In this document: one piece after another, positions 1 through 64,000 of the stretch
Numbering within the stretch: the first letter of the stretch is position 1
How the letters are laid out: every line of letters starts with the position of its first letter
IMG/VR virus record: IMGVR_UViG_3300031227_009907
Coordinates: 1-64,000 of that record
Source: a virus
Direction: 5' to 3' (one strand)
Length of the DNA: 64,000 nucleotides
Position numbers and translations under genes: made by a program
Notes under the pieces: model-generated
Seen by the model: the letters and a program-made list of their open reading frames with translations, nothing else
Told to the model about the DNA's origin: nothing
Databases searched by the model: none

Positions 1-1
1 A

Positions 2-1378
2 TGGGGAATTACCGGTTTACAAGGAAAAACAGGGCTATATAAACCTGGGGATACCGGTATTCAGGGAATTACAGGATTAAGCTATCAAGGGGTTACCGGC
101 CTTTGGGGGCGAACAGGAATTGATGGATTAAAGGGAGATACGGGTATCCAAGGTTTTACGGGAATCCAAGGGATTCAAGGGCATACAGGGGTACGAGGGG
201 TTACGGGTGTTGGTGCTCAAGGGACAACAGGATTCCAAGGAAAAACAGGAGTTCAAGGTCGAACCGGTATTCAAGGAGTAACAGGGTTACGAGGATATAC
301 AGGGATAACAGGGGAAGGCGTAACGGGACTTCAGGGGGTGACAGGTCTTCAAGGTGAAACGGGCATCCAAGGTCTTACAGGAATAAAGGGTACTACCGGG
401 ATAATGGGGGAAACCGGAATTCAAGGGGTTACTGGTCCTACCGGAGGAGACCAAGGGGTAACTGGTTTACGAGGATATACGGGCGCTTCGGGAGGGCCTC
501 CTGGTGGAACTGGGGTTAAAGGGGTTACAGGGATACAAGGAGTTACTGGTGTTCAAGGAGATACCGGTATCCAGGGGGTTACTGGAATCAAAGGTGCAAC
601 CGGACTTCAAGGGACTCAAGGGGTTACTGGTTTATGGGGCGTTACCGGACTGTGGGGCGTGACCGGAATCTCTGGAGGTGTCCAAGGAAATACCGGAATT
701 CAAGGAGATACCGGAATACAAGGGGTAACAGGAATTCAGGGTATAACAGGGATGGGAATAACTGGGTTAAGAGGAATAACCGGCGTAAGAGGCCCCACGG
801 GGCTAAGTGGAGGGCAGCAAGGAGTAACGGGATTATGGGGAGTAACAGGATTATATGGAGGGCCTGACGGTAAAACAGGAATCCAAGGTGTAACGGGAAT
901 CCGAGGGATTACTGGTCTTCGAGGGATTACTGGTCTTCGAGGGATTGAAGGACGAACAGGGATTAAGGGATGGACGGGAATACAGGGGGTAACCGGCCTT
1001 GATCTTGCTCAAGGGATGCCTGAAACACTTGTTTTTATTATAGATGGTGGGGGAGCGGAAATTACTACCGGGATTAAGGGAGATATTGTAGTTGATTTTA
1101 GGTGTCAACTTCAAGCCGTTATTCTCCTTGCAGATCAGACCGGAGATATTGTAATTGATATCTGGGGACGTTCTTATGATTTTTATCCCGCTATTGATGC
1201 CAATACCATGACTGCATCAAATCCCCCTACTATTTCATCTGATGATAGTAGCCGAGATATAACGCTTTCGGGTTGGACTACTACTATAAATGATGTGCCT
1301 TTTACTTTACGCTTCAATGTTGATTCTTGTTCTACTATTACTCGTTGCACTGTAGCCCTTAGACTTTTGAGGTTATAA
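2..1378 (+). CDS. Collagen-like (Gly-X-Thr/Gly-X-Gln) fibre protein with C-terminal globular domain; 5'-truncated by window edge
   Basis: Frame 2 is open from base 2 (WGITGLQGKTG...), upstream of the listed 338 start; long GxT-GxQ repeats; C-terminal IDGGG..ITTGIKGD..LLADQTGDIVIDIW..LRFNVDS domain typical of phage fibre tips. Confidence 0.85.
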   Translation, partial: WGITGLQGKTGLYKPGDTGIQGITGLSYQGVTGLWGRTGIDGLKGDTGIQGFTGIQGIQGHTGVRGVTGVGAQGTTGFQGKTGVQGRTGIQGVTGLRGYTGITGEGVTGLQGVTGLQGETGIQGLTGIKGTTGIMGETGIQGVTGPTGGDQGVTGLRGYTGASGGPPGGTGVKGVTGIQGVTGVQGDTGIQGVTGIKGATGLQGTQGVTGLWGVTGLWGVTGISGGVQGNTGIQGDTGIQGVTGIQGITGMGITGLRGITGVRGPTGLSGGQQGVTGLWGVTGLYGGPDGKTGIQGVTGIRGITGLRGITGLRGIEGRTGIKGWTGIQGVTGLDLAQGMPETLVFIIDGGGAEITTGIKGDIVVDFRCQLQAVILLADQTGDIVIDIWGRSYDFYPAIDANTMTASNPPTISSDDSSRDITLSGWTTTINDVPFTLRFNVDSCSTITRCTVALRLLRL

Positions 1379-1382
1379 ATAA

Positions 1383-1877
1383 ATGTCTACACTTTATATG
1401 GACCCAAACGGAGATAATTCTATTGAGTGGGATAATTCTACAGAACTTACCCACTGGGAAGCAATTAGTCAATTGGTGCGACAACCTGTCGAGCCTAATT
1501 TATTTAATTACATAGATGATACTCCCCCTCCTACCTCTCATAGTGATATATTTGATTTAACCAATGTTGCATTTTCTGGGACAACTTCCTCGCTAGCTAT
1601 TTGGGTTTTTGGTGAATGTCCAGTTCAGGATATTTCTGTTGACCTTTATATTGATGGATCATGGCAAGGGGTCGGTATAATTATAGCAGGAGCTGCGGGT
1701 AGGCCTCGATGGAATAGTGTAAACTATCCTGGCCTTTGGAGTCCAGAACAGTGTAATGCTTCTTTAATGAAAATTATAAGTGTGGGGGGTGGGGCTGTAG
1801 GGTTAGCTACGGGTTGGGCAGGATATGTAGAAATTACTTTTGATCCTGCGCCTCGATCTTTTTCATGGATTACATAA
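1383..1877 (+). CDS. Hypothetical virion/fibre-associated beta-rich protein
   Basis: Directly follows fibre gene; Trp/Gly/Asp-rich, low Lys. Confidence 0.55.
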   Translation: MSTLYMDPNGDNSIEWDNSTELTHWEAISQLVRQPVEPNLFNYIDDTPPPTSHSDIFDLTNVAFSGTTSSLAIWVFGECPVQDISVDLYIDGSWQGVGIIIAGAAGRPRWNSVNYPGLWSPEQCNASLMKIISVGGGAVGLATGWAGYVEITFDPAPRSFSWIT

Positions 1878-1956
1878 GTCAAAATATAAAATAATGAGCG
1901 AATAGGGAGCGAAGTGGCTTTAGTTCTGTGACAAAAGGTTGAATGGGAGAGATAGA

Positions 1957-2760
1957 ATGCGGGAGAGAGCATCTGTTTCACTGTGCATGATTGTAAAAGA
2001 CGAAGAACATTGCATTTGTAGGGTATTAACTTCAGTCCTTGATAACCTTAAATCTCTACGTGAGATAATTTTAGTTGATACGGGCAGTTCAGATAAAACA
2101 ATAGAAAAGGCGCAAGAATGCCTTTCGTTGGCTAACCGGGATGATGTCACTCTGAAGTCCCACCTAAAACCCTTCAGAAACGACTTCGCCCTCTCTCGAA
2201 ACGAGTCATTCCGGTTAGCTACTTCTGACTGGGTAATATGGCTAGACGCAGACGATGAAGCCTCCATAGAGTTTTGTCAACAAATAGACGACTCTATTAA
2301 TAACGCTCTCCCTTATGTGCGGGAAAATGCTGCATTCACTTGTGGTATTTTCCCGTACTATTATCTATTAGACAGTAATGATAATCCAGTAGTCGTTGTT
2401 CCTAGGGAAAGACTCCTTAAGAGAGAAAGTCTACAATTTCCTGTGTGGAGGGGGAAGGTCCACGAATGTATAGATATAAACATATATAAAACCAAAGAAT
2501 TTACTGGCCCTATTCTCCATAGAAGAACATTTAAAGACATGGAAAAAGATGCTAATAGAAATCTTAAAATAATGGGGGATATGATTCAGGGGGGTAGTAT
2601 TGAAATAGAGGGGTATCGTTTTTGGATGTATTATGGATTTGAACTATTTCATAGTGGACAAAAGAAATTGGCAATATCCGCACTAAAAGAAAGCCTGAGA
2701 AGAAATCCATCTAATCAAGAAATTGCTATTATCTGTGAAATGATATGTCAATGCCTCTAA
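1957..2760 (+). CDS. GT2 glycosyltransferase with start of TPR region
   Basis: SLCMIVKDEE, VDTGSSDKT, DFALSRN, WLDADD (DxD), WRGKVHE; GGAGA RBS before ATG 1957. Confidence 0.9.
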   Translation: MRERASVSLCMIVKDEEHCICRVLTSVLDNLKSLREIILVDTGSSDKTIEKAQECLSLANRDDVTLKSHLKPFRNDFALSRNESFRLATSDWVIWLDADDEASIEFCQQIDDSINNALPYVRENAAFTCGIFPYYYLLDSNDNPVVVVPRERLLKRESLQFPVWRGKVHECIDINIYKTKEFTGPILHRRTFKDMEKDANRNLKIMGDMIQGGSIEIEGYRFWMYYGFELFHSGQKKLAISALKESLRRNPSNQEIAIICEMICQCL

Positions 2761-2950
2761 AAGCAAACATAAATAGATATAAGGGAAACTCCAAATGTAC
2801 AGTACTGGTACACTAAGAGTACTAAGAGTCTTAAGAGTACTAGAGTTAATAAGTACTAGAGATATAAGTATATATAGATATAAAGATATAGTAGTTATAA
2901 GTAATTATTAGACAGTGCCTTAAGATAGTGCTTTAAGTAGGACATAAATA
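2761..2950. repeat. AT-rich non-coding spacer with short imperfect repeats (CTAAGAGTA-like, AGTACT x4); origin/packaging-site-like
   Basis: agtactggtacactaagagtactaagagtcttaagagtactagagttaataagtactagagatataagtatatatagatataaagatatag; no ORF. Confidence 0.6.
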
Positions 2951-4255
2951 ATGGGTATTGATTTTTCTTATCTTAGCTATGTTTTTAAAGGAATAGAGGC
3001 AGACCCTAACTATGCTCCTTTGTATTGCTTAGGAGGAGATTATTATAAAAGTAGAAATATTTCTCTTAGTGTTTGGTTTTATGAAAGGGCTATACAATGT
3101 GATATTAATAAAAGCATTTCTGTATTTAAACAACCTGTCTATTGGAATGAATTACCTAAGAATAAATTAATGCTTTTGTACGAAGAAACCGGGGACATTG
3201 AGAAATCAAGGGACTATGCAAGAGAGTTGGGTGATAATTTTGCGGATATGATTTTAACGGCAAGAATACGGTCAGAGAATTTTAATAAATATCCACAACC
3301 TATACGGCTTAATCTTGGTAGTGATGGCCAAAAGAAAGTAGGATTTATTGCTTGTGATATTTGCCATAGAGATGCGGATATGCACTTTGACATGAAAGAA
3401 ATACCTTTCCCTGATAGGTCCGTAGATACAATATATACAGAACATGCTATTGAACATTTAGATTTTAGAGGAGTAATGCAGTTTTTAGAAGAAGTAGGTA
3501 GAGTCCTAAAAATAGGGGGGATGTTGACCATTAAAGCTCCTTGCCTATTGGATTGTTGTAGAAAGTATGTGGAGGCTGTTGAACGGAATGATCTTTCCGA
3601 TCAAATATGGTATAAGAAAACTATTTATGGAAATCAAGATGAGGGGGAAAGAGAACATAAGGGGTTCCAATATCATTTATCTGGATGGGGACAGGTTGGA
3701 CTAAAAAACTTTCTTTCATATTTGAATATCACTAAAAGTGTGGAGTATGACGGATTTAGGACTCCTTCGTTGGCCATAGAAGGCTATAGGGCGCTCATGT
3801 GCTTTGTACAGTGCCCTGTGGATCGTTTTGATGATGCCTCCACGAGGATTAGACGCTTGGGGCTACGAGAAGCCGTCAGAAGGAAGAATCTTCAAGAAAA
3901 AATAAAGGTTGAGTTCTTTTTAGATGTAGAGGAATTAAGAAGTTCTTACCTTAGTGTTGCCGGGGGATGGAGCCCTATTCCTGACATAATTGTTTTTACT
4001 GGGTTTTCAGAAGAAGAAAGGAATTGTGCAAGAGACTATAATGCAAGAGGTGTAATTACTATTTTCGACCATTGTGAAGATTGGCCTATGGAAGGGTTAT
4101 TTGAGATGATGAAAATAGTGAAATTAATTTCATGTTGTTCTTTAGCGTTAAGAGATAAGGTGGGGATAGTAGGGGGATTGAAGGATAAGGTCGTATATGT
4201 TCCTGATTTACCAGATGTTTTATTAATGGGGAATAACCGTGGAAATGAAGCTTGA
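2951..4255 (+). CDS. TPR + class I SAM methyltransferase + N-terminal half of a GT-B glycosyltransferase
   Basis: TPR-like N-term (KGIEADPNYAPLYCLGGDYY); LNLGS..IPFPDRSVD.IY.EHAIEHL..RVLKIGG; C-term DASTRIR..IIVF..IFDHCED..ISCCS..VVYVPD. Confidence 0.8.
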   Translation: MGIDFSYLSYVFKGIEADPNYAPLYCLGGDYYKSRNISLSVWFYERAIQCDINKSISVFKQPVYWNELPKNKLMLLYEETGDIEKSRDYARELGDNFADMILTARIRSENFNKYPQPIRLNLGSDGQKKVGFIACDICHRDADMHFDMKEIPFPDRSVDTIYTEHAIEHLDFRGVMQFLEEVGRVLKIGGMLTIKAPCLLDCCRKYVEAVERNDLSDQIWYKKTIYGNQDEGEREHKGFQYHLSGWGQVGLKNFLSYLNITKSVEYDGFRTPSLAIEGYRALMCFVQCPVDRFDDASTRIRRLGLREAVRRKNLQEKIKVEFFLDVEELRSSYLSVAGGWSPIPDIIVFTGFSEEERNCARDYNARGVITIFDHCEDWPMEGLFEMMKIVKLISCCSLALRDKVGIVGGLKDKVVYVPDLPDVLLMGNNRGNEA

Positions 4256-4775
4256 TTTAGGGTGTGGTCCAGCTAAAGAGGAAGGATATATCGGGATAGA
4301 TATTATCCCCTTTAACCGCGTAGATTGTGTGTGGGATTTAAATAATGGTATCCCATTTAATAATAATGTGTTTGATAGCGTAAAGGCTTATGATGCAATT
4401 GAGCATGTTAGAGATGGAATAAATTTAATGCGGGAAATTTGGAGAGTATTAAAAGGAGGGGGGGTATTTGATTGCCATGTTCCTTCGACTGATGGAAGGG
4501 GGGCCTTTCAAGATTTAACTCACGTTTCATATTGGAATGAGAATTCTTTTTGGTATTATTGGGCAAATGCTCAAGAGTGGCCAGATTATGGCCGTAGAGA
4601 GTGTTTGTTTGAAGCAATTGAATTGTATACAACTCCTATGAGTCAAGACGGCGTATGTCATGTTATTTTTAAAGGGAAGGCTGTTAAGACAGGGGAATGG
4701 TTGGATACTTATAATGAGCGCACAAAAAATCAACCTTGGAAATTAGCTAAAATAGATTGTTTAAAGAAGAATTAA
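4245..4775 (+). CDS. SAM-dependent methyltransferase (Methyltransf_11-like)
   Basis: LDLGCG, DLNNGIPF, DAIEH, EIWRVLKGGG, AFQDLTHVSYW. Confidence 0.9.
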   Translation: MKLDLGCGPAKEEGYIGIDIIPFNRVDCVWDLNNGIPFNNNVFDSVKAYDAIEHVRDGINLMREIWRVLKGGGVFDCHVPSTDGRGAFQDLTHVSYWNENSFWYYWANAQEWPDYGRRECLFEAIELYTTPMSQDGVCHVIFKGKAVKTGEWLDTYNERTKNQPWKLAKIDCLKKN

Positions 4776-4796
4776 AGCAGTAATTTGTTGTTCTGA

Positions 4797-5351
4797 TTGG
4801 GAAGTAAAGTGCATCAATCTAGTTATACTTTAATGCAACAACTAGTTTTTAAATATTTGGACAGTAGGAGTAAATTATATATTCTTGATGTGGGGAGCGG
4901 AGATGTTAATGGAACATATAAAGATATTTTTTCTTGCGTCACTGTGTGGAATTATGTGGGATTAGATTTAGAACCATTAGATAATGTTGATGTTGTCGCT
5001 ACAGATTTTTTTAAATGGCCCTTTGAGGATAATACGTTTAATATAGTGGTTTCCGGGCAATGTTTAGAACATGTTCCGATGCCTTGGTTGTGGATTAAAG
5101 AAATTGTGCGTATCTTAAAACGTAATGGTATTTGCATTATTATTGCTCCTTGGTCTGTTGGTTTACATAGATTTCCTATGGATTGTTGGAGGATTATGCC
5201 GGATGGTATGTCTGTATTATTAGGGGAATGGGCTGGAATGGATGTAATTGAAGTTGGCATGAATCCGATTGGAAAAGAATTACCAATTGGGGATTGTTGG
5301 GGTGTCGCCATAAAGAAACTAATAGGTAGAAAAGATGAGAAAAGACAATAA
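4797..5351 (+). CDS. SAM-dependent methyltransferase (Methyltransf_11-like)
   Basis: ILDVGSGDVNG, YVGLD, SGQCLEHV..PW, HRFPMDCWR. Confidence 0.9.
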   Translation: MGSKVHQSSYTLMQQLVFKYLDSRSKLYILDVGSGDVNGTYKDIFSCVTVWNYVGLDLEPLDNVDVVATDFFKWPFEDNTFNIVVSGQCLEHVPMPWLWIKEIVRILKRNGICIIIAPWSVGLHRFPMDCWRIMPDGMSVLLGEWAGMDVIEVGMNPIGKELPIGDCWGVAIKKLIGRKDEKRQ

Positions 5352-5607
5352 AATTACTTGTAATCGTTGCGGAGAATGGATCAATCCTTTGCGTATGCAC
5401 TATGACATTAAGCCTCCTTATGGGACTATGCCAGGGAAAGATGGGGTTGAGCTTGTGGTAGGGACACATCGTTTTACTGACTGCATTGGGGCAGGAATTG
5501 GGGATCCAACCGTGGAATCTCGTAAGGTTCTTATGGACCTTTGTTCTAGGTGTTGGAATGATTTGCAGGAAATGATAGAAGCATTTGTTGATGATAAGGG
5601 GAATTAA
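5335..5607 (+). CDS. Small Zn-finger-like hypothetical protein
   Basis: CNRC ... DLCSRC. Confidence 0.6.
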   Translation: MRKDNKITCNRCGEWINPLRMHYDIKPPYGTMPGKDGVELVVGTHRFTDCIGAGIGDPTVESRKVLMDLCSRCWNDLQEMIEAFVDDKGN

Positions 5608-5608
5608 A

Positions 5609-5797
5609 ATGGAAAAGAATGTCGTTGTTAAATTTATCGCCCTTTTTGTTATATCATTTATGTTTATACTCCCTATATTCGCTTGTCACCTTGTTCAGTC
5701 ATTTAGTGATCCTGTAATAATGTTGATTGTGATTTACATTGTAGCTTACGTTTGTGGCGTTCTAAGCGCATTATTGTCTACCTATAAGTGGGGCTAA
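5609..5797 (+). CDS. Small two-TM membrane protein
   Basis: Two hydrophobic stretches; AAGGGG before ATG 5609. Confidence 0.55.
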   Translation: MEKNVVVKFIALFVISFMFILPIFACHLVQSFSDPVIMLIVIYIVAYVCGVLSALLSTYKWG

Positions 5798-6303
5798 AAG
5801 TGGATAAATGTCTTGATTTATGTTGTGGGCCTCAAAAACCTGAAGGTTATATCGGGATTGATATTATCCCGTTTAATTGTGTTGATACAGTTTGCGACAT
5901 TAATAATGGGATTCCTTTTGATGATGACACATTTAATAGGGTGAGAGCCCATGATGCCATCGAACATATCTGGGATGGAATGAAATTAATAAAGGAGATA
6001 TGGCGAGTTCTTAAAGATGGCGGCATTTTTGATTGCCTAGTCCCTTCGACTGACGGTAGGGGAGCCTTTCAAGATCAAACCCACGTTAGCTTTTGGAATG
6101 AGAATTCATTTGGATATTGGGTAACGGTTCATCCTTGGGCCGACTATTATAGGGGTAAATGCTTATTTAGCCGTTGTGAGCTTGAGACAACTCCTATGAG
6201 TGATGACAGGGTATGCCACGTTAAGTTTGTTGCAAGCGCAGTAAAGAATAGTGGGTGGATAAACACTATAAAAAATAGAATAAAATCTACGAGGAGATGG
6301 TGA
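5788..6303 (+). CDS. SAM-dependent methyltransferase, close paralogue of 4245..4775
   Basis: LDLCCG, EGYIGIDIIPFN, VPSTDGRGAFQD.THVS.WNENSF shared with 4245..4775. Confidence 0.9.
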   Translation: MGLKVDKCLDLCCGPQKPEGYIGIDIIPFNCVDTVCDINNGIPFDDDTFNRVRAHDAIEHIWDGMKLIKEIWRVLKDGGIFDCLVPSTDGRGAFQDQTHVSFWNENSFGYWVTVHPWADYYRGKCLFSRCELETTPMSDDRVCHVKFVASAVKNSGWINTIKNRIKSTRRW

Positions 6304-6306
6304 GGC

Positions 6307-6534
6307 ATGGATAAAGACATAAACGAGGAAGAAGCCATAAGTAGGGCTATTAAGAAATATGGTCTTAAGCCGTGTCCGTGGTGTGGACAAAAGCCAGAGG
6401 TTTATTGTTTTGATTTTGTTTTGGAGTTTCATGTTTCATGTGAAAACAAGAAATGTTCTTATGGCCCTTACTCGTATAAGACCTTTAAAACCGTAGGGGG
6501 CGCGGTTCGTGCTTGGAATAGGAGAAAGAAATGA
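6307..6534 (+). CDS. Lar-like restriction-alleviation Zn-finger protein
   Basis: LKPCPWCG ... C..KKC ... AVRAWNRR. Confidence 0.7.
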   Translation: MDKDINEEEAISRAIKKYGLKPCPWCGQKPEVYCFDFVLEFHVSCENKKCSYGPYSYKTFKTVGGAVRAWNRRKK

Positions 6535-7226
6535 AAGAAGGCGTTGCTGTAGAGAAGTATGAAGATTTTGTGAAATTAAGGAATGAGTATAGTAATGATT
6601 TATTCTTTGTCTGGCTTGGATATGGAGGAAACCGGTGGAAGCCCGAAGAAATGATCCCTACTGTTTTTGAAAAAATTCCATTTCCTAATTGGAAGCTGGT
6701 TTTAATAAGTGAGTGGGACCCAGGCGAACTTCATCCAAACTGTATCTTTGTAAAGTTTAATTTGAAAGATTCTCCAAAAATATATAAGCTGTGTGATATA
6801 GCCTTAGCTGCCCAGAGAGAAGACATGCAGCCATGTAAAAGCGGTATAAAGGTGTTGACAGCATGGCTAGCTGGGTTGCCAGTCATTGCGTCTCCGTTGC
6901 CAGAGTATGTATCAATCATTTCACATAAGTTAAATGGGTGGATAGCAAAGACTCCCGAAGAGTGGATTGAGGCAATTTCTTATCTACGTGCTTCAGAACA
7001 TAGAGATGAGATGCGAGATAGAGCTTATCAGCAATTAGCTATATATAATGATGATTATTCATTGGCGCTTTTTAAGTCAGCCATTAATAGTAGCGATAAA
7101 CGCATATTCACAGAAGAATGGCTTAAAAGTTTTTATGAGGTTGAATCTTGTAATACATGTGATGGTAGTAGACTTGATTTGTGCGGGAGAGACAAATGTA
7201 AGGATAATGGAGAAGAAAATGGTTGA
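6531..7226 (+). CDS. C-terminal (nucleotide-sugar-binding) half of a GT-B/GT4-like glycosyltransferase
   Basis: FVWLGYGGN, CDIALA, KSGIKVLTAWLAGLPVIASPLPEY, NGWIAKTPEEW; lacks N-terminal Rossmann domain. Confidence 0.8.
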   Translation: MKEGVAVEKYEDFVKLRNEYSNDLFFVWLGYGGNRWKPEEMIPTVFEKIPFPNWKLVLISEWDPGELHPNCIFVKFNLKDSPKIYKLCDIALAAQREDMQPCKSGIKVLTAWLAGLPVIASPLPEYVSIISHKLNGWIAKTPEEWIEAISYLRASEHRDEMRDRAYQQLAIYNDDYSLALFKSAINSSDKRIFTEEWLKSFYEVESCNTCDGSRLDLCGRDKCKDNGEENG

Positions 7227-10200
7227 TTATTTAGTAACCACGAGAGAAGTTATTAGTGGGTTAAAAGAGGTAAGGGAAAGGACTTGGGGCAGTAAGAAGG
7301 TCCTTGTTATATATGGGATGCTTGGAGGGAACACAAATCAATATATGAGTTATGGCGATCATTGGATGAATGCCTTTAGGGCCTTATGTGAAGATGATAA
7401 CGTAGGATACTATAATGCTAATGTTGATATTTATAAACTTCCTAAGGGTTATGACCTTTATTTCTTTGTAGAGTTTAATCCTGAGTTTCTAAAGGTTAAA
7501 GACCTTGATCTAGGCGGAAGGACGGCCATTTATTGCTGGGATACGCATCTTCATCCATTTGTGTATCTTGGATGTTTGCCAAAGGTTTTTGATTATGTTT
7601 TTGTCTCTAACCCTGTAGATGCTTTAAGGCTTGAGGAATATTCTGGGAAGGGGAACGTGCATTGTATCCCTGAGGCTTTTAATCCATCTATTCACCATCC
7701 ATATTTACCTGAATTGGAAGCGGCCAGAATGAATATGGTGATTTTTATAGGGCAAAGAGATGATGTTTATTTGGGGCCTGATCTTAAAACAAAAGATGCC
7801 TGTACACAGTTTGTTGCAAATAAACTTGGAGATAAGTTTGTTAGGCTTCAGGGGGTTTGGGGGAAGCAATATGGAGCCCATTTGAGAGCCTCTAAGGTTG
7901 GATTTGATTTTTCTGTTGGAGAACATCTTGGGACAAGAACATTTGAGGCATTAGCTTCTGGATGTATTTTGTTGACCAATGAGAGAAAGGCAATAAGGGA
8001 TTTTAAAGCAGATAATCTTGGAGATGCTTCTTTTGCTGATAATATTGTTATGTATCGGAATATGGATGATTTGAAAGGGTCTATTGAAAATCTTCTTAAG
8101 CCTAAATTTAAAGCCCATATGGATGAAGAGACATGGAAAAATTTTGTAAGAAATCATAGTTATCAAGCAAGAACATTGGATATGTTGAGGATAGTAGGGG
8201 GCGTAGAGGAGAGTGCGCGTGGTACCGACGATTCAACCTATAGAAAAGAAATAGACCATAGGATTGATGCCGCAGAGATACTTAATGGTCGCCACATTGG
8301 AGATGACCCTGAAAGACAAACCGCTTTAGAAGAGGAGAGGAAAGTTTTGGATAGAAATAAGATTGAGATTTTTATTATTATACCGACTTTACAGGGTAAT
8401 GAAGAATATCTTAGACTATGCCTTGAGAGCCTAAGCAAGTCTACTGAATATGATGGGTTTAAATATAAGCTGTTGATAGTAGGGAATATTGAAAACATTG
8501 CCTATGATGTCCTTTCGCCATCTATTAGTGTTATAAACTTTTATTTAGGTGAAAATTCATATTTTACTATGAAAGTAAATAGGGCCGTTAAATGGCTTTT
8601 GGATAGCGGAAGCCTTGAGAAAGAGGAGGGAATTAATAAATATGTTATTTTTGCGAATGATGATGTTATTGCAAGAAAAGATGCCATTAAAAATATGGTA
8701 GATATGATGCAGAAAGATGAGAATGTGGCCGGTATTTGCCCTGTAAGCAATTGTGATCTTGGGTGGAGGTGCGAAGATTTAGATTTTGCTCTATGGGGTA
8801 GTAATGCAAATAATAAACTTATTCTTCATCCCGATATGACCATAGAAGAAATTAGGGCTATAGTTCCGGTATCTGGGGACATGTTCAATAATAATATTTA
8901 TTGGAGAATAACCAATGCGAATATAGACTTTGATGGGTCGTGGCATATGTTGTGCGATAGTGAAGACCTTGATAATTCTTTATTTTTTGATGGATATGAT
9001 TTATACGAAAGGGTTGTTGAATGGATACCATTTTATTTTGTAATGTTTCCAGGAGAACTTGTTAAAGATACTGGTTTGTTGGATGGCCAATATAGAATTA
9101 CGCACTCTGATTTAGATTATTGTGAGAGAGCAAAGCAGAAATGGGTTTCTACGCAGGGGCCTATTGAGTTTGGAATATGTCATAGCGCCTTCGTATTTCA
9201 CTTTGGAGCTAAAGCAAGGCATCTTTTAGAAGACAAGGATTACGATGAATATCATAGAATTTGCGAGGAAGATATTAAAAAATATCATGTAGCGCATATG
9301 GGGGATATTCCTGTGATGGATGATGGGGGCGTTCAACCACCTATGGTTTCAGTAGGCGATAAAAAACATAGAGAGGCTATAGATAAAATAGATGTTGGGA
9401 CGCAAGACAATGAACCCTTTATTCCTATAGGTGAAATGCCAGGGGGAGATGAAGAGGTTAGGGATAAACCTTTTACCTGTTCTCATGTCGCGTATCCCCC
9501 TAAGTTGGATTTAACTTTATTAACACAGGGGATGGATGATGTTACTAGCCCAAAGATTAGCTTTGATTCTAATTATTGGATTGGAAGGGCCGAAAAGCAT
9601 CCTCGTGGCCGTGTCGTTGTATATTCGGGGTTGGCATGTGAGGACTGGTCAAGGAAGTCTATGACGGAGAAGGGGCTTGGGGGGAGTGAGACCTGTCAGA
9701 TTTACTTGTGTGAGCATTTGGCTAAACTGGGATATGAGGTTTATAATGTGGGTCAGTGCCCTATGGATTGGCATGGGAGGATTGTTAGCGGGGTTGTATG
9801 GGTGCGATATGACCAATGGGAAGACTTTAGGAACCTTATGAATAATGTCTATATTGACTTTTTTATTAGCTCAAGAGACCTTGATGTCCTAAAGGCGGTT
9901 GCCCCTGTCGGATATATGAAGAAAATTCTTTGGGTGCATGATACGTGGTATGGAGAAATGGAGGTTCCATTTGACCTTATTGATAAGATTGTTCTATTGT
10001 CTCCGTGGCATAAGTCGTGGTGGGATCAGTGCTATGGAGATGATATAAAACTAATGCAGAAATATGGGGCTGGATGGCTTAATTATAATATGGTAAGTAT
10101 TATTTCTGATGGAGTAGATACAAGAGATTTTCCTGAAGTGGATTTAGAGAGAAAAGTAAGTAAATGCGGTGAAGATAAGCCCATTGAACTTGCCTACATT

Positions 10201-10779
10201 TCTTCTCCTGATCGTGGCTTAGATGTTTTGATTGAGCATATTTTCCCTGAGTTGGTAAAGATGTATGGGCATAATATTTATTTAAAAGTATTTTATGGTT
10301 GGGAAAATTTTGATGCTGTTGCAGAGTATAGAAATGATAATGACATGAGGGCTTTTAAGAAGAAGGTTACGGATGCGCTCAATAGTATGGTTGCTTTTGC
10401 TGATGGACCCCTTAGGCTTGGGAAAAAGGAGTTTTATCAAGAGTTAGCGAAATGTGATTATTGGATTTATCCAACTTATTTTAACGAAACATTTTGTATT
10501 TCTGCCATAGAAGCTATGTTGTGTGGCGTTACACCTATTGTAACTAATTTGGCGGCATTACGCACAACTGTTGGGGAACATGGGTATCTTGTGAGCCCTG
10601 AGCCTGGAGGAGTTTATAACTCAGTTGTTCAGGACAACTTTATTAATTTATTTGAGGCGGTAAGAAAGATGGATGATAATAGACTTGAAAAACTTAAGAA
10701 GGCTATGGGGTACGCAAAACAATTTGACTGGAGTAATGTCGTTAAAGCATGGGATGAAATGTTGCAACGGATGCGGTGA
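7219..10779 (+). CDS. Triple glycosyltransferase fusion: CgeB/Glyco_trans_1_2-like + GT2 + GT4
   Basis: RTFEALASG..LLTN/HSYQAR; IIIPT/FANDDV/SDLDYC/FVFHFG; GLGGSE/SSPDRGL/ETFCISAIEA; GGAG RBS before ATG 7219. Confidence 0.88.
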   Translation: MVDYLVTTREVISGLKEVRERTWGSKKVLVIYGMLGGNTNQYMSYGDHWMNAFRALCEDDNVGYYNANVDIYKLPKGYDLYFFVEFNPEFLKVKDLDLGGRTAIYCWDTHLHPFVYLGCLPKVFDYVFVSNPVDALRLEEYSGKGNVHCIPEAFNPSIHHPYLPELEAARMNMVIFIGQRDDVYLGPDLKTKDACTQFVANKLGDKFVRLQGVWGKQYGAHLRASKVGFDFSVGEHLGTRTFEALASGCILLTNERKAIRDFKADNLGDASFADNIVMYRNMDDLKGSIENLLKPKFKAHMDEETWKNFVRNHSYQARTLDMLRIVGGVEESARGTDDSTYRKEIDHRIDAAEILNGRHIGDDPERQTALEEERKVLDRNKIEIFIIIPTLQGNEEYLRLCLESLSKSTEYDGFKYKLLIVGNIENIAYDVLSPSISVINFYLGENSYFTMKVNRAVKWLLDSGSLEKEEGINKYVIFANDDVIARKDAIKNMVDMMQKDENVAGICPVSNCDLGWRCEDLDFALWGSNANNKLILHPDMTIEEIRAIVPVSGDMFNNNIYWRITNANIDFDGSWHMLCDSEDLDNSLFFDGYDLYERVVEWIPFYFVMFPGELVKDTGLLDGQYRITHSDLDYCERAKQKWVSTQGPIEFGICHSAFVFHFGAKARHLLEDKDYDEYHRICEEDIKKYHVAHMGDIPVMDDGGVQPPMVSVGDKKHREAIDKIDVGTQDNEPFIPIGEMPGGDEEVRDKPFTCSHVAYPPKLDLTLLTQGMDDVTSPKISFDSNYWIGRAEKHPRGRVVVYSGLACEDWSRKSMTEKGLGGSETCQIYLCEHLAKLGYEVYNVGQCPMDWHGRIVSGVVWVRYDQWEDFRNLMNNVYIDFFISSRDLDVLKAVAPVGYMKKILWVHDTWYGEMEVPFDLIDKIVLLSPWHKSWWDQCYGDDIKLMQKYGAGWLNYNMVSIISDGVDTRDFPEVDLERKVSKCGEDKPIELAYISSPDRGLDVLIEHIFPELVKMYGHNIYLKVFYGWENFDAVAEYRNDNDMRAFKKKVTDALNSMVAFADGPLRLGKKEFYQELAKCDYWIYPTYFNETFCISAIEAMLCGVTPIVTNLAALRTTVGEHGYLVSPEPGGVYNSVVQDNFINLFEAVRKMDDNRLEKLKKAMGYAKQFDWSNVVKAWDEMLQRMR

Positions 10780-10825
10780 TGAAAATGAATAGGGAAGTTT
10801 GACAGGAATGTTCAAGTATCTTTAA

Positions 10826-11203
10826 TTGATGGGAGAAAGATTCGTGAAACCCTTAAGTGCGTTAAATCCTCAGGTTCCAGGATTGCAAGTGGTAGTTAAA
10901 CCTGAGATACTAATCAATATTAAAAATCGTAATGAATTGATAATTTACATTAATGAGATATTGCAACAAATAGGGGATGGTTTATTGGCGGCTGTAGAGC
11001 AGCTATGGACCTATGAAGGGGATGATTCTCAAAATATTATTGTTCCTGGGGCTCCCAAGGTTGCTGATTTTGACAAGATGAAGAAACTCTTGGAAGGGGG
11101 GAATGGAGGAGAGGGGAAGGAAGACACAGGTGGGGAGGATGAAGTCAGCCCTGAGGCAACACAGGGCGAATTTGATAAGGGGATTGAAGAAGATGAAGGT
11201 TAA
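10826..11203 (+). CDS. Hypothetical protein with acidic tail
   Basis: ORF in operon context. Confidence 0.5.
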   Translation: MMGERFVKPLSALNPQVPGLQVVVKPEILINIKNRNELIIYINEILQQIGDGLLAAVEQLWTYEGDDSQNIIVPGAPKVADFDKMKKLLEGGNGGEGKEDTGGEDEVSPEATQGEFDKGIEEDEG

Positions 11204-11510
11204 TGTAAATGGTGAAAAGTATGTTGTAGCCTGGAGATATACTAGGCATTTTCCTCCTTTCTTTAAATTTATTGGGATTACATATTGCTATATTAAGCTT
11301 TTCAATTTTAGCGATAAAAAAGGAGATTGGGGAGAAGAGATTGTTGCCTCCGATAGCGCCAAGTGCTCTGTTATGGATCAGTTTTGTAAGGATGTTGGTA
11401 GAAAAATTTCCTTAAAAAGAGCCCTTGTCGGTTTTGATAAAAACATTAGAGGTGCTTTTTGGCACGCATATTTGCATAGGAATGAGGAGGAAAAGAGTGA
11501 AGTGGCTTAG
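11193..11510 (+). CDS. Conserved phage hypothetical protein
   Basis: AKCS..DQF.K..GRKISL.RAL motif; overlaps upstream stop. Confidence 0.6.
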   Translation: MKVNVNGEKYVVAWRYTRHFPPFFKFIGITYCYIKLFNFSDKKGDWGEEIVASDSAKCSVMDQFCKDVGRKISLKRALVGFDKNIRGAFWHAYLHRNEEEKSEVA

Positions 11511-11997
11511 GTATCTTAAATATATTTTAATCCATAAATGGTACGTGATGTTGATGTGTTTTAGATTTGGCCTTATATGGCGCGGTGTTGTGCATGATTT
11601 GTCTAAATTTTATCCTTCAGAGTTCATTCCCTATATTGAACATTTTTATGGTAAGAAAGCAAAAAAGTGGAGAGATAATACTGGCTATTATAAACCTTCT
11701 GATACTGGTGATTTAAATTTTGATAGGGCATGGAATTATCATGCTAATAGGAACGATCATCATTGGCAGTTTTGGGCTATCCCTGAATATGATAGTGTTA
11801 AAGCTCTTGAGATGCCCGAAAAGTGTGTAAAAGAAATGATATGTGACTGGTGGGGAGCCAATAAAGCACAAGGGCATGGGGGATGGGGAGGCCCTGATGG
11901 GGTTAGAGTTTGGTATATGAAAAATGAATATAAGATGGTTTTGCACATTAATAGTAGATTGATGGTGGAGCGCATTCTTAATGAAATTTCTGGGTAA
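11497..11997 (+). CDS. DUF5662-like HD-type protein
   Basis: HKWYV, HDLSK..SEF, AW.YH..RN.HHWQFW, MP...EMICDW; GAGGAGG RBS before GTG 11497. Confidence 0.8.
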   Translation: MKWLRYLKYILIHKWYVMLMCFRFGLIWRGVVHDLSKFYPSEFIPYIEHFYGKKAKKWRDNTGYYKPSDTGDLNFDRAWNYHANRNDHHWQFWAIPEYDSVKALEMPEKCVKEMICDWWGANKAQGHGGWGGPDGVRVWYMKNEYKMVLHINSRLMVERILNEISG

Positions 11998-12202
11998 ATT
12001 GTTACCATTCTAAGAGATAGAGGAGAGTAATGATGGGTATTTTAGAGACAGCTATAAATCTTGTTGTGTGGTTTTTGTGTATGTTATTCTCTATTATATG
12101 TGTTATTTATTCTGGTGAGTTTAAGGGACCTAACAGGGTTATACTTTTTGGTATTGCAATTATCCTTGTTTATCTTATGACATTGCGTAAGCCAGGTGGG
12201 TA

Positions 12203-13609
12203 ATGAAATTTTTGGGTAAATTGTTACCATTCCAAAAGACAGGGGTAGATATTGCCTTTGAGGCTCTACATGAGACCCGTAAGGCGTTTATCCTATCTGA
12301 CCAAATGGGCCTAGGTAAAACTTTTTCTGGGATTGCTATAGCTAGTAGGATGGACATTAATCGATGTCTAGTTGTCTGCCCAAACCCGGCAAAGGAAATA
12401 TGGGCAAGCCATATTGAAAAGCTTACAGATGCTAGCTATTTAATTGTTAATTCAAGGAGCGAATTAAAGAGCAGGGTTAATTTTTTAATAATTGGATATG
12501 ATAGGTTGCGGATATTAGAAGGTTGTATATCTAATAAATATTTTGAATTATTGATTGCTGATGAATTTCATAGCATAAAAAATCCAGACGCTAAAAGGTC
12601 GCAAGCTATTAGATCATTGAATGCTAAGTTTAGGCTTTTCCTGTCTGGAACTCCTGTTTTAAATTATAGGGATGAATTATTTAATGTATTGAATATCGTT
12701 GATCCTGTAGAGTTTCCAGGTTATGATAACTTTGTAAGTCGCTTTTGTACTACAGACAGAATAAGGGTTAGATATAGGAAGGGCAGGCGATGGAGGACTC
12801 ATTTTGTTAAAAAGGTTTGTGGTGGCAAAAATACGAAGGAGTTAGTTGGTTTAATTAGTCCCTTTATGCTTAGGCGTACAAGAAAAGATGTTCTTCCTTT
12901 TTTACCTGAAGAACTTTATCAAACCTATTATGTAGACATGAAGGGAAAACAGTTACAGCTTTATAAAAAGGTTGAGAGGTCACTAAGAGACGATATAGAT
13001 AAGAAGGGGGTTAATACTCAAAATGCAATTGTCCGTTTTACTAAACTTAGGCAGATGTGCCAGATAGTTAAGAGGGATAGTGGAAAATATAGTTCTGTAA
13101 AGTTAGATTTCCTAGAAGAGCTTTGTGAAGATATTTTACAGACTAAAGATGATGGGAATATAAATAAAATACTTGTTGTGTCCCCATTTCGAGTCCCAGT
13201 TAGACATGCCCGTAAGATGCTAAACGCCTTTAATCCCGTATATGTTGATGGGACTGTTTCTGATGATGATATGGAGAAGGAGAAGAAAAAGTTTCAAGAA
13301 GATAAAACATGCCGTGTTTATATTGGAACAATCAGGAAGAATATGCAGGCCATTACCCTTACGGCGGCAACTCATGTTATATATATAGGGTGTGACGTTG
13401 TTCCTGCGTATAATGAGCAAGTTAAGGATAGGGCCATAAGGATAGGGCAGAAAAGGTCTGTATTGGTAATAAAAATTCTTTGCAGAGATAGTATCGAGGA
13501 GAGGATTGAAGAAATATTAGAGAGAAAGGGGGATGATTTCAACGATCTATTTGGTAAGGGGGGGAATAGGTTTAGTAGAAGCATAAGCTCGATAAGAAAG
13601 GTATTGTAA
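12203..13609 (+). CDS. SNF2-family helicase/translocase
   Basis: LSDQMGLGKT, DEFH, LSGTP, MLRRT, Q..DRAIRIGQ. Confidence 0.93.
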   Translation: MKFLGKLLPFQKTGVDIAFEALHETRKAFILSDQMGLGKTFSGIAIASRMDINRCLVVCPNPAKEIWASHIEKLTDASYLIVNSRSELKSRVNFLIIGYDRLRILEGCISNKYFELLIADEFHSIKNPDAKRSQAIRSLNAKFRLFLSGTPVLNYRDELFNVLNIVDPVEFPGYDNFVSRFCTTDRIRVRYRKGRRWRTHFVKKVCGGKNTKELVGLISPFMLRRTRKDVLPFLPEELYQTYYVDMKGKQLQLYKKVERSLRDDIDKKGVNTQNAIVRFTKLRQMCQIVKRDSGKYSSVKLDFLEELCEDILQTKDDGNINKILVVSPFRVPVRHARKMLNAFNPVYVDGTVSDDDMEKEKKKFQEDKTCRVYIGTIRKNMQAITLTAATHVIYIGCDVVPAYNEQVKDRAIRIGQKRSVLVIKILCRDSIEERIEEILERKGDDFNDLFGKGGNRFSRSISSIRKVL

Positions 13610-13872
13610 TGAAATACGCTGTCAGTGTAAAAGAGAAAAAGCAGCGTTGTCCTCGTAGGCATGAAAGATTATGGGAATTTGGGAAGGGAGGAGGTGTCGT
13701 TTATTGGTGTCTTGACTGTGGGGGGATTTCTTTAAAGAATATTCCGAAGGGAACAAGAAGGCTTTGGTTTTATCCTGGCAGCACTAATGATAGATTTGAA
13801 AAAGATGTAGAAATATGGAATAAGATTGTGAATATTATTGATGAGATGCACAATAATAGCTGTAGGATTTAA
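13609..13872 (+). CDS. Small hypothetical protein
   Basis: CP..H ... WCLDCG; flanked by ~57 bp direct repeat. Confidence 0.6.
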   Translation: MKYAVSVKEKKQRCPRRHERLWEFGKGGGVVYWCLDCGGISLKNIPKGTRRLWFYPGSTNDRFEKDVEIWNKIVNIIDEMHNNSCRI

Positions 13873-13924
13873 GGGGGAGGGATAGGTTTAGTGGAAGCAT
13901 AAGCTCAATAAGAAAGGTGTTATA

Positions 13925-14353
13925 ATGTGGTTTTTTAAGAAAAGGCATGGAATGTGTTGTGTTTGCGGTAAATTGGTTCACGCTGGATTTGATGGAGACG
14001 TGGGGTGGGTTGACCATTATTTAACGGATCGCTATATTCATTTTTTATGCCGGGAAAGGCATAGTCCTAATGATAGACGGAAAGAAGGTACGAGCACAAG
14101 GCGTCTTAAGGTTCGTCGCAAGGAAGATAGAAATAATTTGCCCCCTGATAGTGTTAATATTTTAAAAATTCAGCTTGATTGTTTAGGGGCATTGGGGGTA
14201 GAGAAGTGGCTTATAAATGATGCTTTGAAGATGGCTCGGGAACGATGTGAGCAGATGAAGACCCCAAAGGGATTTACGGGAATGATTGGGATAACGGGGA
14301 TGGCGGAGAATTATATACGCGACAATGGCCTTAACAGTAAAGGAGATAAATAA
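13925..14353 (+). CDS. Hypothetical protein (Zn-finger-like N-terminus)
   Basis: CCVCG ... HFLC. Confidence 0.55.
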   Translation: MWFFKKRHGMCCVCGKLVHAGFDGDVGWVDHYLTDRYIHFLCRERHSPNDRRKEGTSTRRLKVRRKEDRNNLPPDSVNILKIQLDCLGALGVEKWLINDALKMARERCEQMKTPKGFTGMIGITGMAENYIRDNGLNSKGDK

Positions 14354-14859
14354 TGGATAAAGTAGGGGTGGGAGGGTTGGCTGATGCTGTTAAGATTAAT
14401 TCTTTTGTTGTGAAAGAAGAAGTAATTGCTCAAAAAATGGGGTCACAGGGTCAGTGGGGGGTTAAAGTAGTGCCTCTTCAACCAGAGAAATTATATGGGC
14501 ATCCAAGATTTTATGAAATCTTAGGAGAACTAAAGAAATTACATAATGATAAAAACCATGATTATGCCGGTGATGATCCTCTTTCTAATTTTGAGGTTTG
14601 CTTAGACGAGCTTGATGTTCCAGAATGGATAGGGGTTCTTATAAGGACCGGAGATAAAAGAAGGAGAATATCTAATTATGCAAAGCAAGCCTTAAAAGCT
14701 GAAATCTTAGGGAAAGCCGATGTAGAGAAATATCTTCATGTAGCAGACGAGAGCATTATTCAGACAATGAAGGATTTGGCTGTATACTATATATTGATGG
14801 TAATTCTCTTTGAAGAAGCGGTTTCTGCGCGTGAAAAGGACTGTGTTAAGGAGGAATAG
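14353..14859 (+). CDS. DUF1599/nucleotide-modification-associated domain protein
   Basis: KNHDYA..DPLSNF ... R.GDK..RI ... ESI..T..DLAVY. Confidence 0.75.
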   Translation: MDKVGVGGLADAVKINSFVVKEEVIAQKMGSQGQWGVKVVPLQPEKLYGHPRFYEILGELKKLHNDKNHDYAGDDPLSNFEVCLDELDVPEWIGVLIRTGDKRRRISNYAKQALKAEILGKADVEKYLHVADESIIQTMKDLAVYYILMVILFEEAVSAREKDCVKEE

Positions 14860-14860
14860 G

Positions 14861-15607
14861 ATGGCAGGGAAGGCCCCTAACGGCTTGTACAGACAGTTTT
14901 CGTTGAAGGAGGCTATCCATGACAGGGTGATGGCCTTGAAACGCGGCAAAGAGGGAATGTTTAATTGGAAGAGGAAAATGTCTGTGGCCAATATTCCAAG
15001 AGAATTTTGGCCTATTAATTTAAATAATTTTCAGGGAGATGAGTTAGCAAGAGAATACGTAGAAGTCTATTGTGGAAGATTGGATGAAGTATTAAAAAGA
15101 GGAATTGGATTTTGTTTTATGGGGAAACATGGCGTAGGTAAAACTTCGTTGCAGATGATTATCCTTAAGAGGGCATTAGAAAAGGGGTATAGTTGTTTTT
15201 ACTTAACATTGGCTGAACTTTTTAGACAAATATATATGGGGTTTAATTATCCTGAACTTCTTGTAGAGTTACAACGTCTTTTAACAAATACTCAATTTCT
15301 TGCAATAGGGGAGATAGGGAGAGATTATCATAGGAAAGATAGTAAACAGTTTATGTTGTCTGAGTTTGATTTTATTTTTAGAAAGCGGCGTTCTTTATGT
15401 TTGCCTACGTCTATTGATACGAATATGACAGAAGAAGAAATGGAAGATACTTATGGAGAGGCATTAATATCTCTATTTTCTTCGGTATTAAAGGTGACAA
15501 CGGTAGAGGGGGAAGATTTTAGGATAAAAATACAAAGGAAGCAGGTAAATGAATTTTTTGGGGAAGATGAATGTGGGTTGCCAATTAAAGAAGGGGAAGC
15601 GGAATGA
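14861..15607 (+). CDS. DnaC/IstB-like AAA+ helicase loader
   Basis: GKHGVGKT; FLAIGEIG; PTSIDTN; GEDFR; upstream of DnaB. Confidence 0.85.
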   Translation: MAGKAPNGLYRQFSLKEAIHDRVMALKRGKEGMFNWKRKMSVANIPREFWPINLNNFQGDELAREYVEVYCGRLDEVLKRGIGFCFMGKHGVGKTSLQMIILKRALEKGYSCFYLTLAELFRQIYMGFNYPELLVELQRLLTNTQFLAIGEIGRDYHRKDSKQFMLSEFDFIFRKRRSLCLPTSIDTNMTEEEMEDTYGEALISLFSSVLKVTTVEGEDFRIKIQRKQVNEFFGEDECGLPIKEGEAE

Positions 15608-15936
15608 AGTTGTTTGATAAGATTTACGATATACATAGGGGTGTTGTGCGTGCTCGTGAAATTTGTAGGGAAAAGAGTTCAATTTTAGAGGATAAACTTA
15701 AAAGGGATAGTATTGAGTTTGAGAAGTTTTCATCCGATTCATGCTTTAAAATATTTACTATTGAGAGAAATATTGTCGCAAAAATAGAGGAAAGCGATTT
15801 TGGTAAATTGGTAATTGTTTTTAGAGAACCTGGGGGTAATAATACTAAATTATTTACGCTCTCTATCCAAGAGGCTCACGCTGTTTGTAATTGGCTCAAT
15901 AAACTATTCAATAAAGAAGAAGGAGAAGATGAGTGA
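15604..15936 (+). CDS. Hypothetical protein
   Basis: Translationally coupled to both neighbours. Confidence 0.55.
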   Translation: MKLFDKIYDIHRGVVRAREICREKSSILEDKLKRDSIEFEKFSSDSCFKIFTIERNIVAKIEESDFGKLVIVFREPGGNNTKLFTLSIQEAHAVCNWLNKLFNKEEGEDE

Positions 15937-17237
15937 AAGACAGAATTCTGCTTGAGAGGAAGTGTCTGTATCTATTTTTGATAGATAGGCAGTTTTTTCT
16001 TCAGGTCGGGAGAAGATTTTCTGAAGATTCATTCTCTGAGTCAGCACACAAGTTTATATTTAAATGTTTGCAAATATTTAGAGGAAAATTAACGTATGAT
16101 ACTTTTTCAATAGAATTGCGAAAAAAGAAACCTAAGGATACGGTTATTATTAAATACCTTGATATTTTTAATGTTATTCAAGGATGTAAAGTTTCTAAGA
16201 ATGAGAGAGATTATGTCGTAGATGAATTGTTGTTAAGAATAGGTGCGGACGAAACGGCCAAGATAATGAAAGGGTATCTTGACCTTGTAGACAAGGGAGA
16301 ATATAGAGAGGCTGAGAATCTTTTTCATAGGCGCGCAAGGGTTTTACGTCAACAGTCTATGTTTTTGCCAGTTGATAAAGGAGAGGTTACTGAAGACTTT
16401 AAAGGTAGGTTAAAGGGGGTATTAGAAAAAAAGAAAGATGTCAATATAAGGTACGGGGTATTGACAGGGATTAAAAATATAGATAAATACAGTGGGGGTT
16501 TGTATCCTGGAGAAGTCGGAACGATATTTGGTCTAACGAGCGTGGGGAAGTCCGTCCTGGCAATGCAGTTTGCTCATTATGCGAGGGTAAGAGGGAAAAA
16601 GGTTTTATTTATAAGCCTTGAAATGCCGAAAAATCAGGTTCAATTACGGTATGATAGTATGGTTTCTGGGTTGGACTATAAGGATAAGTTAAAGTTTGGT
16701 CAAGTTACTAAAAAGGATATTCAGAAATGGGTTAAAAGCCTTCGTACAACGGGACAGATGAACGGAAAACTTTTTGTTGTTGGCGTTCCTCCCCTTGGAT
16801 TTACTCCCGAGAATGTAGTTGACATCTTGGAGGAATATGAAGAGTTAGATCATTATTTTGACCTATTGGTTGTTGATTATATTAATTTAATGGATAGCGG
16901 GTCTAAAGGGGGAAATGGCGGGAATTGGCTTGATTTAGCGCGTATAATGAGAATAATGAAAGGGGTAGCGATAGAGAAGAAATTGGCTGTTTGGCTTGTG
17001 GCACAACAGAGGGACAAGAGAGATAAGGAAGATGACTATGAGCCCGACAGTTATGACATAGGATATTCTAAGACAATTGCTCAAGTTAGCGATATGATGG
17101 TAGTATTATTTAAGACAGGGCAAGATGTTGAAGAAGACCTATTGTCTGTAAAGATAGCTAAAATGCGAGATGGGCAGACGAATATAACATTCCGTGTGAA
17201 ACCAGAATTTAAGCATATGAGAATACGAAGTATTTAG
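15933..17237 (+). CDS. dnaB: DnaB-like replicative helicase
   Basis: GLTSVGKS, FISLEM, VVDYINLM, VAQ, IAKMRDG. Confidence 0.93.
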   Translation: MKDRILLERKCLYLFLIDRQFFLQVGRRFSEDSFSESAHKFIFKCLQIFRGKLTYDTFSIELRKKKPKDTVIIKYLDIFNVIQGCKVSKNERDYVVDELLLRIGADETAKIMKGYLDLVDKGEYREAENLFHRRARVLRQQSMFLPVDKGEVTEDFKGRLKGVLEKKKDVNIRYGVLTGIKNIDKYSGGLYPGEVGTIFGLTSVGKSVLAMQFAHYARVRGKKVLFISLEMPKNQVQLRYDSMVSGLDYKDKLKFGQVTKKDIQKWVKSLRTTGQMNGKLFVVGVPPLGFTPENVVDILEEYEELDHYFDLLVVDYINLMDSGSKGGNGGNWLDLARIMRIMKGVAIEKKLAVWLVAQQRDKRDKEDDYEPDSYDIGYSKTIAQVSDMMVVLFKTGQDVEEDLLSVKIAKMRDGQTNITFRVKPEFKHMRIRSI

Positions 17238-17247
17238 GGGAGTAAAA

Positions 17248-17781
17248 ATGGATTGTATGACGCCTGAAGAAAATAAGGTTTTATCTTCTGGTGTGGGGCG
17301 AGCAACTTATTGCACCCTAAGTCCGCATGAATGGACGTGGACCGATGAACAGGCGCTTGAAATGGCGAGAGCATTAATGTTGCTTGGAAGAAAAGCTGGA
17401 CAACTTGAGGGTATGAATAAGAAGCTTAAAGAGAAGAATGATAGTTTATCTAAAAGATTTTCTTCTTCTATCGTTTGTCTTTGTGGATCAACTCGCTTTA
17501 TGGAGGAATTCTTTGATGTTGGTTGGCAATTAACTTTGGGCGGGGACATTGTTCTATCTGTTGGGGTCTGTAAGCACGCTGACGATCATGGAGGGGAAGC
17601 ACTCGGGCAGGACGTTGTTGAGCGCCTCGATGAACTCCACAAGCGTAAGATTGACCTGTGTGATTGGGTGATGGTGCTTAATGTGGATGGTTATATTGGA
17701 GAAAGCACAAGTTCTGAGATTGAATACGCACGGAAACATGGGAAGCCTATTAAATACTTGTGTCCAGAATTTGTGAAATAA
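17248..17781 (+). CDS. DUF4406/nucleoside-deoxyribosyltransferase-like protein
   Basis: VCLCGSTRF, LHKRKIDLCD, GYIGEST..EIEYA..HGKPI. Confidence 0.75.
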   Translation: MDCMTPEENKVLSSGVGRATYCTLSPHEWTWTDEQALEMARALMLLGRKAGQLEGMNKKLKEKNDSLSKRFSSSIVCLCGSTRFMEEFFDVGWQLTLGGDIVLSVGVCKHADDHGGEALGQDVVERLDELHKRKIDLCDWVMVLNVDGYIGESTSSEIEYARKHGKPIKYLCPEFVK

Positions 17782-17786
17782 AATGT

Positions 17787-17873
17787 GGGCCAGTGGCGGA
17801 ACGGCAGACGCAAGGGACTTAAAATCCCTCGTTATTAAATAACATATGGGTTCGACTCCCATCTGGCCCACCA
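17787..17873 (+). tRNA. tRNA-Leu(UAA)
   Basis: GGGCCAG/CTGGCCC acceptor, loop CT-TAA-AA, long variable arm, GGTTCGACTCC, encoded CCA. Confidence 0.95.
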
Positions 17874-17884
17874 TTTATATATAA

Positions 17885-17960
17885 GGGGATGTAACTCAAT
17901 CGGCAGAGTAACGCCCTTTTAAGGCGTGAGTTCGGGGTTCGAGTCCCCGCGTCCCCACCA
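17885..17960 (+). tRNA. tRNA-Lys(UUU)
   Basis: GGGGATG/CGTCCCC acceptor, ACGCC-CT-TTT-AA-GGCGT, GGTTCGAGTCC, CCA. Confidence 0.95.
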
Positions 17961-17965
17961 TTTAT

Positions 17966-18055
17966 GGGATCGTAGCTCAGTTTGGACAGAGCATTCGCCT
18001 TATAAGCGAAAGGCCATTTTGGTTCACGTTGGTTCAAATCCAACCGGTCCCACCA
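17966..18055 (+). tRNA. tRNA with UAU (Ile) anticodon and long variable arm
   Basis: GGGATCG/CGGTCCC acceptor, TTCGC-CT-TAT-AA-GCGAA, V-arm GGCCA-TTT-TGGTT, GGTTCAAATCC, CCA. Confidence 0.9.
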
Positions 18056-18077
18056 ATATAGCTTGGGGAATATTTAA

Positions 18078-19136
18078 GTGAGTATTTCTATTAAAATAGA
18101 TGAAAAGTTTCTTAAGTGTAAAAGTGTAGATGTTCGTGATGTTCTTAGAAAGGTTAATGTTGATATTGCAAGTGAAACAGATAAGGATTATATAGTTCGT
18201 TGCATCAATTCAGCCCACAAAGATAGACATCCTTCCCTTCGCATATGTAAGGTATCTGGATTATTTCATTGTTATCCCTGTGGGACAGGGGGGGACATTG
18301 TTAAATTTGTTTCTATTCTAATGGGGATAAATAGAGAAGAATCTTTTGAATATATTTTTGGCGAAAGTTATTCTATGGGAGAGATAGAAATGTTAAAATC
18401 AAGATTGAATTCTGTAAAGGAGGATTTAATTGAGGTGCCAAAATTACAAGAATATAAGATTCCTAAGGCTGCTGTTTTAGCGGACACAAGAGGATATGGA
18501 TACCACCACAATATAATGAAACTATTTTTTGCCTATTTGAAAGGGAGAGGTATATCGACTAAAACGATAACAGCTTTTAATGTTATGGGAGTTAAAGATA
18601 TTAAGGGGGCTCTTTTTATTCTTTTTCCTGTAGTTGTTGGAGGAAAGTGTATAGGGACGGTTAAAAGGTCTATTAAAGGAAAAGTATTCCTGAACAGTAA
18701 AAGGTTTCCTATGAAATATGTTTTATATAATGTTGATAGAGTTAAAAGTGGGAAACCTGTTGTGTTGACAGAGAGCATATTTAATGTTTTAAGGACATAT
18801 CAGGCTGGCTATACTGCCGTAGGAATATTAGGATCAGTATGGAATGAGTATAAATGCTCATTGCTCATTAGAAGGAAGCCAAGTAGATTTATATTCTTTT
18901 ATGATAGAGACTCTGCCGGTATCCAGCTATTTCATAAGGCCGCAAAAGATTTGTTGAGCTTTGGTTCAGTGAGTGTTGTTTCTTGGGACCATATGTCTAA
19001 GGTTAGGGCTAATGGTAAGAAGATTAATGATGCGGCTGATTTAACAGAGAAGGAAGTAAAGATGATGATATTAAATGCGAAGACAGTTAATAGATATGAA
19101 GAGTGGGATAGTTTAAGAGAGAGGTTGGTGAGGTGA
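18078..19136 (+). CDS. dnaG: DNA primase (CHC2 Zn finger + TOPRIM)
   Basis: C...AH.D..PS..FHCYPCG.GGD; YLKGRGI; VVLTESIFN; YDRDSAG; NDAAD. Confidence 0.88.
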   Translation: MSISIKIDEKFLKCKSVDVRDVLRKVNVDIASETDKDYIVRCINSAHKDRHPSLRICKVSGLFHCYPCGTGGDIVKFVSILMGINREESFEYIFGESYSMGEIEMLKSRLNSVKEDLIEVPKLQEYKIPKAAVLADTRGYGYHHNIMKLFFAYLKGRGISTKTITAFNVMGVKDIKGALFILFPVVVGGKCIGTVKRSIKGKVFLNSKRFPMKYVLYNVDRVKSGKPVVLTESIFNVLRTYQAGYTAVGILGSVWNEYKCSLLIRRKPSRFIFFYDRDSAGIQLFHKAAKDLLSFGSVSVVSWDHMSKVRANGKKINDAADLTEKEVKMMILNAKTVNRYEEWDSLRERLVR

Positions 19137-19462
19137 AGAAAATAGTAAAGTTTGAATCTAATGAAGTCCCGTATGTGCCTCTTTATACGATGAGTGTATT
19201 TGATCGTGCAGGAAGGTTAGCTCGTTTGAATAGGCTTATGTTTGTTTTATTTGATAAACTTAGAATTCTTGGAGTGTGGCAATTTATTAAATATAAAATA
19301 ATGCCTCGTTGGATTAGAAAGGAATTTATTGGAGTGCCTGGTTTATTTTTAGGGGATAGTCTTTTACTTGGGGTTGTGCAAGCTACAATAAAATACAATA
19401 ATGCAATGACATATAATAGGAAATTTTTTACCGATATGGGGATTAGGGGGAACTATTCGTGA
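19133..19462 (+). CDS. Hypothetical protein
   Basis: GTGA-coupled to primase. Confidence 0.45.
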   Translation: MKKIVKFESNEVPYVPLYTMSVFDRAGRLARLNRLMFVLFDKLRILGVWQFIKYKIMPRWIRKEFIGVPGLFLGDSLLLGVVQATIKYNNAMTYNRKFFTDMGIRGNYS

Positions 19463-19627
19463 ACAAATTAAAACACGATAGAACGATATAGGGTGGTCTA
19501 CCGTTAGGGGGGGCCATTTTGAACTGCTAAAGAGATATATAATAATGATACCCGGTATGCGGTATCTTGGGCTCCTAGCAAGTTTTATTCCATTATATCA
19601 AAAATATAAAATAAAATGGTTTTATCT

Positions 19628-19644
19628 TTGGCATAAGATTTGCT
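19628..19644 (+). promoter_or_regulatory. Sigma54 (-24/-12) promoter-like element
   Basis: TTGGCATAAGATTTGCT: exact GG-N10-GC spacing, in a ~270 bp intergenic gap. Confidence 0.6.
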
Positions 19645-19678
19645 CCCATTATATTCTTAATTATTCTTTGGAATTACC

Positions 19679-19707
19679 TTGACTATGCTCTGTGCATATG
19701 GTATGCT
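19679..19707 (+). promoter_or_regulatory. Sigma70 promoter (early)
   Basis: TTGACT-N17-TATGCT with extended TG. Confidence 0.75.
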
Positions 19708-19729
19708 TTACATGTGGGTTTAGAGTCCA

Positions 19730-20032
19730 TTGTCTAAGGGAATTTCAGATATGCAAACCTTGAGTCACGAAAATGGGAGTATCTCTGTCTATCGTGGACC
19801 TTGGCAAATCATGGTTGCCGTCAAACATTGTCTCTGTTCTGATGGGAGAAAAAGAAGAGTCAGGATTACTGCGGTCCCTGATACGTTTTTTACTGTGTCC
19901 GGTTCTGTCCAGGTCAAAGGGAAAACGGTATCTGGATTCGTCACTACCTCTGCCACATGGAGTGGCGCCAAAGAAGGTCTTATATTTGTATCAAAAAGAT
20001 ATGGGAAAAATGCGAGTCTATTGCCGGAATAG
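19730..20032 (+). CDS. Early hypothetical protein
   Basis: First ORF after promoter; start could be ATG 19751. Confidence 0.6.
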   Translation: MSKGISDMQTLSHENGSISVYRGPWQIMVAVKHCLCSDGRKRRVRITAVPDTFFTVSGSVQVKGKTVSGFVTTSATWSGAKEGLIFVSKRYGKNASLLPE

Positions 20033-20051
20033 ATGCAGCCTGGGAAGAATT

Positions 20052-20398
20052 CAAGGCAAGCTTAGAGTCTTAGAGTATGAAGGAGCTTGAAAATGAGATA
20101 TTACTACGCTGCCCAGAGTCCGAAAGGGTCTCGTAATGAGGTAAACGTACATCGGTTCAACTTGCGCGCATCCCGTGACGCTTGGGTCTCGGAGCATCGG
20201 TCCGACGGTGGCGTCAACAGTGTCACGCGGGGTGCGTACGTCCTGACCGCTGTTTCTGCGTGTCGCAAGCTTGCGACCGTAAGCATGAATGTAACTACCT
20301 CTCTCGTGGATCACGACGGGCTAGGAGAGCGTCCGATCTAAAGACCTAAATTATGGATGGGAAGCAAGGCAACCTTAGAGTCTTAGAGTATAAAGGAG
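20052..20398 (+). repeat. Conserved intergenic cassette CAAGGCAA(G/C)CTTAGAGTCTTAGAGTAT(G/A)AAGGAG at 20052-20085 and 20365-20398; degenerate AGAGTC(C/T)TA copies at ~19720, 20581, 20911, 21758
   Basis: Near-identical 34-mers ending in an SD sequence immediately upstream of start codons. Confidence 0.85.
20087..20341 (+). CDS. Early hypothetical protein (GC-richer)
   Basis: Between two cassette copies, AGGAG RBS. Confidence 0.65.
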   Translation: MKMRYYYAAQSPKGSRNEVNVHRFNLRASRDAWVSEHRSDGGVNSVTRGAYVLTAVSACRKLATVSMNVTTSLVDHDGLGERPI

Positions 20399-20404
20399 TC
20401 CAGA

Positions 20405-20578
20405 GTGTACACAGTCAAAGATTGCGCCGGAAGTGTTTCTTGTCTAAATCGGAGGGAATTGCGGGCTGTCTTGAGATATGAAGGTCTCACGCGCAAGGCC
20501 TTATTCTTTGTGCTGAAGGCACTAGACTTTTACCGTGTCGTCGTGAATGTTGGGGCGTTGTCTGTCTCTAGGGTTTAG
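20405..20578 (+). CDS. Small early protein (57 aa, not in ORF track)
   Basis: AAGGAG then GTG TAC ACA ... GTT TAG open frame. Confidence 0.6.
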   Translation: MYTVKDCAGSVSCLNRRELRAVLRYEGLTRKALFFVLKALDFYRVVVNVGALSVSRV

Positions 20579-20607
20579 TTGAGAGTCCTAAAAGGGAGAG
20601 TCCGGTA

Positions 20608-20883
20608 ATGAAAAAACCGAAAGTGATCCATGTTAGTGGGCGTCGGTGGTTTGATAAGGCAAGCGGCAACACGTACCATACGTGCAGAATTTGGGCAGAT
20701 GTAGACTGCGTCTATGTCTCGGGTATCACATGTGGATGCGGTAGTCAATATAAGGCTACCGCCGAAAGCTGGTTATACGAGAATGGATATCTGGAGGATA
20801 TAGGAAAGAAAGGCATTACATTTGTAAGCGACGTTTCTGATGTTGGACGGCTTAAAGACCTTTGGGGACAACAGCAGAATTGA
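20608..20883 (+). CDS. Early protein, paralogue of 21782..22084
   Basis: M.KPKVIHVSGRRWF..GNTYHTCRIW shared. Confidence 0.75.
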   Translation: MKKPKVIHVSGRRWFDKASGNTYHTCRIWADVDCVYVSGITCGCGSQYKATAESWLYENGYLEDIGKKGITFVSDVSDVGRLKDLWGQQQN

Positions 20884-20935
20884 GGAATCTTTGTGTTGGG
20901 CATTGGAAAGTTTAGAGTCTTAGGGAGAGTTTGCA

Positions 20936-21769
20936 ATGGTATCTCAAGCAGACAACGTGCAAGGTATCGCCGATAAGTTTGTCGGCAATTGGAAAAAATT
21001 TGATTCGTTTAGTTGGTCGGGTATGCCCGATTGTGCCGATGAATGCGGCATATATTACGTGGGTACGCGCGATTCTGGTTTGCTAGAGGAAAGTAATTCT
21101 CAAGCGATTCAAGCGTCTCTAGAGCAGCACATGGGAGACATAGATGAAGGTGGCGATATACGAATTGAAACACATAGTCATTATGCGTTTGGGTGGATAG
21201 AGGGATTGACTATCCGCGTATATCGTTGTGGCGTTTTTACGAAAGGATTTTTAGCGTTTGTTGAATTGTTGACGGCGCTAGAATCCTATCCCATCCTAGA
21301 TGAACAGGATTGGTCCAGGCGCGAATATGAAGCCACCCTTGAGAGCATATCAGAGGTAGGCGGGAGCTTTGTATCTGATGATGTGTCTGAGGGCTGGCAA
21401 GGGGCAGTTTTTTCAGCTTTGGACGATAGACAAGTTGAGTCTAGAGACGGCAACGGTGGATACCCTGAAGAATCCGCCGTCAGACAGGCGCTAGGGGGAC
21501 TAGGCTACTTGGACAGGGGATATGTTATCGAAGATATTGAGTCAAGCCTTGATTTATTTGGTCTTTGGCTAGATACATTCCCTGACGATATTGCCGATAT
21601 CGTGCTTGACAGGTTGACCAAGGGGAATAAAGAGGTTATCGGGCAAGGTAGGTTGCCGGGCATGGAAAGTGTTGACCTGGCAGACTATGGCGTCTCTGAC
21701 CTTTACCTTGGGGACAACAGCAGAATTGAAAAGTCTTTGTGTTGGGCATTGAAAGGTCTAAAGTCTTAG
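20936..21769 (+). CDS. Acidic early hypothetical protein
   Basis: TRDSGLLEESN, SHYAFGWIE, YPILDE.D.S.RE motifs. Confidence 0.7.
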   Translation: MVSQADNVQGIADKFVGNWKKFDSFSWSGMPDCADECGIYYVGTRDSGLLEESNSQAIQASLEQHMGDIDEGGDIRIETHSHYAFGWIEGLTIRVYRCGVFTKGFLAFVELLTALESYPILDEQDWSRREYEATLESISEVGGSFVSDDVSEGWQGAVFSALDDRQVESRDGNGGYPEESAVRQALGGLGYLDRGYVIEDIESSLDLFGLWLDTFPDDIADIVLDRLTKGNKEVIGQGRLPGMESVDLADYGVSDLYLGDNSRIEKSLCWALKGLKS

Positions 21770-21781
21770 GGAGAGTCTGTA

Positions 21782-22084
21782 ATGCGAAAACCGAAAGTGA
21801 TCCACGTTAGTGGGCGTCGGTGGTTCGGGAAAACTAATGGCAACACGTACCATACGTGCAGAATTTGGGTAGACGGAAAATTGGTTTATGTTTCAGGTCT
21901 CACATACGGGTACAGAGACCAGTATGAGGCTACGGCTGAAAGGTGGCTATATGAAAATGGATACCTGAAGGGGATAGAATCATATTCTAACGGGGGCCGG
22001 GAATCCCTGTATTACTATTGCGAAAAGAAAGGCATCAAACTTGTGAGCGACGTCTCAGACGTTTGTCGGCGTAAAGACCTGTAG
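21782..22084 (+). CDS. Early protein, paralogue of 20608..20883
   Basis: High similarity to 20608..20883. Confidence 0.75.
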   Translation: MRKPKVIHVSGRRWFGKTNGNTYHTCRIWVDGKLVYVSGLTYGYRDQYEATAERWLYENGYLKGIESYSNGGRESLYYYCEKKGIKLVSDVSDVCRRKDL

Positions 22085-22216
22085 GGGATATGCCAAGGTC
22101 TGTGTTTATTTAGAGGGTCCGCATCCGAATCGCGTTATCTGGGATGCGATAGGGATTGTTGAGGGTGGCGTCTTGGTAGAGATTTTTAGATAGTTTTCTT
22201 AAGGGGATAAGCCAGG

Positions 22217-22405
22217 ATGAGAGTAAAAAAGCCTGTGTTGAAAAATCTTAGGATGAAACATAAAGAGATATTGGAAATGGTTGAGCAGGCTAGATTCAAT
22301 CTGAGACTTTGGATCGAATTTAGCGAAGATGCAATGTACGAAAAAGGGATAGGCTTTGATTGTTTGTTGGCTGTGGAAAATCTTCTCAATAAAGCTCTTA
22401 GATAG
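22217..22405 (+). CDS. Small hypothetical protein
   Basis: Flanked by repeat TAGATAGTTTTCTTAAGG.GATA.GCCAGGATGAG (~22187 and ~22399). Confidence 0.6.
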   Translation: MRVKKPVLKNLRMKHKEILEMVEQARFNLRLWIEFSEDAMYEKGIGFDCLLAVENLLNKALR

Positions 22406-22428
22406 TTTTCTTAAGGAGATATGCCAGG

Positions 22429-22851
22429 ATGAGAAGAAACGAGCATTCAGTTAAATCAAGTGACCGGGTTGAGTTAGGAGAGTACATTTGCTCAATATAT
22501 CCGCTTGTTGGCGTAACCGTTGACGGCAGAGTAATACGCGATTCAAGCAATGTTCCGAATGTCGATTCAATTGCTGCGTCTGTGCTCTATTATGACGTGC
22601 TCCCTGGACTTAGGGAAGTTCGCATGGTTGATTTTGAATTGACCGGGAAGCACTATTCTGTCAAGGGGAATAATCGGATTCGTGCGCTTCAAGGGGCGAT
22701 TGCCGAAAGCAATGAGATTGCGCCGCTTATCGTTGTCGTTGATGAGGGGGGACCTTATATCCTGGAGGGGGCGACGCGGGCAGATGCGTTGTATAATCTT
22801 GGCGCGAAGTCGTTTCCGGCTCTGGTGGTAATAGACGTGGAAAGTCCTTGA
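22429..22851 (+). CDS. ParB/Srx-like domain protein
   Basis: IAPLIVV....YILEGATRADAL..LG...PALV. Confidence 0.65.
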   Translation: MRRNEHSVKSSDRVELGEYICSIYPLVGVTVDGRVIRDSSNVPNVDSIAASVLYYDVLPGLREVRMVDFELTGKHYSVKGNNRIRALQGAIAESNEIAPLIVVVDEGGPYILEGATRADALYNLGAKSFPALVVIDVESP

Positions 22852-22861
22852 ATAATTTTCC

Positions 22862-22889
22862 TTGACTTCTCGTGGTTTTGTGATATGTT
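22862..22889 (+). promoter_or_regulatory. Sigma70-like promoter
   Basis: TTGACT-N16-TATGTT with extended TG, intergenic. Confidence 0.55.
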
Positions 22890-22932
22890 TGTATAGTGAG
22901 GTCTTGAAAGTCTTTTTTCATGGAGCAGAAAA

Positions 22933-23133
22933 ATGGAAGTGAAGTATCCGAATGTGAAGGTTTCATTGGTTGGGAAAAGCGGAGAGGCTTTTGCAATTCT
23001 TGGGGCTGTTGAAGAGGCAATGCGAAGGGCTGGTGTCAACAAAGCAGATAGAGACCGGTACATGGATGAGGCTACGGCTGGTGATTATGATGCGCTTTTG
23101 CAAACGACTATGAAGTGGGTTGAAGTCGAATAG
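22933..23133 (+). CDS. Small conserved phage protein
   Basis: V.LVG..G.AFAILG.V..AMRRAG...AT.GDYD.LL; shares upstream GTCTTTTTT(TT)CATGGAGCAGAAAAATGG with 23179. Confidence 0.7.
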   Translation: MEVKYPNVKVSLVGKSGEAFAILGAVEEAMRRAGVNKADRDRYMDEATAGDYDALLQTTMKWVEVE

Positions 23134-23178
23134 TTTTCTAATGAATTTTTCTTGTCTTTTTTTTCATGGAGCAGAAAA

Positions 23179-23964
23179 ATGGCGTATCTAGAGAGAATCC
23201 CTGTTGGCGATTTTCCGGCAATCGTTAATATGTTAGGGGAAAAAGGGTCTAAAAAATTGGGCTACAACACGTATCTGGAGTGGAGGAAAGGAGCGCATTC
23301 AAAGGGCTGTATCGGGATTAGGTACAATAGCACTTTCGTTGTAACCTATTATCACGATGGGAAAATTGAGCTTAATAGTGGCGGCTGGAAAACGCGAACA
23401 ACTAAACAACGGATTGTTCATGGGTTGCCTGGAGGGTGGAGTTTGAGTCAGAGGGATTCTGTGTGGTATCTGTCTAATGGTAGCGTTGATTGGCAGTTCG
23501 CAGACGGTATTATCATTGTGCCCGATGGGACCGTTGTAAGTGGCGCTAATCGTACGCTAAGAGAGATTTTTGCGCTAAAGAAGAAAATTTTAGAGTACTG
23601 CAAGGATTATATCGAAAAGCTTTTCAACGGGCATGTTCCGGCCCCTAGTCGTGCGGATTGTTGGTATTGTTTTTTGAGTACGCGAGAGGGTGTCCCGGTA
23701 GGAGAGGCTACCGGTAACATAGATCACCTTGAGAGTCACTTTGAAAGGAGATACTACGTTCCCAGTCTGCTGACTCGTGCCATTGCAGTAATCCCCGTGT
23801 CTAGGCTCGCAATGTCGGTTCTGGGGACATTCTGGGGGGGGAATTGGGCTGAGAGGCAAAAAAGGCAGGCTCTTAATTCTGGGTGGAGCAAGGGGATTGC
23901 TAAGGAGCAGCTATGTAAAAGCCTCTACAGGTATCTAACGCGGCAATTCGGTTTTGCCAGCTAA
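23179..23964 (+). CDS. Early hypothetical protein
   Basis: LNSGGWKT.TTK.RI motif; GGAG RBS. Confidence 0.7.
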   Translation: MAYLERIPVGDFPAIVNMLGEKGSKKLGYNTYLEWRKGAHSKGCIGIRYNSTFVVTYYHDGKIELNSGGWKTRTTKQRIVHGLPGGWSLSQRDSVWYLSNGSVDWQFADGIIIVPDGTVVSGANRTLREIFALKKKILEYCKDYIEKLFNGHVPAPSRADCWYCFLSTREGVPVGEATGNIDHLESHFERRYYVPSLLTRAIAVIPVSRLAMSVLGTFWGGNWAERQKRQALNSGWSKGIAKEQLCKSLYRYLTRQFGFAS

Positions 23965-24016
23965 GGGGCGGCTTTTTAATGGGGCTATAGAAAGATAAAT
24001 CTAAAGGAGAAGTCTA

Positions 24017-24685
24017 ATGGGTTTCAAAGTATTCATTTGTTCGGTGTGTGGCAAAGAAGTTTCTAGAAAAAAATCATATGCACTTCCCGATGGGACTCGG
24101 GCTTGTCGCGAGCACGAGGTTGCACAGTCGGGACGGCAAGAACTTCAAAAAAGGGAAATTGCCAAGAAGGCGGCTGAACAGACGAAACGAAGGAAAATAA
24201 AGGAACGCGGGGAATTTTTTGGTGAGCCTTTTTGGGGTATGAACCATTGTTGGACCTGTGGGGCTGAGGGAACTCCTCCGAACGAAATAAAAGACCGTAT
24301 GATGATTGCGTGGGAGAAGGTGCGTCTGAAGGCAGAGTCGGACCCGTTCGCCGCTCCTATCAATTTTCTATCTCCCAATTTTTTTATTGCGCTGAGGAAA
24401 GAATCGGGGATAGAAAATCCTCTTATACAATTCGTAGTGTCTCCCGAGAGGATGGGAGAAATTCTCAATCGTACTAAGCACTCTCAGAGACAGGCAGTTG
24501 AATTTGTCGGGATTACGCAGATATGTCCGAAGTGCGCCAAGGAACTAGGAATGGAGCCACCCTCCATTCCCGAAATAAACATAGAGAATTTGTCTACAAT
24601 GAGCGCTATCTATGATGTAATGGTTAGGCCAGCGGTGGAAGATCGGGCACGGGCTGAAATTAGGGAAGAGGTCGCTAGAAACTGA
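24017..24685 (+). CDS. Zn-finger-containing hypothetical protein
   Basis: CSVC..C..H, CWTC, CPKC. Confidence 0.65.
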   Translation: MGFKVFICSVCGKEVSRKKSYALPDGTRACREHEVAQSGRQELQKREIAKKAAEQTKRRKIKERGEFFGEPFWGMNHCWTCGAEGTPPNEIKDRMMIAWEKVRLKAESDPFAAPINFLSPNFFIALRKESGIENPLIQFVVSPERMGEILNRTKHSQRQAVEFVGITQICPKCAKELGMEPPSIPEINIENLSTMSAIYDVMVRPAVEDRARAEIREEVARN

Positions 24686-24738
24686 AATTAAGGGGATTGT
24701 TTACATATGTTTTATTTGTCTAAAAAGGAGTCTTTGAA

Positions 24739-25491
24739 ATGTTGAACGTGGAAGTATGCGGTAGAGAAAAGACGTTGGCTCAGTTGAAACTAATCCCTGT
24801 AGATCGTCCTGAGAGGGCGTCGGACCGGGGGCACGGTGTCTCACACCACGAACTAGCCACGGGGCTGCTAGGCGAGTTCCAGGACAGGGAAATTGACGTT
24901 GTGGGGCATAGGTGGGCGACCGATAAGACAAATCAGGTTTTAGTGGGGGCTATTGAGGTAAAATTTCCCGAAGAATTCGACGTTCCTGAGATCGCTGGCA
25001 TGGGATATTGTCTGGGCGTACGTCATTCAAATGATTTGAGGTATGCGCTCGTGGGGGCCGTTGGCGCAAGAGTTTTTGCTTGTTCTAATGGCGTTATCAC
25101 GGGGCAATTCGTTATGTCTCGGAGGCATACGAAAAACATTGACCTTGATGAGCAGATTTATAACGGGATTACACGTTTCATCAGAGAGGCCAGAGGCGTT
25201 AGTTTCTTTGTGGATACTCTCCAGGAGAGAAAATTGTCTGATTCGGATAGTGATAGGATTCTCATGGAGGCAGGCCGGCAAAGGCTCATCCCGTGGAGTC
25301 GAATTGGGCGGATCGATAGAGAGTATCACAATCCGTCTTGTGAGGAGTTTGAGCCCGGGAATGCCTGGGGGCTGTATAACGCTTTTACGCGATACGTCCA
25401 GCTATCCCCTCCACACGATCAGATGAGAGCGATTGCGGGATTTAGGCCGGTTATTCTTGGAGAGAAGCCAGAAACATATCTTGGAAATTAA
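24739..25491 (+). CDS. DUF932-like protein
   Basis: SHHEL, LGVRHSND, GARVFACSNG, RRHT, AWGLYNAFT. Confidence 0.8.
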   Translation: MLNVEVCGREKTLAQLKLIPVDRPERASDRGHGVSHHELATGLLGEFQDREIDVVGHRWATDKTNQVLVGAIEVKFPEEFDVPEIAGMGYCLGVRHSNDLRYALVGAVGARVFACSNGVITGQFVMSRRHTKNIDLDEQIYNGITRFIREARGVSFFVDTLQERKLSDSDSDRILMEAGRQRLIPWSRIGRIDREYHNPSCEEFEPGNAWGLYNAFTRYVQLSPPHDQMRAIAGFRPVILGEKPETYLGN

Positions 25492-25502
25492 GGGAGAAAG
25501 AA

Positions 25503-25685
25503 ATGAGTGGAACCGTAGAGAAATTGTCGGATGAAGACTTTGCAGAAAGGGTTAAACAAATGGTCTTAGACATTGATCCTAATGAGATCAACCCAGAGGA
25601 ATTGGATAGCTTTCTTGGGTCTTTATGGGTCACTTTTGGTCTTGATGTCTTTTTTGAAGATGGTTCCTGGCGTATCCATAAGTAG
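25503..25685 (+). CDS. Small acidic protein
   Basis: GGAG RBS. Confidence 0.55.
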   Translation: MSGTVEKLSDEDFAERVKQMVLDIDPNEINPEELDSFLGSLWVTFGLDVFFEDGSWRIHK

Positions 25686-25696
25686 GGAGAAATGAA

Positions 25697-26221
25697 ATGG
25701 AGCCTCGTTGTCCAGTAGTGAAGAATGGAGATGGGTTTTGTATGGGGAGTAGATGCCGATGGTGGATGAAAGAAGAAAAGGAGTGTGCTATTTCGTTGAT
25801 AGCAAAGCGGGCTATTGATGCTGGGATCACGGCGGCGGTGGTGCAAGCGGAGAAAGGGGTGTGTACGCGTTGTTGGGGGACTGGATGGTTGCATGATTTG
25901 TCTAATAAGCCAACCAATGTGCGGTGTCCTAATGGATGTTCTAAGCCTGATCTTTCAGAAGAGAAGTGTGGGATTTGTGGACGTGGGTTAGTAGACGGTC
26001 AGTGTCCAGATGATACAGGATTTCCTGAGCCCCCAGAAGAATTAAAATCTTTTATTGTTGGAAAGGACTATGTCAATACATCTTATGTTAGGGTGATGGC
26101 GAAAAATGAGGGGGAAGCAAAACAGAAAGCGGAGGGTGGCGGGCCTCTTGTGATTGGGATACAGGATCAATTTAAGTGTTGGTTGGATTGTGACCAGTGG
26201 AGCGTCCAAGAGGACAAATAA
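25697..26221 (+). CDS. Cys-rich hypothetical protein
   Basis: Multiple CxxC, CTRCWGTG. Confidence 0.6.
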   Translation: MEPRCPVVKNGDGFCMGSRCRWWMKEEKECAISLIAKRAIDAGITAAVVQAEKGVCTRCWGTGWLHDLSNKPTNVRCPNGCSKPDLSEEKCGICGRGLVDGQCPDDTGFPEPPEELKSFIVGKDYVNTSYVRVMAKNEGEAKQKAEGGGPLVIGIQDQFKCWLDCDQWSVQEDK

Positions 26222-26235
26222 GCAAGGAGAATGCT

Positions 26236-26628
26236 GTGAAAGTTGTCGTTAAACAGCCTGAAGGGGTTAAGTTGGTTAAGAACGTCTCGTGGCGCTATAT
26301 TACTCCTGAGATTTTGTATGTCTCGATAAGCGTTACAGAGAAATGGCCTTCTTATGGTTGGGGTGGCGGTATCACCGATAAAGGGGAGTCCTATGGTGGT
26401 GTTTATCTTTATGCGGGGGGTGATGAAGCCATTAGGACTTTTACTGCTAAGACAGTTGAGGTAGGTTTTATCCCGGAGAATGATAGGGAGAAGACTATCC
26501 TTGGGGGGGTAAAAGCTACTCTTGAGCCGTATTATGGCGTTCATTATCTCATAATGACAAATGAATGCCTCTCAGCCGCTTTGAAGAAGCAGTCGGGGGG
26601 TTCCCTTAATCTTGAGGTCAATGAGTAG
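26236..26628 (+). CDS. Hypothetical protein
   Basis: AAGGAG before GTG 26236. Confidence 0.6.
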   Translation: MKVVVKQPEGVKLVKNVSWRYITPEILYVSISVTEKWPSYGWGGGITDKGESYGGVYLYAGGDEAIRTFTAKTVEVGFIPENDREKTILGGVKATLEPYYGVHYLIMTNECLSAALKKQSGGSLNLEVNE

Positions 26629-26665
26629 GGGTATTATTTTTCCTATTTTAAGCGAGGAGAAAGAA

Positions 26666-26977
26666 ATGTCTGAATATGAGTACCCTTACCCTATAACGTC
26701 AGATACTCCGATGGGGAAGCTTATTGATCGGATAGGTGATTCGCTTGCGAGCAAAGGCCAGCAACTGTGTTGGTTCCGCTCAGGCCGGAGCACTAACCGT
26801 GCGAATGTGACCGTGAATGCCGGGATTTTTCCATTGGGTATTAGAACGTCTGTACATGGGAAAGATTGCATTCATCATCTTGTTTCGTGGGACTGGACTC
26901 CGCATGTTGGTAAAACGGAAAGGAGTGCTCAGTATAAAGACCTAAACTATGAATGGGGCAATTATATTAGTGAATAG
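26666..26977 (+). CDS. Hypothetical protein
   Basis: GAGGAG before ATG 26666. Confidence 0.55.
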   Translation: MSEYEYPYPITSDTPMGKLIDRIGDSLASKGQQLCWFRSGRSTNRANVTVNAGIFPLGIRTSVHGKDCIHHLVSWDWTPHVGKTERSAQYKDLNYEWGNYISE

Positions 26978-27069
26978 GAATGAAATGTGTCTTAAGGCTA
27001 CCCTGGGAACTAAGGAGAGTGCTGTGAAAGTTGTTGTTAAACAGCAGAACAGGGAAGGACGGTGACGGG

Positions 27070-27252
27070 ATGACTCACCTGTACAAAACGACGTATCATC
27101 GGGATGGAAGCGTGACGCTGTGGAACGTCTACACACAGGATTGGGAGCGGACCTCGTCCCCATCGGATAGGGTCCTGTCCTCGCTCGATGCAGACGAGCG
27201 GCGTCGCGTGACACGACACACTGAGAGCTTGGTTCATAACACACCCGAATGA
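27070..27252 (+). CDS. Small hypothetical protein (GC-richer)
   Basis: TTYHRDGSVTLW.VY.Q.W motif. Confidence 0.6.
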   Translation: MTHLYKTTYHRDGSVTLWNVYTQDWERTSSPSDRVLSSLDADERRRVTRHTESLVHNTPE

Positions 27253-27288
27253 CATTTAACGCCCGCGAGGGCAAAGGAGGATGACGCT

Positions 27289-27543
27289 GTGAGTGTCTGT
27301 GACGACATCTGCGAGCTGATAGACGATGGCGTGCCGCTCGATGATATCCTCGTTAATGACGGCGACGATACGCTGGGCGATGACTGCGCTATCACTCAGG
27401 CAGCGCTTGATGAACTTATCCGGGAGTGGGAATCGTCTGGTAGAGATTGCTCCGGCGTTGATCTCTCAAGCGCTCGGGCCTGGCTCACACGTCGAGGGCT
27501 TGATCCCGACAAACCAATGTCTTGGGCCGGTGAGGGAGGCTGA
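27289..27543 (+). CDS. Small acidic protein (GC-richer)
   Basis: AGGAGG RBS. Confidence 0.6.
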   Translation: MSVCDDICELIDDGVPLDDILVNDGDDTLGDDCAITQAALDELIREWESSGRDCSGVDLSSARAWLTRRGLDPDKPMSWAGEGG

Positions 27544-27561
27544 AGTAGTTTCATGGTAGTT

Positions 27562-27600
27562 GAACAATTCAGTGGAACAATTCAGTGTAACAATTCAGTG
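27562..27600. repeat. Three tandem 13-mers (G/T)AACAATTCAGTG
   Basis: gaacaattcagtg gaacaattcagtg taacaattcagtg. Confidence 0.9.
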
Positions 27601-27610
27601 GAGCGATATA

Positions 27611-28099
27611 ATGACATTTGAACAAGTTTTAGCGGCAACGATGCCGACTATAAGAAAATGTAGCTTTGTTATGCCAGGGAACAGGGATGATAATGACGCT
27701 GATTTACAGGCGTTGTGCTGGGTTGCTTGGAAGAGGTGCCCAGTTAATGATGAATTTAAGAGGTATTTTTATAAATGCGTAAGGTCTAAATTTAGTAGGT
27801 TCAAAAGATTTACTCTTCCAACGGTTGACCCCGCAGAATTTTGTGAGTGTGTTGGGAAAAGTCTTTTATCATATGAGCATTTTTTTGATAAGGTCCGGGA
27901 AATCCTGCCCCCACTTCCCTCTCCTATTACTCGATTATTTTCATTATATGAAAGTCCTCCGCATGAATTGGCCTGTGATCCTAAGTGGTCTTCGTGGAAG
28001 ATCGCGCAGCACCTGGGGATTAGTGAACAGTATGTTAGGAGGTTAAAGGCAAGGCTTTATGACGTTGTTATTGCTTTAATAAAAAGGGAAATAGGATGA
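27611..28099 (+). CDS. ECF-sigma-like / HTH protein
   Basis: DADLQ..WVAW region-2-like; KIAQHLGISEQYVRRL HTH. Confidence 0.55.
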   Translation: MTFEQVLAATMPTIRKCSFVMPGNRDDNDADLQALCWVAWKRCPVNDEFKRYFYKCVRSKFSRFKRFTLPTVDPAEFCECVGKSLLSYEHFFDKVREILPPLPSPITRLFSLYESPPHELACDPKWSSWKIAQHLGISEQYVRRLKARLYDVVIALIKREIG

Positions 28100-28443
28100 A
28101 GTCTTCTAAAAAAACAAATTGGAGTCTTAAGGACTGGGTTAAGTTTGTTCTTGACAAGCCTATTAAGGTAAGACGAAAAAATATAGTCAGAGTGATTAGT
28201 ATAGTAAGGCGGCTATACCTATATTCTGTGTGGAAGAAAGAATCTGTCCGGAAGGAGATATATGGATTTGTGTGTCTTGATCCTATGAGCCAGTCGTCTG
28301 GGGAGAAGAACCAATATCTGTTTGGTGCCCCCATTAAGGGGACGGTCCCAGAGCGGATAGCTCACCCTGGTTACGCTAGGGCTAAGTTGACTGTTTATCA
28401 CGGAGGAATGGAGCCTGGGGCCTGGAAACTTAGAAAGGGGTAG
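28096..28443 (+). CDS. Hypothetical protein
   Basis: ATGA-type overlap. Confidence 0.5.
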   Translation: MKSSKKTNWSLKDWVKFVLDKPIKVRRKNIVRVISIVRRLYLYSVWKKESVRKEIYGFVCLDPMSQSSGEKNQYLFGAPIKGTVPERIAHPGYARAKLTVYHGGMEPGAWKLRKG

Positions 28444-28448
28444 TTCCC

Positions 28449-28772
28449 ATGGGGCGTATTTCAATGTTGACACTTGATGATGTAAGAAATAAAGATGGTG
28501 GCGGGTTTTATAAGTTCGTTAAAATGAATGAGGGATCGTTTCGTTTTTTCGATGTTACTAATTCTCCCCGGAGGAATCATGCGTCTTTACTTTTAGAGGG
28601 TGAGACCAAAGATGATGTGTCGTCGGCGGGCTCCATATGCACGTATGGTTCTCCCACTAAAGGGTCATGGAGAATGAAGGATTTTGGGTCTTTGACATTA
28701 ATGGTTGGGGGCTCTTACGGTGTCGAAGATGAATTGAGGGCATTGCTTTTGCCTAGAGCATGGAAAACTTAG
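28449..28772 (+). CDS. Hypothetical protein
   Basis: Flanked by TGGAAA(A)CTTAGAAAGGGGTAG repeat. Confidence 0.55.
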   Translation: MGRISMLTLDDVRNKDGGGFYKFVKMNEGSFRFFDVTNSPRRNHASLLLEGETKDDVSSAGSICTYGSPTKGSWRMKDFGSLTLMVGGSYGVEDELRALLLPRAWKT

Positions 28773-28848
28773 AAAGGGGTAGCATTTATGTAATGTTGAG
28801 GCTTTAGTATGGTGTGTTGGGAAATACATTTGTAAAAGGAGATATCGG

Positions 28849-29805
28849 ATGGCGAAGGAAAATGAAATGGAAGAGGCTTTGAGTGGCCTGGAGGATTTGG
28901 ATGACATTTTTGAGGAGGAGGATGGAGGCGAATCTGGAGATGAGCTTGTTGACGAGGAAGGGCTTGACGATTCTGACCCTGATGAGGAGGGTGAAGAGGA
29001 GGTGGTTGATGAGGTAGATGAGGTAGAAGATACGGGTTCTGATGATATTGACAATCTTTTTGGGGCCGATGAGGAAGAGGAATCTGAAGGGGTATCTGAC
29101 GAGGAATTGGGAGGTGATGTATTGTTTGAAGCTGAGGTTTCTGAGCCAGCGTCCAAAGAGGAGCCTGAGAAGGGCACAGATAAAGCGGTTGAACCTAGGC
29201 GGGGTCGTGGTCGTCCGAAGGGAAGCAAAAATAAGGCCACTAAGGCTACCGAGACCGCTAAGAGTGCTAAGACTACTGAGGCTGCTGAGACAACTAAGGC
29301 TGCTAAGGCTGCCGAGACCACTGAGGCCGTTGAGTCCGTTGAGGCCGCTAAGGCTACGGGTAAGGTGCAAAAGGGGTCTCAGGAGGCAAAGGACCGTATG
29401 GCTAAAGCCCGTGAAGCTCGAAAATCGCCTGGACGTACGGGTTACCCAAGGCTCGTTGTTGGTAGCGTAAGGACGGTTATCCCTGCTACATTTAAGGAAC
29501 TTTATTCGCTTTGCGCGACTAAGATTCCTGGTGTTGAGATTCTTCACAAGAAAACCCGGTCTGTTATGCGCGTTAATGGTCATCCATTCGCAACATTCGT
29601 TATGGATGGGATGGGGGTCGCAAATTGCACGGTCTACCTGAATAAGTCCGCGAACACCAAGTTTGATGATCCCAATGGGCTCCTTGGGGATGCTGCTGAC
29701 CTGAGTGTTGCCGGGGTCGGTTATAAGATTTCCGTTACAGTGCCGACTCAGATTGCAGCCCTGAAGCTGATCGCGCAGCATTTTAAGGTCGTTAGAGCTA
29801 CGTAA
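28849..29805 (+). CDS. Acidic N-terminus + AT-hook + (T/A)(K/E)A repeat + globular C-terminus; putative DNA-binding protein
   Basis: ~100 aa D/E-rich tract; RRGRGRPKGSKNK; 9-bp periodic repeats ~29233-29358; AAAGGAG RBS. Confidence 0.8.
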   Translation: MAKENEMEEALSGLEDLDDIFEEEDGGESGDELVDEEGLDDSDPDEEGEEEVVDEVDEVEDTGSDDIDNLFGADEEEESEGVSDEELGGDVLFEAEVSEPASKEEPEKGTDKAVEPRRGRGRPKGSKNKATKATETAKSAKTTEAAETTKAAKAAETTEAVESVEAAKATGKVQKGSQEAKDRMAKAREARKSPGRTGYPRLVVGSVRTVIPATFKELYSLCATKIPGVEILHKKTRSVMRVNGHPFATFVMDGMGVANCTVYLNKSANTKFDDPNGLLGDAADLSVAGVGYKISVTVPTQIAALKLIAQHFKVVRAT

Positions 29806-29825
29806 CGAGCTTTTCCATTGTGGTG

Positions 29826-29841
29826 TTTGTTCTTTGACATT
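29826..29841 (+). promoter_or_regulatory. boxA-like element TTTGTTCTTTGACATT (copy 1)
   Basis: Identical 16-mer at 30171; resembles rrn boxA TGCTCTTTAACA. Confidence 0.6.
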
Positions 29842-29844
29842 GTA

Positions 29845-29958
29845 GGCGACAGGGTAACTATAAAATGTTACTCGTTTACGGAGAACCGTATGGAGGATGG
29901 GGATGTATTGAGCATCCCTCCTCTCGTGGTTGAGGCTAAAAAACCCTTTCCTGTCGCT
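29845..29958 (+). ncRNA. Candidate multi-branch ncRNA (~115 nt)
   Basis: Closing stem GGCGACAGG/CCTGTCGCT; internal hairpins GTAAC/GTTAC, TACGG/CCGTA, GGGATG/CATCCC, GGTT/AACC. Confidence 0.6.
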
Positions 29959-30170
29959 CATTTTACTCCCCGGAGATAATGATGAGTAAAAAGAATTGTG
30001 AGGATGGAATTATTGTTAGTAGGGGAGAAGGAGTCCCATTGCCGTTGCTGGGAACGCGAGTAAGACTTTTTGGGCGAGTATTAGAGGTTTATAGGGCTGA
30101 AGCACCTGGCTATATTCCTCTAAGAAAACCCATTAAGACTCGTATCGTTTTGATTGAGAGATAAGCTTCT

Positions 30171-30186
30171 TTTGTTCTTTGACATT
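30171..30186 (+). promoter_or_regulatory. boxA-like element TTTGTTCTTTGACATT (copy 2)
   Basis: Identical to 29826..29841. Confidence 0.6.
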
Positions 30187-30200
30187 CCTTTGGCTGAAGC

Positions 30201-30376
30201 CGGTGTGGGACAGTGGAGAGCAGCAGGCTACTGCGGATAATCCACGGGAAACGGTTAATTATCGCTCGTCTCTAGGTTCCGGTTGAGTGTGTCTACCCCC
30301 AACACTATTCTACGTTGAGGGAATTCTACTCAAACCTTGCAACGAGGCTACCAGGTTAGAATCCTGGCCCACACTG
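30201..30376 (+). ncRNA. Candidate tRNA-like ncRNA (~175 nt) with T-arm
   Basis: Closing stem CGGTGTGGG/CCCACACTG stacked on CCAGG-TTAGAAT-CCTGG; hairpins GCAG/CTGC, AGTGT/ACACT, TTGAG/CTCAA, CCTTG/CGAGG; followed by T-tract. Confidence 0.65.
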
Positions 30377-30408
30377 TTTTTATTTTGATGATAATTAGGA
30401 GATGCGCA

Positions 30409-30753
30409 ATGTCTCGATTAGCACTGGAAATAGGACGGTATAAGACGCTGGTTTTTGGAAGCGTGTTGGAGCAGAGCGAGGATTTGCGCCGTGGGAAGAC
30501 GCAGACGCACAAGGATATTTGGGATTCTCCAAGTTTTTCCATTAAGGCTTGTGGTTCTCCTGAACTCACCCTTAATATCCTTCACATTCGGGGTTCGCTG
30601 CTTGATCGTGACTCCGATATGTTTTTATGCAACTGTAATAGTGTTGGTGCTGCGGTTGCGCTTATCAATAACATTCAGATAGGTGTGCATGAGATTAACA
30701 AGGTGGGGTATCCTGATAAAGATCACGCCGTGGAAATGCGCACAATTGAATAG
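30409..30753 (+). CDS. Hypothetical protein
   Basis: AGGAG before ATG 30409. Confidence 0.6.
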   Translation: MSRLALEIGRYKTLVFGSVLEQSEDLRRGKTQTHKDIWDSPSFSIKACGSPELTLNILHIRGSLLDRDSDMFLCNCNSVGAAVALINNIQIGVHEINKVGYPDKDHAVEMRTIE

Positions 30754-30760
30754 GAGGTGA

Positions 30761-30952
30761 GTGATGGAAGGTCCTCTCGTGTCGCTCGTGCTTTTATCGT
30801 GGCTGTCCGGAGTGGCAACTATGGCCATCGTCAAATCTGTTGAAAATAAGGACGCAGTAGTCTCCGTATATTTGACGCTTGCTACTGTTGCGCTGCTTGT
30901 CTTTGCTGTCCTTATTGCCGTATTCATTGAGAAAAGAGTCCTCGGATGCTGA
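30761..30952 (+). CDS. Small two-TM membrane protein
   Basis: AGGAGG RBS; hydrophobic. Confidence 0.6.
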   Translation: MMEGPLVSLVLLSWLSGVATMAIVKSVENKDAVVSVYLTLATVALLVFAVLIAVFIEKRVLGC

Positions 30953-31021
30953 CATGGATGCGTTTAGTTTGTAGCCTGGGATTAAACAGGAAATGCACAT
31001 AGTTGAATAAAAGGTCTTATT

Positions 31022-33673
31022 ATGCCTTTTGTTTCTCTCCATAATCACACAGAGTATTCAATTTTAGACGGTATTGGGTCTCCCCTTGAATGGGCGGAAG
31101 GGGCTAAGGCCAAGGGGATGCCTGCAATTGCCATTACAGATCATGGGAATATGTCTGGTGTAATGAAATTCTATTTAGCTTGTAAGGATGTTGGCGTTAA
31201 GCCGATAATAGGTTGCGAAGTATATATCGTAAGGGATGTGGAGGAAAAGACGCGAACAAGGGGGCATTTAGTTCTTTTAGCTAAGAACTATAAGGGGTAT
31301 TTAAACCTATTAAAGCTAGTTAGCGAAAGTTCTCTTCGTGGTTTTTACTATAAGCCACGAGTTGATTTTTCTATGTTATTAAAATACAGCAAGGGACTTA
31401 TTGGTTTATCTGCCTGCGTCCAGGGGCAAATCCCATTAGCTATTGCGGCTGGGAGGTCGTCTCTTGCGGTTAAGTTAGCAAAAACATTTAAGCGCATATT
31501 CAATGGGGATTTCTACTTAGAGTTAATGCCCCATAATCTTAGTGGGTTGGAGCGCATTAATTTTGGTTTAGTGAATATATCTAAAGAATTAGATATCCCC
31601 GTGGTTGTTACAAATGATTGCCACTATATAAATCCTGAAGACGTAGAAATCCAAGATGTCCTTCTGGCTATAGGCTTACATAAACCAATAGAGGAGTCGA
31701 GGTTTGACGTAAGGGATTGCCATTTGCGCGGTGCAGACGCAATGATTAAGGCGTTTTGTGACCATCAACCAAAATTCTATAGTATGCACCCCTCTTTAAT
31801 ACTCAGGGGTTGCGCAAATACGTTGGAAATAGCGGATAAGTGCGATGTTGAAATTCCACATGGTAGTTTTGACTTTCCTATTGTGGATAAAGATAATCCT
31901 GAGCGGTTAATTAAGGAACTTTGCGCTAAGGGTTGGGTTAGAAAGTTCCCCGAAGAATATGAAAGGATTAGAGAAGGAAATTATAATACCGCATATTATA
32001 AGCGATATAGAGTTGAGATTGATACTATCGTTGAGATGGGTTACGCTAATTATTTCTTAATGATAGTTGACCTTGTGTCCTGGGCAAAAAAACAAGGGAT
32101 ATGGGTTGGGCCAGCGAGAGGAAGCGTAGCAGGATCACTTGTGGCCTATTTGTTGGGCATTACAGAGGTTGATCCGCTTAGGTGGGGGCTCATGTTTGAG
32201 AGGTTCCTAAGTCGATCAAGAAAAACAAAGATTCCAGATATTGACTTAGATTTCCAGGCTGATAGGCGCGGGGAAGCTATTGAATATCTTCAAAAAAAGT
32301 GGGGGGAAGATCGTGTAGCGGCTATCTGTACATACGGGCATATGGGGGCTAAGGGGGCTATCAAGGACGTTAGTAAGGCTTTTGATGTCCCTTTTCCCGT
32401 TGTAAACAGTATAACAACGCAAATGGGTTTTAATGTTAGCCTTTCTGATACTAAAACATTAAGGAAGGTTCCTGGTTTTGTGGAGTTTTGTCGTAGAAAT
32501 CCAACAGTATTCAAGATAGCAAGAAGACTTGAGGGAAAGATTAAATATAAGGGAACGCACGCTGCGGGGGTTGTGATAGCCCCGGAGCCCATTGATACCT
32601 ATTTGCCCCTTAGAAGGGCTACAGGGCAGTCTAAGGGGGTTCTACCGGTAACACAGTGGGATATGGATGATGCCGCTGAAAGGGGACTTGTGAAGGTTGA
32701 CATCCTTGGGCTAACAAATCTCCAGGTTATGCAGGAGGCTTCCGATTTAATAAGAGAGGAGAATTCTGGGTTTGATATACATAAATATGATTTTAACAAT
32801 AAACAGGTCTGGAAGGCGTTCTCAACGGGTCTTGCGATGGGGATATTTCAGGCAGAGAGAGGACACTTCAGATATTTACTGAAAGAAATAAAGCCTCAAA
32901 ACATAAATGAACTTGCGGTTGTAACCGCGTTAGTTCGTCCTGGAGCCAAAGAGGTTGGACAGGATGAATTGTATATAATGAATAAGAGAAATCCTAGGAA
33001 AATTGTATATGACCACCCCTTATTTGAAGGTATCCTTAAAAATACATATGGTGTGTTGTGTTTCCAAGAACAAGTGATGGCTATCTGTAATAAGGTTGGC
33101 GGGATTAGTCTTGACGATACAGACCTTATCAGAGACGTTCTTGCAAAGAAGAAGCCTAAAGAAACAAGGGAGTGGAGAGAAACCTTTTTGAAAGGGGCAG
33201 AGAAGAGGATAGGGCCTGAGTTAGCGAATAAATGGTGGAAAATGATTGAGGCACATGCAGGTTATTCATTTAATCTAAGTCATGCAGTTGCTTACTCAAT
33301 TATTTCTTATCAGAATATGGTAATGAAGATTTTTTATCCATTACAGTATATGACCGCTTTGTTGCGCAATAACCTTAATAGCGACAATCTTGGTTTGTAC
33401 ATCGAAGAAGCCAATAAAATGAAGATACGAGTTAAAGAGCCCAATGTAGGATTAAGCGATATTAATTTTAAGATGATTCTTGATAGGCCGGAGCATCCCA
33501 TAAGGGCGAAACGTGGATATGTATTGGCAGGTTTTTTGTTTATTAAAGGAATTGGAGTGAAAAGCGCAAGTCGGCTTGTGAGGCTAAGGGATGAGCATGG
33601 TGTGGGTAAGTTCCTGAATTATGTGTCTAAGGGTATTCTTAAGAAGTTGGAAATCGCTGAGTTTAGAGTTTAA
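31022..33673 (+). CDS. dnaE: DNA polymerase III alpha (family C), short C-terminus
   Basis: PHP: SLHNHTEYS..DG, AITDHG, TNDCHY; GPARGSVAGSLVAY; PDIDLDF; HAAGVVI; KVDILGL; YSFNLSHAVAY. Confidence 0.96.
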   Translation: MPFVSLHNHTEYSILDGIGSPLEWAEGAKAKGMPAIAITDHGNMSGVMKFYLACKDVGVKPIIGCEVYIVRDVEEKTRTRGHLVLLAKNYKGYLNLLKLVSESSLRGFYYKPRVDFSMLLKYSKGLIGLSACVQGQIPLAIAAGRSSLAVKLAKTFKRIFNGDFYLELMPHNLSGLERINFGLVNISKELDIPVVVTNDCHYINPEDVEIQDVLLAIGLHKPIEESRFDVRDCHLRGADAMIKAFCDHQPKFYSMHPSLILRGCANTLEIADKCDVEIPHGSFDFPIVDKDNPERLIKELCAKGWVRKFPEEYERIREGNYNTAYYKRYRVEIDTIVEMGYANYFLMIVDLVSWAKKQGIWVGPARGSVAGSLVAYLLGITEVDPLRWGLMFERFLSRSRKTKIPDIDLDFQADRRGEAIEYLQKKWGEDRVAAICTYGHMGAKGAIKDVSKAFDVPFPVVNSITTQMGFNVSLSDTKTLRKVPGFVEFCRRNPTVFKIARRLEGKIKYKGTHAAGVVIAPEPIDTYLPLRRATGQSKGVLPVTQWDMDDAAERGLVKVDILGLTNLQVMQEASDLIREENSGFDIHKYDFNNKQVWKAFSTGLAMGIFQAERGHFRYLLKEIKPQNINELAVVTALVRPGAKEVGQDELYIMNKRNPRKIVYDHPLFEGILKNTYGVLCFQEQVMAICNKVGGISLDDTDLIRDVLAKKKPKETREWRETFLKGAEKRIGPELANKWWKMIEAHAGYSFNLSHAVAYSIISYQNMVMKIFYPLQYMTALLRNNLNSDNLGLYIEEANKMKIRVKEPNVGLSDINFKMILDRPEHPIRAKRGYVLAGFLFIKGIGVKSASRLVRLRDEHGVGKFLNYVSKGILKKLEIAEFRV

Positions 33674-33683
33674 GGGAGAAGAG

Positions 33684-33884
33684 ATGAAGAAGCTAATAGG
33701 TACTAGATTTGTAGTGCAGAGGATGGATGGTTCCTATAAGTGGACAATAATTATCTATGGGAGATTGAATTGTCCTGATTTTAGTGTTAATGGCGAATAT
33801 AAGCATAAATCTGCGGATGGTGCGAGGAGAGGAAGTGGGCGATGGTTGAAGAAGTTTGGCATTGAACTACGCTGGAAGGACTAA
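33684..33884 (+). CDS. Tandem paralogue 1/5 (DUF1508/YegP-like)
   Basis: YKWTI ... Y..KSADGARRG..RWLKKFGIEL. Confidence 0.75.
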   Translation: MKKLIGTRFVVQRMDGSYKWTIIIYGRLNCPDFSVNGEYKHKSADGARRGSGRWLKKFGIELRWKD

Positions 33885-33893
33885 GGGAAAGAA

Positions 33894-34094
33894 ATGAAGG
33901 GCTACAAAGCGGAAATAAAAGCTTGGGAGTTTTGTGGGGGAAGGTGGAATTGGACGATTGGATTTATGCTTAGGGGGCAAGCATATGGGGATGATGCTAG
34001 GCTTACTTCTGGTTGGTACAAAGGTTATAAAAGTGCCTCATTAGCTCGCAGGGCAGCGAAACGTTGGGCTAAGAAGTTAGGGATTGAACTGTAA
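33894..34094 (+). CDS. Tandem paralogue 2/5
   Basis: WNWTI ... YKSASLARRAAKRWAKKLGIEL. Confidence 0.75.
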   Translation: MKGYKAEIKAWEFCGGRWNWTIGFMLRGQAYGDDARLTSGWYKGYKSASLARRAAKRWAKKLGIEL

Positions 34095-34107
34095 GAAGGG
34101 AGAAGAG

Positions 34108-34308
34108 ATGAAGGGGTATGTAACGATCCGGGCTAACCCCCCTATTGATGGTGGGTGGAAGTGGACTATATTTGCGTATTATCCCAATAGTCCTATATTG
34201 CTTCGTATTGAGGCCGAATTTGCCTATAGTTCTGTTGATAGTGCGGATAGGGCGGCTAAACGTTGGGCGAAGAAGTTAGGTATTGATTTAGGAAAGGGAG
34301 AGAAATGA
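34108..34308 (+). CDS. Tandem paralogue 3/5
   Basis: WKWTI ... YSSVDSADRAAKRWAKKLGIDL. Confidence 0.75.
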   Translation: MKGYVTIRANPPIDGGWKWTIFAYYPNSPILLRIEAEFAYSSVDSADRAAKRWAKKLGIDLGKGEK

Positions 34309-34481
34309 AGGGGTATGTAAGGAGGTACACTGTTGATGGTGAATGGAGGTGGACTATATTTGCGCGTCATCCCAATAGTTCTATTCGGCTTCGTGTCGAG
34401 GGCGGATTTGACTATAGTTCTATTGATAGCGCAGATAGGGCGGCTAAACGGTGGGCGAAGAAGTTAGGTATTGAATTGTAA
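34305..34481 (+). CDS. Tandem paralogue 4/5 (58 aa, not in ORF track)
   Basis: MKGYVRRYTVDGEWRWTIFARHPNSSIRLRVEGGFDYSSIDSADRAAKRWAKKLGIEL. Confidence 0.75.
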   Translation: MKGYVRRYTVDGEWRWTIFARHPNSSIRLRVEGGFDYSSIDSADRAAKRWAKKLGIEL

Positions 34482-34483
34482 AA

Positions 34484-34684
34484 ATGGAGAAAGAAATGGA
34501 AGGGACCTATTCGGTTTATCCAGACAGTTATAATTCTTGGATTTGGAGTATTTATGTGGTAAGGAATGCTGGCGTTGGTTATGAGATAAAGCCTATTTAT
34601 CATTATACTTCTCGTAAAAGTGCTATGAATGGAATGAGAAGGGCCGCTAAGAGATTTGGGATTACAGCACTTAGGAGGGAATAG
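34484..34684 (+). CDS. Tandem paralogue 5/5
   Basis: WIWSI ... YTSRKSAMNGMRRAAKRFGI. Confidence 0.7.
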   Translation: MEKEMEGTYSVYPDSYNSWIWSIYVVRNAGVGYEIKPIYHYTSRKSAMNGMRRAAKRFGITALRRE

Positions 34685-34687
34685 TCA

Positions 34688-35188
34688 ATGTCTTTAGCTT
34701 TTTTTAATAGACCAGATACTTATACTAATAAATTAGGTTCCAAGGAAATATGTGGTGTTGCATTAAAGACGTTTAACTCTGAATTACTTGAAGTCCCCCT
34801 TGAGAAGCCCGATCTTCAAGAACATGTTCAAATGCAGGGCTCAGGGCTTTTGTATTTTAATATGTTGTTACAACGAGCTAAAAATACGGCAGATAAGGTA
34901 AATGCAGAATATGATGAATTGTTGGCATCAACAAAGTCGCAGGCCGTTACTGAGTTGAGAGAAGAGTCTGGGGCTAAAAGGCCCACTAATGATGAAATTA
35001 ATGAGAGGTCAAAGACTATATTTGAGGATAAAAGGAGTGGTGCTAACGCATACTATGTTGGTTTAGAGAAGAAAAGAGATAGAGCAAATAAAATCCTCAG
35101 TATGCTTGAGATATGGGTTAGGTGTTGGACAGCAAAGAGTTTTGATATAGGTAGCCAGGCTAAACTTTTAGGTGGAGGAGACATGTAA
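34688..35188 (+). CDS. Helical protein, possibly UvsY-like recombination mediator
   Basis: Coiled-coil character, size and position next to SSB only. Confidence 0.35.
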   Translation: MSLAFFNRPDTYTNKLGSKEICGVALKTFNSELLEVPLEKPDLQEHVQMQGSGLLYFNMLLQRAKNTADKVNAEYDELLASTKSQAVTELREESGAKRPTNDEINERSKTIFEDKRSGANAYYVGLEKKRDRANKILSMLEIWVRCWTAKSFDIGSQAKLLGGGDM

Positions 35189-35955
35189 TGGCTTATGATG
35201 CTTCTGAAATTGAAAAACGGATAAAGGACAGGCTTAAAGGTCGTGGGATGGGCGGTGGAAAGCTGTGGGTTGATTATGATAGGAAAGTGACAAAGGTGCG
35301 ATTGTATGGTGATTTTGTTGTGGTTCCTAAGCACTGGATTCCTGTGGGAGGGAATAAGCGGATTCCTGCTGTTTGCCCTGGGAAGGGGTGTAGAATTCAT
35401 AAGCTTGTCGAGAAGTTGGGAGGATATAAAGACTATGAACAGACCGCGAAGAGCATGTGGGCAAGCGACAATTTTGTTTTTAATTGCTGGTGGTTGGATG
35501 AACCAAAAGATAAAAATGGGGATTTGATTTGGAAGGTTTGTGAACTGTCATGGTCTGCGATGTCTCAGGTGGTTGATAAAGCGGCCGAAAAAGGAATTGA
35601 TTATCTTGATCCCAAGAAAGGGCATATTCTCGGGATAGAAAAAATTAGTGTTAGAACAAAAGGAGGGAGGACTCGAAACCAGTATGCAATTCGTTTTTCT
35701 AAAGGGCCTAAGCCTATTCCGCGTGAGTTGCTTGATCTTGAGTTGAACGATATAGCGCCTCTATATCCTCCTTTTGGAGATGAAATTTGGCAGCAAGTAA
35801 GAAGCATATATCGTCCTAAATTGCTGAAACTTGAAGGAGATGTATCGACCAAAGAAGAGGGGGATAATTATGATGAAGATGAATATGGTGAAGATGAAGA
35901 TGATACCGATGATGCCGGGGATGCTGTTATAGAGGATGATGATATTCCATTCTAA
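35188..35955 (+). CDS. ssb: Single-stranded DNA-binding protein (gp32-like)
   Basis: HW..CP..C..H Zn ligands, DPKKG, Y, acidic tail ending DDDIPF. Confidence 0.8.
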   Translation: MAYDASEIEKRIKDRLKGRGMGGGKLWVDYDRKVTKVRLYGDFVVVPKHWIPVGGNKRIPAVCPGKGCRIHKLVEKLGGYKDYEQTAKSMWASDNFVFNCWWLDEPKDKNGDLIWKVCELSWSAMSQVVDKAAEKGIDYLDPKKGHILGIEKISVRTKGGRTRNQYAIRFSKGPKPIPRELLDLELNDIAPLYPPFGDEIWQQVRSIYRPKLLKLEGDVSTKEEGDNYDEDEYGEDEDDTDDAGDAVIEDDDIPF

Positions 35956-35970
35956 ATAAAGGATAATGTA

Positions 35971-36225
35971 ATGGGGATTAAAATTGAATCGGTACAAGAT
36001 GAGTTTGACATTACAGTTTTAAAGCCCAAGGATACATTTGAATATGAGGGAAGGTATTATATGGTTGTGAATGTTGCCGCCATTATTAGTGGGGGAGAGG
36101 TTAAGGGGGATTTTTTCTGTGTTGATTTTGGCTCTGGGTTTGTTAATGTATTTTCTTCTAATCCAAAGAAATTAAGTCGTCCGTTTCGTAAGGTTGATTT
36201 TATTGCGCACGAAGAGAAAGTTTAA
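35971..36225 (+). CDS. Hypothetical protein
   Basis: AAGGA RBS. Confidence 0.55.
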   Translation: MGIKIESVQDEFDITVLKPKDTFEYEGRYYMVVNVAAIISGGEVKGDFFCVDFGSGFVNVFSSNPKKLSRPFRKVDFIAHEEKV

Positions 36226-36229
36226 CGAG

Positions 36230-36811
36230 ATGTCTTGGAAAGGAGTAAAAGATAAAGACGGTCTTTATAATTTTTGCACTCGCTGTTCTTTATGTGAGAC
36301 AAGGCGGCAAATGGTCTTAGGGTACGGAGGGAATAAGGCTATCTTTGTGGGGGAGGCCCCAGGAGAGGAGGAGGACTGGAAGGGGAGACCTTTTGTGGGG
36401 AAATCAGGGAGGCTTGCACGCAGGGGGCTAAACAATCTTGGTTTTTCCCATAAAAGTGGGTTTTTTATGAATACGGTTTTATGTCGTCCCCCTCGAAATA
36501 GGAACCCTACAGCAGATGAAATAAAAGCCTGTCGGTTTAGAGACCGTCTTTATCTTGCAGTTAAACTTAATGACTGTAATACCGTAATATGTTTAGGGAA
36601 AGTTGCCTTTAGTGCCGTTGTTAATGATCGTGATATGTTTGAGACATTATGGAGGATGGAAAAATGTAAATATAGGATGAAACTCAGGGATATTACAGTT
36701 TTTGTTGGGAAAACTAAACATCCTGCTTATTATCTAAGGCAACCCGATTCGCAGAAAAGTTTTGAGAGTGATATGTATAAAACCTTAAATTTTCTTGGCC
36801 TTTTACAGTAA
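36230..36811 (+). CDS. Uracil-DNA glycosylase family 4 (Fe-S)
   Basis: CTRCSLC, FVGEAPG..ED..GRPFVG.SG, NTVLCRPP.NR.P, HPAY. Confidence 0.92.
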   Translation: MSWKGVKDKDGLYNFCTRCSLCETRRQMVLGYGGNKAIFVGEAPGEEEDWKGRPFVGKSGRLARRGLNNLGFSHKSGFFMNTVLCRPPRNRNPTADEIKACRFRDRLYLAVKLNDCNTVICLGKVAFSAVVNDRDMFETLWRMEKCKYRMKLRDITVFVGKTKHPAYYLRQPDSQKSFESDMYKTLNFLGLLQ

Positions 36812-36823
36812 AGGAAAATAATT

Positions 36824-37060
36824 TTGCATAAGTGTATTGAAAATTGGGCAAATGTAGTTGCTGGAAACGTAAGGAATTATATTGCTAAGGTGAGAGAGGC
36901 CAGGGAGAATGATTTGGAGATAGAAGCGGCATTTAATGAAGGGACCGTTAATGGGCTGAGGATAGCTGTCGCTAAAATGCTAATGTCTATGGCCATGGAA
37001 ATGGAAGATACTAGCAATTCCTTACAGACTATAATTGACGAGTGTAAGAGGATAAATTAA
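36824..37060 (+). CDS. Hypothetical protein
   Basis: Fills gap between UDG and RecA. Confidence 0.45.
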   Translation: MHKCIENWANVVAGNVRNYIAKVREARENDLEIEAAFNEGTVNGLRIAVAKMLMSMAMEMEDTSNSLQTIIDECKRIN

Positions 37061-38077
37061 TTGAAAGGAAGAAGCTTTACAACGCTAAAGAATAAATTAG
37101 CTAAGGAATTTCCTGGCTTGATATTTACTCCTGACGAGATTAAGCCCTCCTTAATTATGTCGTCCGGTTGCATAGGGATTGACTGGATTACAAGGATCGG
37201 GGGGTATGAGGCAGGGAGAATATATGAAATATCTGGGCCTGAGCATTCGGGGAAGACAACACTTGCATTACTATTCATTAAGCAATGTCAGAAAAAAAAT
37301 ATCCCATGTGTGTACATTGACGCAGAACATTCAATGGATAAAGATTATGCCAGGTTCCTTGGGGTTAATGTTGATGAACTTATCTACGCTCTTCCTGATA
37401 CGATGGAAGAAGCTTTTGAAATAGTTGAGAAAATAGCAGAGCAATCTTCCATTGATAATTCTAAATGTGTTGTAATTGATTCATTTGCTGCTTTAGCCCC
37501 AAAAAGAGAGATTGACGGGGGTGTTTCTAAAGACACAATAGGGATACAAGCTTCGGTTATGAGTCGCTCATTGCGCTTGTTGAAAAATAAATTGCGTAGA
37601 GGAGGGTGTTTTCTTTTAGGGACAAACCAGGTGAGGCAAAAGGTGGGAGGGTATTTGTCTGGCATAGAGATTACCCCATGTGGGCAGGCCCTTAAGCATT
37701 ACGCTTCTGTGCGAATAAAGCTATCTAATTATTCTTGGGTTAGGAAAGGTGGAGTTAAAACCGGAAAGGCTGTAGCACATAGGATACGTGCCAAGGTTAT
37801 CAAAAATAGGATGGGATGTCCTTTTTATTCAACCGAGTTTAATTTAAGGTTTGAAGGAAAAATTGGGCTAGATCAAACGCTTAGCATTATTGATACGGCT
37901 ATAGCGGCTAAGGTCTTAAGGAAGGTCCAAAGGAACAAGAAGAAGGTTTTGGTCTTAGGAGATATGGAGTGGAAAAGTATGAAAGAATTTGGCGGTAGTG
38001 TCAATAAAGATGTTCTTAGAAAGATGGTTGTATTGATTAGGGAAAGAATTCAGGAAGATAGGAAAAGTTTGTCTTAA
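37061..38077 (+). CDS. recA: RecA/UvsX recombinase
   Basis: GPEHSGKTT, YIDAEH, VIDSFAAL, NQVR, ALKHYASVRI, KNR. Confidence 0.95.
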   Translation: MKGRSFTTLKNKLAKEFPGLIFTPDEIKPSLIMSSGCIGIDWITRIGGYEAGRIYEISGPEHSGKTTLALLFIKQCQKKNIPCVYIDAEHSMDKDYARFLGVNVDELIYALPDTMEEAFEIVEKIAEQSSIDNSKCVVIDSFAALAPKREIDGGVSKDTIGIQASVMSRSLRLLKNKLRRGGCFLLGTNQVRQKVGGYLSGIEITPCGQALKHYASVRIKLSNYSWVRKGGVKTGKAVAHRIRAKVIKNRMGCPFYSTEFNLRFEGKIGLDQTLSIIDTAIAAKVLRKVQRNKKKVLVLGDMEWKSMKEFGGSVNKDVLRKMVVLIRERIQEDRKSLS

Positions 38078-38121
38078 GGGGGTATGGTCTTAATTGAGAT
38101 ACTAATTATGCGGAGGTTGGA

Positions 38122-39240
38122 GTGAAGGTTTATCATATTGCCGATTTACACATAAGAAATGGTTTTACCTGTGGGGTAATGAGAAACGGGTTTGATTCTC
38201 GATTGTTTGACCTGAGAAAGCTTTTGATGTCCGTTGCTTTTGATGCGGCTAAATATAAAAAGAAGAGTAAGGGCGAACAGGTAGTCCTTATAGTTTCGGG
38301 CGATGTATTTAATAGCCCAGACCCAGATACAATATCTCGCTGTGTCTTTGATGAATTTTTATTTTTTTGCCTTGAAAATTTTATTTATATAGTGATGATA
38401 CCAGGTAATCACGAGGTAGAAGGGGCGTATACGTCTCTTGATAATTATGCAAGTATGAACCTTAATCCTTTAATGGTTAGCACCTGTAAGAGTAAATGTT
38501 TTGATGTATGGGAGAAGGGAAGGATTGGGGTTGTCCCTTGGCAGGAAGATATTGGAAAGATGATTGACGGGATTAAGAAGGTTAAGAGGGGAGGGGCTGC
38601 AATCCTAGTTACTCATGGGATAGTTGAAGGGTTTGCTCCGAATAATTGGGAAGAGAGAAATGAGTTAGACGGTAGAATACCGGTTAAGCTACTTAGGGAC
38701 TTTGAATATTGTGCATTAGGTCATTTACATTGCAATCATTTCTCTAAGAATATTGGATACCCTGGAGGAATTATAAGGGAGGGTTTTCACGAAGGAAATG
38801 TTGAAAAAGGAGTTATTGAACTCACATTTAAAGGGGGGAAGCTTACACATAAGGTTTGTAAGATTTTTACTGATAAGCTTTTTGCTATTTATACTTTTAG
38901 CAAATCGGGATGGAAAAAATATAATGCTGACTTAAGCAGTGGATGTATTAATTTTGTTAGATTTAATATCCCATCTTCTTTAATCCGTTATAAGCAAAAG
39001 TTGATTGACAAAGTTCGTAGAGATGGGATAGACTATGTAGAGGCGTGTCGCTTAAATGGGCCTATCAGCCAAGGAGGGGAAGGAAGGAAAATTGAGAAGG
39101 CTAATGTTGTAAAAGGAAAGGGATTAAAAGAGTTTATGGAAGAATGTATTGTAAGTGAAATAAGCCGTAAAGGATTTAAAATGGCCGATGAGATAAAATC
39201 TGTTTGTTGCAAGGCTTTAGATAAAGTATCTATAGAATAG
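38122..39240 (+). CDS. sbcD: SbcD/Mre11-like nuclease
   Basis: HIADLH, GDVF, PGNHE, THG, ALGHLH, YPG. Confidence 0.9.
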   Translation: MKVYHIADLHIRNGFTCGVMRNGFDSRLFDLRKLLMSVAFDAAKYKKKSKGEQVVLIVSGDVFNSPDPDTISRCVFDEFLFFCLENFIYIVMIPGNHEVEGAYTSLDNYASMNLNPLMVSTCKSKCFDVWEKGRIGVVPWQEDIGKMIDGIKKVKRGGAAILVTHGIVEGFAPNNWEERNELDGRIPVKLLRDFEYCALGHLHCNHFSKNIGYPGGIIREGFHEGNVEKGVIELTFKGGKLTHKVCKIFTDKLFAIYTFSKSGWKKYNADLSSGCINFVRFNIPSSLIRYKQKLIDKVRRDGIDYVEACRLNGPISQGGEGRKIEKANVVKGKGLKEFMEECIVSEISRKGFKMADEIKSVCCKALDKVSIE

Positions 39241-39250
39241 GAGAGAAAAG

Positions 39251-39469
39251 ATGGGTCTTTACTTAACAAGAGATGTAGAAGGGTATGGACTTTGGAATGG
39301 GATGCCACTTTATAGTAAAAGGGAAGGGGCGTTTGTTGTCAAGAACAACTTTATACTAAATTATTGGGGAAATAAGCGGCCTTGGATGGTAAAACTTAAA
39401 GTGGGGGAGATTATGAAAATAGACTATATAGACGGCAATATACGGCAAAGAAAAGTAAAAAAAACATAA
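39251..39469 (+). CDS. Small hypothetical protein
   Basis: AGGAG RBS. Confidence 0.55.
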   Translation: MGLYLTRDVEGYGLWNGMPLYSKREGAFVVKNNFILNYWGNKRPWMVKLKVGEIMKIDYIDGNIRQRKVKKT

Positions 39470-39484
39470 AAGGTATACAGTGTT

Positions 39485-41200
39485 ATGCAATTGTTAAGCC
39501 TTAAATTACATAATATATTTTGTTACAAAGATGTAGAACTATCTTTTAATGATATGTCTTCAGGGACTGTGTTGGTGTGTGGGCAAAAAGACGGGGATAT
39601 GAAAGCCTCTAATTATTCAGGGAAAACATCTTTATTCGAGGCTATTACGTGGGCGTTGTATGGACAGGTCTATAAGGCGAAAGGAGAGATAAGAAGCGGT
39701 ACTACAAGGGCTCTTAAGGTGCTGAGGTCGGGGAGTAAGCAGGGTTGGGCCGTATTGTCGTTTATGATCGATAATCATAAAGTGGTTGTTAAGCGTTCAT
39801 GTTCCGGAACTGTTAAAATATCTGAAGGGGATAAAGAACATAGTTTCTCAAGGGTAACGAAAGCTAATGAATATATCGAAAAAAATATTATTAGGATGAG
39901 CTTCGATGCTTGGATTAATAGTATTATGTTTAGTGGTGAGAGATTTGCTAATTTTCTTTCCCTTAGTTCATCTCAGAGGAAACAGGTATTGGAGGAGGCA
40001 ATCCGTGTTGAAATACTAAGGAAGGCGGGAGATATTGTCGGGAAGAAATTGAAGTCAGAGGCTATTAAATTAGATGATATTGACAAACGAAAGCAAAATA
40101 TAAGCGGGAGAATAACAACCTATAAAAAGCTTATTGGTGAATATGGTGTAAAGGATTTTCAAGGAGAAAGAGAACGTATAATTAATGAAATTGCTAAATT
40201 AGAGTGCGACAGTAGGAAGAATAAGAAGGAATACAGGAGGGTCGAGAAGAAACTATACTCCCTTGACAATGAAAAGGCTTTGTTGGGGGCACATAGAAAA
40301 GGGGGGTATGCTGAGAAGAAAGTGAAAGAGGGTTTTGCAAGTCTTGTGTCTAAAAATCCAGCCATGTGTCCTATTTGTGGGCATGATGCCGGAAGAAAAC
40401 TTCCTGATATGATATTGTCTTTTATGGATAGACTTTGCGCTTTATGCTTTGGTCCTAGCGATGTTGGTAAAATTGAGATTTTAAATAAGAAGCAGGAGGC
40501 TGTTGAGCGTGTTTTTACAAAATTAGAAGAGAATGAAAGAGCTTTTACTGATAAGATTTATTCCCTACATGAACGCTTAAAAGATTTTGATAAACTGTTA
40601 TCTCTAATTAAGGCGAAGGATGACTACAAGAAAAACTTGAGGAGCCTTTCTATAGGTTATCGAAAACAAGCCATACTCTGCGATGAGGTGCTTCGTCCGT
40701 CTGTGCGGGTGCTTGGAGTGGATGGGGCTGTCAATGTGGCCTTAGAGGCGATCTGTGGTAGTATTCTCAATACCCGTCCCAATGAATACCTTGCCCAGAT
40801 TGATTGTCCTTTCCGTGTAAAGTTTGTGCTAGATAATAAACTTCACATATTTGTTGTCCGAGGGAAGGAAGAGGCTGACATAAGGAGTCTATCGACGAGC
40901 GAGAAAGTAATCTTGTCGATAGCAATTTCCCTGGCCCTTGGTGATATTTTTATTACCTATAGTAGGCCAGTGAATTTTATTGTTTATGATGAGCCGTTTA
41001 TATGCGTAGACATTAAAAATAGTGAAAAGATAATGGATTTGTTCAAGGGAATAGCTAGAGAGTGGGGGATACTCGTATTTATCATTTCTAATAGATTTGA
41101 CATCATTAGTATACATAAAAATTCTCCTTGTGTTTTTGTGGACAATAACAACGGCATATCTGATGTTAGTTATTTAAATAGGGTCCCTGTAAATAATTAA
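39485..41200 (+). CDS. sbcC: SbcC/Rad50-like SMC ATPase
   Basis: NYSGKTS, coiled coils, CPICG hook, LSTSE signature, YDEPF. Confidence 0.9.
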   Translation: MQLLSLKLHNIFCYKDVELSFNDMSSGTVLVCGQKDGDMKASNYSGKTSLFEAITWALYGQVYKAKGEIRSGTTRALKVLRSGSKQGWAVLSFMIDNHKVVVKRSCSGTVKISEGDKEHSFSRVTKANEYIEKNIIRMSFDAWINSIMFSGERFANFLSLSSSQRKQVLEEAIRVEILRKAGDIVGKKLKSEAIKLDDIDKRKQNISGRITTYKKLIGEYGVKDFQGERERIINEIAKLECDSRKNKKEYRRVEKKLYSLDNEKALLGAHRKGGYAEKKVKEGFASLVSKNPAMCPICGHDAGRKLPDMILSFMDRLCALCFGPSDVGKIEILNKKQEAVERVFTKLEENERAFTDKIYSLHERLKDFDKLLSLIKAKDDYKKNLRSLSIGYRKQAILCDEVLRPSVRVLGVDGAVNVALEAICGSILNTRPNEYLAQIDCPFRVKFVLDNKLHIFVVRGKEEADIRSLSTSEKVILSIAISLALGDIFITYSRPVNFIVYDEPFICVDIKNSEKIMDLFKGIAREWGILVFIISNRFDIISIHKNSPCVFVDNNNGISDVSYLNRVPVNN

Positions 41201-41214
41201 TAAGGGAGAGGAAT

Positions 41215-41433
41215 GTGAGGAGGCACGTAGATGAAGATGACGAACTATCTTTTGGTGAATTGTTGGATGAGGATGAAGAACTGGTATGTGGGGAATATGA
41301 CATTGAAGAGAGGTATAAAAGAAATGTTGATTTGGAGGGGAGTATTTTTGTTTGCGGTGTAGCTCTTGTGGGGCTTATTGTTCTTGCTGTAATAGCTTTG
41401 GTTGTTAGAAAAAATAATAATGAAAAAGAATAA
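41215..41433 (+). CDS. Small membrane-anchored acidic protein
   Basis: Acidic N-term, one C-terminal TM. Confidence 0.55.
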   Translation: MRRHVDEDDELSFGELLDEDEELVCGEYDIEERYKRNVDLEGSIFVCGVALVGLIVLAVIALVVRKNNNEKE

Positions 41434-42397
41434 TAGATATCTATTTGTTGATGGCAACTACCTGATGCACAGGTCTTTTCATTCCATCAGTGGCCTTGAG
41501 TCGTCAGATGGGATTGCCACCAATGCAATATATGGGTTTTTGAAGACATTTATGATGGTTTTAAGGAGGTTTTCTCCTGGGCGTATTCTTGTTGCATGGG
41601 ATTGCATGAGAGAGGAAAATGCAAGAGTAATGTGGACCAAGAAATTGCTTAAGGAGGGGAAGATAAAGAAGTCTTATAAGTCTTCTCGTGGTAAGGCGAA
41701 TAAAGGAGATGACTTATATACTCAGTTTGATTACACGAAGAAGATATTAGGTTTGCTTGGTGTTAGCCAGCTTATGATAAATCATTTTGAGGCAGATGAT
41801 ATAATCGCTGGGGCTGTGAGTGCCGTTAGTCTTACAAAATTAAAGGCACATGAGATTATTATTTTAACAGGAGATAAAGATTACGTTCAATTACTGTCAT
41901 TCCCAAATGTTAGGCTGTGTTTTTATGATGTTTCTAAAAAAGAATGGGTAGTTTATGAAAGTGGGGATATTATTGATGGGGTCAAACCTGAAGATTGGGT
42001 TTATTATGGTAGCTTAATGGGGGATGCGTCAGATGATATCCCTGGTGTCCCTGGTATAGGTCCTGCTAAGGCTAAAGTGCTCATGGAGCATGTTGCTTAT
42101 GAGGATATTCTTAGGTATAATTCTTTAAGTGTTTTAGACAGGGCCTGTTTTAGGACAGGGCATTCTGAGAATGTGTTAAAGATTTTTGATGCGGTAATGA
42201 AGAATTATGAATTATTTATTACAAGTAGGGCATTAAAAGAGATGAAGGGGGATGTTTTACGTAAAAGTGAAAAATTAATAGGCTGTAATTTTAGGCTAAA
42301 AAAACCCTCTGTTAAAGCTCTTGGAGAAATTTTCAATGAATTAGATATGAATGAAATTACTCCGCTTCACCTTATTAGATGTACTGGGAGGCTGTAA
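41420..42397 (+). CDS. 5'-3' exonuclease / flap endonuclease (PolI N-terminal-like)
   Basis: VDGNYL.HR, TNAIYGF, YK..R, EADDII, TGDKD, GDASDDIPGVPGIG. Confidence 0.93.
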   Translation: MKKNNRYLFVDGNYLMHRSFHSISGLESSDGIATNAIYGFLKTFMMVLRRFSPGRILVAWDCMREENARVMWTKKLLKEGKIKKSYKSSRGKANKGDDLYTQFDYTKKILGLLGVSQLMINHFEADDIIAGAVSAVSLTKLKAHEIIILTGDKDYVQLLSFPNVRLCFYDVSKKEWVVYESGDIIDGVKPEDWVYYGSLMGDASDDIPGVPGIGPAKAKVLMEHVAYEDILRYNSLSVLDRACFRTGHSENVLKIFDAVMKNYELFITSRALKEMKGDVLRKSEKLIGCNFRLKKPSVKALGEIFNELDMNEITPLHLIRCTGRL

Positions 42398-42399
42398 AA

Positions 42400-42945
42400 A
42401 TGAAGAAGTATCTAGGATTTGTTGGGTTTGATCCAGGGACAAAAGGGGGCGCTATTGCGTTGTTGGTTTCCCCAAGGAGAGAAAAGGAAAAGGTAAGTTT
42501 TGTTAAGTCTTTGGATTTTCACCTTGTTCCTACGTTGGGCGGAAGAAAAGATTGTGTGGATGTATATTGGTTGAATGATGTTCTTCAGAAATGGAATGAG
42601 CACAAGAATATATCCATAGAAATGGTTGCTATTGAGGATGTTCACGCTTTCCCTAAGCAGGGGGTGGCGAGTGCTTTTTGGTTTGGGGATAGTTTTGGGG
42701 CGATCAAGAGTGCTGTAGCGGCCATTAGAGCCCCCTGTAAGCTTGTTACTCCTGCGAGATGGCAGAAGGCCACCATTGGTAAAAGGGCTGGAGGAAACCA
42801 TGAGTTAATACGTTCTGAGGCGATAAGGATGTTTCCCGATGTTGACTTGAGTAATAAAGGGGACCACAATAGAGCGTGTGCGCTAATGCTTGCGAAGTAT
42901 GCTAAAATGGGTTATTATGGAGAAATTATAGATGGTAAAAAATAG
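42400..42945 (+). CDS. ruvC: RuvC-like Holliday junction resolvase
   Basis: GFDPG..GAIA, IEDV...P.QGV.SAF.FG, VTPARWQK. Confidence 0.82.
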   Translation: MKKYLGFVGFDPGTKGGAIALLVSPRREKEKVSFVKSLDFHLVPTLGGRKDCVDVYWLNDVLQKWNEHKNISIEMVAIEDVHAFPKQGVASAFWFGDSFGAIKSAVAAIRAPCKLVTPARWQKATIGKRAGGNHELIRSEAIRMFPDVDLSNKGDHNRACALMLAKYAKMGYYGEIIDGKK

Positions 42946-42980
42946 AGTTAAAGCCGATAATCTATTTAAGGGGTGTTTGA

Positions 42981-43181
42981 ATGAACTCCTATGTAAGTAT
43001 TGAAATTGCTAAGGGAGGATATTGTTGGTGTATTGATTTTGTATCAGAGGGTGTGTGTATTGACATGGATTGCGATGAAATTTATACTACTAAAAAAGGA
43101 GCTATCAGGGGTTGTAAAAAATGGTTGAAGAAAATTGATCTGAAGGCGGTATGGGAACATAATGGTGAGGCTTTTAATTAA
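42981..43181 (+). CDS. Sixth, dispersed member of the DUF1508-like family
   Basis: YCWCI ... YTTKKGAIRGCKKWLKKIDL. Confidence 0.65.
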   Translation: MNSYVSIEIAKGGYCWCIDFVSEGVCIDMDCDEIYTTKKGAIRGCKKWLKKIDLKAVWEHNGEAFN

Positions 43182-43193
43182 AAGGAGTTAGAG

Positions 43194-43463
43194 ATGGCGG
43201 ATGGAAATAGGAACCAGTTTGTTATCTTTTTTAAGTCGGGATCATTTGTAAGGGTTATGTCCAGTATTGATCTTGTGCAAAAGTTTAGTGTAGCTAAAGC
43301 GGCTAAAGAGGACCAGTTCCTTGTAGCAACGACTAGCGGGGATGTTGTTGGCATGATTTCAACGGACATAGATGCGATTGTAAATTCTAATGTTACTACA
43401 TTTAATTATTCTAGGGCTGGTGGACACCCAATGCAGAGGCCGTATAACAGTGAGAGAACCTAA
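43194..43463 (+). CDS. Hypothetical protein
   Basis: AAGGAG RBS. Confidence 0.6.
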   Translation: MADGNRNQFVIFFKSGSFVRVMSSIDLVQKFSVAKAAKEDQFLVATTSGDVVGMISTDIDAIVNSNVTTFNYSRAGGHPMQRPYNSERT

Positions 43464-43477
43464 GAGGGAACAGTAAA

Positions 43478-43804
43478 ATGGGTATTATTGACATTAGCGT
43501 AGTTGGTGTAACATTTGGTGATCGTCCCAATAAGATTAAAAGAATTTCTGAGGCCGTTGATAAAGGAAAAACAATTGATGTATCCTTGAAACCAGTAAAA
43601 AATGAATATGACCCCATGGCTGTTGCTGTGTGCTACATGGAAAATGGGAAGAGTGTTCAGGTTGGATTTGTCCCGAAAGAGATAGCGGGCCTTATAAGGA
43701 TGGCTTTACACGATAATATGGTTAAGAAAGTTGTATTGGATGATGTTGGATATGATGAGCAGAAGAAGATTCCTTGGATGCGTATAAAAGTAGGAATGGG
43801 ATAA
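43478..43804 (+). CDS. HIRAN domain protein
   Basis: VVGVTF, L....NEYDPMAVAV, VGFVPKE.A. Confidence 0.85.
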   Translation: MGIIDISVVGVTFGDRPNKIKRISEAVDKGKTIDVSLKPVKNEYDPMAVAVCYMENGKSVQVGFVPKEIAGLIRMALHDNMVKKVVLDDVGYDEQKKIPWMRIKVGMG

Positions 43805-44016
43805 TGGAAATATATGTGGGAGATGGAGCTGTTAAGAAATTGAATGAGATGACACAAGACTGCGAAGAACGGCATGAAGCTGGATGGCCTATTAAGTGTG
43901 CTAATTGTGGAGCATATTATTCTCCTGATGAGGATTGGCAAGATCACACAGTTTGTTCGCTTGAATGTAGTGCGGATTATGCTGCTTATTTAAATGGGGT
44001 TATCGCAGGATTTTAG
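43804..44016 (+). CDS. Small Zn-finger protein
   Basis: CANCG ... CSLEC. Confidence 0.55.
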   Translation: MEIYVGDGAVKKLNEMTQDCEERHEAGWPIKCANCGAYYSPDEDWQDHTVCSLECSADYAAYLNGVIAGF

Positions 44017-44049
44017 TTGTATAATTAGTTTTTAGAATAGGATAATACG

Positions 44050-44334
44050 ATGAAAAACTGTCCGAAATGTGGGGCGTTAGCAGTTCTTTTCGCTGATTAC
44101 GAAAAGAATGATCTCTCGGCTCTTGGGTTACGATGTTTAGATAGGTGTGGGTGGATGCGCACTATGGCGGATGTTGAAGCCGAGAATGTTAAGCTTAAAT
44201 CTGAGATAAAAGATGTCTTTAAAGGATTAAAAGAAATTTTATCGCCCATGAGCCTTTGTTTAACAGGAGGCGTAGAATGGAATAGTTTAAAAATACAACT
44301 AAATAATGTCTTGTGTAGAATCAATACCGAATAA
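44050..44334 (+). CDS. Zn-finger/coiled-coil hypothetical protein
   Basis: CPKCG ... CLDRCG. Confidence 0.55.
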   Translation: MKNCPKCGALAVLFADYEKNDLSALGLRCLDRCGWMRTMADVEAENVKLKSEIKDVFKGLKEILSPMSLCLTGGVEWNSLKIQLNNVLCRINTE

Positions 44335-44372
44335 ATAGGCGTAGGGTGCATTTAAAGGTGGAGATAGGATAG

Positions 44373-44501
44373 ATGCCTAAGATTATTTATGTAGAAAAAG
44401 CTTTTCGACCTGATAGTCTTTTAATGATTGACAAAGCTAAGGAAGGGGATGATCGTAAAAAATTAAAAGAAGTGTCTAAATTAGTTTTTAGGAGAGAATG
44501 A
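44373..44501 (+). pseudogene. Probable internally deleted gene stub (42 aa)
   Basis: MPKIIYVEKAFRPDSLLMIDKA recalls the N-terminus of phage TopoVI-A/Spo11-like proteins, joined directly to an E.DDRKKL C-terminal-like tail. Confidence 0.4.
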
Positions 44502-44538
44502 AAGGCTATAGGATGAAAGGACGGAGGTTACAGAAATG

Positions 44539-44663
44539 AACATGGGCGCGGGTGGCGCAATGCGCCGGATCGCAGATGAGTCTTATGCTGACGACGGGAT
44601 GGTCATATGCACCCGCCCGCTGGAGCCGGTTGGGGAAAGCCGGTGCCCGCGCCTTGTTTTTTT
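44539..44663 (+). ncRNA. Candidate GC-rich cloverleaf-like ncRNA
   Basis: AACA(T)GGGCGCGGGT/GCCCGCGCCTTGTT closing stem; GGCGC-AAT-GCGCC; CGGG..CCCG; CCGGTT-GGGGAA-AGCCGG; ends in T-tract. Confidence 0.6.
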
Positions 44664-44677
44664 AAAGGAGACGTAGA

Positions 44678-44932
44678 ATGAGCGTATTATCTAATGTTAT
44701 GGAACTTGTGCAACAGCGAGCAGATACTGGCAAGCAGCAAATTAATGCGGCAGACGTGAGTCGTGTTTTGCGGTGTTTTTGGGATGTAGTGTTTAGCGAT
44801 CAGATTACAGATGAAGAGTATGACCAGGTACAGGCAGATGCGCTTAGACTTTGGAAGAAACGACAAGCAAGGATGTTGTGGGAAGATGACTGTGAAGTGA
44901 CACTCATTAAAATGGGGAAGCCCAAAACTTAA
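44678..44932 (+). CDS. Small helical protein, possibly HU-like nucleoid protein
   Basis: RADT....IN.A..SRVL.CF.DV; AAAGGAG RBS. Confidence 0.55.
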   Translation: MSVLSNVMELVQQRADTGKQQINAADVSRVLRCFWDVVFSDQITDEEYDQVQADALRLWKKRQARMLWEDDCEVTLIKMGKPKT

Positions 44933-44959
44933 TAAATAAGCAGATAGAGGAGAATAGGG

Positions 44960-45391
44960 GTGGATGTCGTTCCTGAGGTTAAAAGACAGACTAAGACTTG
45001 TATAGTTTGCCGACAAACTAAACCTATTTCTGATTTTTATGCAAAATCACGTAAGTGTGGCGGCTTTTTTACCGAGTGCAAGGAGTGTTTCAAGGAACGA
45101 GTTAGAATAAATTATGCACATATACATAATTTTGGTTATACCCGTGGGACAGTTATAACTCAAGAGGTTATTGGGAAAAAACTAGGAATAACTCCGCAAG
45201 GAGTGTCTGTAATAGAACGGCGTGCTCTTAAAAAGTTGGCTAAAGCTTTTAGGATTTTAGAGGATGGGAGTGTTGATGAACGGGAGAGCATGGTAATGAG
45301 GGTGGCATTAAGTATGGGGGAGAACTGGGAACGGCAACATAAGGACCGACTTATAATTAGCAAGGAGAATAAAATTGCCCAACAAACCTAA
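44960..45391 (+). CDS. Zn-finger + sigma70 region-4 HTH protein
   Basis: KTC..C...KP..DFY...CKEC; TQEVIGKKLGITPQGVSVIERRALKKL. Confidence 0.75.
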   Translation: MDVVPEVKRQTKTCIVCRQTKPISDFYAKSRKCGGFFTECKECFKERVRINYAHIHNFGYTRGTVITQEVIGKKLGITPQGVSVIERRALKKLAKAFRILEDGSVDERESMVMRVALSMGENWERQHKDRLIISKENKIAQQT

Positions 45392-46310
45392 AGAATTGGA
45401 TTATGTAGAATTACGAGATAAACTAGATAAAGATAGGTTTGTTCTTGTTAGACTTCAAAAAACTCCTGATCCAAAGGAAGGACAGATTGTTTTAGAAATT
45501 AAGAACAGGTCTCAGAAAGTATCTGAATCTTTAAAAACTATAAAGGATAAAGAAAAAGAGGAAGATAAAGACAATAGAGAACTAGATGAAATATTTGAAT
45601 ATGTGAAAGAGAACCTATCGAGGGCGGCTACGGTCTTGGTCCTTATGAAGGCCGACGCAAAGCGTTCCGGGCCTAGTTCGAGGGGGCAGGAGACCTATGT
45701 GGGGAGCGTAGTGCATCAACCTAGCGAGTCTATTACGGGAGAAGGCTCTAAGCCTAAACAAACAAAAGAGGAAAATATAGCGGCTGTATTGATAGAGGAT
45801 GCAAAAAGAAAGGCTGCTATTTATAGAAATAAGCTTGATGCTTATGTAAAGACAATTCCAACATTAAGGGCCGATGAAGTAGTTCAGGTGGTAGGATACT
45901 TTAAAAATACAATTTTAGCTTTAAGTGAGATAAAAAAGCAACTCATTAAATATAAAGACGAGAAGGGGGCACAGGGAGCTATTGATGTTATTGATGAATT
46001 AATTAAGGACTGCAATAAGGGGATTGGGGGAACGGAAAGAAAAGGAGAACATGTAGTAAGCAAAACAATGAGGAAAGCATTAGATTGTACAGAGAAGTTA
46101 ATTAGTTCCGTAGAGAATGACTATATGGGGCTTAATAGGGCGAACCTTGAATCACGAATAAGAGATTTTCGTCAAATTATTGTAGTTTTTAGTAAGTTTA
46201 GGAGTCTTTCTCAAATGGGAGAAGAAAATAGAAAAAGGAGTGTGAATCTTGGAAGTCGCGTTGGAGTTCTTTTGAAGAGAATGCAAAGGCGTTTTGCAAA
46301 GTTAGGATAA
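45375..46310 (+). CDS. Charged helical hypothetical protein
   Basis: 311 aa ORF, AAGGAG RBS. Confidence 0.65.
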   Translation: MPNKPKELDYVELRDKLDKDRFVLVRLQKTPDPKEGQIVLEIKNRSQKVSESLKTIKDKEKEEDKDNRELDEIFEYVKENLSRAATVLVLMKADAKRSGPSSRGQETYVGSVVHQPSESITGEGSKPKQTKEENIAAVLIEDAKRKAAIYRNKLDAYVKTIPTLRADEVVQVVGYFKNTILALSEIKKQLIKYKDEKGAQGAIDVIDELIKDCNKGIGGTERKGEHVVSKTMRKALDCTEKLISSVENDYMGLNRANLESRIRDFRQIIVVFSKFRSLSQMGEENRKRSVNLGSRVGVLLKRMQRRFAKLG

Positions 46311-46328
46311 AGTAATGGGACACAAGTA

Positions 46329-46610
46329 ATGAGTGAGCCGAACCCCTGGGAACTACCGGGCGAGGAACTGGACGAGGCGGTGGCGAAAGCGAAAGGGTGG
46401 GTGGAAGACCCCAGCTGGTATTGGGAGCTCGGCCGCCCCTGGCTGCTGTGGAGAGAGATCAGGGTACACATGTTGATTCTCTACGCACAAGGAGCCCACA
46501 GAATAGCTCCATACCGGCACCCAACTCTAGATTTTGGACCGCTCTCCCCCGAGGCCGTCACCCGCGCCTGGCTGTGGTGGTGGTATCACCAGGAGGACAA
46601 AGAGAAATAA
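46329..46610 (+). CDS. GC-rich hypothetical protein (NinX-like ELDEAVA motif)
   Basis: L.G.ELDEAVAKA.GW; visibly higher GC than flanks. Confidence 0.6.
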   Translation: MSEPNPWELPGEELDEAVAKAKGWVEDPSWYWELGRPWLLWREIRVHMLILYAQGAHRIAPYRHPTLDFGPLSPEAVTRAWLWWWYHQEDKEK

Positions 46611-47374
46611 ATAAAAATTGTAGAATAATTTGTGGTGATTGTGAGAAGGTTATTTGCTGGTTTCCCAATGAAGTAATAGACCTTGTTGTTACTTCCCCGC
46701 CATACAATGTAGGGCTTGGGGAAAATAAATATAATAAACGGGGGTATGATCTTTATAATGATAAAAAAGGGTTTAAGGATTATATTGAATGGCTAAAAAG
46801 CGTATTTTCTTTGCTGAAACCTAAAATGAGAAAAGGAGGGCGTATTTGCATCAATGTTGGAGATGGGAAGAATGGAAAGGTCCCAACGCATGTATTCATT
46901 TCTTCTTTTATGATGAGTATTGGATATTTGCCTATTTCTATAATTGTTTGGGATAAGAAAGAAACGAGCAATAGAGCTAGTTGGGGAAGTTGGTTGTCGC
47001 CTTCGTGCCCTAGTTTTCCCCGGCCATTTGAATATATTTTAATATTTGCCAATGAAACAAGAAAGCTTTGTGTAAACGGGGAAACAGACCTTATTAAAGA
47101 AGAGTTTATAAAGTATTCTTATGGTTTATGGGAGTTTAGTGGAGAGAAAAAGGGAAGGGTTGGGCATCCCGCTCCTTTTCCAGAAGAGTTGCCATACAGG
47201 CTTATAAAGATGTTGTCATGGAAGAGGTCTGTTGTTTTTGATCCATTTTGTGGGAGTGGAACAACCTGTGTGGTGGCTAATAAACTGGGAAGGAAAACCG
47301 TTGGCATAGATATATCAGAAGAATATTGCAAGATAGCTAGGGATAGGATTGAGCAGTCTGAAAAGGAGAAATAA
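46607..47374 (+). CDS. DNA N4-cytosine/N6-adenine methyltransferase (beta class); start codon unclear
   Basis: IICGDC, DLVVTSPPYN, HPAPFPEEL, VFDPFCGSGTT, GIDISEEYC.IA..RI. Confidence 0.88.
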   Translation: MNKNCRIICGDCEKVICWFPNEVIDLVVTSPPYNVGLGENKYNKRGYDLYNDKKGFKDYIEWLKSVFSLLKPKMRKGGRICINVGDGKNGKVPTHVFISSFMMSIGYLPISIIVWDKKETSNRASWGSWLSPSCPSFPRPFEYILIFANETRKLCVNGETDLIKEEFIKYSYGLWEFSGEKKGRVGHPAPFPEELPYRLIKMLSWKRSVVFDPFCGSGTTCVVANKLGRKTVGIDISEEYCKIARDRIEQSEKEK

Positions 47375-47428
47375 AATTCCTATTACAAGGTTGTGGCAAT
47401 TGGCAGGAGTATTAGTGGGGAGGGAAAA

Positions 47429-47491
47429 ATGAGCACAGTAGAGAAACTGAATTGGCTGTGGTGGTGGTATCACCAGGAGGACAAGCCGTGA
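47429..47491 (+). pseudogene. Chimaeric gene stub MSTVEKLN-WLWWWYHQEDKP
   Basis: 47453-47484 is identical to 46569-46600 (end of 46329 gene). Confidence 0.6.
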
Positions 47492-47613
47492 AGCCGAAAA
47501 CCGACATGGTCTACAAAATAGTACGACGCAAGGGCGGTGAGGAGTGTGTGAAATAGCCTGGAATAGAATTGAGCAAGCAGAAAAGGAGGTAGAAAATTCT
47601 TATTACTAAGGTT

Positions 47614-47868
47614 GTGAATGTAAGGGCAGGGGGATGCGACGTATATATCGGGCGTCCTTCGATATGGGGGAATCCATTTATTGTTGGCAAACATGGAACA
47701 CGGGAAGAGGTTATAAAGAAGCATGAGGCGTATTTACGGAAGAATCTTTACTTGATTGCTAATTTATATAAGCTTGCTGGGAAGCGGATAGGGTGCTATT
47801 GTGCCCCTAAGCCTTGTCATGGTGATAATTATATAAAGCTTATACATGAATTTGGATTGGATTTATAG
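47614..47868 (+). CDS. DUF4326 protein
   Basis: DVYIGRPSIWGNPF, G.REEVI, L.GK..GCYCAPKPCHGD. Confidence 0.88.
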   Translation: MNVRAGGCDVYIGRPSIWGNPFIVGKHGTREEVIKKHEAYLRKNLYLIANLYKLAGKRIGCYCAPKPCHGDNYIKLIHEFGLDL

Positions 47869-47869
47869 T

Positions 47870-48262
47870 ATGGTTATAGAGAAACTGGACCTATCAACCG
47901 TGAAAGGCCCGTCGCCCGAACTAGCAGCGGCGGTGGCAATTGCACTGGGGTGGCGCAAAAAGGGTTGCGTCTGGCTGGAACCGAATGGCGACTCGCGATG
48001 TCTGATTTGGACGTCCGCTGATGGAGATGATCGCCACCGTTTCGTATGGCGTCCTGATCTGGACGACTCGCCCGCTATCCAGCTACGGGAGACGGAGGTG
48101 GCGCTGACAGAGCCACAATGGGGCCGATATACAGAGGCGCTGGAAAAGCATGTATGCCATAAACATGGAACTTACGATTACTGGATAATCCTACGGTTTC
48201 TACGTCAAGCCCCCGCTTGGCTCTGCTGTCGTGAACTGGTGCGAGCGGTGAGGAGTGCGTGA
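47870..48262 (+). CDS. GC-rich hypothetical protein (NinX-like)
   Basis: PELAAAVAIALGW, WRPDLD; higher GC. Confidence 0.6.
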   Translation: MVIEKLDLSTVKGPSPELAAAVAIALGWRKKGCVWLEPNGDSRCLIWTSADGDDRHRFVWRPDLDDSPAIQLRETEVALTEPQWGRYTEALEKHVCHKHGTYDYWIILRFLRQAPAWLCCRELVRAVRSA

Positions 48263-48279
48263 AATAGCCTGGAATAGAA

Positions 48280-48987
48280 TTGAGTAAGCAGAAAAGGAGG
48301 AATAAAATCGGAAGCCTTAAAAAACATCGTGAAAATGTAATTGAATTTAAGAAGAAGGTTTGCAATAAATATCCCGAATATAAACTTGGTATGTGTCTCG
48401 CTAAATTGAAAAATCCCTCAGGAGATGGGCATAGTTTTTGCAAAAGGTTGGCCATCAAAGGGACATTGCGTTGCAGGCGTCATGGAGGGCTTAGGGCTGG
48501 TCGTCCTGTGACTACGGGCCGCTACAGCAAGGATTTCACAGGAACGCTTGGAGAGCGGTATGAGGAGTTTCGTAATGATCCTAAATTATTGGATTTAACG
48601 GATGAGTTGGCTTCTTTTCGTGCTCTTTTTTCCGAGTTTAAAGGGCGTGGAGACGAGCTAATGGATATTGGCGTAGATGAAGATGGTAAACTTGTTATAA
48701 AAACTGTGATTATAAAAAATCTACAAGAATTATTGAAGAATATTAGCGTAACGGTAGAGAGAATACATAAAATACAGTCTGGATATTTTTCACCAGAAAC
48801 ATTGCCCATTATTATTAATCAAATTGTTAGTATCTCGGGAGGACTGTTGACTAGGTGCCCCCATTGTGGTAAAAGTCTTGCTGAAGTGGGGACTAGATTG
48901 TTTAATGCCTTACAAAAGATAAGAGTCCCTGGCGCAGAAAGTCTTAAGCTTCCTACGATGCCTTCTCAAAAAATATTAAAAGGATAG
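48280..48987 (+). CDS. Probable terminase small subunit (HGG-motif protein)
   Basis: C.AK...C...A..G..RCRRHGG ... TGRYSK ... L.DELA..RA; two genes upstream of TerL. Confidence 0.6.
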   Translation: MSKQKRRNKIGSLKKHRENVIEFKKKVCNKYPEYKLGMCLAKLKNPSGDGHSFCKRLAIKGTLRCRRHGGLRAGRPVTTGRYSKDFTGTLGERYEEFRNDPKLLDLTDELASFRALFSEFKGRGDELMDIGVDEDGKLVIKTVIIKNLQELLKNISVTVERIHKIQSGYFSPETLPIIINQIVSISGGLLTRCPHCGKSLAEVGTRLFNALQKIRVPGAESLKLPTMPSQKILKG

Positions 48988-49081
48988 AAAGCTTACAGTC
49001 TTTTTACGTTTTACATTTTTATATTTATTTATGCAACATAAATAGGCTGTGCATCTCTCCTTTATAGATAAGGATTATTAT

Positions 49082-49840
49082 ATGGGTAAGAGTGTAAAAG
49101 GGAAAGGAACGATTACTAGTGAAATTAGTGGGATATATGATAAATATAGCGGGGGTGAGATAAGCAAGGATGAGTTGGGCGAAAGGATTTTTCCTTATCT
49201 TGAGAATTTAGCGGCTTATTATTTTCAAAAAGCAATTAAAGATGGTTTTGGTGAAAATGATGGCGTTTTTTCTACCATTATTACAAAAGAAGAGATTCTT
49301 TCTGATTTAGCTTACAATTTTGTGCGCTCTATAGATAGGTTTGATCCCTCTAAGAATGTTACATTTGGAACATTTTTTTTCAAGAGAGCTATATTTTCTA
49401 TATTTAATGTGTATAGGGCCATATTAGGCAGAAGTAAAAATTGTCATGTTTTTAACGCAACGGACGAAAGAGAGGGGTGCCCTCGATCTTTTTCATTAGA
49501 TAACCCTAAACCCCATATAACTTTTTTATTTGACAATATTGTTTCAAGAGATAGGACTACTTCATATGGGGCCTTTAAATTGGGAAAGGCTGTAGACGCA
49601 AGCATGGGGACTACGGTTGTTATTGCTACTGGAAATGTGTTAAGGCGGCTTAAGGATGGACATAAATTATGGGGGGGGTGGTTTATATTGCATTATTGTG
49701 GAGATGTTACATTGGCTGATATTGCGAGAAAGAATGGTGTAACATTAGCATATATACATCAGAAAGTTAAAAGCATAAAAGAAAAAATAAAGATTGAATG
49801 TAAGAGATTGGATAGAGAGGGGTCTTTTATAAATGTTTAA
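49082..49840 (+). CDS. Phage sigma70-family sigma factor
   Basis: RSIDRFDPSKNVTFGTF (region 2); VTLADIARKNGVT.AYIHQ (region 4). Confidence 0.8.
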   Translation: MGKSVKGKGTITSEISGIYDKYSGGEISKDELGERIFPYLENLAAYYFQKAIKDGFGENDGVFSTIITKEEILSDLAYNFVRSIDRFDPSKNVTFGTFFFKRAIFSIFNVYRAILGRSKNCHVFNATDEREGCPRSFSLDNPKPHITFLFDNIVSRDRTTSYGAFKLGKAVDASMGTTVVIATGNVLRRLKDGHKLWGGWFILHYCGDVTLADIARKNGVTLAYIHQKVKSIKEKIKIECKRLDREGSFINV

Positions 49841-52772
49841 TCCCGGTATGAATGCGTTTGAAATGGCTAAAAAATGTTTGTGCGAAATAGGCAGACAGGG
49901 GGAAGAGTATTTTAGAAGGAAAATAAGCGATCCTCCTTCTCGTTCTTGTTTTAAAGAATATCCCGTTTCCACAAGAGAGTTTTTTAATAAATGGCTTGGA
50001 GAACCTTGTTATCCCTTACAGCAGAAAGGAATAGATAATCTTCTTGGAAGAAATCCCCTTAAGTGGAATATAAGATATAACGAGGGGATACTTTTTTGGG
50101 GAAAGGGAGGGGGAAAAGATAGAACGATTGCAAAACTTCTTGCTTATGTTATTTATTGGTGTATGTGTTTAAAAAATCCACAGAAGTTTTTTGAGAAACA
50201 AGGAAAAGATAGTCAAATTGCTTTTGGTAATGTTTCTATCAATAGGGATCAGGCAGCACAAGTATTTTTTAGAGAATTTAAAGCTATTCTTCGTAATATT
50301 GTTGACCCAAGAACAAAAAATAATTGGTTTGAAGATCATGGGGTGAATTTAAGTGAATCAAGGGGACACATTCATAAACGCGACATTGAATTTCCAGGAA
50401 ATCTTGTTGCCTATTCTCTTGATTCTCGGGAATACACAGGAGAGGGGTATAATCTATTAGTTGTTATTTTTGACGAGATGGGGGGCTTTAGGCCCGAGGA
50501 TGCCTTCCCTTTGTATGGTGCGTTAAAAGACACACAAACTTCTCGATTTCCATTAACACATAAGAGGGCTTTATTATCATTTCAGCGGAGTCCTACTGAT
50601 CCGATGAGTATTCGCTACGAGGAAGCTAAAACAGAGCCCAGGACATACAGAATGAGGGCTTCTACGTGGGAAGTCAATGCGGCTAGAAAAAAAGAAGATT
50701 TTTCTGAAGAGTTCCTTAAAAATCCTGAGCAGGCAGAACGTGTTTTTATGTGTAAGGCAAGGGTAGGAGAAAGAGGATTTTTTAGATACCCACAAGTTAT
50801 TGCTGGGGGAATAAATAGGCAAAGGCCCAACCCTATTATAGCGGGGTCTTCTCGTATTTTTGATTTAATGAAATTGAAAATAGACGGGCTTAGACCCGAT
50901 TTTATTGGTAATCCTAATCTTCAGTATTTTGGGCATTGTGATTTGGGCACTGGTTCTATAAAGAAAAAAAGAGGAGGGAAAGAGTCTTTTTCTCCTTCAA
51001 ACGAAAGAGATTGTGCTGGATTTTGTTTAGGTCATATTGTAAAGACGAAGGTTAGGGCGTTTAGAAGCGTAGGGGGAGAAAGCAAGTCAATTATTGAAGG
51101 AGTTGACCTTTCTAGGTTTAATGGGAAAGAGATGTATGGTGTCTATATTGATATATTTTTTCAATTGACCGTAAAAGAAGGGGAAATATTTTTTCCATCT
51201 ATTATTGATTTTATTGACTATCTACAGAGAATTCGTGGGTTTTATATTAAGAAATTCACGTACGATGGATGGCAATGCGTTTTTTCAGATACATATATCC
51301 CCCTATTAAGTGGGAGGAAGATTAAAATAAAGGATTTGGTGGGAAACTATGAAGGAAAATATGTTTATTCTTATGATATAAAAACGGGGAAGGTTGTTCC
51401 GGGAAGGGTAATTGGTGCAAAAAAAACAGGCAGAAAGAGAATTTTAAAGATAACATTAGATAATGGTAAATTTATTAAGTGTTCTTGTGGGCATCCTTTT
51501 TTAATGAGGAATGGTAGATATAAAAGGGCAAGAGATTTAAAGGTTGGAGATTCTTTAATGCCTTTATGTCGGCGTTTTTGGAAAGGTAAAATTAAAGGAT
51601 ACACGGAAGTATATCACCCTGAGAGTCGATATTATGAGATGGTTCATAGCATTGTTGCGAGAGAAGTTTTACAAGGAAGAAAGAAGAATGAAGTAGTCCA
51701 TCATAAAAACTTTGTTAAGTGTAATAATAATCCTGATAACTTATGTGTGATGGATAGGAAAAGCCACATAGGGTTACACGGTAAAAATGTTAGGAAGTTA
51801 TGGAAGATTCCGTATTATAGAAGATTGTTTATGGACGGGATTAGGAAGGTCTCAAAATGGAGGAGCAATAATAGAGAATATAAGGATAAGGTAAGGGAGA
51901 TAATTAAGAGGGTTTGGCAAGGAAGAAGTATAGAAGAAAGGAAGAAACTTTCTCAAAGAATTGCTAAGAGTGTAAAGAAATTGTGGGATGATCCCAATTA
52001 TAGGGAAAAACAGCGAAAAGCCCATTTAGGGAATCCGGGTTTTTGGAAAGGTAAAAATAGATCGCCTGAAACTTGTGCAAAAATAAGTAAAACGAAAATG
52101 GGAGTTAAGCACGGGAAATATAAAAATCATAAAATTGTTTCTATTGAAATGGAGGGGATGGAAGATGTTTATGACATTAAGGTAGAGAAATATAATAATT
52201 TTGCTTTATCTGCTGGTGTTTTTGTTCATAATTCAAAAAGTGATATTCAGCGTCTTAAGGCTATGGGGATTAATTCTGAGGTGTTGTCCGTAGATAGAGA
52301 TGCCGTTGCGTATGATACAATGAAAGGACTAATGTACTTAGGCCTGTTGGATTATTATAATAATCTTATTTTTATACGTGAATGTGAGGAATTGGAAAAA
52401 ATAGAGAGGGGGAACAAATATATTGTTGACCATCCTGCGCGTAGTGTAACCAGGCGAGTTCAAGAGGGGCGTATATCGGGGTCTAAGGATTTAACCGATT
52501 CTTGCGCAGCCACATGTTTTCACTGCATGGAAAGTGCTGGGGTTGAGTTTAGTTTTGGGATTCTTAATATGCAACCGTCTGAAACCGATAACCTTTTAAG
52601 GGATAGGGACCATAGAGGGGCTGAAAAGTATTATGAAATAGTAAGAGGAAGAGAAGTTCAAAAAGGGGTTGATACATTGAAACAATTAAGACAAGTCCCA
52701 TTGGTCCGGTATGGAGAGATTCCCGCACAGGAATTTCCTGAGGTTGATGATGTTCTTAATCTAGGGAGGTAG
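49833..52772 (+). CDS. terL: Terminase large subunit, intein-containing
   Basis: WGKGGGKD (Walker A), VVIFDE (Walker B), HCDLG, TYDGWQ|S..IQ.L, VDHP, SKDLTD. Confidence 0.9.
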   Translation: MFNPGMNAFEMAKKCLCEIGRQGEEYFRRKISDPPSRSCFKEYPVSTREFFNKWLGEPCYPLQQKGIDNLLGRNPLKWNIRYNEGILFWGKGGGKDRTIAKLLAYVIYWCMCLKNPQKFFEKQGKDSQIAFGNVSINRDQAAQVFFREFKAILRNIVDPRTKNNWFEDHGVNLSESRGHIHKRDIEFPGNLVAYSLDSREYTGEGYNLLVVIFDEMGGFRPEDAFPLYGALKDTQTSRFPLTHKRALLSFQRSPTDPMSIRYEEAKTEPRTYRMRASTWEVNAARKKEDFSEEFLKNPEQAERVFMCKARVGERGFFRYPQVIAGGINRQRPNPIIAGSSRIFDLMKLKIDGLRPDFIGNPNLQYFGHCDLGTGSIKKKRGGKESFSPSNERDCAGFCLGHIVKTKVRAFRSVGGESKSIIEGVDLSRFNGKEMYGVYIDIFFQLTVKEGEIFFPSIIDFIDYLQRIRGFYIKKFTYDGWQCVFSDTYIPLLSGRKIKIKDLVGNYEGKYVYSYDIKTGKVVPGRVIGAKKTGRKRILKITLDNGKFIKCSCGHPFLMRNGRYKRARDLKVGDSLMPLCRRFWKGKIKGYTEVYHPESRYYEMVHSIVAREVLQGRKKNEVVHHKNFVKCNNNPDNLCVMDRKSHIGLHGKNVRKLWKIPYYRRLFMDGIRKVSKWRSNNREYKDKVREIIKRVWQGRSIEERKKLSQRIAKSVKKLWDDPNYREKQRKAHLGNPGFWKGKNRSPETCAKISKTKMGVKHGKYKNHKIVSIEMEGMEDVYDIKVEKYNNFALSAGVFVHNSKSDIQRLKAMGINSEVLSVDRDAVAYDTMKGLMYLGLLDYYNNLIFIRECEELEKIERGNKYIVDHPARSVTRRVQEGRISGSKDLTDSCAATCFHCMESAGVEFSFGILNMQPSETDNLLRDRDHRGAEKYYEIVRGREVQKGVDTLKQLRQVPLVRYGEIPAQEFPEVDDVLNLGR
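51276..52232 (+). mobile_element. Intein (319 aa) with HNH homing endonuclease and NUMOD3-like motif
   Basis: Begins CVFSDT after DGWQ; HPFL block B; VHHKNF.K.NN.PDNL; GKNRSPETCAKIS; EDVYDIKVE..NNF..GVFVHN|S. Confidence 0.95.
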
Positions 52773-52776
52773 ATTA

Positions 52777-52986
52777 TTGGATATTGTAAATCTTGTAGAT
52801 AACAATAAAAAGCCAGCTCATTTGAAAAAGCGGATTACTTTAACCATATTTGATGATGATCTTGCAAAACTTATTTGTGATATATCTGAAGCGGTTGAAA
52901 TAGTAGGAAATAATAACAACGAAGTAGGGATGTCATTGGAGGAATGGAGGGTATGGTTTTCAGATCATTTAACAAAGGGAGAATAA
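52777..52986 (+). CDS. Small hypothetical protein
   Basis: GGAGG RBS. Confidence 0.5.
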   Translation: MDIVNLVDNNKKPAHLKKRITLTIFDDDLAKLICDISEAVEIVGNNNNEVGMSLEEWRVWFSDHLTKGE

Positions 52987-53181
52987 ATTGGGCATTTTAA
53001 CAGGATTATTTATTACATTTAAAATGTCTTGTTTAATTTATGGTGTATTCGCGTTGGCTAATATGTTTTATAGGATATATTGGGGGGAAGTATCTACGAG
53101 AGGCACCTACAATCTATTAGAGTTAATTATTTATTCAATACTCATAGGAATTGGGATAACATAAGAAGCAGAGGAGGTTAG

Positions 53182-53583
53182 ATGGATAATAATGAAATAA
53201 AAAAAATAAGGAACGCGATAGGTGAGGTGGATGAGCTTAACAAGGCCCTGGGGGTTGCGATTGGGGCCTTGGCAGTCAAGTATGGTCCTAAGCTGCTTGC
53301 GGGGGCTAAGAAGGCATGGAAGGGGGTTAAGTGGGCTGCTGGGAAGAAGGGGAAACGGGCGCTAAGAAGGAAGTTGGTACAGAATCCTGTAACGGGTAAA
53401 TTAATAGCACGTAAGAGACGTTTTAAAAGGAGACATCCTCGTGCATATAGGATTGGAAGCGGCATTGTTGATTATGCGGCTCTTCATGCTGGGTTTAATG
53501 TCGCTGGGAAGGTGGGAAGGAAGATTAAAGGTAGGCGTGAACGAGAACAGGTATATAGACAATTAGGCCGAAGAAACAGATAG
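53182..53583 (+). CDS. Very basic protein; leader + cationic amphipathic peptide
   Basis: GAGGAGG RBS; ..ELNKA|LGVAIGALAVKYGPKLLAGAKKAWKGVKWAAG.. Confidence 0.75.
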   Translation: MDNNEIKKIRNAIGEVDELNKALGVAIGALAVKYGPKLLAGAKKAWKGVKWAAGKKGKRALRRKLVQNPVTGKLIARKRRFKRRHPRAYRIGSGIVDYAALHAGFNVAGKVGRKIKGRREREQVYRQLGRRNR

Positions 53584-53602
53584 TTAGAATAAGGAGAAAG
53601 AA

Positions 53603-54304
53603 ATGAGTGAGGTGAGGAATATTCTTGGTGAGATTAGAAGTGCCGTTAAGACCATGAATGGGGAGATTCAAAAAGTATCTCCTCGTGTTTTAGGGTTGAT
53701 GGCAAGGGGAACTAAGCGCAGAAAGCAGATTACAGGGGTTTTAAGGGGGGTGGGCTCTGCTGCGTTGAATGTTAAAAGAAATGAGGCTGCTGCAAAGACC
53801 TATAGAGGCATGGCAAGTGCCGCCAAGACTTCTTCTAAAAGAAGGAAATTTTTAGCTTTAGCTCGTAAAGCCGAAAAGACGGTGCGAACCGGTAGGAAGG
53901 CTAGGATTGGTTCGGCTGCTGCCGGAGTTGGTGCTGTTGCTTATGGTGCTGGTAGGCGCAGGGGAAGACGGCAGGGAGACGAGTATGAAGGAGAGGAAGA
54001 GTATGCTCGTGGAGAAGGGCGGGGGGTTGGTGGTCCTCGTCAGGGCTTAGGTCCTGTTGCGTACTGTACTTGCCCTAAGTGTGATTATAAAGTGAAGCAT
54101 ACCCCTAATAAACCTTGTCTTGATATGACTTGTCCTAAATGTGGGGCAAAGCTGGTTGGTACAGAGAAGAAACCTAAAGAGGCGGCTAAAGAAGAGTTTA
54201 GCAACCATATTTCTGAGCCTTTAAGAAATGCCAAGTTTGCCGCTGAAGTATTTCAAGATAGAGCAAAAAGGGTAGAGAAAATACTTAAGACGATTGAGTC
54301 GTAG
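53603..54304 (+). CDS. Very basic modular protein with EEYA spacer and CxCPxC..H..C..CPxCG domain
   Basis: EIQKV|..; GAVAYGAGRRRGRR; EEEYA; CTCPKC..H....PC...CPKCG. Confidence 0.75.
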   Translation: MSEVRNILGEIRSAVKTMNGEIQKVSPRVLGLMARGTKRRKQITGVLRGVGSAALNVKRNEAAAKTYRGMASAAKTSSKRRKFLALARKAEKTVRTGRKARIGSAAAGVGAVAYGAGRRRGRRQGDEYEGEEEYARGEGRGVGGPRQGLGPVAYCTCPKCDYKVKHTPNKPCLDMTCPKCGAKLVGTEKKPKEAAKEEFSNHISEPLRNAKFAAEVFQDRAKRVEKILKTIES

Positions 54305-54307
54305 CAC

Positions 54308-54607
54308 ATGGATACTATACAAAAAATTCAAGTTCAGAATTTAAAGAAGGTTGTAGGTCGCCTTGCAAGACGGGCTACTCTTTTGTCTATAGTTCGTCGT
54401 ATAGGCCCAAAGGTATATTATACTTCCGGCGGTCTCCTTATTGGGGCTAAGGTAGCCAGTAATAGGAGAAGGAAAAGGAAGAAGAGGAAATGGGGGGGTG
54501 CTCCTTGGCGACATTTTAGTAAGGCTGCACTAATCTCGAAGCGTACGAGTGACTTGGTATTCAGTAAGATGATCGGGGAGTATGAAGATGGAACAAGTAG
54601 AGTTTGA
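54308..54607 (+). CDS. Very basic small protein
   Basis: LKKV|..GGLLIGAKVASNRRRKRKKRK..FSKA. Confidence 0.6.
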   Translation: MDTIQKIQVQNLKKVVGRLARRATLLSIVRRIGPKVYYTSGGLLIGAKVASNRRRKRKKRKWGGAPWRHFSKAALISKRTSDLVFSKMIGEYEDGTSRV

Positions 54608-54845
54608 TTTTAAAAAGATTGTTAATGCGGGAGAAGTGAAAGAAGGGGATATATTTGCTATAAAGACGGAATATCGTTTGCATCCTGAGCAGTGTGTTAA
54701 TTTTCGTAAATGTTTTGAGGAATGGTTTTCTGGGATGAAGACTTTGATTATTTTTTTTAAAGTGGGAGAAAGCATAGAACATATCTCTGAAGAAGAAATG
54801 AATAAAATGGGGTGGTATAGGAGGGATGATAGGGCAGGTAGCTGA
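54582..54845 (+). CDS. Hypothetical protein
   Basis: I..M...GW.R tail. Confidence 0.55.
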   Translation: MKMEQVEFDFKKIVNAGEVKEGDIFAIKTEYRLHPEQCVNFRKCFEEWFSGMKTLIIFFKVGESIEHISEEEMNKMGWYRRDDRAGS

Positions 54846-55035
54846 AATACCCAAGGTTCTTCATAAAACCATTTATTGCTGTGGAGAATGCCCTTTTTAC
54901 GGATATGTGCATTTACCTGGATTTCATAGTATAGGTAGTTTTATTGGATGTAGGGAGCGAAATATGTTTGTAACTGATAGCCAAGCTCCTCCTAAAAAAT
55001 GTAGGCTACCTAATTTAGAAGATAATAGTGGATAA
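54826..55035 (+). CDS. Small Cys-rich protein
   Basis: C.ECPF ... C ... P..C.L. Confidence 0.55.
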   Translation: MIGQVAEIPKVLHKTIYCCGECPFYGYVHLPGFHSIGSFIGCRERNMFVTDSQAPPKKCRLPNLEDNSG

Positions 55036-57328
55036 AGCTCATAATCCTAGACTAATAGCGACACAGCGATCTAAAAAGCCCTATAAGAAGATACCTACAC
55101 AGAGAGTATCTTTAATTAAGTCTGTGATGCAGGCTGCACAAGACAATAGAAGCATCGTTATAAGCTACACGCGGGTTAGTGATGGGAAGCGAGTTAAGCG
55201 TAATTTAGATTATTATTCATTACGTTTGAGAAAAGCCGGGGGAAGGGTGCAACCGGTATTATTTGGGTATCATCCCGCACACAATAGTATTGAAATGTAT
55301 GTCGTAAAGAACATTCACTGGGTCAAGCCCGGACGTAGGAAATATGAACCTATATGGCCCGTTGAGATTGGAGAGAAAGGGATAAAGAAGGGAAGGAGAC
55401 AAATATCAGAGATTCTTGAATGGGTTCCTGCCGTTAAATATAAAAGGAGAATATATGTTGGGGGTGTAATGTGGGATCGTAGTTTTAAAGATAGACCTTA
55501 TTTTAGAAGGGCCATGCACCATCCTGATATTATTAGGACATATTTACAGGATGAGATAGACAGGCTTGGATATGATGAATTTATTAAAGGAGTAACAAGG
55601 GGGTGGGTTGACCTTAATGGAAGATTTCATTCTGTGCAAGAAGTTAGGATAGGTAACGAAAAACTTGCTGCAAGAAAGCAAAGATTACAAAAGAAAATGG
55701 AAGCTGGCTATAGAAATAAGATGAGGAAAGGTGGAAATAGGCTTCAGCGTTTTATATGGAGAGATAAGCCAAGCAATAATTATGCCTTTAGAGGGGTATC
55801 ATTTGTTGAACTAAAGAATATTTATAAAACTAAACAAATTAAGTCTCATGGTAAAATGAATATTTTTGATAAGGAACCAGGAAAAACGTATTTTTCTGAT
55901 ACGGCTGTAGTTGCTTCGAGTAGGGCGGCTGACTATAAAGGATACCTTTTAATACTTAAGAAAGATAAAAGATATTTAAATAGAGGGATAAGACATTGGG
56001 AGGACATGCTTTATTACACCCCCACCAAACCTGTCCCATCGTCTATTGTGAAGAGGGTTATAAAGTTTATTCCTCTTAGTGCTCCCGGTAAATGGCCCGA
56101 AGAGTGGTTTAGTTATGCTGATGTAACAAAGAGATTTAGGGATGGGTCTTTATTCAGTCGAAAGAAGAGAATAAGGAAAGTTTCTAATAAAACAAAAAAG
56201 ATAAGGCAATTAGATAACTTTTTTGCTTCTCTTACAAGGGCGGTGAAGTATGGGCGTAGTGAAATATATCCAGCAAAAGACCCTTACGAAACTCACGAAG
56301 AGATTTTTGATAGGGTATATAGAATTGCAAGGGGCTCTAATGGAAAGGAGGGCTATGTTACCCCCACTGGTCGTTTTATTTCTTATTATCAAGCGTCTGT
56401 ATATGAAAGAGAGTATGTTGAATTAGCTCAAGATTCTTCAATGGAATGGCCCATAGATACGGGGAAATATAAGGGGGTAAAAAACCTGTGGGAGCGTCCT
56501 AGGTCTTATAAGCGAAAGAAGAGAATAAAGAAGTCCCTTAGTGTTCCCGATGGTCCTAATATTTCTCCTGAAGGGAAAGCTTATACAATTATATGGGCAA
56601 ATGGGAAGGGGCTAACTACATGGAAAACACGCAAGCAAGCCCTTCAATTTATTCGCATAAAAGGGGATGACGTAAACAGTTTTACTTATGGAGATAAAAA
56701 AGGTCCAAAATATATGGATGTTTCTCTTATTGGTAAGGCAATAATGAAGTTCCGTAGAATGCCGTGGCATTATATTGGAATGTTACAGAGGGCATTTGGG
56801 GGTGTATCCCATCATGTATTGGCAGTGGCGGCAAGGAAAGGTAAGCTGACTATAGAAAGGTTAGCCGAAGCAGGAATCCCTAGAGGTAAAGCCTCTTCAA
56901 TTGTTGAATATCTAAAGAGAACAAGAATTCCCGGGAGAGTTAAAAAGCCTTGGGTTGCTTCATATTATCCCAAGGGAAGAGAAATTCACATGTCTCCTAA
57001 TATTTTAGGGGGGAGAAAATGGGCGGCATATATACATGAAAATGCGCACGATATTTGGTTTAAGGTATTAAAGCCTAGAGAAAGAAAAATATTTACTAGA
57101 ATAGTGCGTAGACATTATCCTGATTATTATAATGCAATTAAGGAAGGGTTAAAAGATAGCGGGTATAATGTGACACAAGTCCCTGGTGAATTTTTTGTTA
57201 GAGTAGTTGAAGCACGTAGCCGTTTTCCATCTAAATATAAAAAGCTTATTGGAGATGACCGGTTTTTCCCTAAGGTAATGAATTATTTCTTTACAAAATA
57301 TCCCGCTTTATTAAATCCCCATAAATAA
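55028..57328 (+). CDS. Polyvalent multidomain protein: WYL + repeated His domain x2 + ADP-ribosyltransferase-like + zincin (HExxH)
   Basis: IVISY....GK...R....YSL....LFGY (WYL); YAFRG..TYFS....A (ART-like); YIHENAH..GEFF; domains separated by basic linkers. Confidence 0.7.
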   Translation: MDKAHNPRLIATQRSKKPYKKIPTQRVSLIKSVMQAAQDNRSIVISYTRVSDGKRVKRNLDYYSLRLRKAGGRVQPVLFGYHPAHNSIEMYVVKNIHWVKPGRRKYEPIWPVEIGEKGIKKGRRQISEILEWVPAVKYKRRIYVGGVMWDRSFKDRPYFRRAMHHPDIIRTYLQDEIDRLGYDEFIKGVTRGWVDLNGRFHSVQEVRIGNEKLAARKQRLQKKMEAGYRNKMRKGGNRLQRFIWRDKPSNNYAFRGVSFVELKNIYKTKQIKSHGKMNIFDKEPGKTYFSDTAVVASSRAADYKGYLLILKKDKRYLNRGIRHWEDMLYYTPTKPVPSSIVKRVIKFIPLSAPGKWPEEWFSYADVTKRFRDGSLFSRKKRIRKVSNKTKKIRQLDNFFASLTRAVKYGRSEIYPAKDPYETHEEIFDRVYRIARGSNGKEGYVTPTGRFISYYQASVYEREYVELAQDSSMEWPIDTGKYKGVKNLWERPRSYKRKKRIKKSLSVPDGPNISPEGKAYTIIWANGKGLTTWKTRKQALQFIRIKGDDVNSFTYGDKKGPKYMDVSLIGKAIMKFRRMPWHYIGMLQRAFGGVSHHVLAVAARKGKLTIERLAEAGIPRGKASSIVEYLKRTRIPGRVKKPWVASYYPKGREIHMSPNILGGRKWAAYIHENAHDIWFKVLKPRERKIFTRIVRRHYPDYYNAIKEGLKDSGYNVTQVPGEFFVRVVEARSRFPSKYKKLIGDDRFFPKVMNYFFTKYPALLNPHK

Positions 57329-57444
57329 GAGGATGGCAATAGATTAATTAAATAAGGAGCAAGGTTATTATTAAAGAATGGGGGTTCTTTGAGAAGGTTG
57401 GTATATTGGACACTATTTTAGGGGAAACTAATAAGGAGCGAAAA

Positions 57445-57627
57445 ATGGTTAATTTGGACGATAGAAAGTTTTTACAAGAATTGAGATACAAAGCTATTGC
57501 AAGAGCACACAATACCCCTAATTTAAGTTAGGTATGGGAGGAGGCTTATGAGGATTTAGCACAGGCGGCAGATAAGTTGGATGCAATGTTGGCAAGGAAA
57601 GTTATTATTGAGGAGAAAGAAGGATGA
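57445..57627 (+). pseudogene. Small phage protein with in-frame TAG at 57529
   Basis: AAGGAG RBS; MVNLDDRKFLQELRYKAIARAHNTPNLS*VWEEAYEDLAQAADKLDAMLARK...; ATGA-coupled to next gene. Confidence 0.6.
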
Positions 57628-57932
57628 AGAGGATTTGTGTTGCGTTGTTGATAGTCATTGGTTTATTGGGTATGTCTGGCTGTGTTACACTTCAGGCACA
57701 GTTCGACGAGAAAGTTGATGTCTACGCAGATAGTATTGTTGAGGCTATCGGCCCTGAGCTAACTGATGCTATCATAACGGCGGCAGACAATGAGACCGCG
57801 AAAGCAATGGTCTTAGATTGGATTGAGGACAAGTGGCTCAAGGGAGACGATCACCCCGTTATTAAAGCGTTGCTATCTGAGGCCGCTGATATTGTTGTCA
57901 GAGAATTAAGACAGGCCGTTGAGAGACCGTAA
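57624..57932 (+). CDS. Lipoprotein
   Basis: MKR + hydrophobic core + MSG-C lipobox. Confidence 0.75.
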   Translation: MKRICVALLIVIGLLGMSGCVTLQAQFDEKVDVYADSIVEAIGPELTDAIITAADNETAKAMVLDWIEDKWLKGDDHPVIKALLSEAADIVVRELRQAVERP

Positions 57933-58054
57933 AGATGTTTAAGAAGAAATGGGATAAAGGTCTTGTGGTCTTCGGGATACTATTCATTGTAATAGTTATA
58001 ATCTGTGCCATTATTGGCATTTTTGACATTATAAAGCTTACTGGGGGATAAACC

Positions 58055-58492
58055 GTGAAAGATATATGCGCGTCATATTTATTGACCGCTGGGATGGTGG
58101 TTTTAACCTGCTTTCTTTTTCTAGGTTGTCAATCCAGCGGCCCTACCCTTGGGGACTCCCCACAAGCCCAGGATAGTAATTCAGACGTAGGATGGTATCA
58201 GGGGGTCACGACTAAGTTGAAGCTGGCCATACAAAACCCTAAAGTGCAACTAGGGACTGGGGCAACCGGTATATTTGCTATCCTTTTTTTAATATTAAGA
58301 TGGTCGTTGAAGTTTATAAACCTTTTTGGTAAATTGACAGGGAGTATTGCAACTGCTGATAAGATTGGGATGGATCGTAAAGAGTTAGGGACACTTCTTA
58401 AGATATTTAAGCAGGGATTAAAGCCTAGTGAGCTTACATTCCTTGATAAATATTTGGTTAAGAACAAAAATAAGGTAAGTATAAAGGAGTAA
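58055..58492 (+). CDS. Lipoprotein/membrane protein (possible lysis function)
   Basis: FLG-C lipobox plus internal TM segment. Confidence 0.6.
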   Translation: MKDICASYLLTAGMVVLTCFLFLGCQSSGPTLGDSPQAQDSNSDVGWYQGVTTKLKLAIQNPKVQLGTGATGIFAILFLILRWSLKFINLFGKLTGSIATADKIGMDRKELGTLLKIFKQGLKPSELTFLDKYLVKNKNKVSIKE

Positions 58493-58493
58493 G

Positions 58494-58820
58494 GTGATGG
58501 CGGTAGACCCAAGAGCGGAAGAGAATGTTGAGCCTGGGACAAGTCCCTCTCATTATGTTGAGCGTTTGACGAAGAAGTATTTAGAGAAGGTGCTTGGTAA
58601 TAAAGACGTAAAGGGGGTTGTCGTTATCGCTGAGTTTCAAGATAGCGATGAGCCAGTTGTGAGGATATGGCCCTCTGCTTCAAGGTTATTTAATGTAGGG
58701 GCATCTATGGAACTTAATGCGTTTATCGGTGAGGATGATTTTAGGTTAGAGGGCGAAGATGAGGATTTTGAGGGAAGGTTGACAGATTTGGAGTTGCAAG
58801 GAGAAGAGGAAGGAGAATAA
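58494..58820 (+). CDS. Acidic hypothetical protein
   Basis: ORF in operon. Confidence 0.55.
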   Translation: MMAVDPRAEENVEPGTSPSHYVERLTKKYLEKVLGNKDVKGVVVIAEFQDSDEPVVRIWPSASRLFNVGASMELNAFIGEDDFRLEGEDEDFEGRLTDLELQGEEEGE

Positions 58821-58826
58821 TTAAGC

Positions 58827-59651
58827 ATGAATGAGAGCCCCATATCTATAAAAGATGGCCTGTTAAACGCAAGAGATAGTAGGAGGAATATAGATTGCGG
58901 CGACATAAGATATGGGGCTTCTTTTTTATCTAAAGGAAGTTTGCGTAGAAAGAGAGATTTACAGATAAGGCGTCTTGAGTTATTCTTATTATCTCTTAGA
59001 AAAGCTCTTAATGTTGATGGACAGGTTATTGTGGGGAGCGAACATGAGAATCATTTACAAATAGCTGATAGAGTGGCTGTAAAGTTAGGGTATAAAGGGA
59101 GTGAAAGAGTTATTGATTTTGTGAATGGGTCAAGACGCGATGTGAATTTTGGCTTTGTAAATATAAGGACGGGGAAATGGATTGATGAAGATGCTGCCGT
59201 TGGGTTTGAAGGGAAGTATGCACGATTGATGGGAGTGGTTGGATTGCCGAATAGAAAGATTATAAGAAAGGCTAATAATAAGCTCCAGAAAGGTCTTTTA
59301 CATTCAGGAGAGAAAGAGATTATCTTAAGCATCTGGAAGTGGCTTGAGAGGAATGGAGAATTTCAGCGTAGGATGGCTGAGATCATCACGAGGTATGGTT
59401 ATGGGGGCATAGGGGGTAAGTTTGGCTCTACGGTCAAGCTATCTATGGGGAAAGCGATCAGGTTGGCTAGGGAGGCAGACCAACAACGGCTGATTGGCCT
59501 CAAGGTGTTGGCTCCTAGGGTAAGCTTCCTTGATAATGTTAGCAGAGATATGAAAAGGAGATATAAGGGGAATATAGAAACGATAGTAACTCTTCTTGGG
59601 AAGAGGAGAGACCAGTTAGTCAGTATTGCCGTTAGAAAGAAATATTCATAG
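58827..59651 (+). CDS. Basic modular protein with a third copy of the His domain
   Basis: LRKA|LNVDGQVIVG..ENHLQI..FGFVNI.TGKWI; LSKG, IRKA, LQKG linkers. Confidence 0.65.
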   Translation: MNESPISIKDGLLNARDSRRNIDCGDIRYGASFLSKGSLRRKRDLQIRRLELFLLSLRKALNVDGQVIVGSEHENHLQIADRVAVKLGYKGSERVIDFVNGSRRDVNFGFVNIRTGKWIDEDAAVGFEGKYARLMGVVGLPNRKIIRKANNKLQKGLLHSGEKEIILSIWKWLERNGEFQRRMAEIITRYGYGGIGGKFGSTVKLSMGKAIRLAREADQQRLIGLKVLAPRVSFLDNVSRDMKRRYKGNIETIVTLLGKRRDQLVSIAVRKKYS

Positions 59652-59682
59652 GGTGACAAGATAATCTTAATGGAGCAAAACA

Positions 59683-60096
59683 ATGGAAAAGGTAGAGACG
59701 GAAAATAAAAGATGCTATGAATTAAAAATAGGACAATTGCGTAAAAAGGTAAAGGGGTTAGTAAATGAGAGTGGACCCGAGGATGGCACCAGTGCATTAA
59801 GAGGGTTTGCCTTAGGTCTTGTTAATGAGATAGAGAGGTTAAGAGAAGAAATAAGGAGTAAAATTCCAATAAGATATTTAGCGGATGTAGACCTGGAAAG
59901 GATGGGGCATAAGGAGTTAAGAGATGCTATAATAAAGAGGGAGGTTGAGAGAAGTAAGGATAAAGCCAGAGGTAAGCCAGTTAGCGAAGAGGAGGGATTG
60001 AAGAACTTTCTTGCATGGTTTAAAGGAGAAACTAATTCACGTACAATACAGCTAATAATAGAAGATTTTATAGAGGCTCGTGACAGGATTTCATAG
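59683..60096 (+). CDS. Helical hypothetical protein
   Basis: GGAG RBS. Confidence 0.6.
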   Translation: MEKVETENKRCYELKIGQLRKKVKGLVNESGPEDGTSALRGFALGLVNEIERLREEIRSKIPIRYLADVDLERMGHKELRDAIIKREVERSKDKARGKPVSEEEGLKNFLAWFKGETNSRTIQLIIEDFIEARDRIS

Positions 60097-60125
60097 AATA
60101 TATATACGGACAGTGGAGCAAAACA

Positions 60126-60734
60126 ATGGACATGCAGGAAAGAGGGCACTTTTATAGGAAGGCATTCCCAAATTATCCACCCTTAGCGTATAATAATGGA
60201 TGGTTATACGGGGTGTGGATGATAGGGAATAACTATAAAGGAACAGGATATTACGGGAGTTATCCTCCAGGCTATGTAAAGAGGGTGATGAGTTTATTTC
60301 CAGATATGAATAATGTTCTACATTTATTCTCAGGATCATTAAAGAAAGAAGACGTAGGGGAGAAGGATGTAAGGGTAGATTTACATGACGTGAAGAATGA
60401 GAGGACAGGAGAGGTTATACAGCCAGACGTGTGTTGTGACGTCCATAAGTTGAACAAGAGTATAGGGACAGAGGTATCCGATCTCATATTAGCCGATCCT
60501 CCTTACTCTGAAGAGGATGCTGCCCATTATGGTGTATGCTTAATTAATAGAAGAAAAGTATTTAAACAATGTTATAAGGTATTAAAATATAATGGTTATA
60601 TGGTATGGTTAGATCAAGTATTTCCTATGTATAGAAAAGAATATTGGAAATTAGAAGGAACAATAGGGATTATAAGGAGCACGAATCATAGGGTGAGAGT
60701 ATGTTTTATATTTAAGAAGTTAAAGGGAGAATAG
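60126..60734 (+). CDS. Putative DNA adenine methyltransferase
   Basis: YYGSYP, VLHLFSG, DLILADPPY. Confidence 0.75.
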   Translation: MDMQERGHFYRKAFPNYPPLAYNNGWLYGVWMIGNNYKGTGYYGSYPPGYVKRVMSLFPDMNNVLHLFSGSLKKEDVGEKDVRVDLHDVKNERTGEVIQPDVCCDVHKLNKSIGTEVSDLILADPPYSEEDAAHYGVCLINRRKVFKQCYKVLKYNGYMVWLDQVFPMYRKEYWKLEGTIGIIRSTNHRVRVCFIFKKLKGE

Positions 60735-60924
60735 TAATGTATGAGGAACTTGAAATAGGGATAATTGCTTTAATGGTAATAAGTTTCTTAGTAGGTATTT
60801 ATATAGGTAGAAGGAGTAGAGATAAAGAGGTAGATAAGGTTAGGGGAGAGCTAAATAGGCATATATGGAATTCTTATATTAGACATGATTAATTACGTAG
60901 GGACTGACAAAGGAGAAGAGAGTA

Positions 60925-61437
60925 ATGACTCGCCCAAATAAGCACATGTATTATTTAAACATTGCACATGAGGTAGCCAAGAGAGGAACGTGTTTAAGAA
61001 GGAACTATGGAGCAGTAATAGTTAATAATGACCAGATAGTTTCTACAGGATATACAGGAGCGCCAAGAGGACTTCCTAATTGCACAGACAGAGGAACATG
61101 CTTAAGGGAAGAGTTAAAAGTAAAGCCAGGAGAGAATTATGAGCTATGTAGATCAGTACATGCAGAGATGAATGCTTGTTTACAGACAGGGAGAGAGAAG
61201 TGTATTGGTGCAGCATTATACTTAGAGATGATAGAATCCCCTAAAGATAATGGGATGATAGAGGGTTCTCCCCGTATAATCCCTGAACCTTGTAGGATGT
61301 GTAAGCGAGTGATTATAAACTGTGGGATTACAACTGTGGTTACAAAAGGGATAGAAGCAAAAGCTGTTGGGAATAGAGAGTGGGTTGTTGTAACGTATGT
61401 TAAAGAATGGATAGATACAAATTTGTATGAGTTATAA
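60925..61437 (+). CDS. dCMP deaminase
   Basis: TCLRR.YGAVIV, STGY.G, VHAEMNA, PCRMCKRVIIN. Confidence 0.93.
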   Translation: MTRPNKHMYYLNIAHEVAKRGTCLRRNYGAVIVNNDQIVSTGYTGAPRGLPNCTDRGTCLREELKVKPGENYELCRSVHAEMNACLQTGREKCIGAALYLEMIESPKDNGMIEGSPRIIPEPCRMCKRVIINCGITTVVTKGIEAKAVGNREWVVVTYVKEWIDTNLYEL

Positions 61438-61489
61438 GAAAAGGACGGTAAGTTAATCCCTGTTCAGGGTTTTGTGTGGAAGGGTAATA

Positions 61490-62266
61490 ATGTATGATTT
61501 TGAAAAGATTGAACCTATGGTATTTTGTTTATCAACGGGAAGGACAGGGACTTTAACTCTGGAAAGGCTTTTTAGAGATAGTCCTGAAGCCCTATGTTGG
61601 CATGAACCCTTACCTCATATATCAGTATTTCCTTTAGATAAAACAAGGTCTTTATGGGACACAAGGACGCACTTATTTTGTCAATCTATAAAAGCGAATG
61701 TAGGATATGTAGAATTAGGCGCACACCTTACATTCATAGCCTATGAAATATCTAAAGAGCTTCCACAGTCTAAGTTTTTGCACTTAATCCGTGACCCAAG
61801 GTATTTTGTAAGATCAGGGGTAAGGAGAGGATGGTATAAGGCGGGTAGGATACATGCGGGTATGTGCCCTAAAGAAGGGGATATGTTTTATAAAGAATGG
61901 CCTCTCTTAGCAGAGTATGAGAGAGTTGCATGGAATTGGAGAAAGAGAAATGAGTGGATTAGAACATTTTGCGAGACATTACCGAAAGAAAGGCATCTTA
62001 CATTTTACTCTGAAGACTTATTTGCAGGGAATAGATTAGATGTCCTTTCAAACTTCTTAGGGCTATCTCTCCCTTGTGGAGAAAATACAGGGAAGATATT
62101 ATCTTGCCCCCTTAATAGTCAGAGCGAAGGAGAGTTCCCTAAAGTTAAAGATTGGAGCATAGAGACAACGAATAGGGTGTTGAGAATAGTGGAAGATGAA
62201 TTAGTAAACTATACCAGATATGCTCACTTGTTAGTTAGTCCTATAATAGAAAAAGAGGAAAAATAA
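61490..62266 (+). CDS. Sulfotransferase-family protein
   Basis: STGRTGT (5'-PSB), HEP, HLIRDPR.FVRS (3'-PB). Confidence 0.85.
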   Translation: MYDFEKIEPMVFCLSTGRTGTLTLERLFRDSPEALCWHEPLPHISVFPLDKTRSLWDTRTHLFCQSIKANVGYVELGAHLTFIAYEISKELPQSKFLHLIRDPRYFVRSGVRRGWYKAGRIHAGMCPKEGDMFYKEWPLLAEYERVAWNWRKRNEWIRTFCETLPKERHLTFYSEDLFAGNRLDVLSNFLGLSLPCGENTGKILSCPLNSQSEGEFPKVKDWSIETTNRVLRIVEDELVNYTRYAHLLVSPIIEKEEK

Positions 62267-63069
62267 TGCACCTTCTTGATGCCTTTAAAATTAATCCCTG
62301 TGTAATAGGGTTGTCTACAGGGAGATGTGGGACGATGACATTAACGGACATATTTAAAGATGCCCCTGAAGCATTTGTTTACCACGAACCTGGTCCTCAA
62401 ATGGATGGTGGACTGAATACATTTTATGGTCTTGGGGATATACCCCATAATATTGATAATTGGCTAAAGTCAAGGGAAGCCTTATTGGTTAAATCTATTT
62501 TAGCTAAAAAGGGATATGTTGAACTTGGAGGCAGGAATGCGTTTAGGTGTTATGAAGCGAACGCCTGTCTTCCTCACTGTAAGTTCCTACACATAGTAAG
62601 AGACCCAAGAGCTTTTATTCGTTCTTGCATGAGAAGAAAATGGTATACCCCTTATGTTGGGGATAGGAGAGAAGGCTATAATATGTCTATGTTTCCAAAT
62701 AGAGATGACCCTGATATTGAGCTATGGCCTAAGTGAGGGCCATTCGAGAAAGTATGTTGGTATTGGAAGAATAGAAATAGGTTTATCCGTGAGTTCTGTA
62801 ATAGGGTAGGGACAGAGAGAAGTTTATTGTTTTATGCAGAACATATATTTGCGGGAGAGTGTTTATCCAGTCTAGCAACATTCTTAGGGTTAACGCTACC
62901 TAGCGGAGAGAAGATAAGGGCTGTTCTTAGTGACAATTATAATAGGCAGAAGGAAGGTGAATTTCCTAAGCCTGAAGATTGGCCTAAGGATATGGTAGAT
63001 ACCGCAAATAATATCATAGGGGATGAGTTAGATCATTACCCTCTTTATTGGGCAATTAACGATAGGTAG
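62266..63069 (+). pseudogene. Second sulfotransferase, interrupted by in-frame TGA at 62734
   Basis: STGRCGT, HEP, HIVRDPR; after TGA the same frame continues GPFEKVCWYWKNRN...NRQKEGEFPK, aligning with the upstream paralogue. Confidence 0.8.
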
Positions 63070-63242
63070 AATGTTATGATGGAATATAAAGAGAGATTGG
63101 GGGGGGCGAATATGACTGTCTTTCAAGGTTTAACTATCGTATGGGGCGTAGAGAGCGGTAACGTCTTAATACAATGAAGTAGTAAGACGATAATCTTAAA
63201 GTAGCAATCTGTAAAATAGTTATATAATTAGGAGGACATATA

Positions 63243-64000
63243 ATGCCAGTTTTCGGTTCTGGGGCAGTTCGTATTCCTGAAGCAGCCAAGTGGCATCTAT
63301 TATTTTGGCTATTAAGCGATTTATACACAGGGGCAAAAGGACCCGCTATGAGGGAGAAACTGGAGCGTATTATAGATCGCGTTCAAAGGCGCTATAATAC
63401 AAGGAAAGTCTCCATTGATGGTGACTTAAAGAAAGTTTCTATCCTTGGTGAAAGCCCTATAACTGCTTTGCATGAGTTGATGGGTGTATTTAATAGACAT
63501 AAACTCTCTAAGCAGCAGATACAGTGTGTATTCAGCCAATTAAATAAGCCGGAAGAGAAGGTTAATCTTGTAAAAGACTTAATTGGCGTAGATACTGATG
63601 AAGATAGAATGATATTAAAATGTGTTGCAACCGTAGCAGGGGCTAAAGGGAAGGTAGAAGAGTATGCTAGTGGTAAAATAGGGGTTTTTGCTAGTAAACA
63701 GGGAAAGAGATTAATTGACTATATTGCTCGTAAGAGTCCTAAGAAGGCAGCGGAATTGGCGCGGACTCTAAAGGATGCGAAAACTATCGGTAGGACGACA
63801 AGAGATGTTGCAAGACGCCATAAATATACAACAGGGGCAATAGCGGGTGTTGCCGGAACATTGGCTGTTCAAGCGGGTAGACGTAAAAGACGGCGTAATG
63901 AATACGAGGAAGAGTATGCTGGAGGTAAACTGGGGGTCTTTGCTGGGGAACAAGGGAAGAGATTAATTGAGTATATTGCCCGTAAGAGTCCCAAGAAAGC
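63243..64000 (+). CDS. Basic repeat polyprotein, 3'-truncated (not in ORF track)
   Basis: AGGAGG RBS; frame open to window end; 84-aa unit starting EEYA.GK.GVFA..QGKRLI.YIARKSPKKA at 63657 and 63909. Confidence 0.8.
   Translation, partial: MPVFGSGAVRIPEAAKWHLLFWLLSDLYTGAKGPAMREKLERIIDRVQRRYNTRKVSIDGDLKKVSILGESPITALHELMGVFNRHKLSKQQIQCVFSQLNKPEEKVNLVKDLIGVDTDEDRMILKCVATVAGAKGKVEEYASGKIGVFASKQGKRLIDYIARKSPKKAAELARTLKDAKTIGRTTRDVARRHKYTTGAIAGVAGTLAVQAGRRKRRRNEYEEEYAGGKLGVFAGEQGKRLIEYIARKSPKK

Follow-up and report, generated by a model that had tools for sequence, protein, structure and literature searches.

Glycosylated threonine can replace hydroxyproline in the stabilisation of the collagen helix. 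In C. difficile, the gene for SgtA, a 358-aa enzyme composed of a GT-A domain and a TPR, lies directly upstream of bclA3, and SgtA puts O-GlcNAc on threonine residues of the collagen repeats (PMC7157674). The Listeria O-GlcNAc transferase GmaR, which acts on flagellin, and the sublancin S-glycosyltransferase SunS likewise pair a GT2 domain with a helical repeat domain and glycosylate a protein and a peptide, respectively. Amongst viruses, chlorovirus A064R is a multi-domain GT-GT-MT enzyme and the capsids and tails of mycobacteriophages are known to be glycosylated, both of which may resemble the phage set described here. Giant-virus glycosylation, including that of the Mimivirus collagen and fibril, has been reviewed (PMC9614988). 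The usual assumption for phage glycosyltransferases encoded beside tail-fibre genes is that they alter host LPS or DNA, and a literature search returned no paper linking SgtA-like enzymes with phage collagen fibres.

The locus described here belongs to an uncultured phage from salt-lake samples, represented by an IMG/VR contig of 81,576 bp; the window, that is, the whole stretch of DNA analysed, comprises the first 64 kb of this contig. At its start, the 3' part of a collagen-like fibre gene is followed by a block of glycosyltransferase and methyltransferase genes which, on sequence comparison, is newly recognised as a broken-up single-chain multi-domain enzyme. It is reasonably likely that this block constitutes a phage-encoded cytoplasmic system modifying the phage's own collagen-like virion fibre.

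The collagen-like fibre and its phage

The contig is estimated by CheckV to be 78% complete, the ~22% of the genome absent from it including the 5' end of the fibre gene. Phage genes found on it encode a DnaE-type polymerase, helicases, a primase, a terminase, a portal, a prohead protease and an SU10-type capsid protein. A megablast of positions 1..12000 of the window against GenBank phages gave zero matches, and a scan for promoters and terminators returned counts at or under shuffle expectation. A set of complete genomes of 95-105 kb (L008-L016), related through the capsid protein, was considered as a source of close relatives; these genomes possess neither the glycosyltransferase clusters nor a helicase in common and are therefore of no use in this role. 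All genes assigned below to positions 2..10779 lie on the plus strand.

The fibre ORF (2..1378) is truncated at the contig start, its N-terminus falling outside the contig, and the remaining 458 aa match the Pfam Collagen family (E 1.8e-39). Its ~106 G-X-Y triplets are spread over 11 runs, and G-X-Thr accounts for 49 of them, in agreement with an earlier estimate of dozens of Gly-X-Thr triplets and making the fibre, like BclA, rich in this triplet. The X position is occupied by Ile, Val or Leu in 72 of the 106 triplets, the repeats contain only four prolines and the commonest hexad is G-v-T-G-i-Q. Word depth over the repeats is 2-4-fold higher, which would predict additional collagen genes in the ~23-kb gap that separates the fibre gene from the radical SAM gene at the other contig end. 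Lying 3' of the repeats is a 115-aa C-terminal domain, a beta-sandwich (jelly-roll in the model), with more than 420 homologues at ~55% identity; these carry tail-fibre-type N-termini (DUF2793, Mtd_N) and one bears the name 'phage-related tail fiber protein'. In PHROGs, the domain matches phrog_10330, 'virion structural protein' (E 1e-15). The best fold match of the fibre-tip model (pLDDT 87) is the C-terminus of the Agrobacterium phage 7-7-1 tail fibre (Z 9.8), the top matches being phage tail-fibre and cement proteins (Z 8-10). Foldseek returned nothing for the tip at E <= 1e-3, and the C-terminus matched no Pfam family. As domains of this kind are typical of virion structural proteins, the product of 2..1378 is taken, from its sequence, to be a virion fibre. 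Between the fibre gene and the enzymes lies an ORF (1383..1877) for a 164-aa protein without assigned function, which matches no Pfam or PHROG family and had no relatives in the metagenome scan; the ESM Atlas clusters closest to it, at scores of 0.95-0.96, consist of viral hypothetical proteins 177-182 aa in length.

A fragmented multi-domain enzyme

The lead enzyme ORF (1939..2760) begins 561 bp downstream of the collagen ORF, on the same strand, and encodes the N-terminal fragment of an SgtA-like protein glycosyltransferase, comprising a GT2 domain (Pfam, 63.9 bits against a cut-off of 23.3) and the first TPR, with a probable start at the ATG at 1957. By sequence, its closest characterised relatives and solved structures are GmaR (E 1.3e-9) and SunS (E 1e-6, residues 12-255). 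The SunS family is also its top NCBIfam match, at a score below the equivalog cut-off, which places the enzyme in the same broad family rather than amongst the equivalogs. Bacterial (Firmicute) relatives of 355-370 aa share 31-38% identity with it, and the invariant family residues, D103-A104-D105 (DxD), H175 and a D-T-G-S-x-D block, are all retained. The first-pass annotation assigned this enzyme correctly to the GT2-TPR family, but its gene is not intact. An AT-rich insert of 190 bp (2761..2950) splits the TPR domain, so that the first repeat resides in 1939..2760 and the remaining ~90 aa in 2951..4255, on a different polypeptide. This insert contains a stop codon, short direct repeats and an AGGA ahead of the next ATG; a search of 1..12000 against Rfam found no match for it and, in the rest of the window, its 10-mer repeat shows no enrichment. 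It is identical in contigs from the three runs that span it (X1, X2 and X4; 2017-2019), none of which contains a joint bypassing it.

In the product of the second ORF (2951..4255), the remaining TPRs occupy residues 5-109 and are followed by a class I SAM methyltransferase (114-283), beyond which lies a Rossmann-like domain (283-420). Residues 8-98 align to the C-terminal TPR of bacterial GT2-TPR enzymes, and residues 10-420 to residues 255-670 of single-chain GT2-TPR-MT proteins. In the predicted structure (pLDDT 81.6) the methyltransferase fold is matched at Z 14.5 and the sugar O-methyltransferase RebM at Z 13.8; methyltransferases filled the match list of the fold search made with the whole 434-aa model. 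The final domain, for which no family, fold or profile match was found, may represent the N-terminal half of a GT-B, an assignment that rests on colinearity with single-chain homologues and on its Rossmann-like predicted structure. An hhalign comparison of its profile with that of the N-domain of the fusion GT4 was negative, and no paralogy to the big fusion emerged when the C-terminus of ORF 2951 and ORF 6531 were compared with it by BLAST. The C-terminal half of the split GT-B is encoded at 6531..7226 (Glyco_trans_1_4, 41.6 bits), an ORF that is also present on a 99-kb contig.

Separating these halves are three small SAM methyltransferase genes, MTa (4239..4775; Methyltransf_11, 32.3 bits), MTb (4797..5351; 46.5 bits, phrog_32762) and MTc (5788..6303; 32.5 bits), of which MTa and MTc are paralogues with 64% identity. 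Together with the domain in 2951..4255 (33.3 bits), all four lie above the Methyltransf_11 cut-off of 21.2, and none matched a substrate-specific family. A joint at 4924/5085 was rejected as a phage variant, its sides being only 23 bases long and its depth in run X1 far above that of the phage, and is treated as a methyltransferase of another organism. Three further small ORFs are interspersed. A 90-aa ORF with Cys-x2-Cys pairs (5335..5607) is zinc-ribbon-like (weak ZZ match, E 0.0086; no match in PHROGs) and a 70-aa ORF (5585..5797) is hydrophobic (hydropathy scan, KD19 2.68), the membership of both in the system being uncertain. The latter is the sole predicted membrane protein of the block, all of the enzymes being soluble and devoid of membrane segments in the same scan. 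The third, a 75-aa Lar-like zinc-ribbon ORF (6307..6534; phrog_599, Lar-like restriction alleviation protein, E 1.2e-7), is probably a passenger gene. The block ends with a 1,190-aa three-domain enzyme (7207..10779) composed of a CgeB-family GT-B (Glyco_trans_1_2, 37.7 bits), a GT2 that scores only 19.4 bits in Pfam and aligns to the GT2 segment of the single-chain protein P0142 (E 5e-22), and a GT4-type GT-B (Glyco_trans_1_4, 41.8 bits).

Viewed as a whole, 1939..10779 is a fragmented version of a single-chain GT2-TPR-MT-GT-B-GT2-GT4 enzyme of ~1,470 aa, examples of which (P0130, P0142 and P0149) occur in metagenomes and on huge-phage contigs. With the exception of the extra CgeB-family domain, every piece has colinear homology to these enzymes: ORFs 1939, 2951, 6531 and 7207 are matched in this order along P0123 and P0142 (E 1e-14 to 3e-42, including 4e-25). 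The segment to which ORF 6531..7226 aligns spans residues 678-809 in P0129 (E 7e-13) and 674-810 in P0142 (E 1e-14), and in both proteins it comes straight after the one homologous to the end of 2951..4255. Within 7207..10779, residues 339-728 are colinear with residues 788-1104 of P0142 (E 5e-22) and residues 771-1172 with 1077-1464 (E 3e-42). Compared with the single chain there are two breaks, namely the 190-bp insert within the TPR and a 2.3-kb insert that lies at the GT-B interdomain linker and carries the three additional methyltransferase genes. The equivalent of the single chain is spread here over four ORFs, among which six others and the 190-bp spacer are interposed. An earlier inventory of at least five glycosyltransferase domains and four SAM methyltransferase domains is upheld, five glycosyltransferase units being counted by Pfam and, for the middle GT2 of 7207..10779, by alignment to P0142 and, for the GT-B N-terminal half, by colinearity; the split GT-B proposed there is supported by the colinear single-chain homologues, and the CgeB-like+GT2+GT4 fusion by Pfam and the P0142 alignment.

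Collagen coupling and the target of modification

Coupling between these enzymes and G-X-Thr collagen genes, whose absence from relatives had been named at the outset as evidence against a fibre target, is strong. Amongst the best 80 bacterial relatives of the GT2-TPR enzyme, nearly all of them from spore-forming Firmicutes, a G-X-Thr collagen ORF adjoins the gene in 45 loci, most often as the gene that comes next, in the same orientation. For viral relatives, such an ORF lies within ~600 bp downstream in 17 of 58 loci, against a background of one collagen ORF in 362 kb of distant flank; the closest viral GT2 relatives (L018-L030) are mostly without an adjoining collagen gene, and one viral locus (L073) also has the fibre C-terminal domain in common. 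On contigs of 120-428 kb, viral relatives of the mega-enzyme are immediately preceded by giant G-X-Thr collagen genes in seven of eight loci (L165-L171), two of the seven having methyltransferase homologues alongside, and the GT4 part of 7207..10779 recurs fused to GT2-TPR beside giant collagen genes.

The phage's fibre probably receives a coat of methylated sugars from the phage's own enzymes, because the family to which the lead enzyme belongs by sequence glycosylates collagen-like spore proteins. This proposal, already made in the first-pass annotation, is reinforced in part, by the genomic coupling, the enzyme families and the GT-B split. Such a coat may, as suggested there, serve helix stability, shielding or mimicry. 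It is favoured because proteins or peptides are the substrates of the characterised enzymes closest to the lead enzyme, because the architecture and gene position match those of SgtA/BclA3, because collagen adjacency recurs in Firmicute, viral and mega-enzyme loci, and because the fibre ends in a virion-structural-type domain. The solubility of the enzymes, the failure to find lipid-carrier or export genes, and the retention of invariant residues and separate starts in a block stable from 2017 to 2019 also favour it. Sugar-nucleotide synthesis, lipid-carrier and export families were not found among ~50 contig ORFs scanned (small ORFs in part), consistent with the initial observation that the window holds no nucleotide-sugar synthesis or export genes. 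In the proposed scheme, the SgtA-like GT2-TPR, as two polypeptides, would read the G-X-Thr repeats through its TPR and transfer the first sugar onto threonine hydroxyls. The remaining glycosyltransferases (split GT-B, CgeB-family GT-B, GT2 and GT4) would then extend the glycan, and the four class I SAM methyltransferases would O-methylate its sugars, with donors supplied by the host or encoded in the part of the genome that the contig lacks. In this scheme we infer which substrate is used, the sequence of steps, what is methylated and that the split proteins are active.

The enzymes first reported at 2-10779 are present there, but the system is not confined to this region and continues at the other end of the contig (76.8-81.6 kb), outside the window. 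This second cluster, which encodes a GT9-like enzyme, a double GT2, a single GT2 and a B12 radical SAM enzyme, begins 100 bp after the capsid gene and is absent from relatives with a 56%-identical capsid protein; it is therefore a lineage-specific addition at that position. Since it adjoins the capsid gene, other virion proteins may be targets, alone or additionally. It is conceivable, though well short of likely, that a multi-subunit line, arising by fission and the addition of methyltransferases, and the capsid-side cluster together place heavily methylated glycans on fibres and head. If so, a prokaryotic virus would possess a virion-wide glycocalyx, possibly as an adaptation to hypersaline conditions or in imitation of the collagen glycoproteins of host spores or surfaces. 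The position and lineage specificity of this second cluster suggest that capsid, decoration or tail proteins might be glycosylated in place of the fibre or in addition to it, which would recall the virion glycosylation of mycobacteriophages. This is considered unlikely, as synteny ties the window cluster to collagen genes in three independent locus sets and the capsid protein has no Ser/Thr-rich tail.

A further explanation is that host surface glycans, such as LPS, teichoic acids or S-layer glycoproteins, are remodelled to block superinfection or mask receptors. This is the usual interpretation of such genes in the literature (PMC7029224; PMC10202952), PHROGs classes them as 'moron/auxiliary metabolic' and members of the GT4, GT2 and GT9 families often serve in the synthesis of envelope polysaccharides. 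Nevertheless, such remodelling is also improbable here: the contig ORFs scanned yielded no priming transferase, flippase, polymerase or transporter, the enzymes are all soluble, the characterised relatives of the lead enzyme use proteins or peptides and the adjacency to collagen genes is strong.

Splitting of the two enzymes could also mean loss of function, the block being a decaying remnant in which insertions inactivated a single-chain enzyme and left the fibre unmodified. The two breaks relative to the single-chain homologues (190 bp in the TPR, 2.3 kb between the GT-B halves) and the passenger genes inside the block, for example the Lar-like ORF, would fit such decay. It is nonetheless quite doubtful, as the fragments contain no frameshifts or internal stops, the breaks coincide with boundaries between repeats or domains, every fragment begins at a start codon of its own (in most cases after a purine-rich, ribosome-binding-like run) and neighbouring genes abut or overlap. 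In addition, the invariant family residues are retained in both split proteins and the block is identical across samples from 2017 to 2019. Alg13/Alg14 provide a precedent for a functional GT-B whose Rossmann halves, split at the interdomain linker, occupy separate polypeptides. Finally, hypermodification of phage DNA, a role proposed for phage glycosyltransferases (PMC10202952) and known for phage GT-B enzymes that glycosylate hydroxymethylated bases, deserves very little credence, given that the ORFs scanned included no hydroxymethylase or other gene for base modification, that a separate N6/N4 DNA methylase is encoded at 46397..47374, and that the enzyme families and TPR domain suggest protein substrates.

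Comparison with known systems

If the preferred reading, decoration of the phage's own fibres, is correct, then the host recognition, stability and antigenicity of many environmental phages may hinge on a post-translational layer that genome annotation overlooks. The proline-poor G-(I/V/L)-T repeats would offer a direct test case for helix stabilisation by threonine glycans. The locus is also a natural case of a ~1,470-aa enzyme broken at domain boundaries, and hence of the tolerance of glycosylation assembly lines to fission, and a potential source of soluble parts for protein O-glycosylation and sugar methylation.

In common with SgtA, which is compared here by description, the phage enzyme has a GT2 followed by a TPR, is soluble and is encoded beside a Thr-rich collagen gene. 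The N-terminal family motif x-S-L-C-M-I-V is common to it, and its best bacterial matches, from spore-forming Firmicutes, are of SgtA length. It differs in being split within the TPR, with the second part joined to a methyltransferase and a putative GT-B half, and in gene order, the collagen gene preceding the enzyme. The phage repeats are G-(I/V/L)-T-G-x-Q, rather than G-P-T, and the C-terminus of the fibre appears to be a phage virion domain and not one of BclA type. GmaR and SunS modify flagellin and a bacteriocin peptide, respectively, and have neither a collagen partner nor a methyltransferase fusion. As in other viruses that glycosylate their virions, soluble glycosyltransferases of the virus itself, some of them fused to methyltransferases, would decorate virion proteins; the families and substrates differ, the present case involving a prokaryotic host, a collagen Thr repeat and a fragmented enzyme set. 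The likeness to Alg13/Alg14 would lie in the division of a GT-B between two polypeptides, and the putative phage N-terminal half differs in being fused to a TPR and a methyltransferase. Further close counterparts are the single-chain enzymes (P0130, P0142 and P0149; L165-L171), none of which has been named or characterised. Their chain, colinear with the phage set except for the extra CgeB-family domain, is distributed here over four genes, to which three methyltransferase genes and one GT-B domain have been added.

A fragmented multidomain enzyme downstream of the fibre gene

The enzymes listed downstream of the fibre in the first-pass annotation were confirmed by Pfam. All encoded on the + strand, these comprise a GT2 with TPR repeats (1939..2760), a methyltransferase domain within 2951..4255, three small methyltransferases (4239..4775, 4797..5351 and 5788..6303, the first and last being 64% identical), the C-terminal half of a GT-B (6531..7226) and a 1,190-aa fusion protein (7207..10779) containing a CgeB-family GT-B, a GT2 and a GT4-type domain. 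In a fold search, the methyltransferase domain of 2951..4255 is clearly of class I (Z 14.5) and has the sugar O-methyltransferase RebM among its top matches (Z 13.8), results that do not fix its substrate.

An exhaustive HMMER search with ORF 2951..4255 identified 3,459 relatives, the best of which are one-chain proteins of 650-680 aa in which Pfam detects GT2, TPR and Methyltransf_11. Residues ~255-670 of these proteins match ORF 2951..4255, and the first ~250 match ORF 1939..2760 (E 4e-25). Residues 8-98 of ORF 2951..4255 align with the final TPR repeats of bacterial ~360-aa enzymes and, therefore, the GT2-TPR gene of the phage is interrupted within its TPR by an AT-rich spacer of 190 bp (2761..2950). 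In one relative, P0129 (830 aa), the GT2-TPR-methyltransferase order is followed by a Glycos_transf_1 domain, and four longer proteins (P0130, P0142, P0149 and P0152; 1,457-1,485 aa) have the order GT2-TPR-MT-GT-B-GT2-GT4. In P0142, residues 255-647 match residues 12-408 of ORF 2951..4255 (E 4.4e-26), 674-810 match residues 28-178 of ORF 6531..7226 (E 1e-14), and 788-1104 and 1077-1464 match residues 339-728 (E 5e-22) and 771-1172 (E 3e-42) of the fusion protein. Since P0142 is colinear with the phage pieces, 1939..10779 represents this single-chain architecture broken at two places and, judged from homology, is a fragmented GT2-TPR-MT-GT-B-GT2-GT4 enzyme.

The first break is inside the TPR. 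The second lies at the linker between the two GT-B halves and is formed by an insert of 2.3 kb, which holds the genes of the three small methyltransferases, a 70-aa membrane ORF and two short Cys-rich ORFs, one of them (6307-6534, + strand) a Lar-like zinc-ribbon ORF of the restriction-alleviation type. Relative to the single-chain architecture, an extra CgeB-family GT-B domain heads the last gene (7207..10779). The split GT-B previously proposed is thus supported by colinear single-chain homologues and, on its N-terminal side (the C-terminus of 2951..4255), by position and a Rossmann-like predicted structure, fold search and profile comparison having given no match for this half itself.

The collagen-like fibre and its phage

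ORF 2..1378 (Pfam Collagen, E 1.8e-39) contains ~106 counted G-X-Y triplets, spread over 11 runs. G-X-Thr accounts for 49 of these and Gln occupies Y in 23, whilst Ile, Val or Leu fills X in 72; proline is almost absent and the commonest repeat unit is a G-v-T-G-i-Q hexad. The 5' end of the gene is cut off by the contig start. Logan contigs of four runs break precisely within the collagen repeats, where word depth is 2-4x that of unique sequence, and the contig ends in this gene because assemblies break in such repeats. This depth also suggests that more, similar collagen genes exist in the missing part of the genome or in co-occurring relatives.

The last 115 residues of the fibre (window 1007-1375) form a separate domain with >420 homologues (~55% identity), whose N-terminal partners are very diverse, including DUF2793, DUF5907, Mtd_N, lectin-type domains and other collagen regions. 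One homologue is named 'phage-related tail fiber protein' by its source, and the domain matches phrog_10330, 'virion structural protein'. Its AlphaFold model is a jelly-roll β-sandwich (pLDDT 87), for which the top fold match is the C-terminus of the Agrobacterium phage 7-7-1 tail fibre (a marginal Z of 9.8), followed by a cyanophage capsid cement protein and XepA/YomS, also at marginal Z. The product is read as a virion fibre, of either tail or head. Unusually strong conservation of a C-terminal domain on diverse N-termini (P0001-P0120) is the opposite of what tail fibres usually show, and one homologue (P0002) bears two copies of the domain.

The source is a tailed phage, represented by a linear IMG/VR viral contig of 81,576 bp (window, its first 64 kb; CheckV completeness estimate, 78%) with all genes on the + strand. 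These encode a DnaE-type polymerase, helicases, a primase, SbcCD-like and UvsX-like proteins, a terminase and, past the window end, a portal, a prohead protease and an SU10-type major capsid protein. At least 0.9 of sampled words of the phage DNA are present in each of eight salt-lake metagenome runs (2017-2019). The coding strand has a strong G>C excess over the whole contig (GC skew +0.2 to +0.4 throughout), and window 20000-30000, whose ORFs have no Pfam family, has a G+C of 0.45-0.48 against ~0.38 elsewhere. A 979-aa ORF (49833-52772) matches the terminase large subunit at residues 57-335 and contains an HNH endonuclease domain at ~588-660; this arrangement may reflect insertion of a homing element, an intein or a fusion. 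Two adjacent sulfotransferase-like ORFs occur at window 61472-62736, the first with a weak Sulfotransfer_3 match (E 3.9e-5, under cut-off) and the second with a P-loop-like N-terminus (G-R-C-G-T).

Coupling of GT2-TPR enzymes to collagen genes

Among solved structures, those nearest to the phage GT2 in sequence are the Listeria flagellin O-GlcNAc transferase GmaR (E 1.3e-9) and the peptide S-glycosyltransferase SunS (E 1e-6); the SunS family is also the best NCBIfam model, with a score under the equivalog cut-off. In Clostridioides difficile, SgtA (358 aa; GT-A domain 1-260, TPR 262-358), encoded directly upstream of bclA3, puts β-O-GlcNAc on Thr of G-P-T repeats (PMC7157674). The family motif is present in the SgtA N-terminus as read from a cloning primer (PMC7157674), and the published description fits the pattern of the phage lead enzyme.

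Scanning one prokaryotic genome per species with the family alignment yielded 590 relatives of the GT2-TPR. The best 80 (31-38% identity over residues 12-272; ORFs of 355-370 aa) are nearly all from spore-forming Clostridia and Bacilli, and 45 of these 80 loci carry a G-X-Thr collagen ORF, mostly as the immediately following gene in the same orientation. In IMG/VR, a G-X-Thr collagen ORF lies within ~600 bp of the GT2 gene at 17 of the 58 loci with enough downstream sequence, against a background of one collagen ORF in 362 kb of flank at >5 kb distance. One such viral locus (L073) shares the C-terminal domain of the phage fibre. At another of these loci (L031, on a 469-kb contig), a collagen-like ORF of >2,664 aa (12537-20528) with the same G-x-T-G-x-Q hexads lies 600 bp after an 877-aa protein containing a related GT2. 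The first-pass annotation, which proposed that the phage glycosylates and methylates its own fibre, had named a lack of such coupling in relatives as refuting; coupling is found, and the test favours this interpretation.

Relatives of the single-chain enzyme also occur on viral contigs 120-428 kb long. At seven of eight such loci they are directly preceded, on the same strand, by giant G-X-Thr collagen ORFs, the largest of 2,259 aa, an order identical to that of the phage. The enzyme at these loci combines GT2-TPR with a GT4 domain, the latter being homologous to the C-terminal part of the phage fusion protein. Methyltransferase homologues lie nearby in two of the loci, and coupling therefore reaches past the lead enzyme.

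Proposed pathway, alternatives and precedents

The block enzymes are soluble, lacking membrane segments, and would act inside the infected cell. The GT2-TPR pair would put the first sugar on Thr at Y of the collagen repeats, the GT-B, GT2 and GT4 units would lengthen the glycan, and the methyltransferases would cap or decorate it. O-methylated sugars occur in BclA glycans and chlorovirus A064R combines two glycosyltransferases and a methyltransferase in one enzyme, which together provide precedent for a methylated glycan. One such sugar, anthrose, is 2-O-methylated (PMC6222408). Possible roles include helix stabilisation of the proline-poor collagen, shielding and mimicry of host surface glycoproteins.

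Four rival readings are each of low probability. The first is that other virion proteins are glycosylated. A second glycosylation cluster (contig 76,790-81,576; L007:14790-19575, on the contig beyond the window) directly follows the capsid gene and is absent from phages with a 56%-identical capsid protein. Besides a GT9-like protein and a 120-aa ORF, it encodes two GT2 proteins, one double and one single, and a B12-binding radical SAM enzyme, whose gene runs off the contig 3' end. In a 950-aa viral protein (L175:4473-7322), a B12 radical SAM domain sharing 36% identity with that of the phage is joined to a GT2 resembling the one neighbouring the phage radical SAM gene, and this fusion suggests that the radical SAM enzyme works in a glycan pathway. 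At two further loci, a radical SAM relative adjoins a multi-GT2 protein and a collagen-like (G-S-S/G-T-S)n ORF. Should the tail module lie in the missing ~23 kb, it would have glycosylation genes on either side.

A second, about as improbable, is that the enzymes remodel the host envelope; aquatic-phage papers assign LPS or DNA as the target of such genes. Among ~50 further contig ORFs scanned, none belongs to nucleotide-sugar synthesis, lipid-carrier, export or base-hydroxymethylation families, in agreement with the earlier remark that sugar-synthesis and export genes are lacking from the window. A third alternative, that the split block is a decaying remnant, is also improbable. The split genes are free of frameshifts and internal stops, the two breaks coincide with repeat or domain boundaries, and each fragment has a separate start codon, in most cases following a purine-rich run. 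The genes abut or overlap, all residues invariant in two family alignments are kept, and the block, 190-bp spacer included, differs at 0-2 positions over 11 kb in contigs of three runs from different samples and years, none of which contains a variant without the spacer. Such intact frames, starts, kept residues and stability argue against simple decay, and the split enzymes may be active. Modification of phage DNA, the other substrate named in those papers, is the weakest of the rivals, the scan having found no base-hydroxymethylation family.

SgtA O-glycosylation of collagen repeats and virion glycosylation by virus-encoded enzymes are both already known, and a literature search found no paper connecting SgtA-like enzymes with phage collagen fibres. 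What sets the phage locus apart is that the single-chain enzyme has undergone fission, that methyltransferases have been added, that a second cluster stands next to the capsid gene and that the collagen repeat is of the hydrophobic G-(I/V/L)-T-G-x-Q type.

Follow-up and report, generated by a model that had tools for sequence, protein, structure and literature searches.

Among the head genes of an uncultured phage from a salt lake is one for P0001, a 766-residue protein in which unrelated modules are strung together, and every one of its five inter-domain linkers contains exactly one hydrophobic-x-Lys motif followed by a small residue (h-x-K|small). Since the Lys motif that is the likely target of the capsid protease in this clade is present at all five joints, P0001 may be packed into the head, cut and injected, and we tentatively propose that it could be a new phage polyvalent protein whose linkers are cut by an XkdF-type prohead protease.

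Gene, setting and modules of P0001

The window, i.e. the whole stretch of 64,000 nucleotides that was analysed, belongs to a record of viral identity, with terminase, portal and capsid genes present. The head-gene block starts with the large terminase (49833..52772, + strand), which is split by an intein that contains an HNH endonuclease, and continues with three small, very basic proteins (53182..54607, +) that have short N-terminal helices ending in LNK|A (K21), IQK|V (K24) and LKK|V (K14). The P0001 gene (55028..57328, +), with the large terminase on one side and the portal on the other, is one uninterrupted frame of 766 codons that begins with GTG, and its product has 90 kDa and a pI of 10.3 throughout. 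Further on are the genes of a 274-aa protein (58827..59651, +), with one His domain copy (E 1.7e-24) and five motif instances, and the start of a 747-aa Lys/Arg-rich protein (63243..64000, +) with LKK|V at K64, while the portal, a 1031-aa post-portal protein, the protease-scaffold and the capsid protein are encoded outside the window (L004:4959-13691). The head block also contains genes that are clearly not for virion components, encoding a methyltransferase, sulfotransferases and lipoproteins, and the terminase-portal interval is hypervariable across relatives, with non-structural genes among its contents. A scan for promoters and terminators gave counts at the level of shuffled sequence, and the sequencing runs that contain the phage are all salt-lake metagenome DNA, with no RNA run among them; some may come from the source sample itself.

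The sole other copy of P0001 found, on a 99-kb contig, is identical. A tblastn search of 50,697 phage records with P0001 detected no homologue, and neither did a word-indexed protein search with P0001 or IMG/VR scans with P0001 and with the WYL homologue P0002. Against five related phage records P0001 gave no match at E <=0.1 and no ortholog, and no WYL domain was found within the portions of the relatives examined.

From the N-terminus, P0001 consists of a basic tail, a WYL domain, a His domain, an ART-like region, a second His domain, a small module and a zincin-like module. The original prediction of a multi-domain chain is supported: unrelated modules, among them the WYL domain, the two His domains, a module matching the protein P0016 and an HExxH module, are joined by basic linkers. 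Searches of the whole protein and of each segment against Pfam and PHROGs left the His, ART-like, small and zincin-like modules without a usable match, and the Pfam models of polyvalent-protein domains (MPTase-PolyVal, ART-PolyVal, LPD) gave no match in P0001. When the full-length protein was submitted to AF2, residues 235-393 and 456-577 came out unmodelled.

Identification of the WYL domain (55097..55375, +; residues 24-116) is solid, the call made earlier having been confirmed by a family profile, a match to the PafBC profile, Foldseek and structural alignment. P0001 alone matched PF13280 with an E value of 0.011 and 16.2 bits, short of the cutoff of 21.8 bits, and 23 of the 24 members of its WYL family matched the same model (best 1.5e-10); the family profile also matched the PafBC WYL domain at 1.1e-6. 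The AF2 model (pLDDT 85-96 over residues 21-115) has a helix (residues 24-38) followed by a barrel of the Sm/SH3-like type, and recovered BrxR, PafBC and CapW in Foldseek at E values from 3e-4 to 1e-3, with structural alignments (VIA) at Z 9.7-11.7 and an rmsd of 2.5-4.5 A over 87-94 residues. The fold is the same as in the WYL regulators BrxR, CapW, PafBC and DriD, but the P0001 domain has neither HTH nor WCX and is a bare barrel behind a basic tail (55028..55096, +; residues 1-23), for which AF2 gave a pLDDT <50 at residues 1-16. Alignments to DriD, PafBC and BrxR begin at P0001 residues 10-19. About 25 stand-alone WYL homologues, all metagenomic and of 103-401 aa, likewise begin with a tail that is basic or rich in Pro, and their C-terminal end aligns to P0001 residues 113-117. 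A role of this module in nucleic-acid sensing may be supposed from its family.

The "His domain" of the original prediction proved to be a real repeated module, with six copies in the genome and an AF2 mean pLDDT of 90. The copies are spread over three putative cargo proteins, including the 1031-aa post-portal protein, in which three occur in tandem. Copy 1 of P0001 (55394..55732, +; residues 123-235) has a long C-terminal helix (203-233) that ends at MRK|G (K234|G235), and copy 2 with its tail (56183..56533, +; residues 386-502) ends in KRKKRIKK|S (K502|S503). No Pfam or PHROG family matched the domain, Foldseek of its model against the PDB returned nothing at E <=0.001, and neither word-indexed protein searches with its profile (among longer proteins and among proteins of near length) nor an IMG/VR scan with the tandem-domain alignment recovered a homologue; among the five related phage records it recurs once. 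A BFVD search with the model gave weak matches (E 0.06-0.6) to uncharacterised phage proteins and to phage proteins annotated as "large polyvalent protein associated domain". A chromodomain-like fold suggested by a wide VIA search (Z 4.7-4.9) was too weak for naming. An effector role is less likely for the domain than that of a shared module for handling or junctions.

The assignments of the ART-like and zincin-like modules are leads only. The ART-like region (55733..56182, +; residues 236-385), with the polybasic end RKKRIRK|V (K384|V385), has among its protein-atlas neighbours Arr-ms, PARP, DUF952, Scabin/Pertussis_S1 and Tox-ART-HYD1 (TM 0.47-0.62) and contains a candidate triad R255/S290/E325, read from the sequence with a spacing of 35 residues. 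These neighbours and the triad speak for the ART call, but the segment has no Pfam match and no PDB sequence match and belongs to what AF2 left unmodelled. The small module (56534..56737, +; residues 503-570) ends in LIGK|A (K570|A571), and P0001 residues 494-557 are matched by P0016, a stand-alone protein of 103 aa, at E 1e-5. The C-terminal module (56738..57325, +; residues 571-766) is helical in AF2 (pLDDT 55-94), with HENAH (residues 670-674; nt 57035-57049) within a predicted helix and Glu residues in the two following helices as candidates for the third metal ligand. The zincin call is favoured by HENAH and by the protein-atlas neighbours ATLF, Peptidase_Mx1, M78 and MPTase-PolyVal (TM 0.37-0.53), although this segment, too, was matched by neither Pfam nor PDB sequences. 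The 1031-aa post-portal protein also has a zincin (HEFGH, Peptidase_Mx1 at 4e-4).

Placement of the hydrophobic-x-Lys motif in P0001

All motifs that had been proposed as domain borders of P0001 were found, namely LIKS (residues 29-32), IKKG (119-122), MRKG (232-235), IRKV (382-385), IKKS (500-503) and IGKA (568-571), as were those listed for other genes, LNKA (53182), IQKV (53603), LKKV and FSKA (54308) and LKKV (63243); the 58827 protein carries LSKG, LRKA, IRKA and LQKG as listed, plus MGKA. Four further instances in P0001, at K3, K69 (WYL barrel), K187 (His domain 1) and K749 (zincin), were absent from the original prediction. The proposal that LIK|S marks a border did not hold, since this instance is located inside the N-terminal helix of the WYL domain (24-38, pLDDT >85) and a cut would hit the helix. 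The agreement of motifs with domain boundaries was partial: each linker has its motif, the one of linker 1 being IKK|G (55382..55393, +; K121|G122), five residues past the WYL end, but four instances fall within folds, LIK|S (K31) and LRK|A (K69) in the WYL domain, FIK|G (K187) in His copy 1 and FPK|V (K749) in the zincin-like module, the last three being deep within domain cores.

It had been cautioned that chance matches are expected in Lys-rich proteins, and over the whole protein the excess was indeed non-significant (10 instances against 5.6 expected in shuffles, p=0.055), an h-x-R control being enriched to the same degree. An excess was seen in the linkers, where shuffles within the linkers gave 1.5 motifs against five observed (probability of a total >=5, 0.011; of all five linkers being hit, 0.001) and 1.3 linkers hit against five, with the reservation that linker borders were set after the motif positions were known and that the motif itself was picked after an earlier reader had seen the sequence. 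Linker composition is 16% Lys and 12% Arg; all ten h-x-R|small instances are in domain cores and none in linkers, whereas five of nine h-x-K|small instances are in linkers (Fisher ~0.011). The placement of the motif in P0001 is non-random. A comparable arrangement was observed in the 1031-aa post-portal protein, whose tandem His units are bounded by the motif, one before each.

Prohead protease and probable cutting rule in the clade

The protease-scaffold of this phage (L004:10802-12532) is of the XkdF/S78 type, as indicated by matches to PF14550 Peptidase_S78_2 (9.8e-8) and to phrog_9427, head maturation protease (6e-23). Its own sequence contains 11 motifs against 3.8 expected (p=0.001), and those of nine relatives contain 7-14 against 3.3-5.8 (p 0.000-0.083), so that all ten protease-scaffold proteins of the clade show a 2-3-fold enrichment. 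Pooled z values for the motif were 4.3 and 6.6, while replacements of K by R, E, D or Q and the reversed motif were flat. The expectation that the same motif would recur in capsid and portal leaders was borne out in the capsid N-arm, where h-x-K|A/S is kept in nine of ten phages, the locus of the tenth being without that capsid end, and down to 40% identity; the site reads D[IL]QK|AI(S/T), the two most distant phages having IAK|ST instead. The motif is also present in the portal. After the protease domain there is a conserved h-x-K|S/V/I in eight of the ten phages, and another conserved site lies at the scaffold C-terminus. Gly occupies P1' in two linker sites of P0001, and no such Gly is found at the conserved capsid and scaffold sites.

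Of the 22 head-block ORFs, 12 have an N-proximal motif, compared with 14 of the 67 other ORFs (p=0.004), but when the scaffold is left out the head block has 55 motifs against 45.4 expected, which is non-significant (p ~0.1). In relatives, post-portal proteins of the MuF type carry S-AdoMet lyase, HAD and ART-like modules as fusions, and junction tags in their MuF-type head proteins, sited between Pfam-defined domains, begin with h-x-K in 22 of 22 cases; HPRD..GRF tags, which occur at the cargo joints of relatives, were not found in the genome of the window. Judging from the capsid genes of ten phages, the cutting rule of the clade is most likely cleavage after Lys in hydrophobic-x-Lys, with a small residue preferred next. 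HK97 gp5, with its site at K103|S104, has Lys at P1 like this putative rule. Neither a prohead protease specific for Lys nor the HPRD..GRF tag could be traced in the literature to any usable extent; in P1 the cuts are after Glu.

A model for P0001 and its alternatives

According to our model, P0001 would be loaded into the prohead, where the XkdF/S78-type protease, acting after Lys in h-x-K, would cut it at five sites in the basic linkers, K121, K234, K384, K502 and K570. The cuts would yield six basic fragments of 7.5-23 kDa, which would exit with the DNA. Once in the host, the WYL module, to judge by its family, would bind single-stranded nucleic acid, and the ART-like and zincin modules, again by analogy with their families, would modify or cut host proteins.

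A doubtful but serious alternative is that P0001 undergoes no processing and acts as one chain, packaged or cytoplasmic, with the linkers serving as flexible nucleic-acid-binding spacers and the motifs arising by chance and selective reading. It would agree with the whole-protein p value, the equally enriched h-x-R control, the non-significant count in the head block minus the scaffold, the motifs within folded domains, the post hoc definition of both motif and linkers, and the high pI, which is not confined to the linkers. Against it stand the hits in all five linkers, the lack of h-x-R|small there despite the Arg content, the motif that precedes each tandem His domain of the 1031-aa protein, and the clade-wide support for the h-x-K rule. 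It is also conceivable, though unlikely, that the C-terminal zincin of P0001 cuts its own chain, either prior to packaging or once injected, the h-x-K motifs of the linkers being incidental or the sites of the zincin itself. Such self-processing has been proposed in print for MPTase-bearing polyvalent proteins (PMC5512222), and it would fit with HENAH, with the zincin-family neighbours including MPTase-PolyVal and M78, and with the zincin borne by the 1031-aa protein of paralogous architecture; however, the motif also marks the capsid protein, scaffold and portal, which have no zincin, the candidate zincin of P0001 is without a Pfam match, and N4 vRNAP and ArdC carry MPTase domains yet are transferred uncut (PMC5512222).

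That P0001 is not virion cargo at all, but an accessory counter-defence gene product made in the infected cell, appears improbable. The hypervariability of the terminase-portal interval, the non-structural genes there and the relatives that lack P0001 are compatible with it, but the His domain and the zincin are common to P0001 and a post-portal protein in the MuF position, and the domain set is typical for injected polyvalent proteins (PMC5512222). A joint reading, improbable as a whole, is that all injected proteins of the clade are defined by a single h-x-Lys code read by an XkdF-type prohead protease, with the His domain as a folded cargo-handling module not described before and the WYL domain as a decoy. 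Under this single-code reading the His domain would correspond, in structured form, to the short "K-...H...GRF" junction tags of relatives and would load unrelated effectors into the head, and the freed bare WYL domain would sequester the single-stranded nucleic-acid signal by which WYL-regulated host defences of the BrxR/CapW/PafBC type are activated.

The proposed cutting of P0001 by the prohead protease can be compared with several known systems. Phage-type polyvalent proteins (Iyer et al. 2017, J Bacteriol; PMC5512222) share with P0001 several unrelated modules per chain, a zincin-type peptidase together with an ART-like module (both of them leads in P0001), a late or head gene context, and a predicted delivery with the DNA followed by proteolytic release of modules. 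They differ in the processing enzyme, an in-chain zincin in PMC5512222 and the prohead protease as proposed for P0001, and WYL is not among their domains, being named there for CRISPR only. The internal proteins and Alt of T4 are cut by gp21 at L/I-x-E, and head proteins of phiKZ and SPN3US are likewise processed by a protease (PMC10052503, PMC7411985); Alt is a packaged ART (PMC5512222). As in our proposal, trimming of the capsid protein, breakdown of the scaffold and cutting of packaged proteins, in some cases at several sites, are all the work of a single head protease with a short consensus, but those proteases are of the gp21 type and cut after Glu, with cleavage measured, whereas here the protease is of the XkdF/S78 type and Lys at P1 is deduced from sequence. 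The MuF-like post-portal fusions of relatives resemble the MuF-fused phage toxins and effectors (Jamet et al. 2017, PMC5576092), and the 1031-aa protein, which shares the His domain with P0001, occupies the same position as MuF-like post-portal proteins; P0001 itself differs in having no MuF domain and in not adjoining the portal. No mention of junction motifs or of cleavage was found in the MuF toxin paper (PMC5576092).

Because a Lys-specific head protease would go unseen in standard tryptic proteomics, such systems may have escaped notice. If the proposed cutting by the prohead protease is true, hydrophobic-x-Lys in exposed linkers, a rule that is quick to scan for, would predict capsid-loaded proteins and their cut sites across a whole uncultured clade from sequence alone, the head protease would replace the in-chain zincin as the expected processing enzyme of at least some polyvalent proteins, and the known repertoire of injected phage proteins would grow by a WYL domain and by one new small fold.

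Module composition of P0001

The multi-module protein P0001 (766 aa, window 55028-57328, + strand) contains a WYL domain at residues 24-116, as the original prediction had proposed. PF13280 was matched by 23 of the 24 aligned members of its WYL family, the family profile also matches PafBC (1e-6), and the AF2 model of the region (pLDDT 85-96) superposes on DriD, PafBC, BrxR and CapW with Z scores of 9.7-11.7. Searched exhaustively with HMMER, 1.8 billion representatives yielded 25 relatives of the WYL region and, besides these, a single match, to residues 494-557. Most WYL homologues stand alone, and their ends align to P0001 residues 113-117, five residues before IKK|G (the bar marks the proposed cut). 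A subset of the stand-alone homologues (P0006, P0014, P0015, P0017 and P0021) carries a conserved N-terminal peptide before the barrel, (L/Y)-x-G-Y-G-(L/I)-P-(L/V)-P ... R-x-x-K-I-P, which may be a docking motif.

The ART-like and zincin modules are leads, not tests. Residues 236-385 have several ART families as protein-atlas neighbours, and the spacing of R255, S290 and E325 resembles that of an R-S-E triad; residues 571-766 contain HENAH, are predicted to be helical by AF2 and have zincins as atlas neighbours (ATLF, Peptidase_Mx1, M78 and MPTase-PolyVal). Pfam, PHROGs and PDB sequence searches were blank for both modules. Between them lies a segment (residues 503-570) that matches a single stand-alone protein of 103 aa.

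The head-gene block and the His domain

The IMG/VR phage record spans 81.6 kb, with an estimated completeness of 78%, and the window is its first 64 kb. DNA identical to this phage is present in many salt-lake metagenome runs, and a 99-kb contig encodes a protein identical to P0001. All genes of the record lie on the + strand. The head block begins with the large terminase (49833-52772), which contains an intein (PF14890, 4.5e-22) carrying an HNH endonuclease; the terminases of relatives are without the intein, and their alignments jump over residues 485 to 800. Just 5' of the terminase, an ORF at 49049-49840 gives weak sigma-factor matches (Sigma70_r2, E 0.003; phrog_351, 7e-5).

Three small, very basic proteins (53182-54607) and then P0001 follow the terminase. 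Downstream of P0001 there are lipoprotein-like, methyltransferase and sulfotransferase genes, and two ORFs directly 3' of it (57624-57932 and 58055-58492) have lipoprotein-like signal peptides with a terminal Cys. Next come Lys/Arg-rich proteins of 747 and 815 aa (starting at window 63243-64000 and continuing at 243-4936 of L004, the sequence of this phage beyond the window), for which family searches gave no matches; both contain internal duplications and hydrophobic stretches rich in Gly and Ala, and their polybasic runs are followed by acidic E-Y-E spacers. The portal (L004:4959-7358) is about 200 residues longer than those of relatives, and its extra C-terminal module, which has a hydrophobic Gly/Ala-rich stretch, starts directly after KKIKK|VLDD (K594|V595). 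After the portal there are a 1031-aa protein (L004:7351-10446), an XkdF/S78_2-type prohead protease fused to the scaffold (PF14550, 9.8e-8; phrog_9427, 6e-23) and an SU10-type major capsid protein.

The 1031-aa post-portal protein consists of a zincin-like N-terminal part (HEFGH; Peptidase_Mx1, 4e-4), three tandem copies of the His domain and a 320-residue C-terminal part, and each of the three copies directly follows VEK|A, FSK|A or FSK|S. That the His domain is a repeated module was borne out: a profile detects it six times in this genome (twice in P0001, in these three copies and once in ORF 58827) and once more in a related phage, within a ParB-containing protein. Its AF2 model, built from an alignment of seven sequences only, has a mean pLDDT of 90.4 and combines a small sheet with two helices, a short one and a long one at the C-terminus. 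Fold searches with this model gave weak chromodomain-like matches (Z 4.7-4.9) and other weak matches to uncharacterised proteins of phages, some of which carry the annotation large-polyvalent-protein-associated, and we treat the His domain as an undescribed module.

A lysine motif in the head proteins of the clade

The strongest new evidence for a hydrophobic-x-Lys (h-x-K) rule is independent of P0001 and comes from the capsid genes of this phage and of nine related loci, found via the capsid protein (39-58% identity). In the protease-scaffold proteins of the nine relatives 7-14 motifs were observed versus 3.3-5.8 expected (p 0.000-0.083), and 11 versus 3.8 in that of this phage (p=0.001), so that all ten scaffolds are enriched; pooled z reached 4.3 in this phage and 6.6 in a set of three relatives. 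Controls in which R, E, D or Q replaced the Lys, the reversed motif and shifted spacings were all flat. An h-x-K|S/V/I site follows the protease domain in eight of the ten phages, and close relatives have a second site in the scaffold C-terminus, behind a conserved P-R-K.

The motif also occurs, as anticipated, in capsid and portal leaders. In the capsid N-arm the site is D[IL]QK|AI(S/T) in seven close phages, those for which the sequence includes the N-terminus, and IAK|ST in two phages with 40% identity; residues around the site vary, but the Lys and the hydrophobic residue paired with it are kept. N-proximal motifs (residues 8-60) were found in 12 of 22 head-block ORFs versus 14 of 67 elsewhere (p=0.004), including the portal (IQK|A; FSK|A in its G004 counterpart) and the three small basic proteins, which have leaders similar to the N-terminus of the capsid protein. 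In T4, HK97 and phiKZ-type systems scaffolds are full of protease sites and the capsid N-terminus is trimmed. Since the scaffold and capsid pattern matches these systems, it is reasonable to suppose from the sequences that h-x-K is the cutting rule of the protease in this clade.

Post-portal proteins of the relatives are of MuF type, fused to S-AdoMet lyase, HAD and ART-like modules. Two of them (L014:9993-11870 and L018:10842-14324, both on the - strand) have weak Phage_Mu_F matches, with an S-AdoMet lyase (PF23780, 2e-11) or a HAD hydrolase plus further modules as fusion partners; a module common to both resembles an H-Y-E-type ART (VYH(S/G)T...). At the joints of relatives' proteins from the terminase-portal and post-portal regions (L005, L008, L009, L010, L014, L015 and L019) there is a tag, h-x-K-(A/G)-(E/D)-W-x-E-x-x-HPRD-x-x-G-(K/R)-F, located between Pfam-defined domains. 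Among 22 distinct tags, Lys is present in all and the hydrophobic residue two before it in 21. No HPRD tags were found in the window's own genome, nor was the tag found described in the literature searched.

Motif placement and possible processing of P0001

Every motif instance originally listed is present, and P0001 has four more (K3, K69, K187 and K749). By plain counting P0001 is nevertheless unremarkable, and the predicted enrichment over shuffled sequences did not hold for the whole protein, given that 10 motifs were observed versus 5.6 expected (p=0.055, 1000 shuffles) and that an Arg-for-Lys control is equally enriched (10 versus 4.9). As to the motifs being domain borders, the five inter-module linkers hold exactly one each (K121, K234, K384, K502 and K570), but LIK|S is not a border, because K31 sits midway along the N-terminal helix of the WYL domain (residues 24-38), a helix that belongs to the fold both in the AF2 model and in alignments to solved WYL domains. 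With linker borders drawn when motif positions were already known, within-linker shuffles that keep the 16% Lys give a mean of 1.5 motifs, a probability of 0.011 for five or more and of 0.001 for all five linkers being hit. Conversely, all ten h-x-R|small instances fall in module cores and none in linkers, though the linkers are 12% Arg (Fisher calculation for Lys versus Arg placement, about 0.011).

Most likely, P0001 is a new architecture among the polyvalent proteins of Iyer et al. (PMC5512222), phage multi-module chains, often with zincin and ART, for which transfer together with the DNA and cleavage into units have been predicted. Our tentatively preferred reading is that P0001 is such a protein, cut by the prohead protease once in each inter-module linker, which would yield six basic fragments of 7.5-23 kDa. 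It is somewhat doubtful that P0001 goes unprocessed and that the motif is a by-product of Lys-rich linkers, an explanation that the whole-protein counts would suit better than the contrasting placement of Lys and Arg motifs. Processing by its own putative zincin, the published expectation for polyvalent proteins, seems unlikely to us. Least probable is that P0001 is an accessory protein outside the virion. Against packaging, the terminase-portal interval is hypervariable and also holds plainly non-structural genes, and five related records have no P0001 ortholog, whereas the His domain and the zincin-like module common to P0001 and the protein in the MuF position argue for packaging.

Polyvalent cargo as a kind, and a head protease trimming packaged proteins as an idea, are both already known. 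What is new here is a WYL domain within a polyvalent-type chain, the His domain, and a clade-level case, built on sequence comparison, for a Lys-specific code that would be read by an XkdF-type protease.
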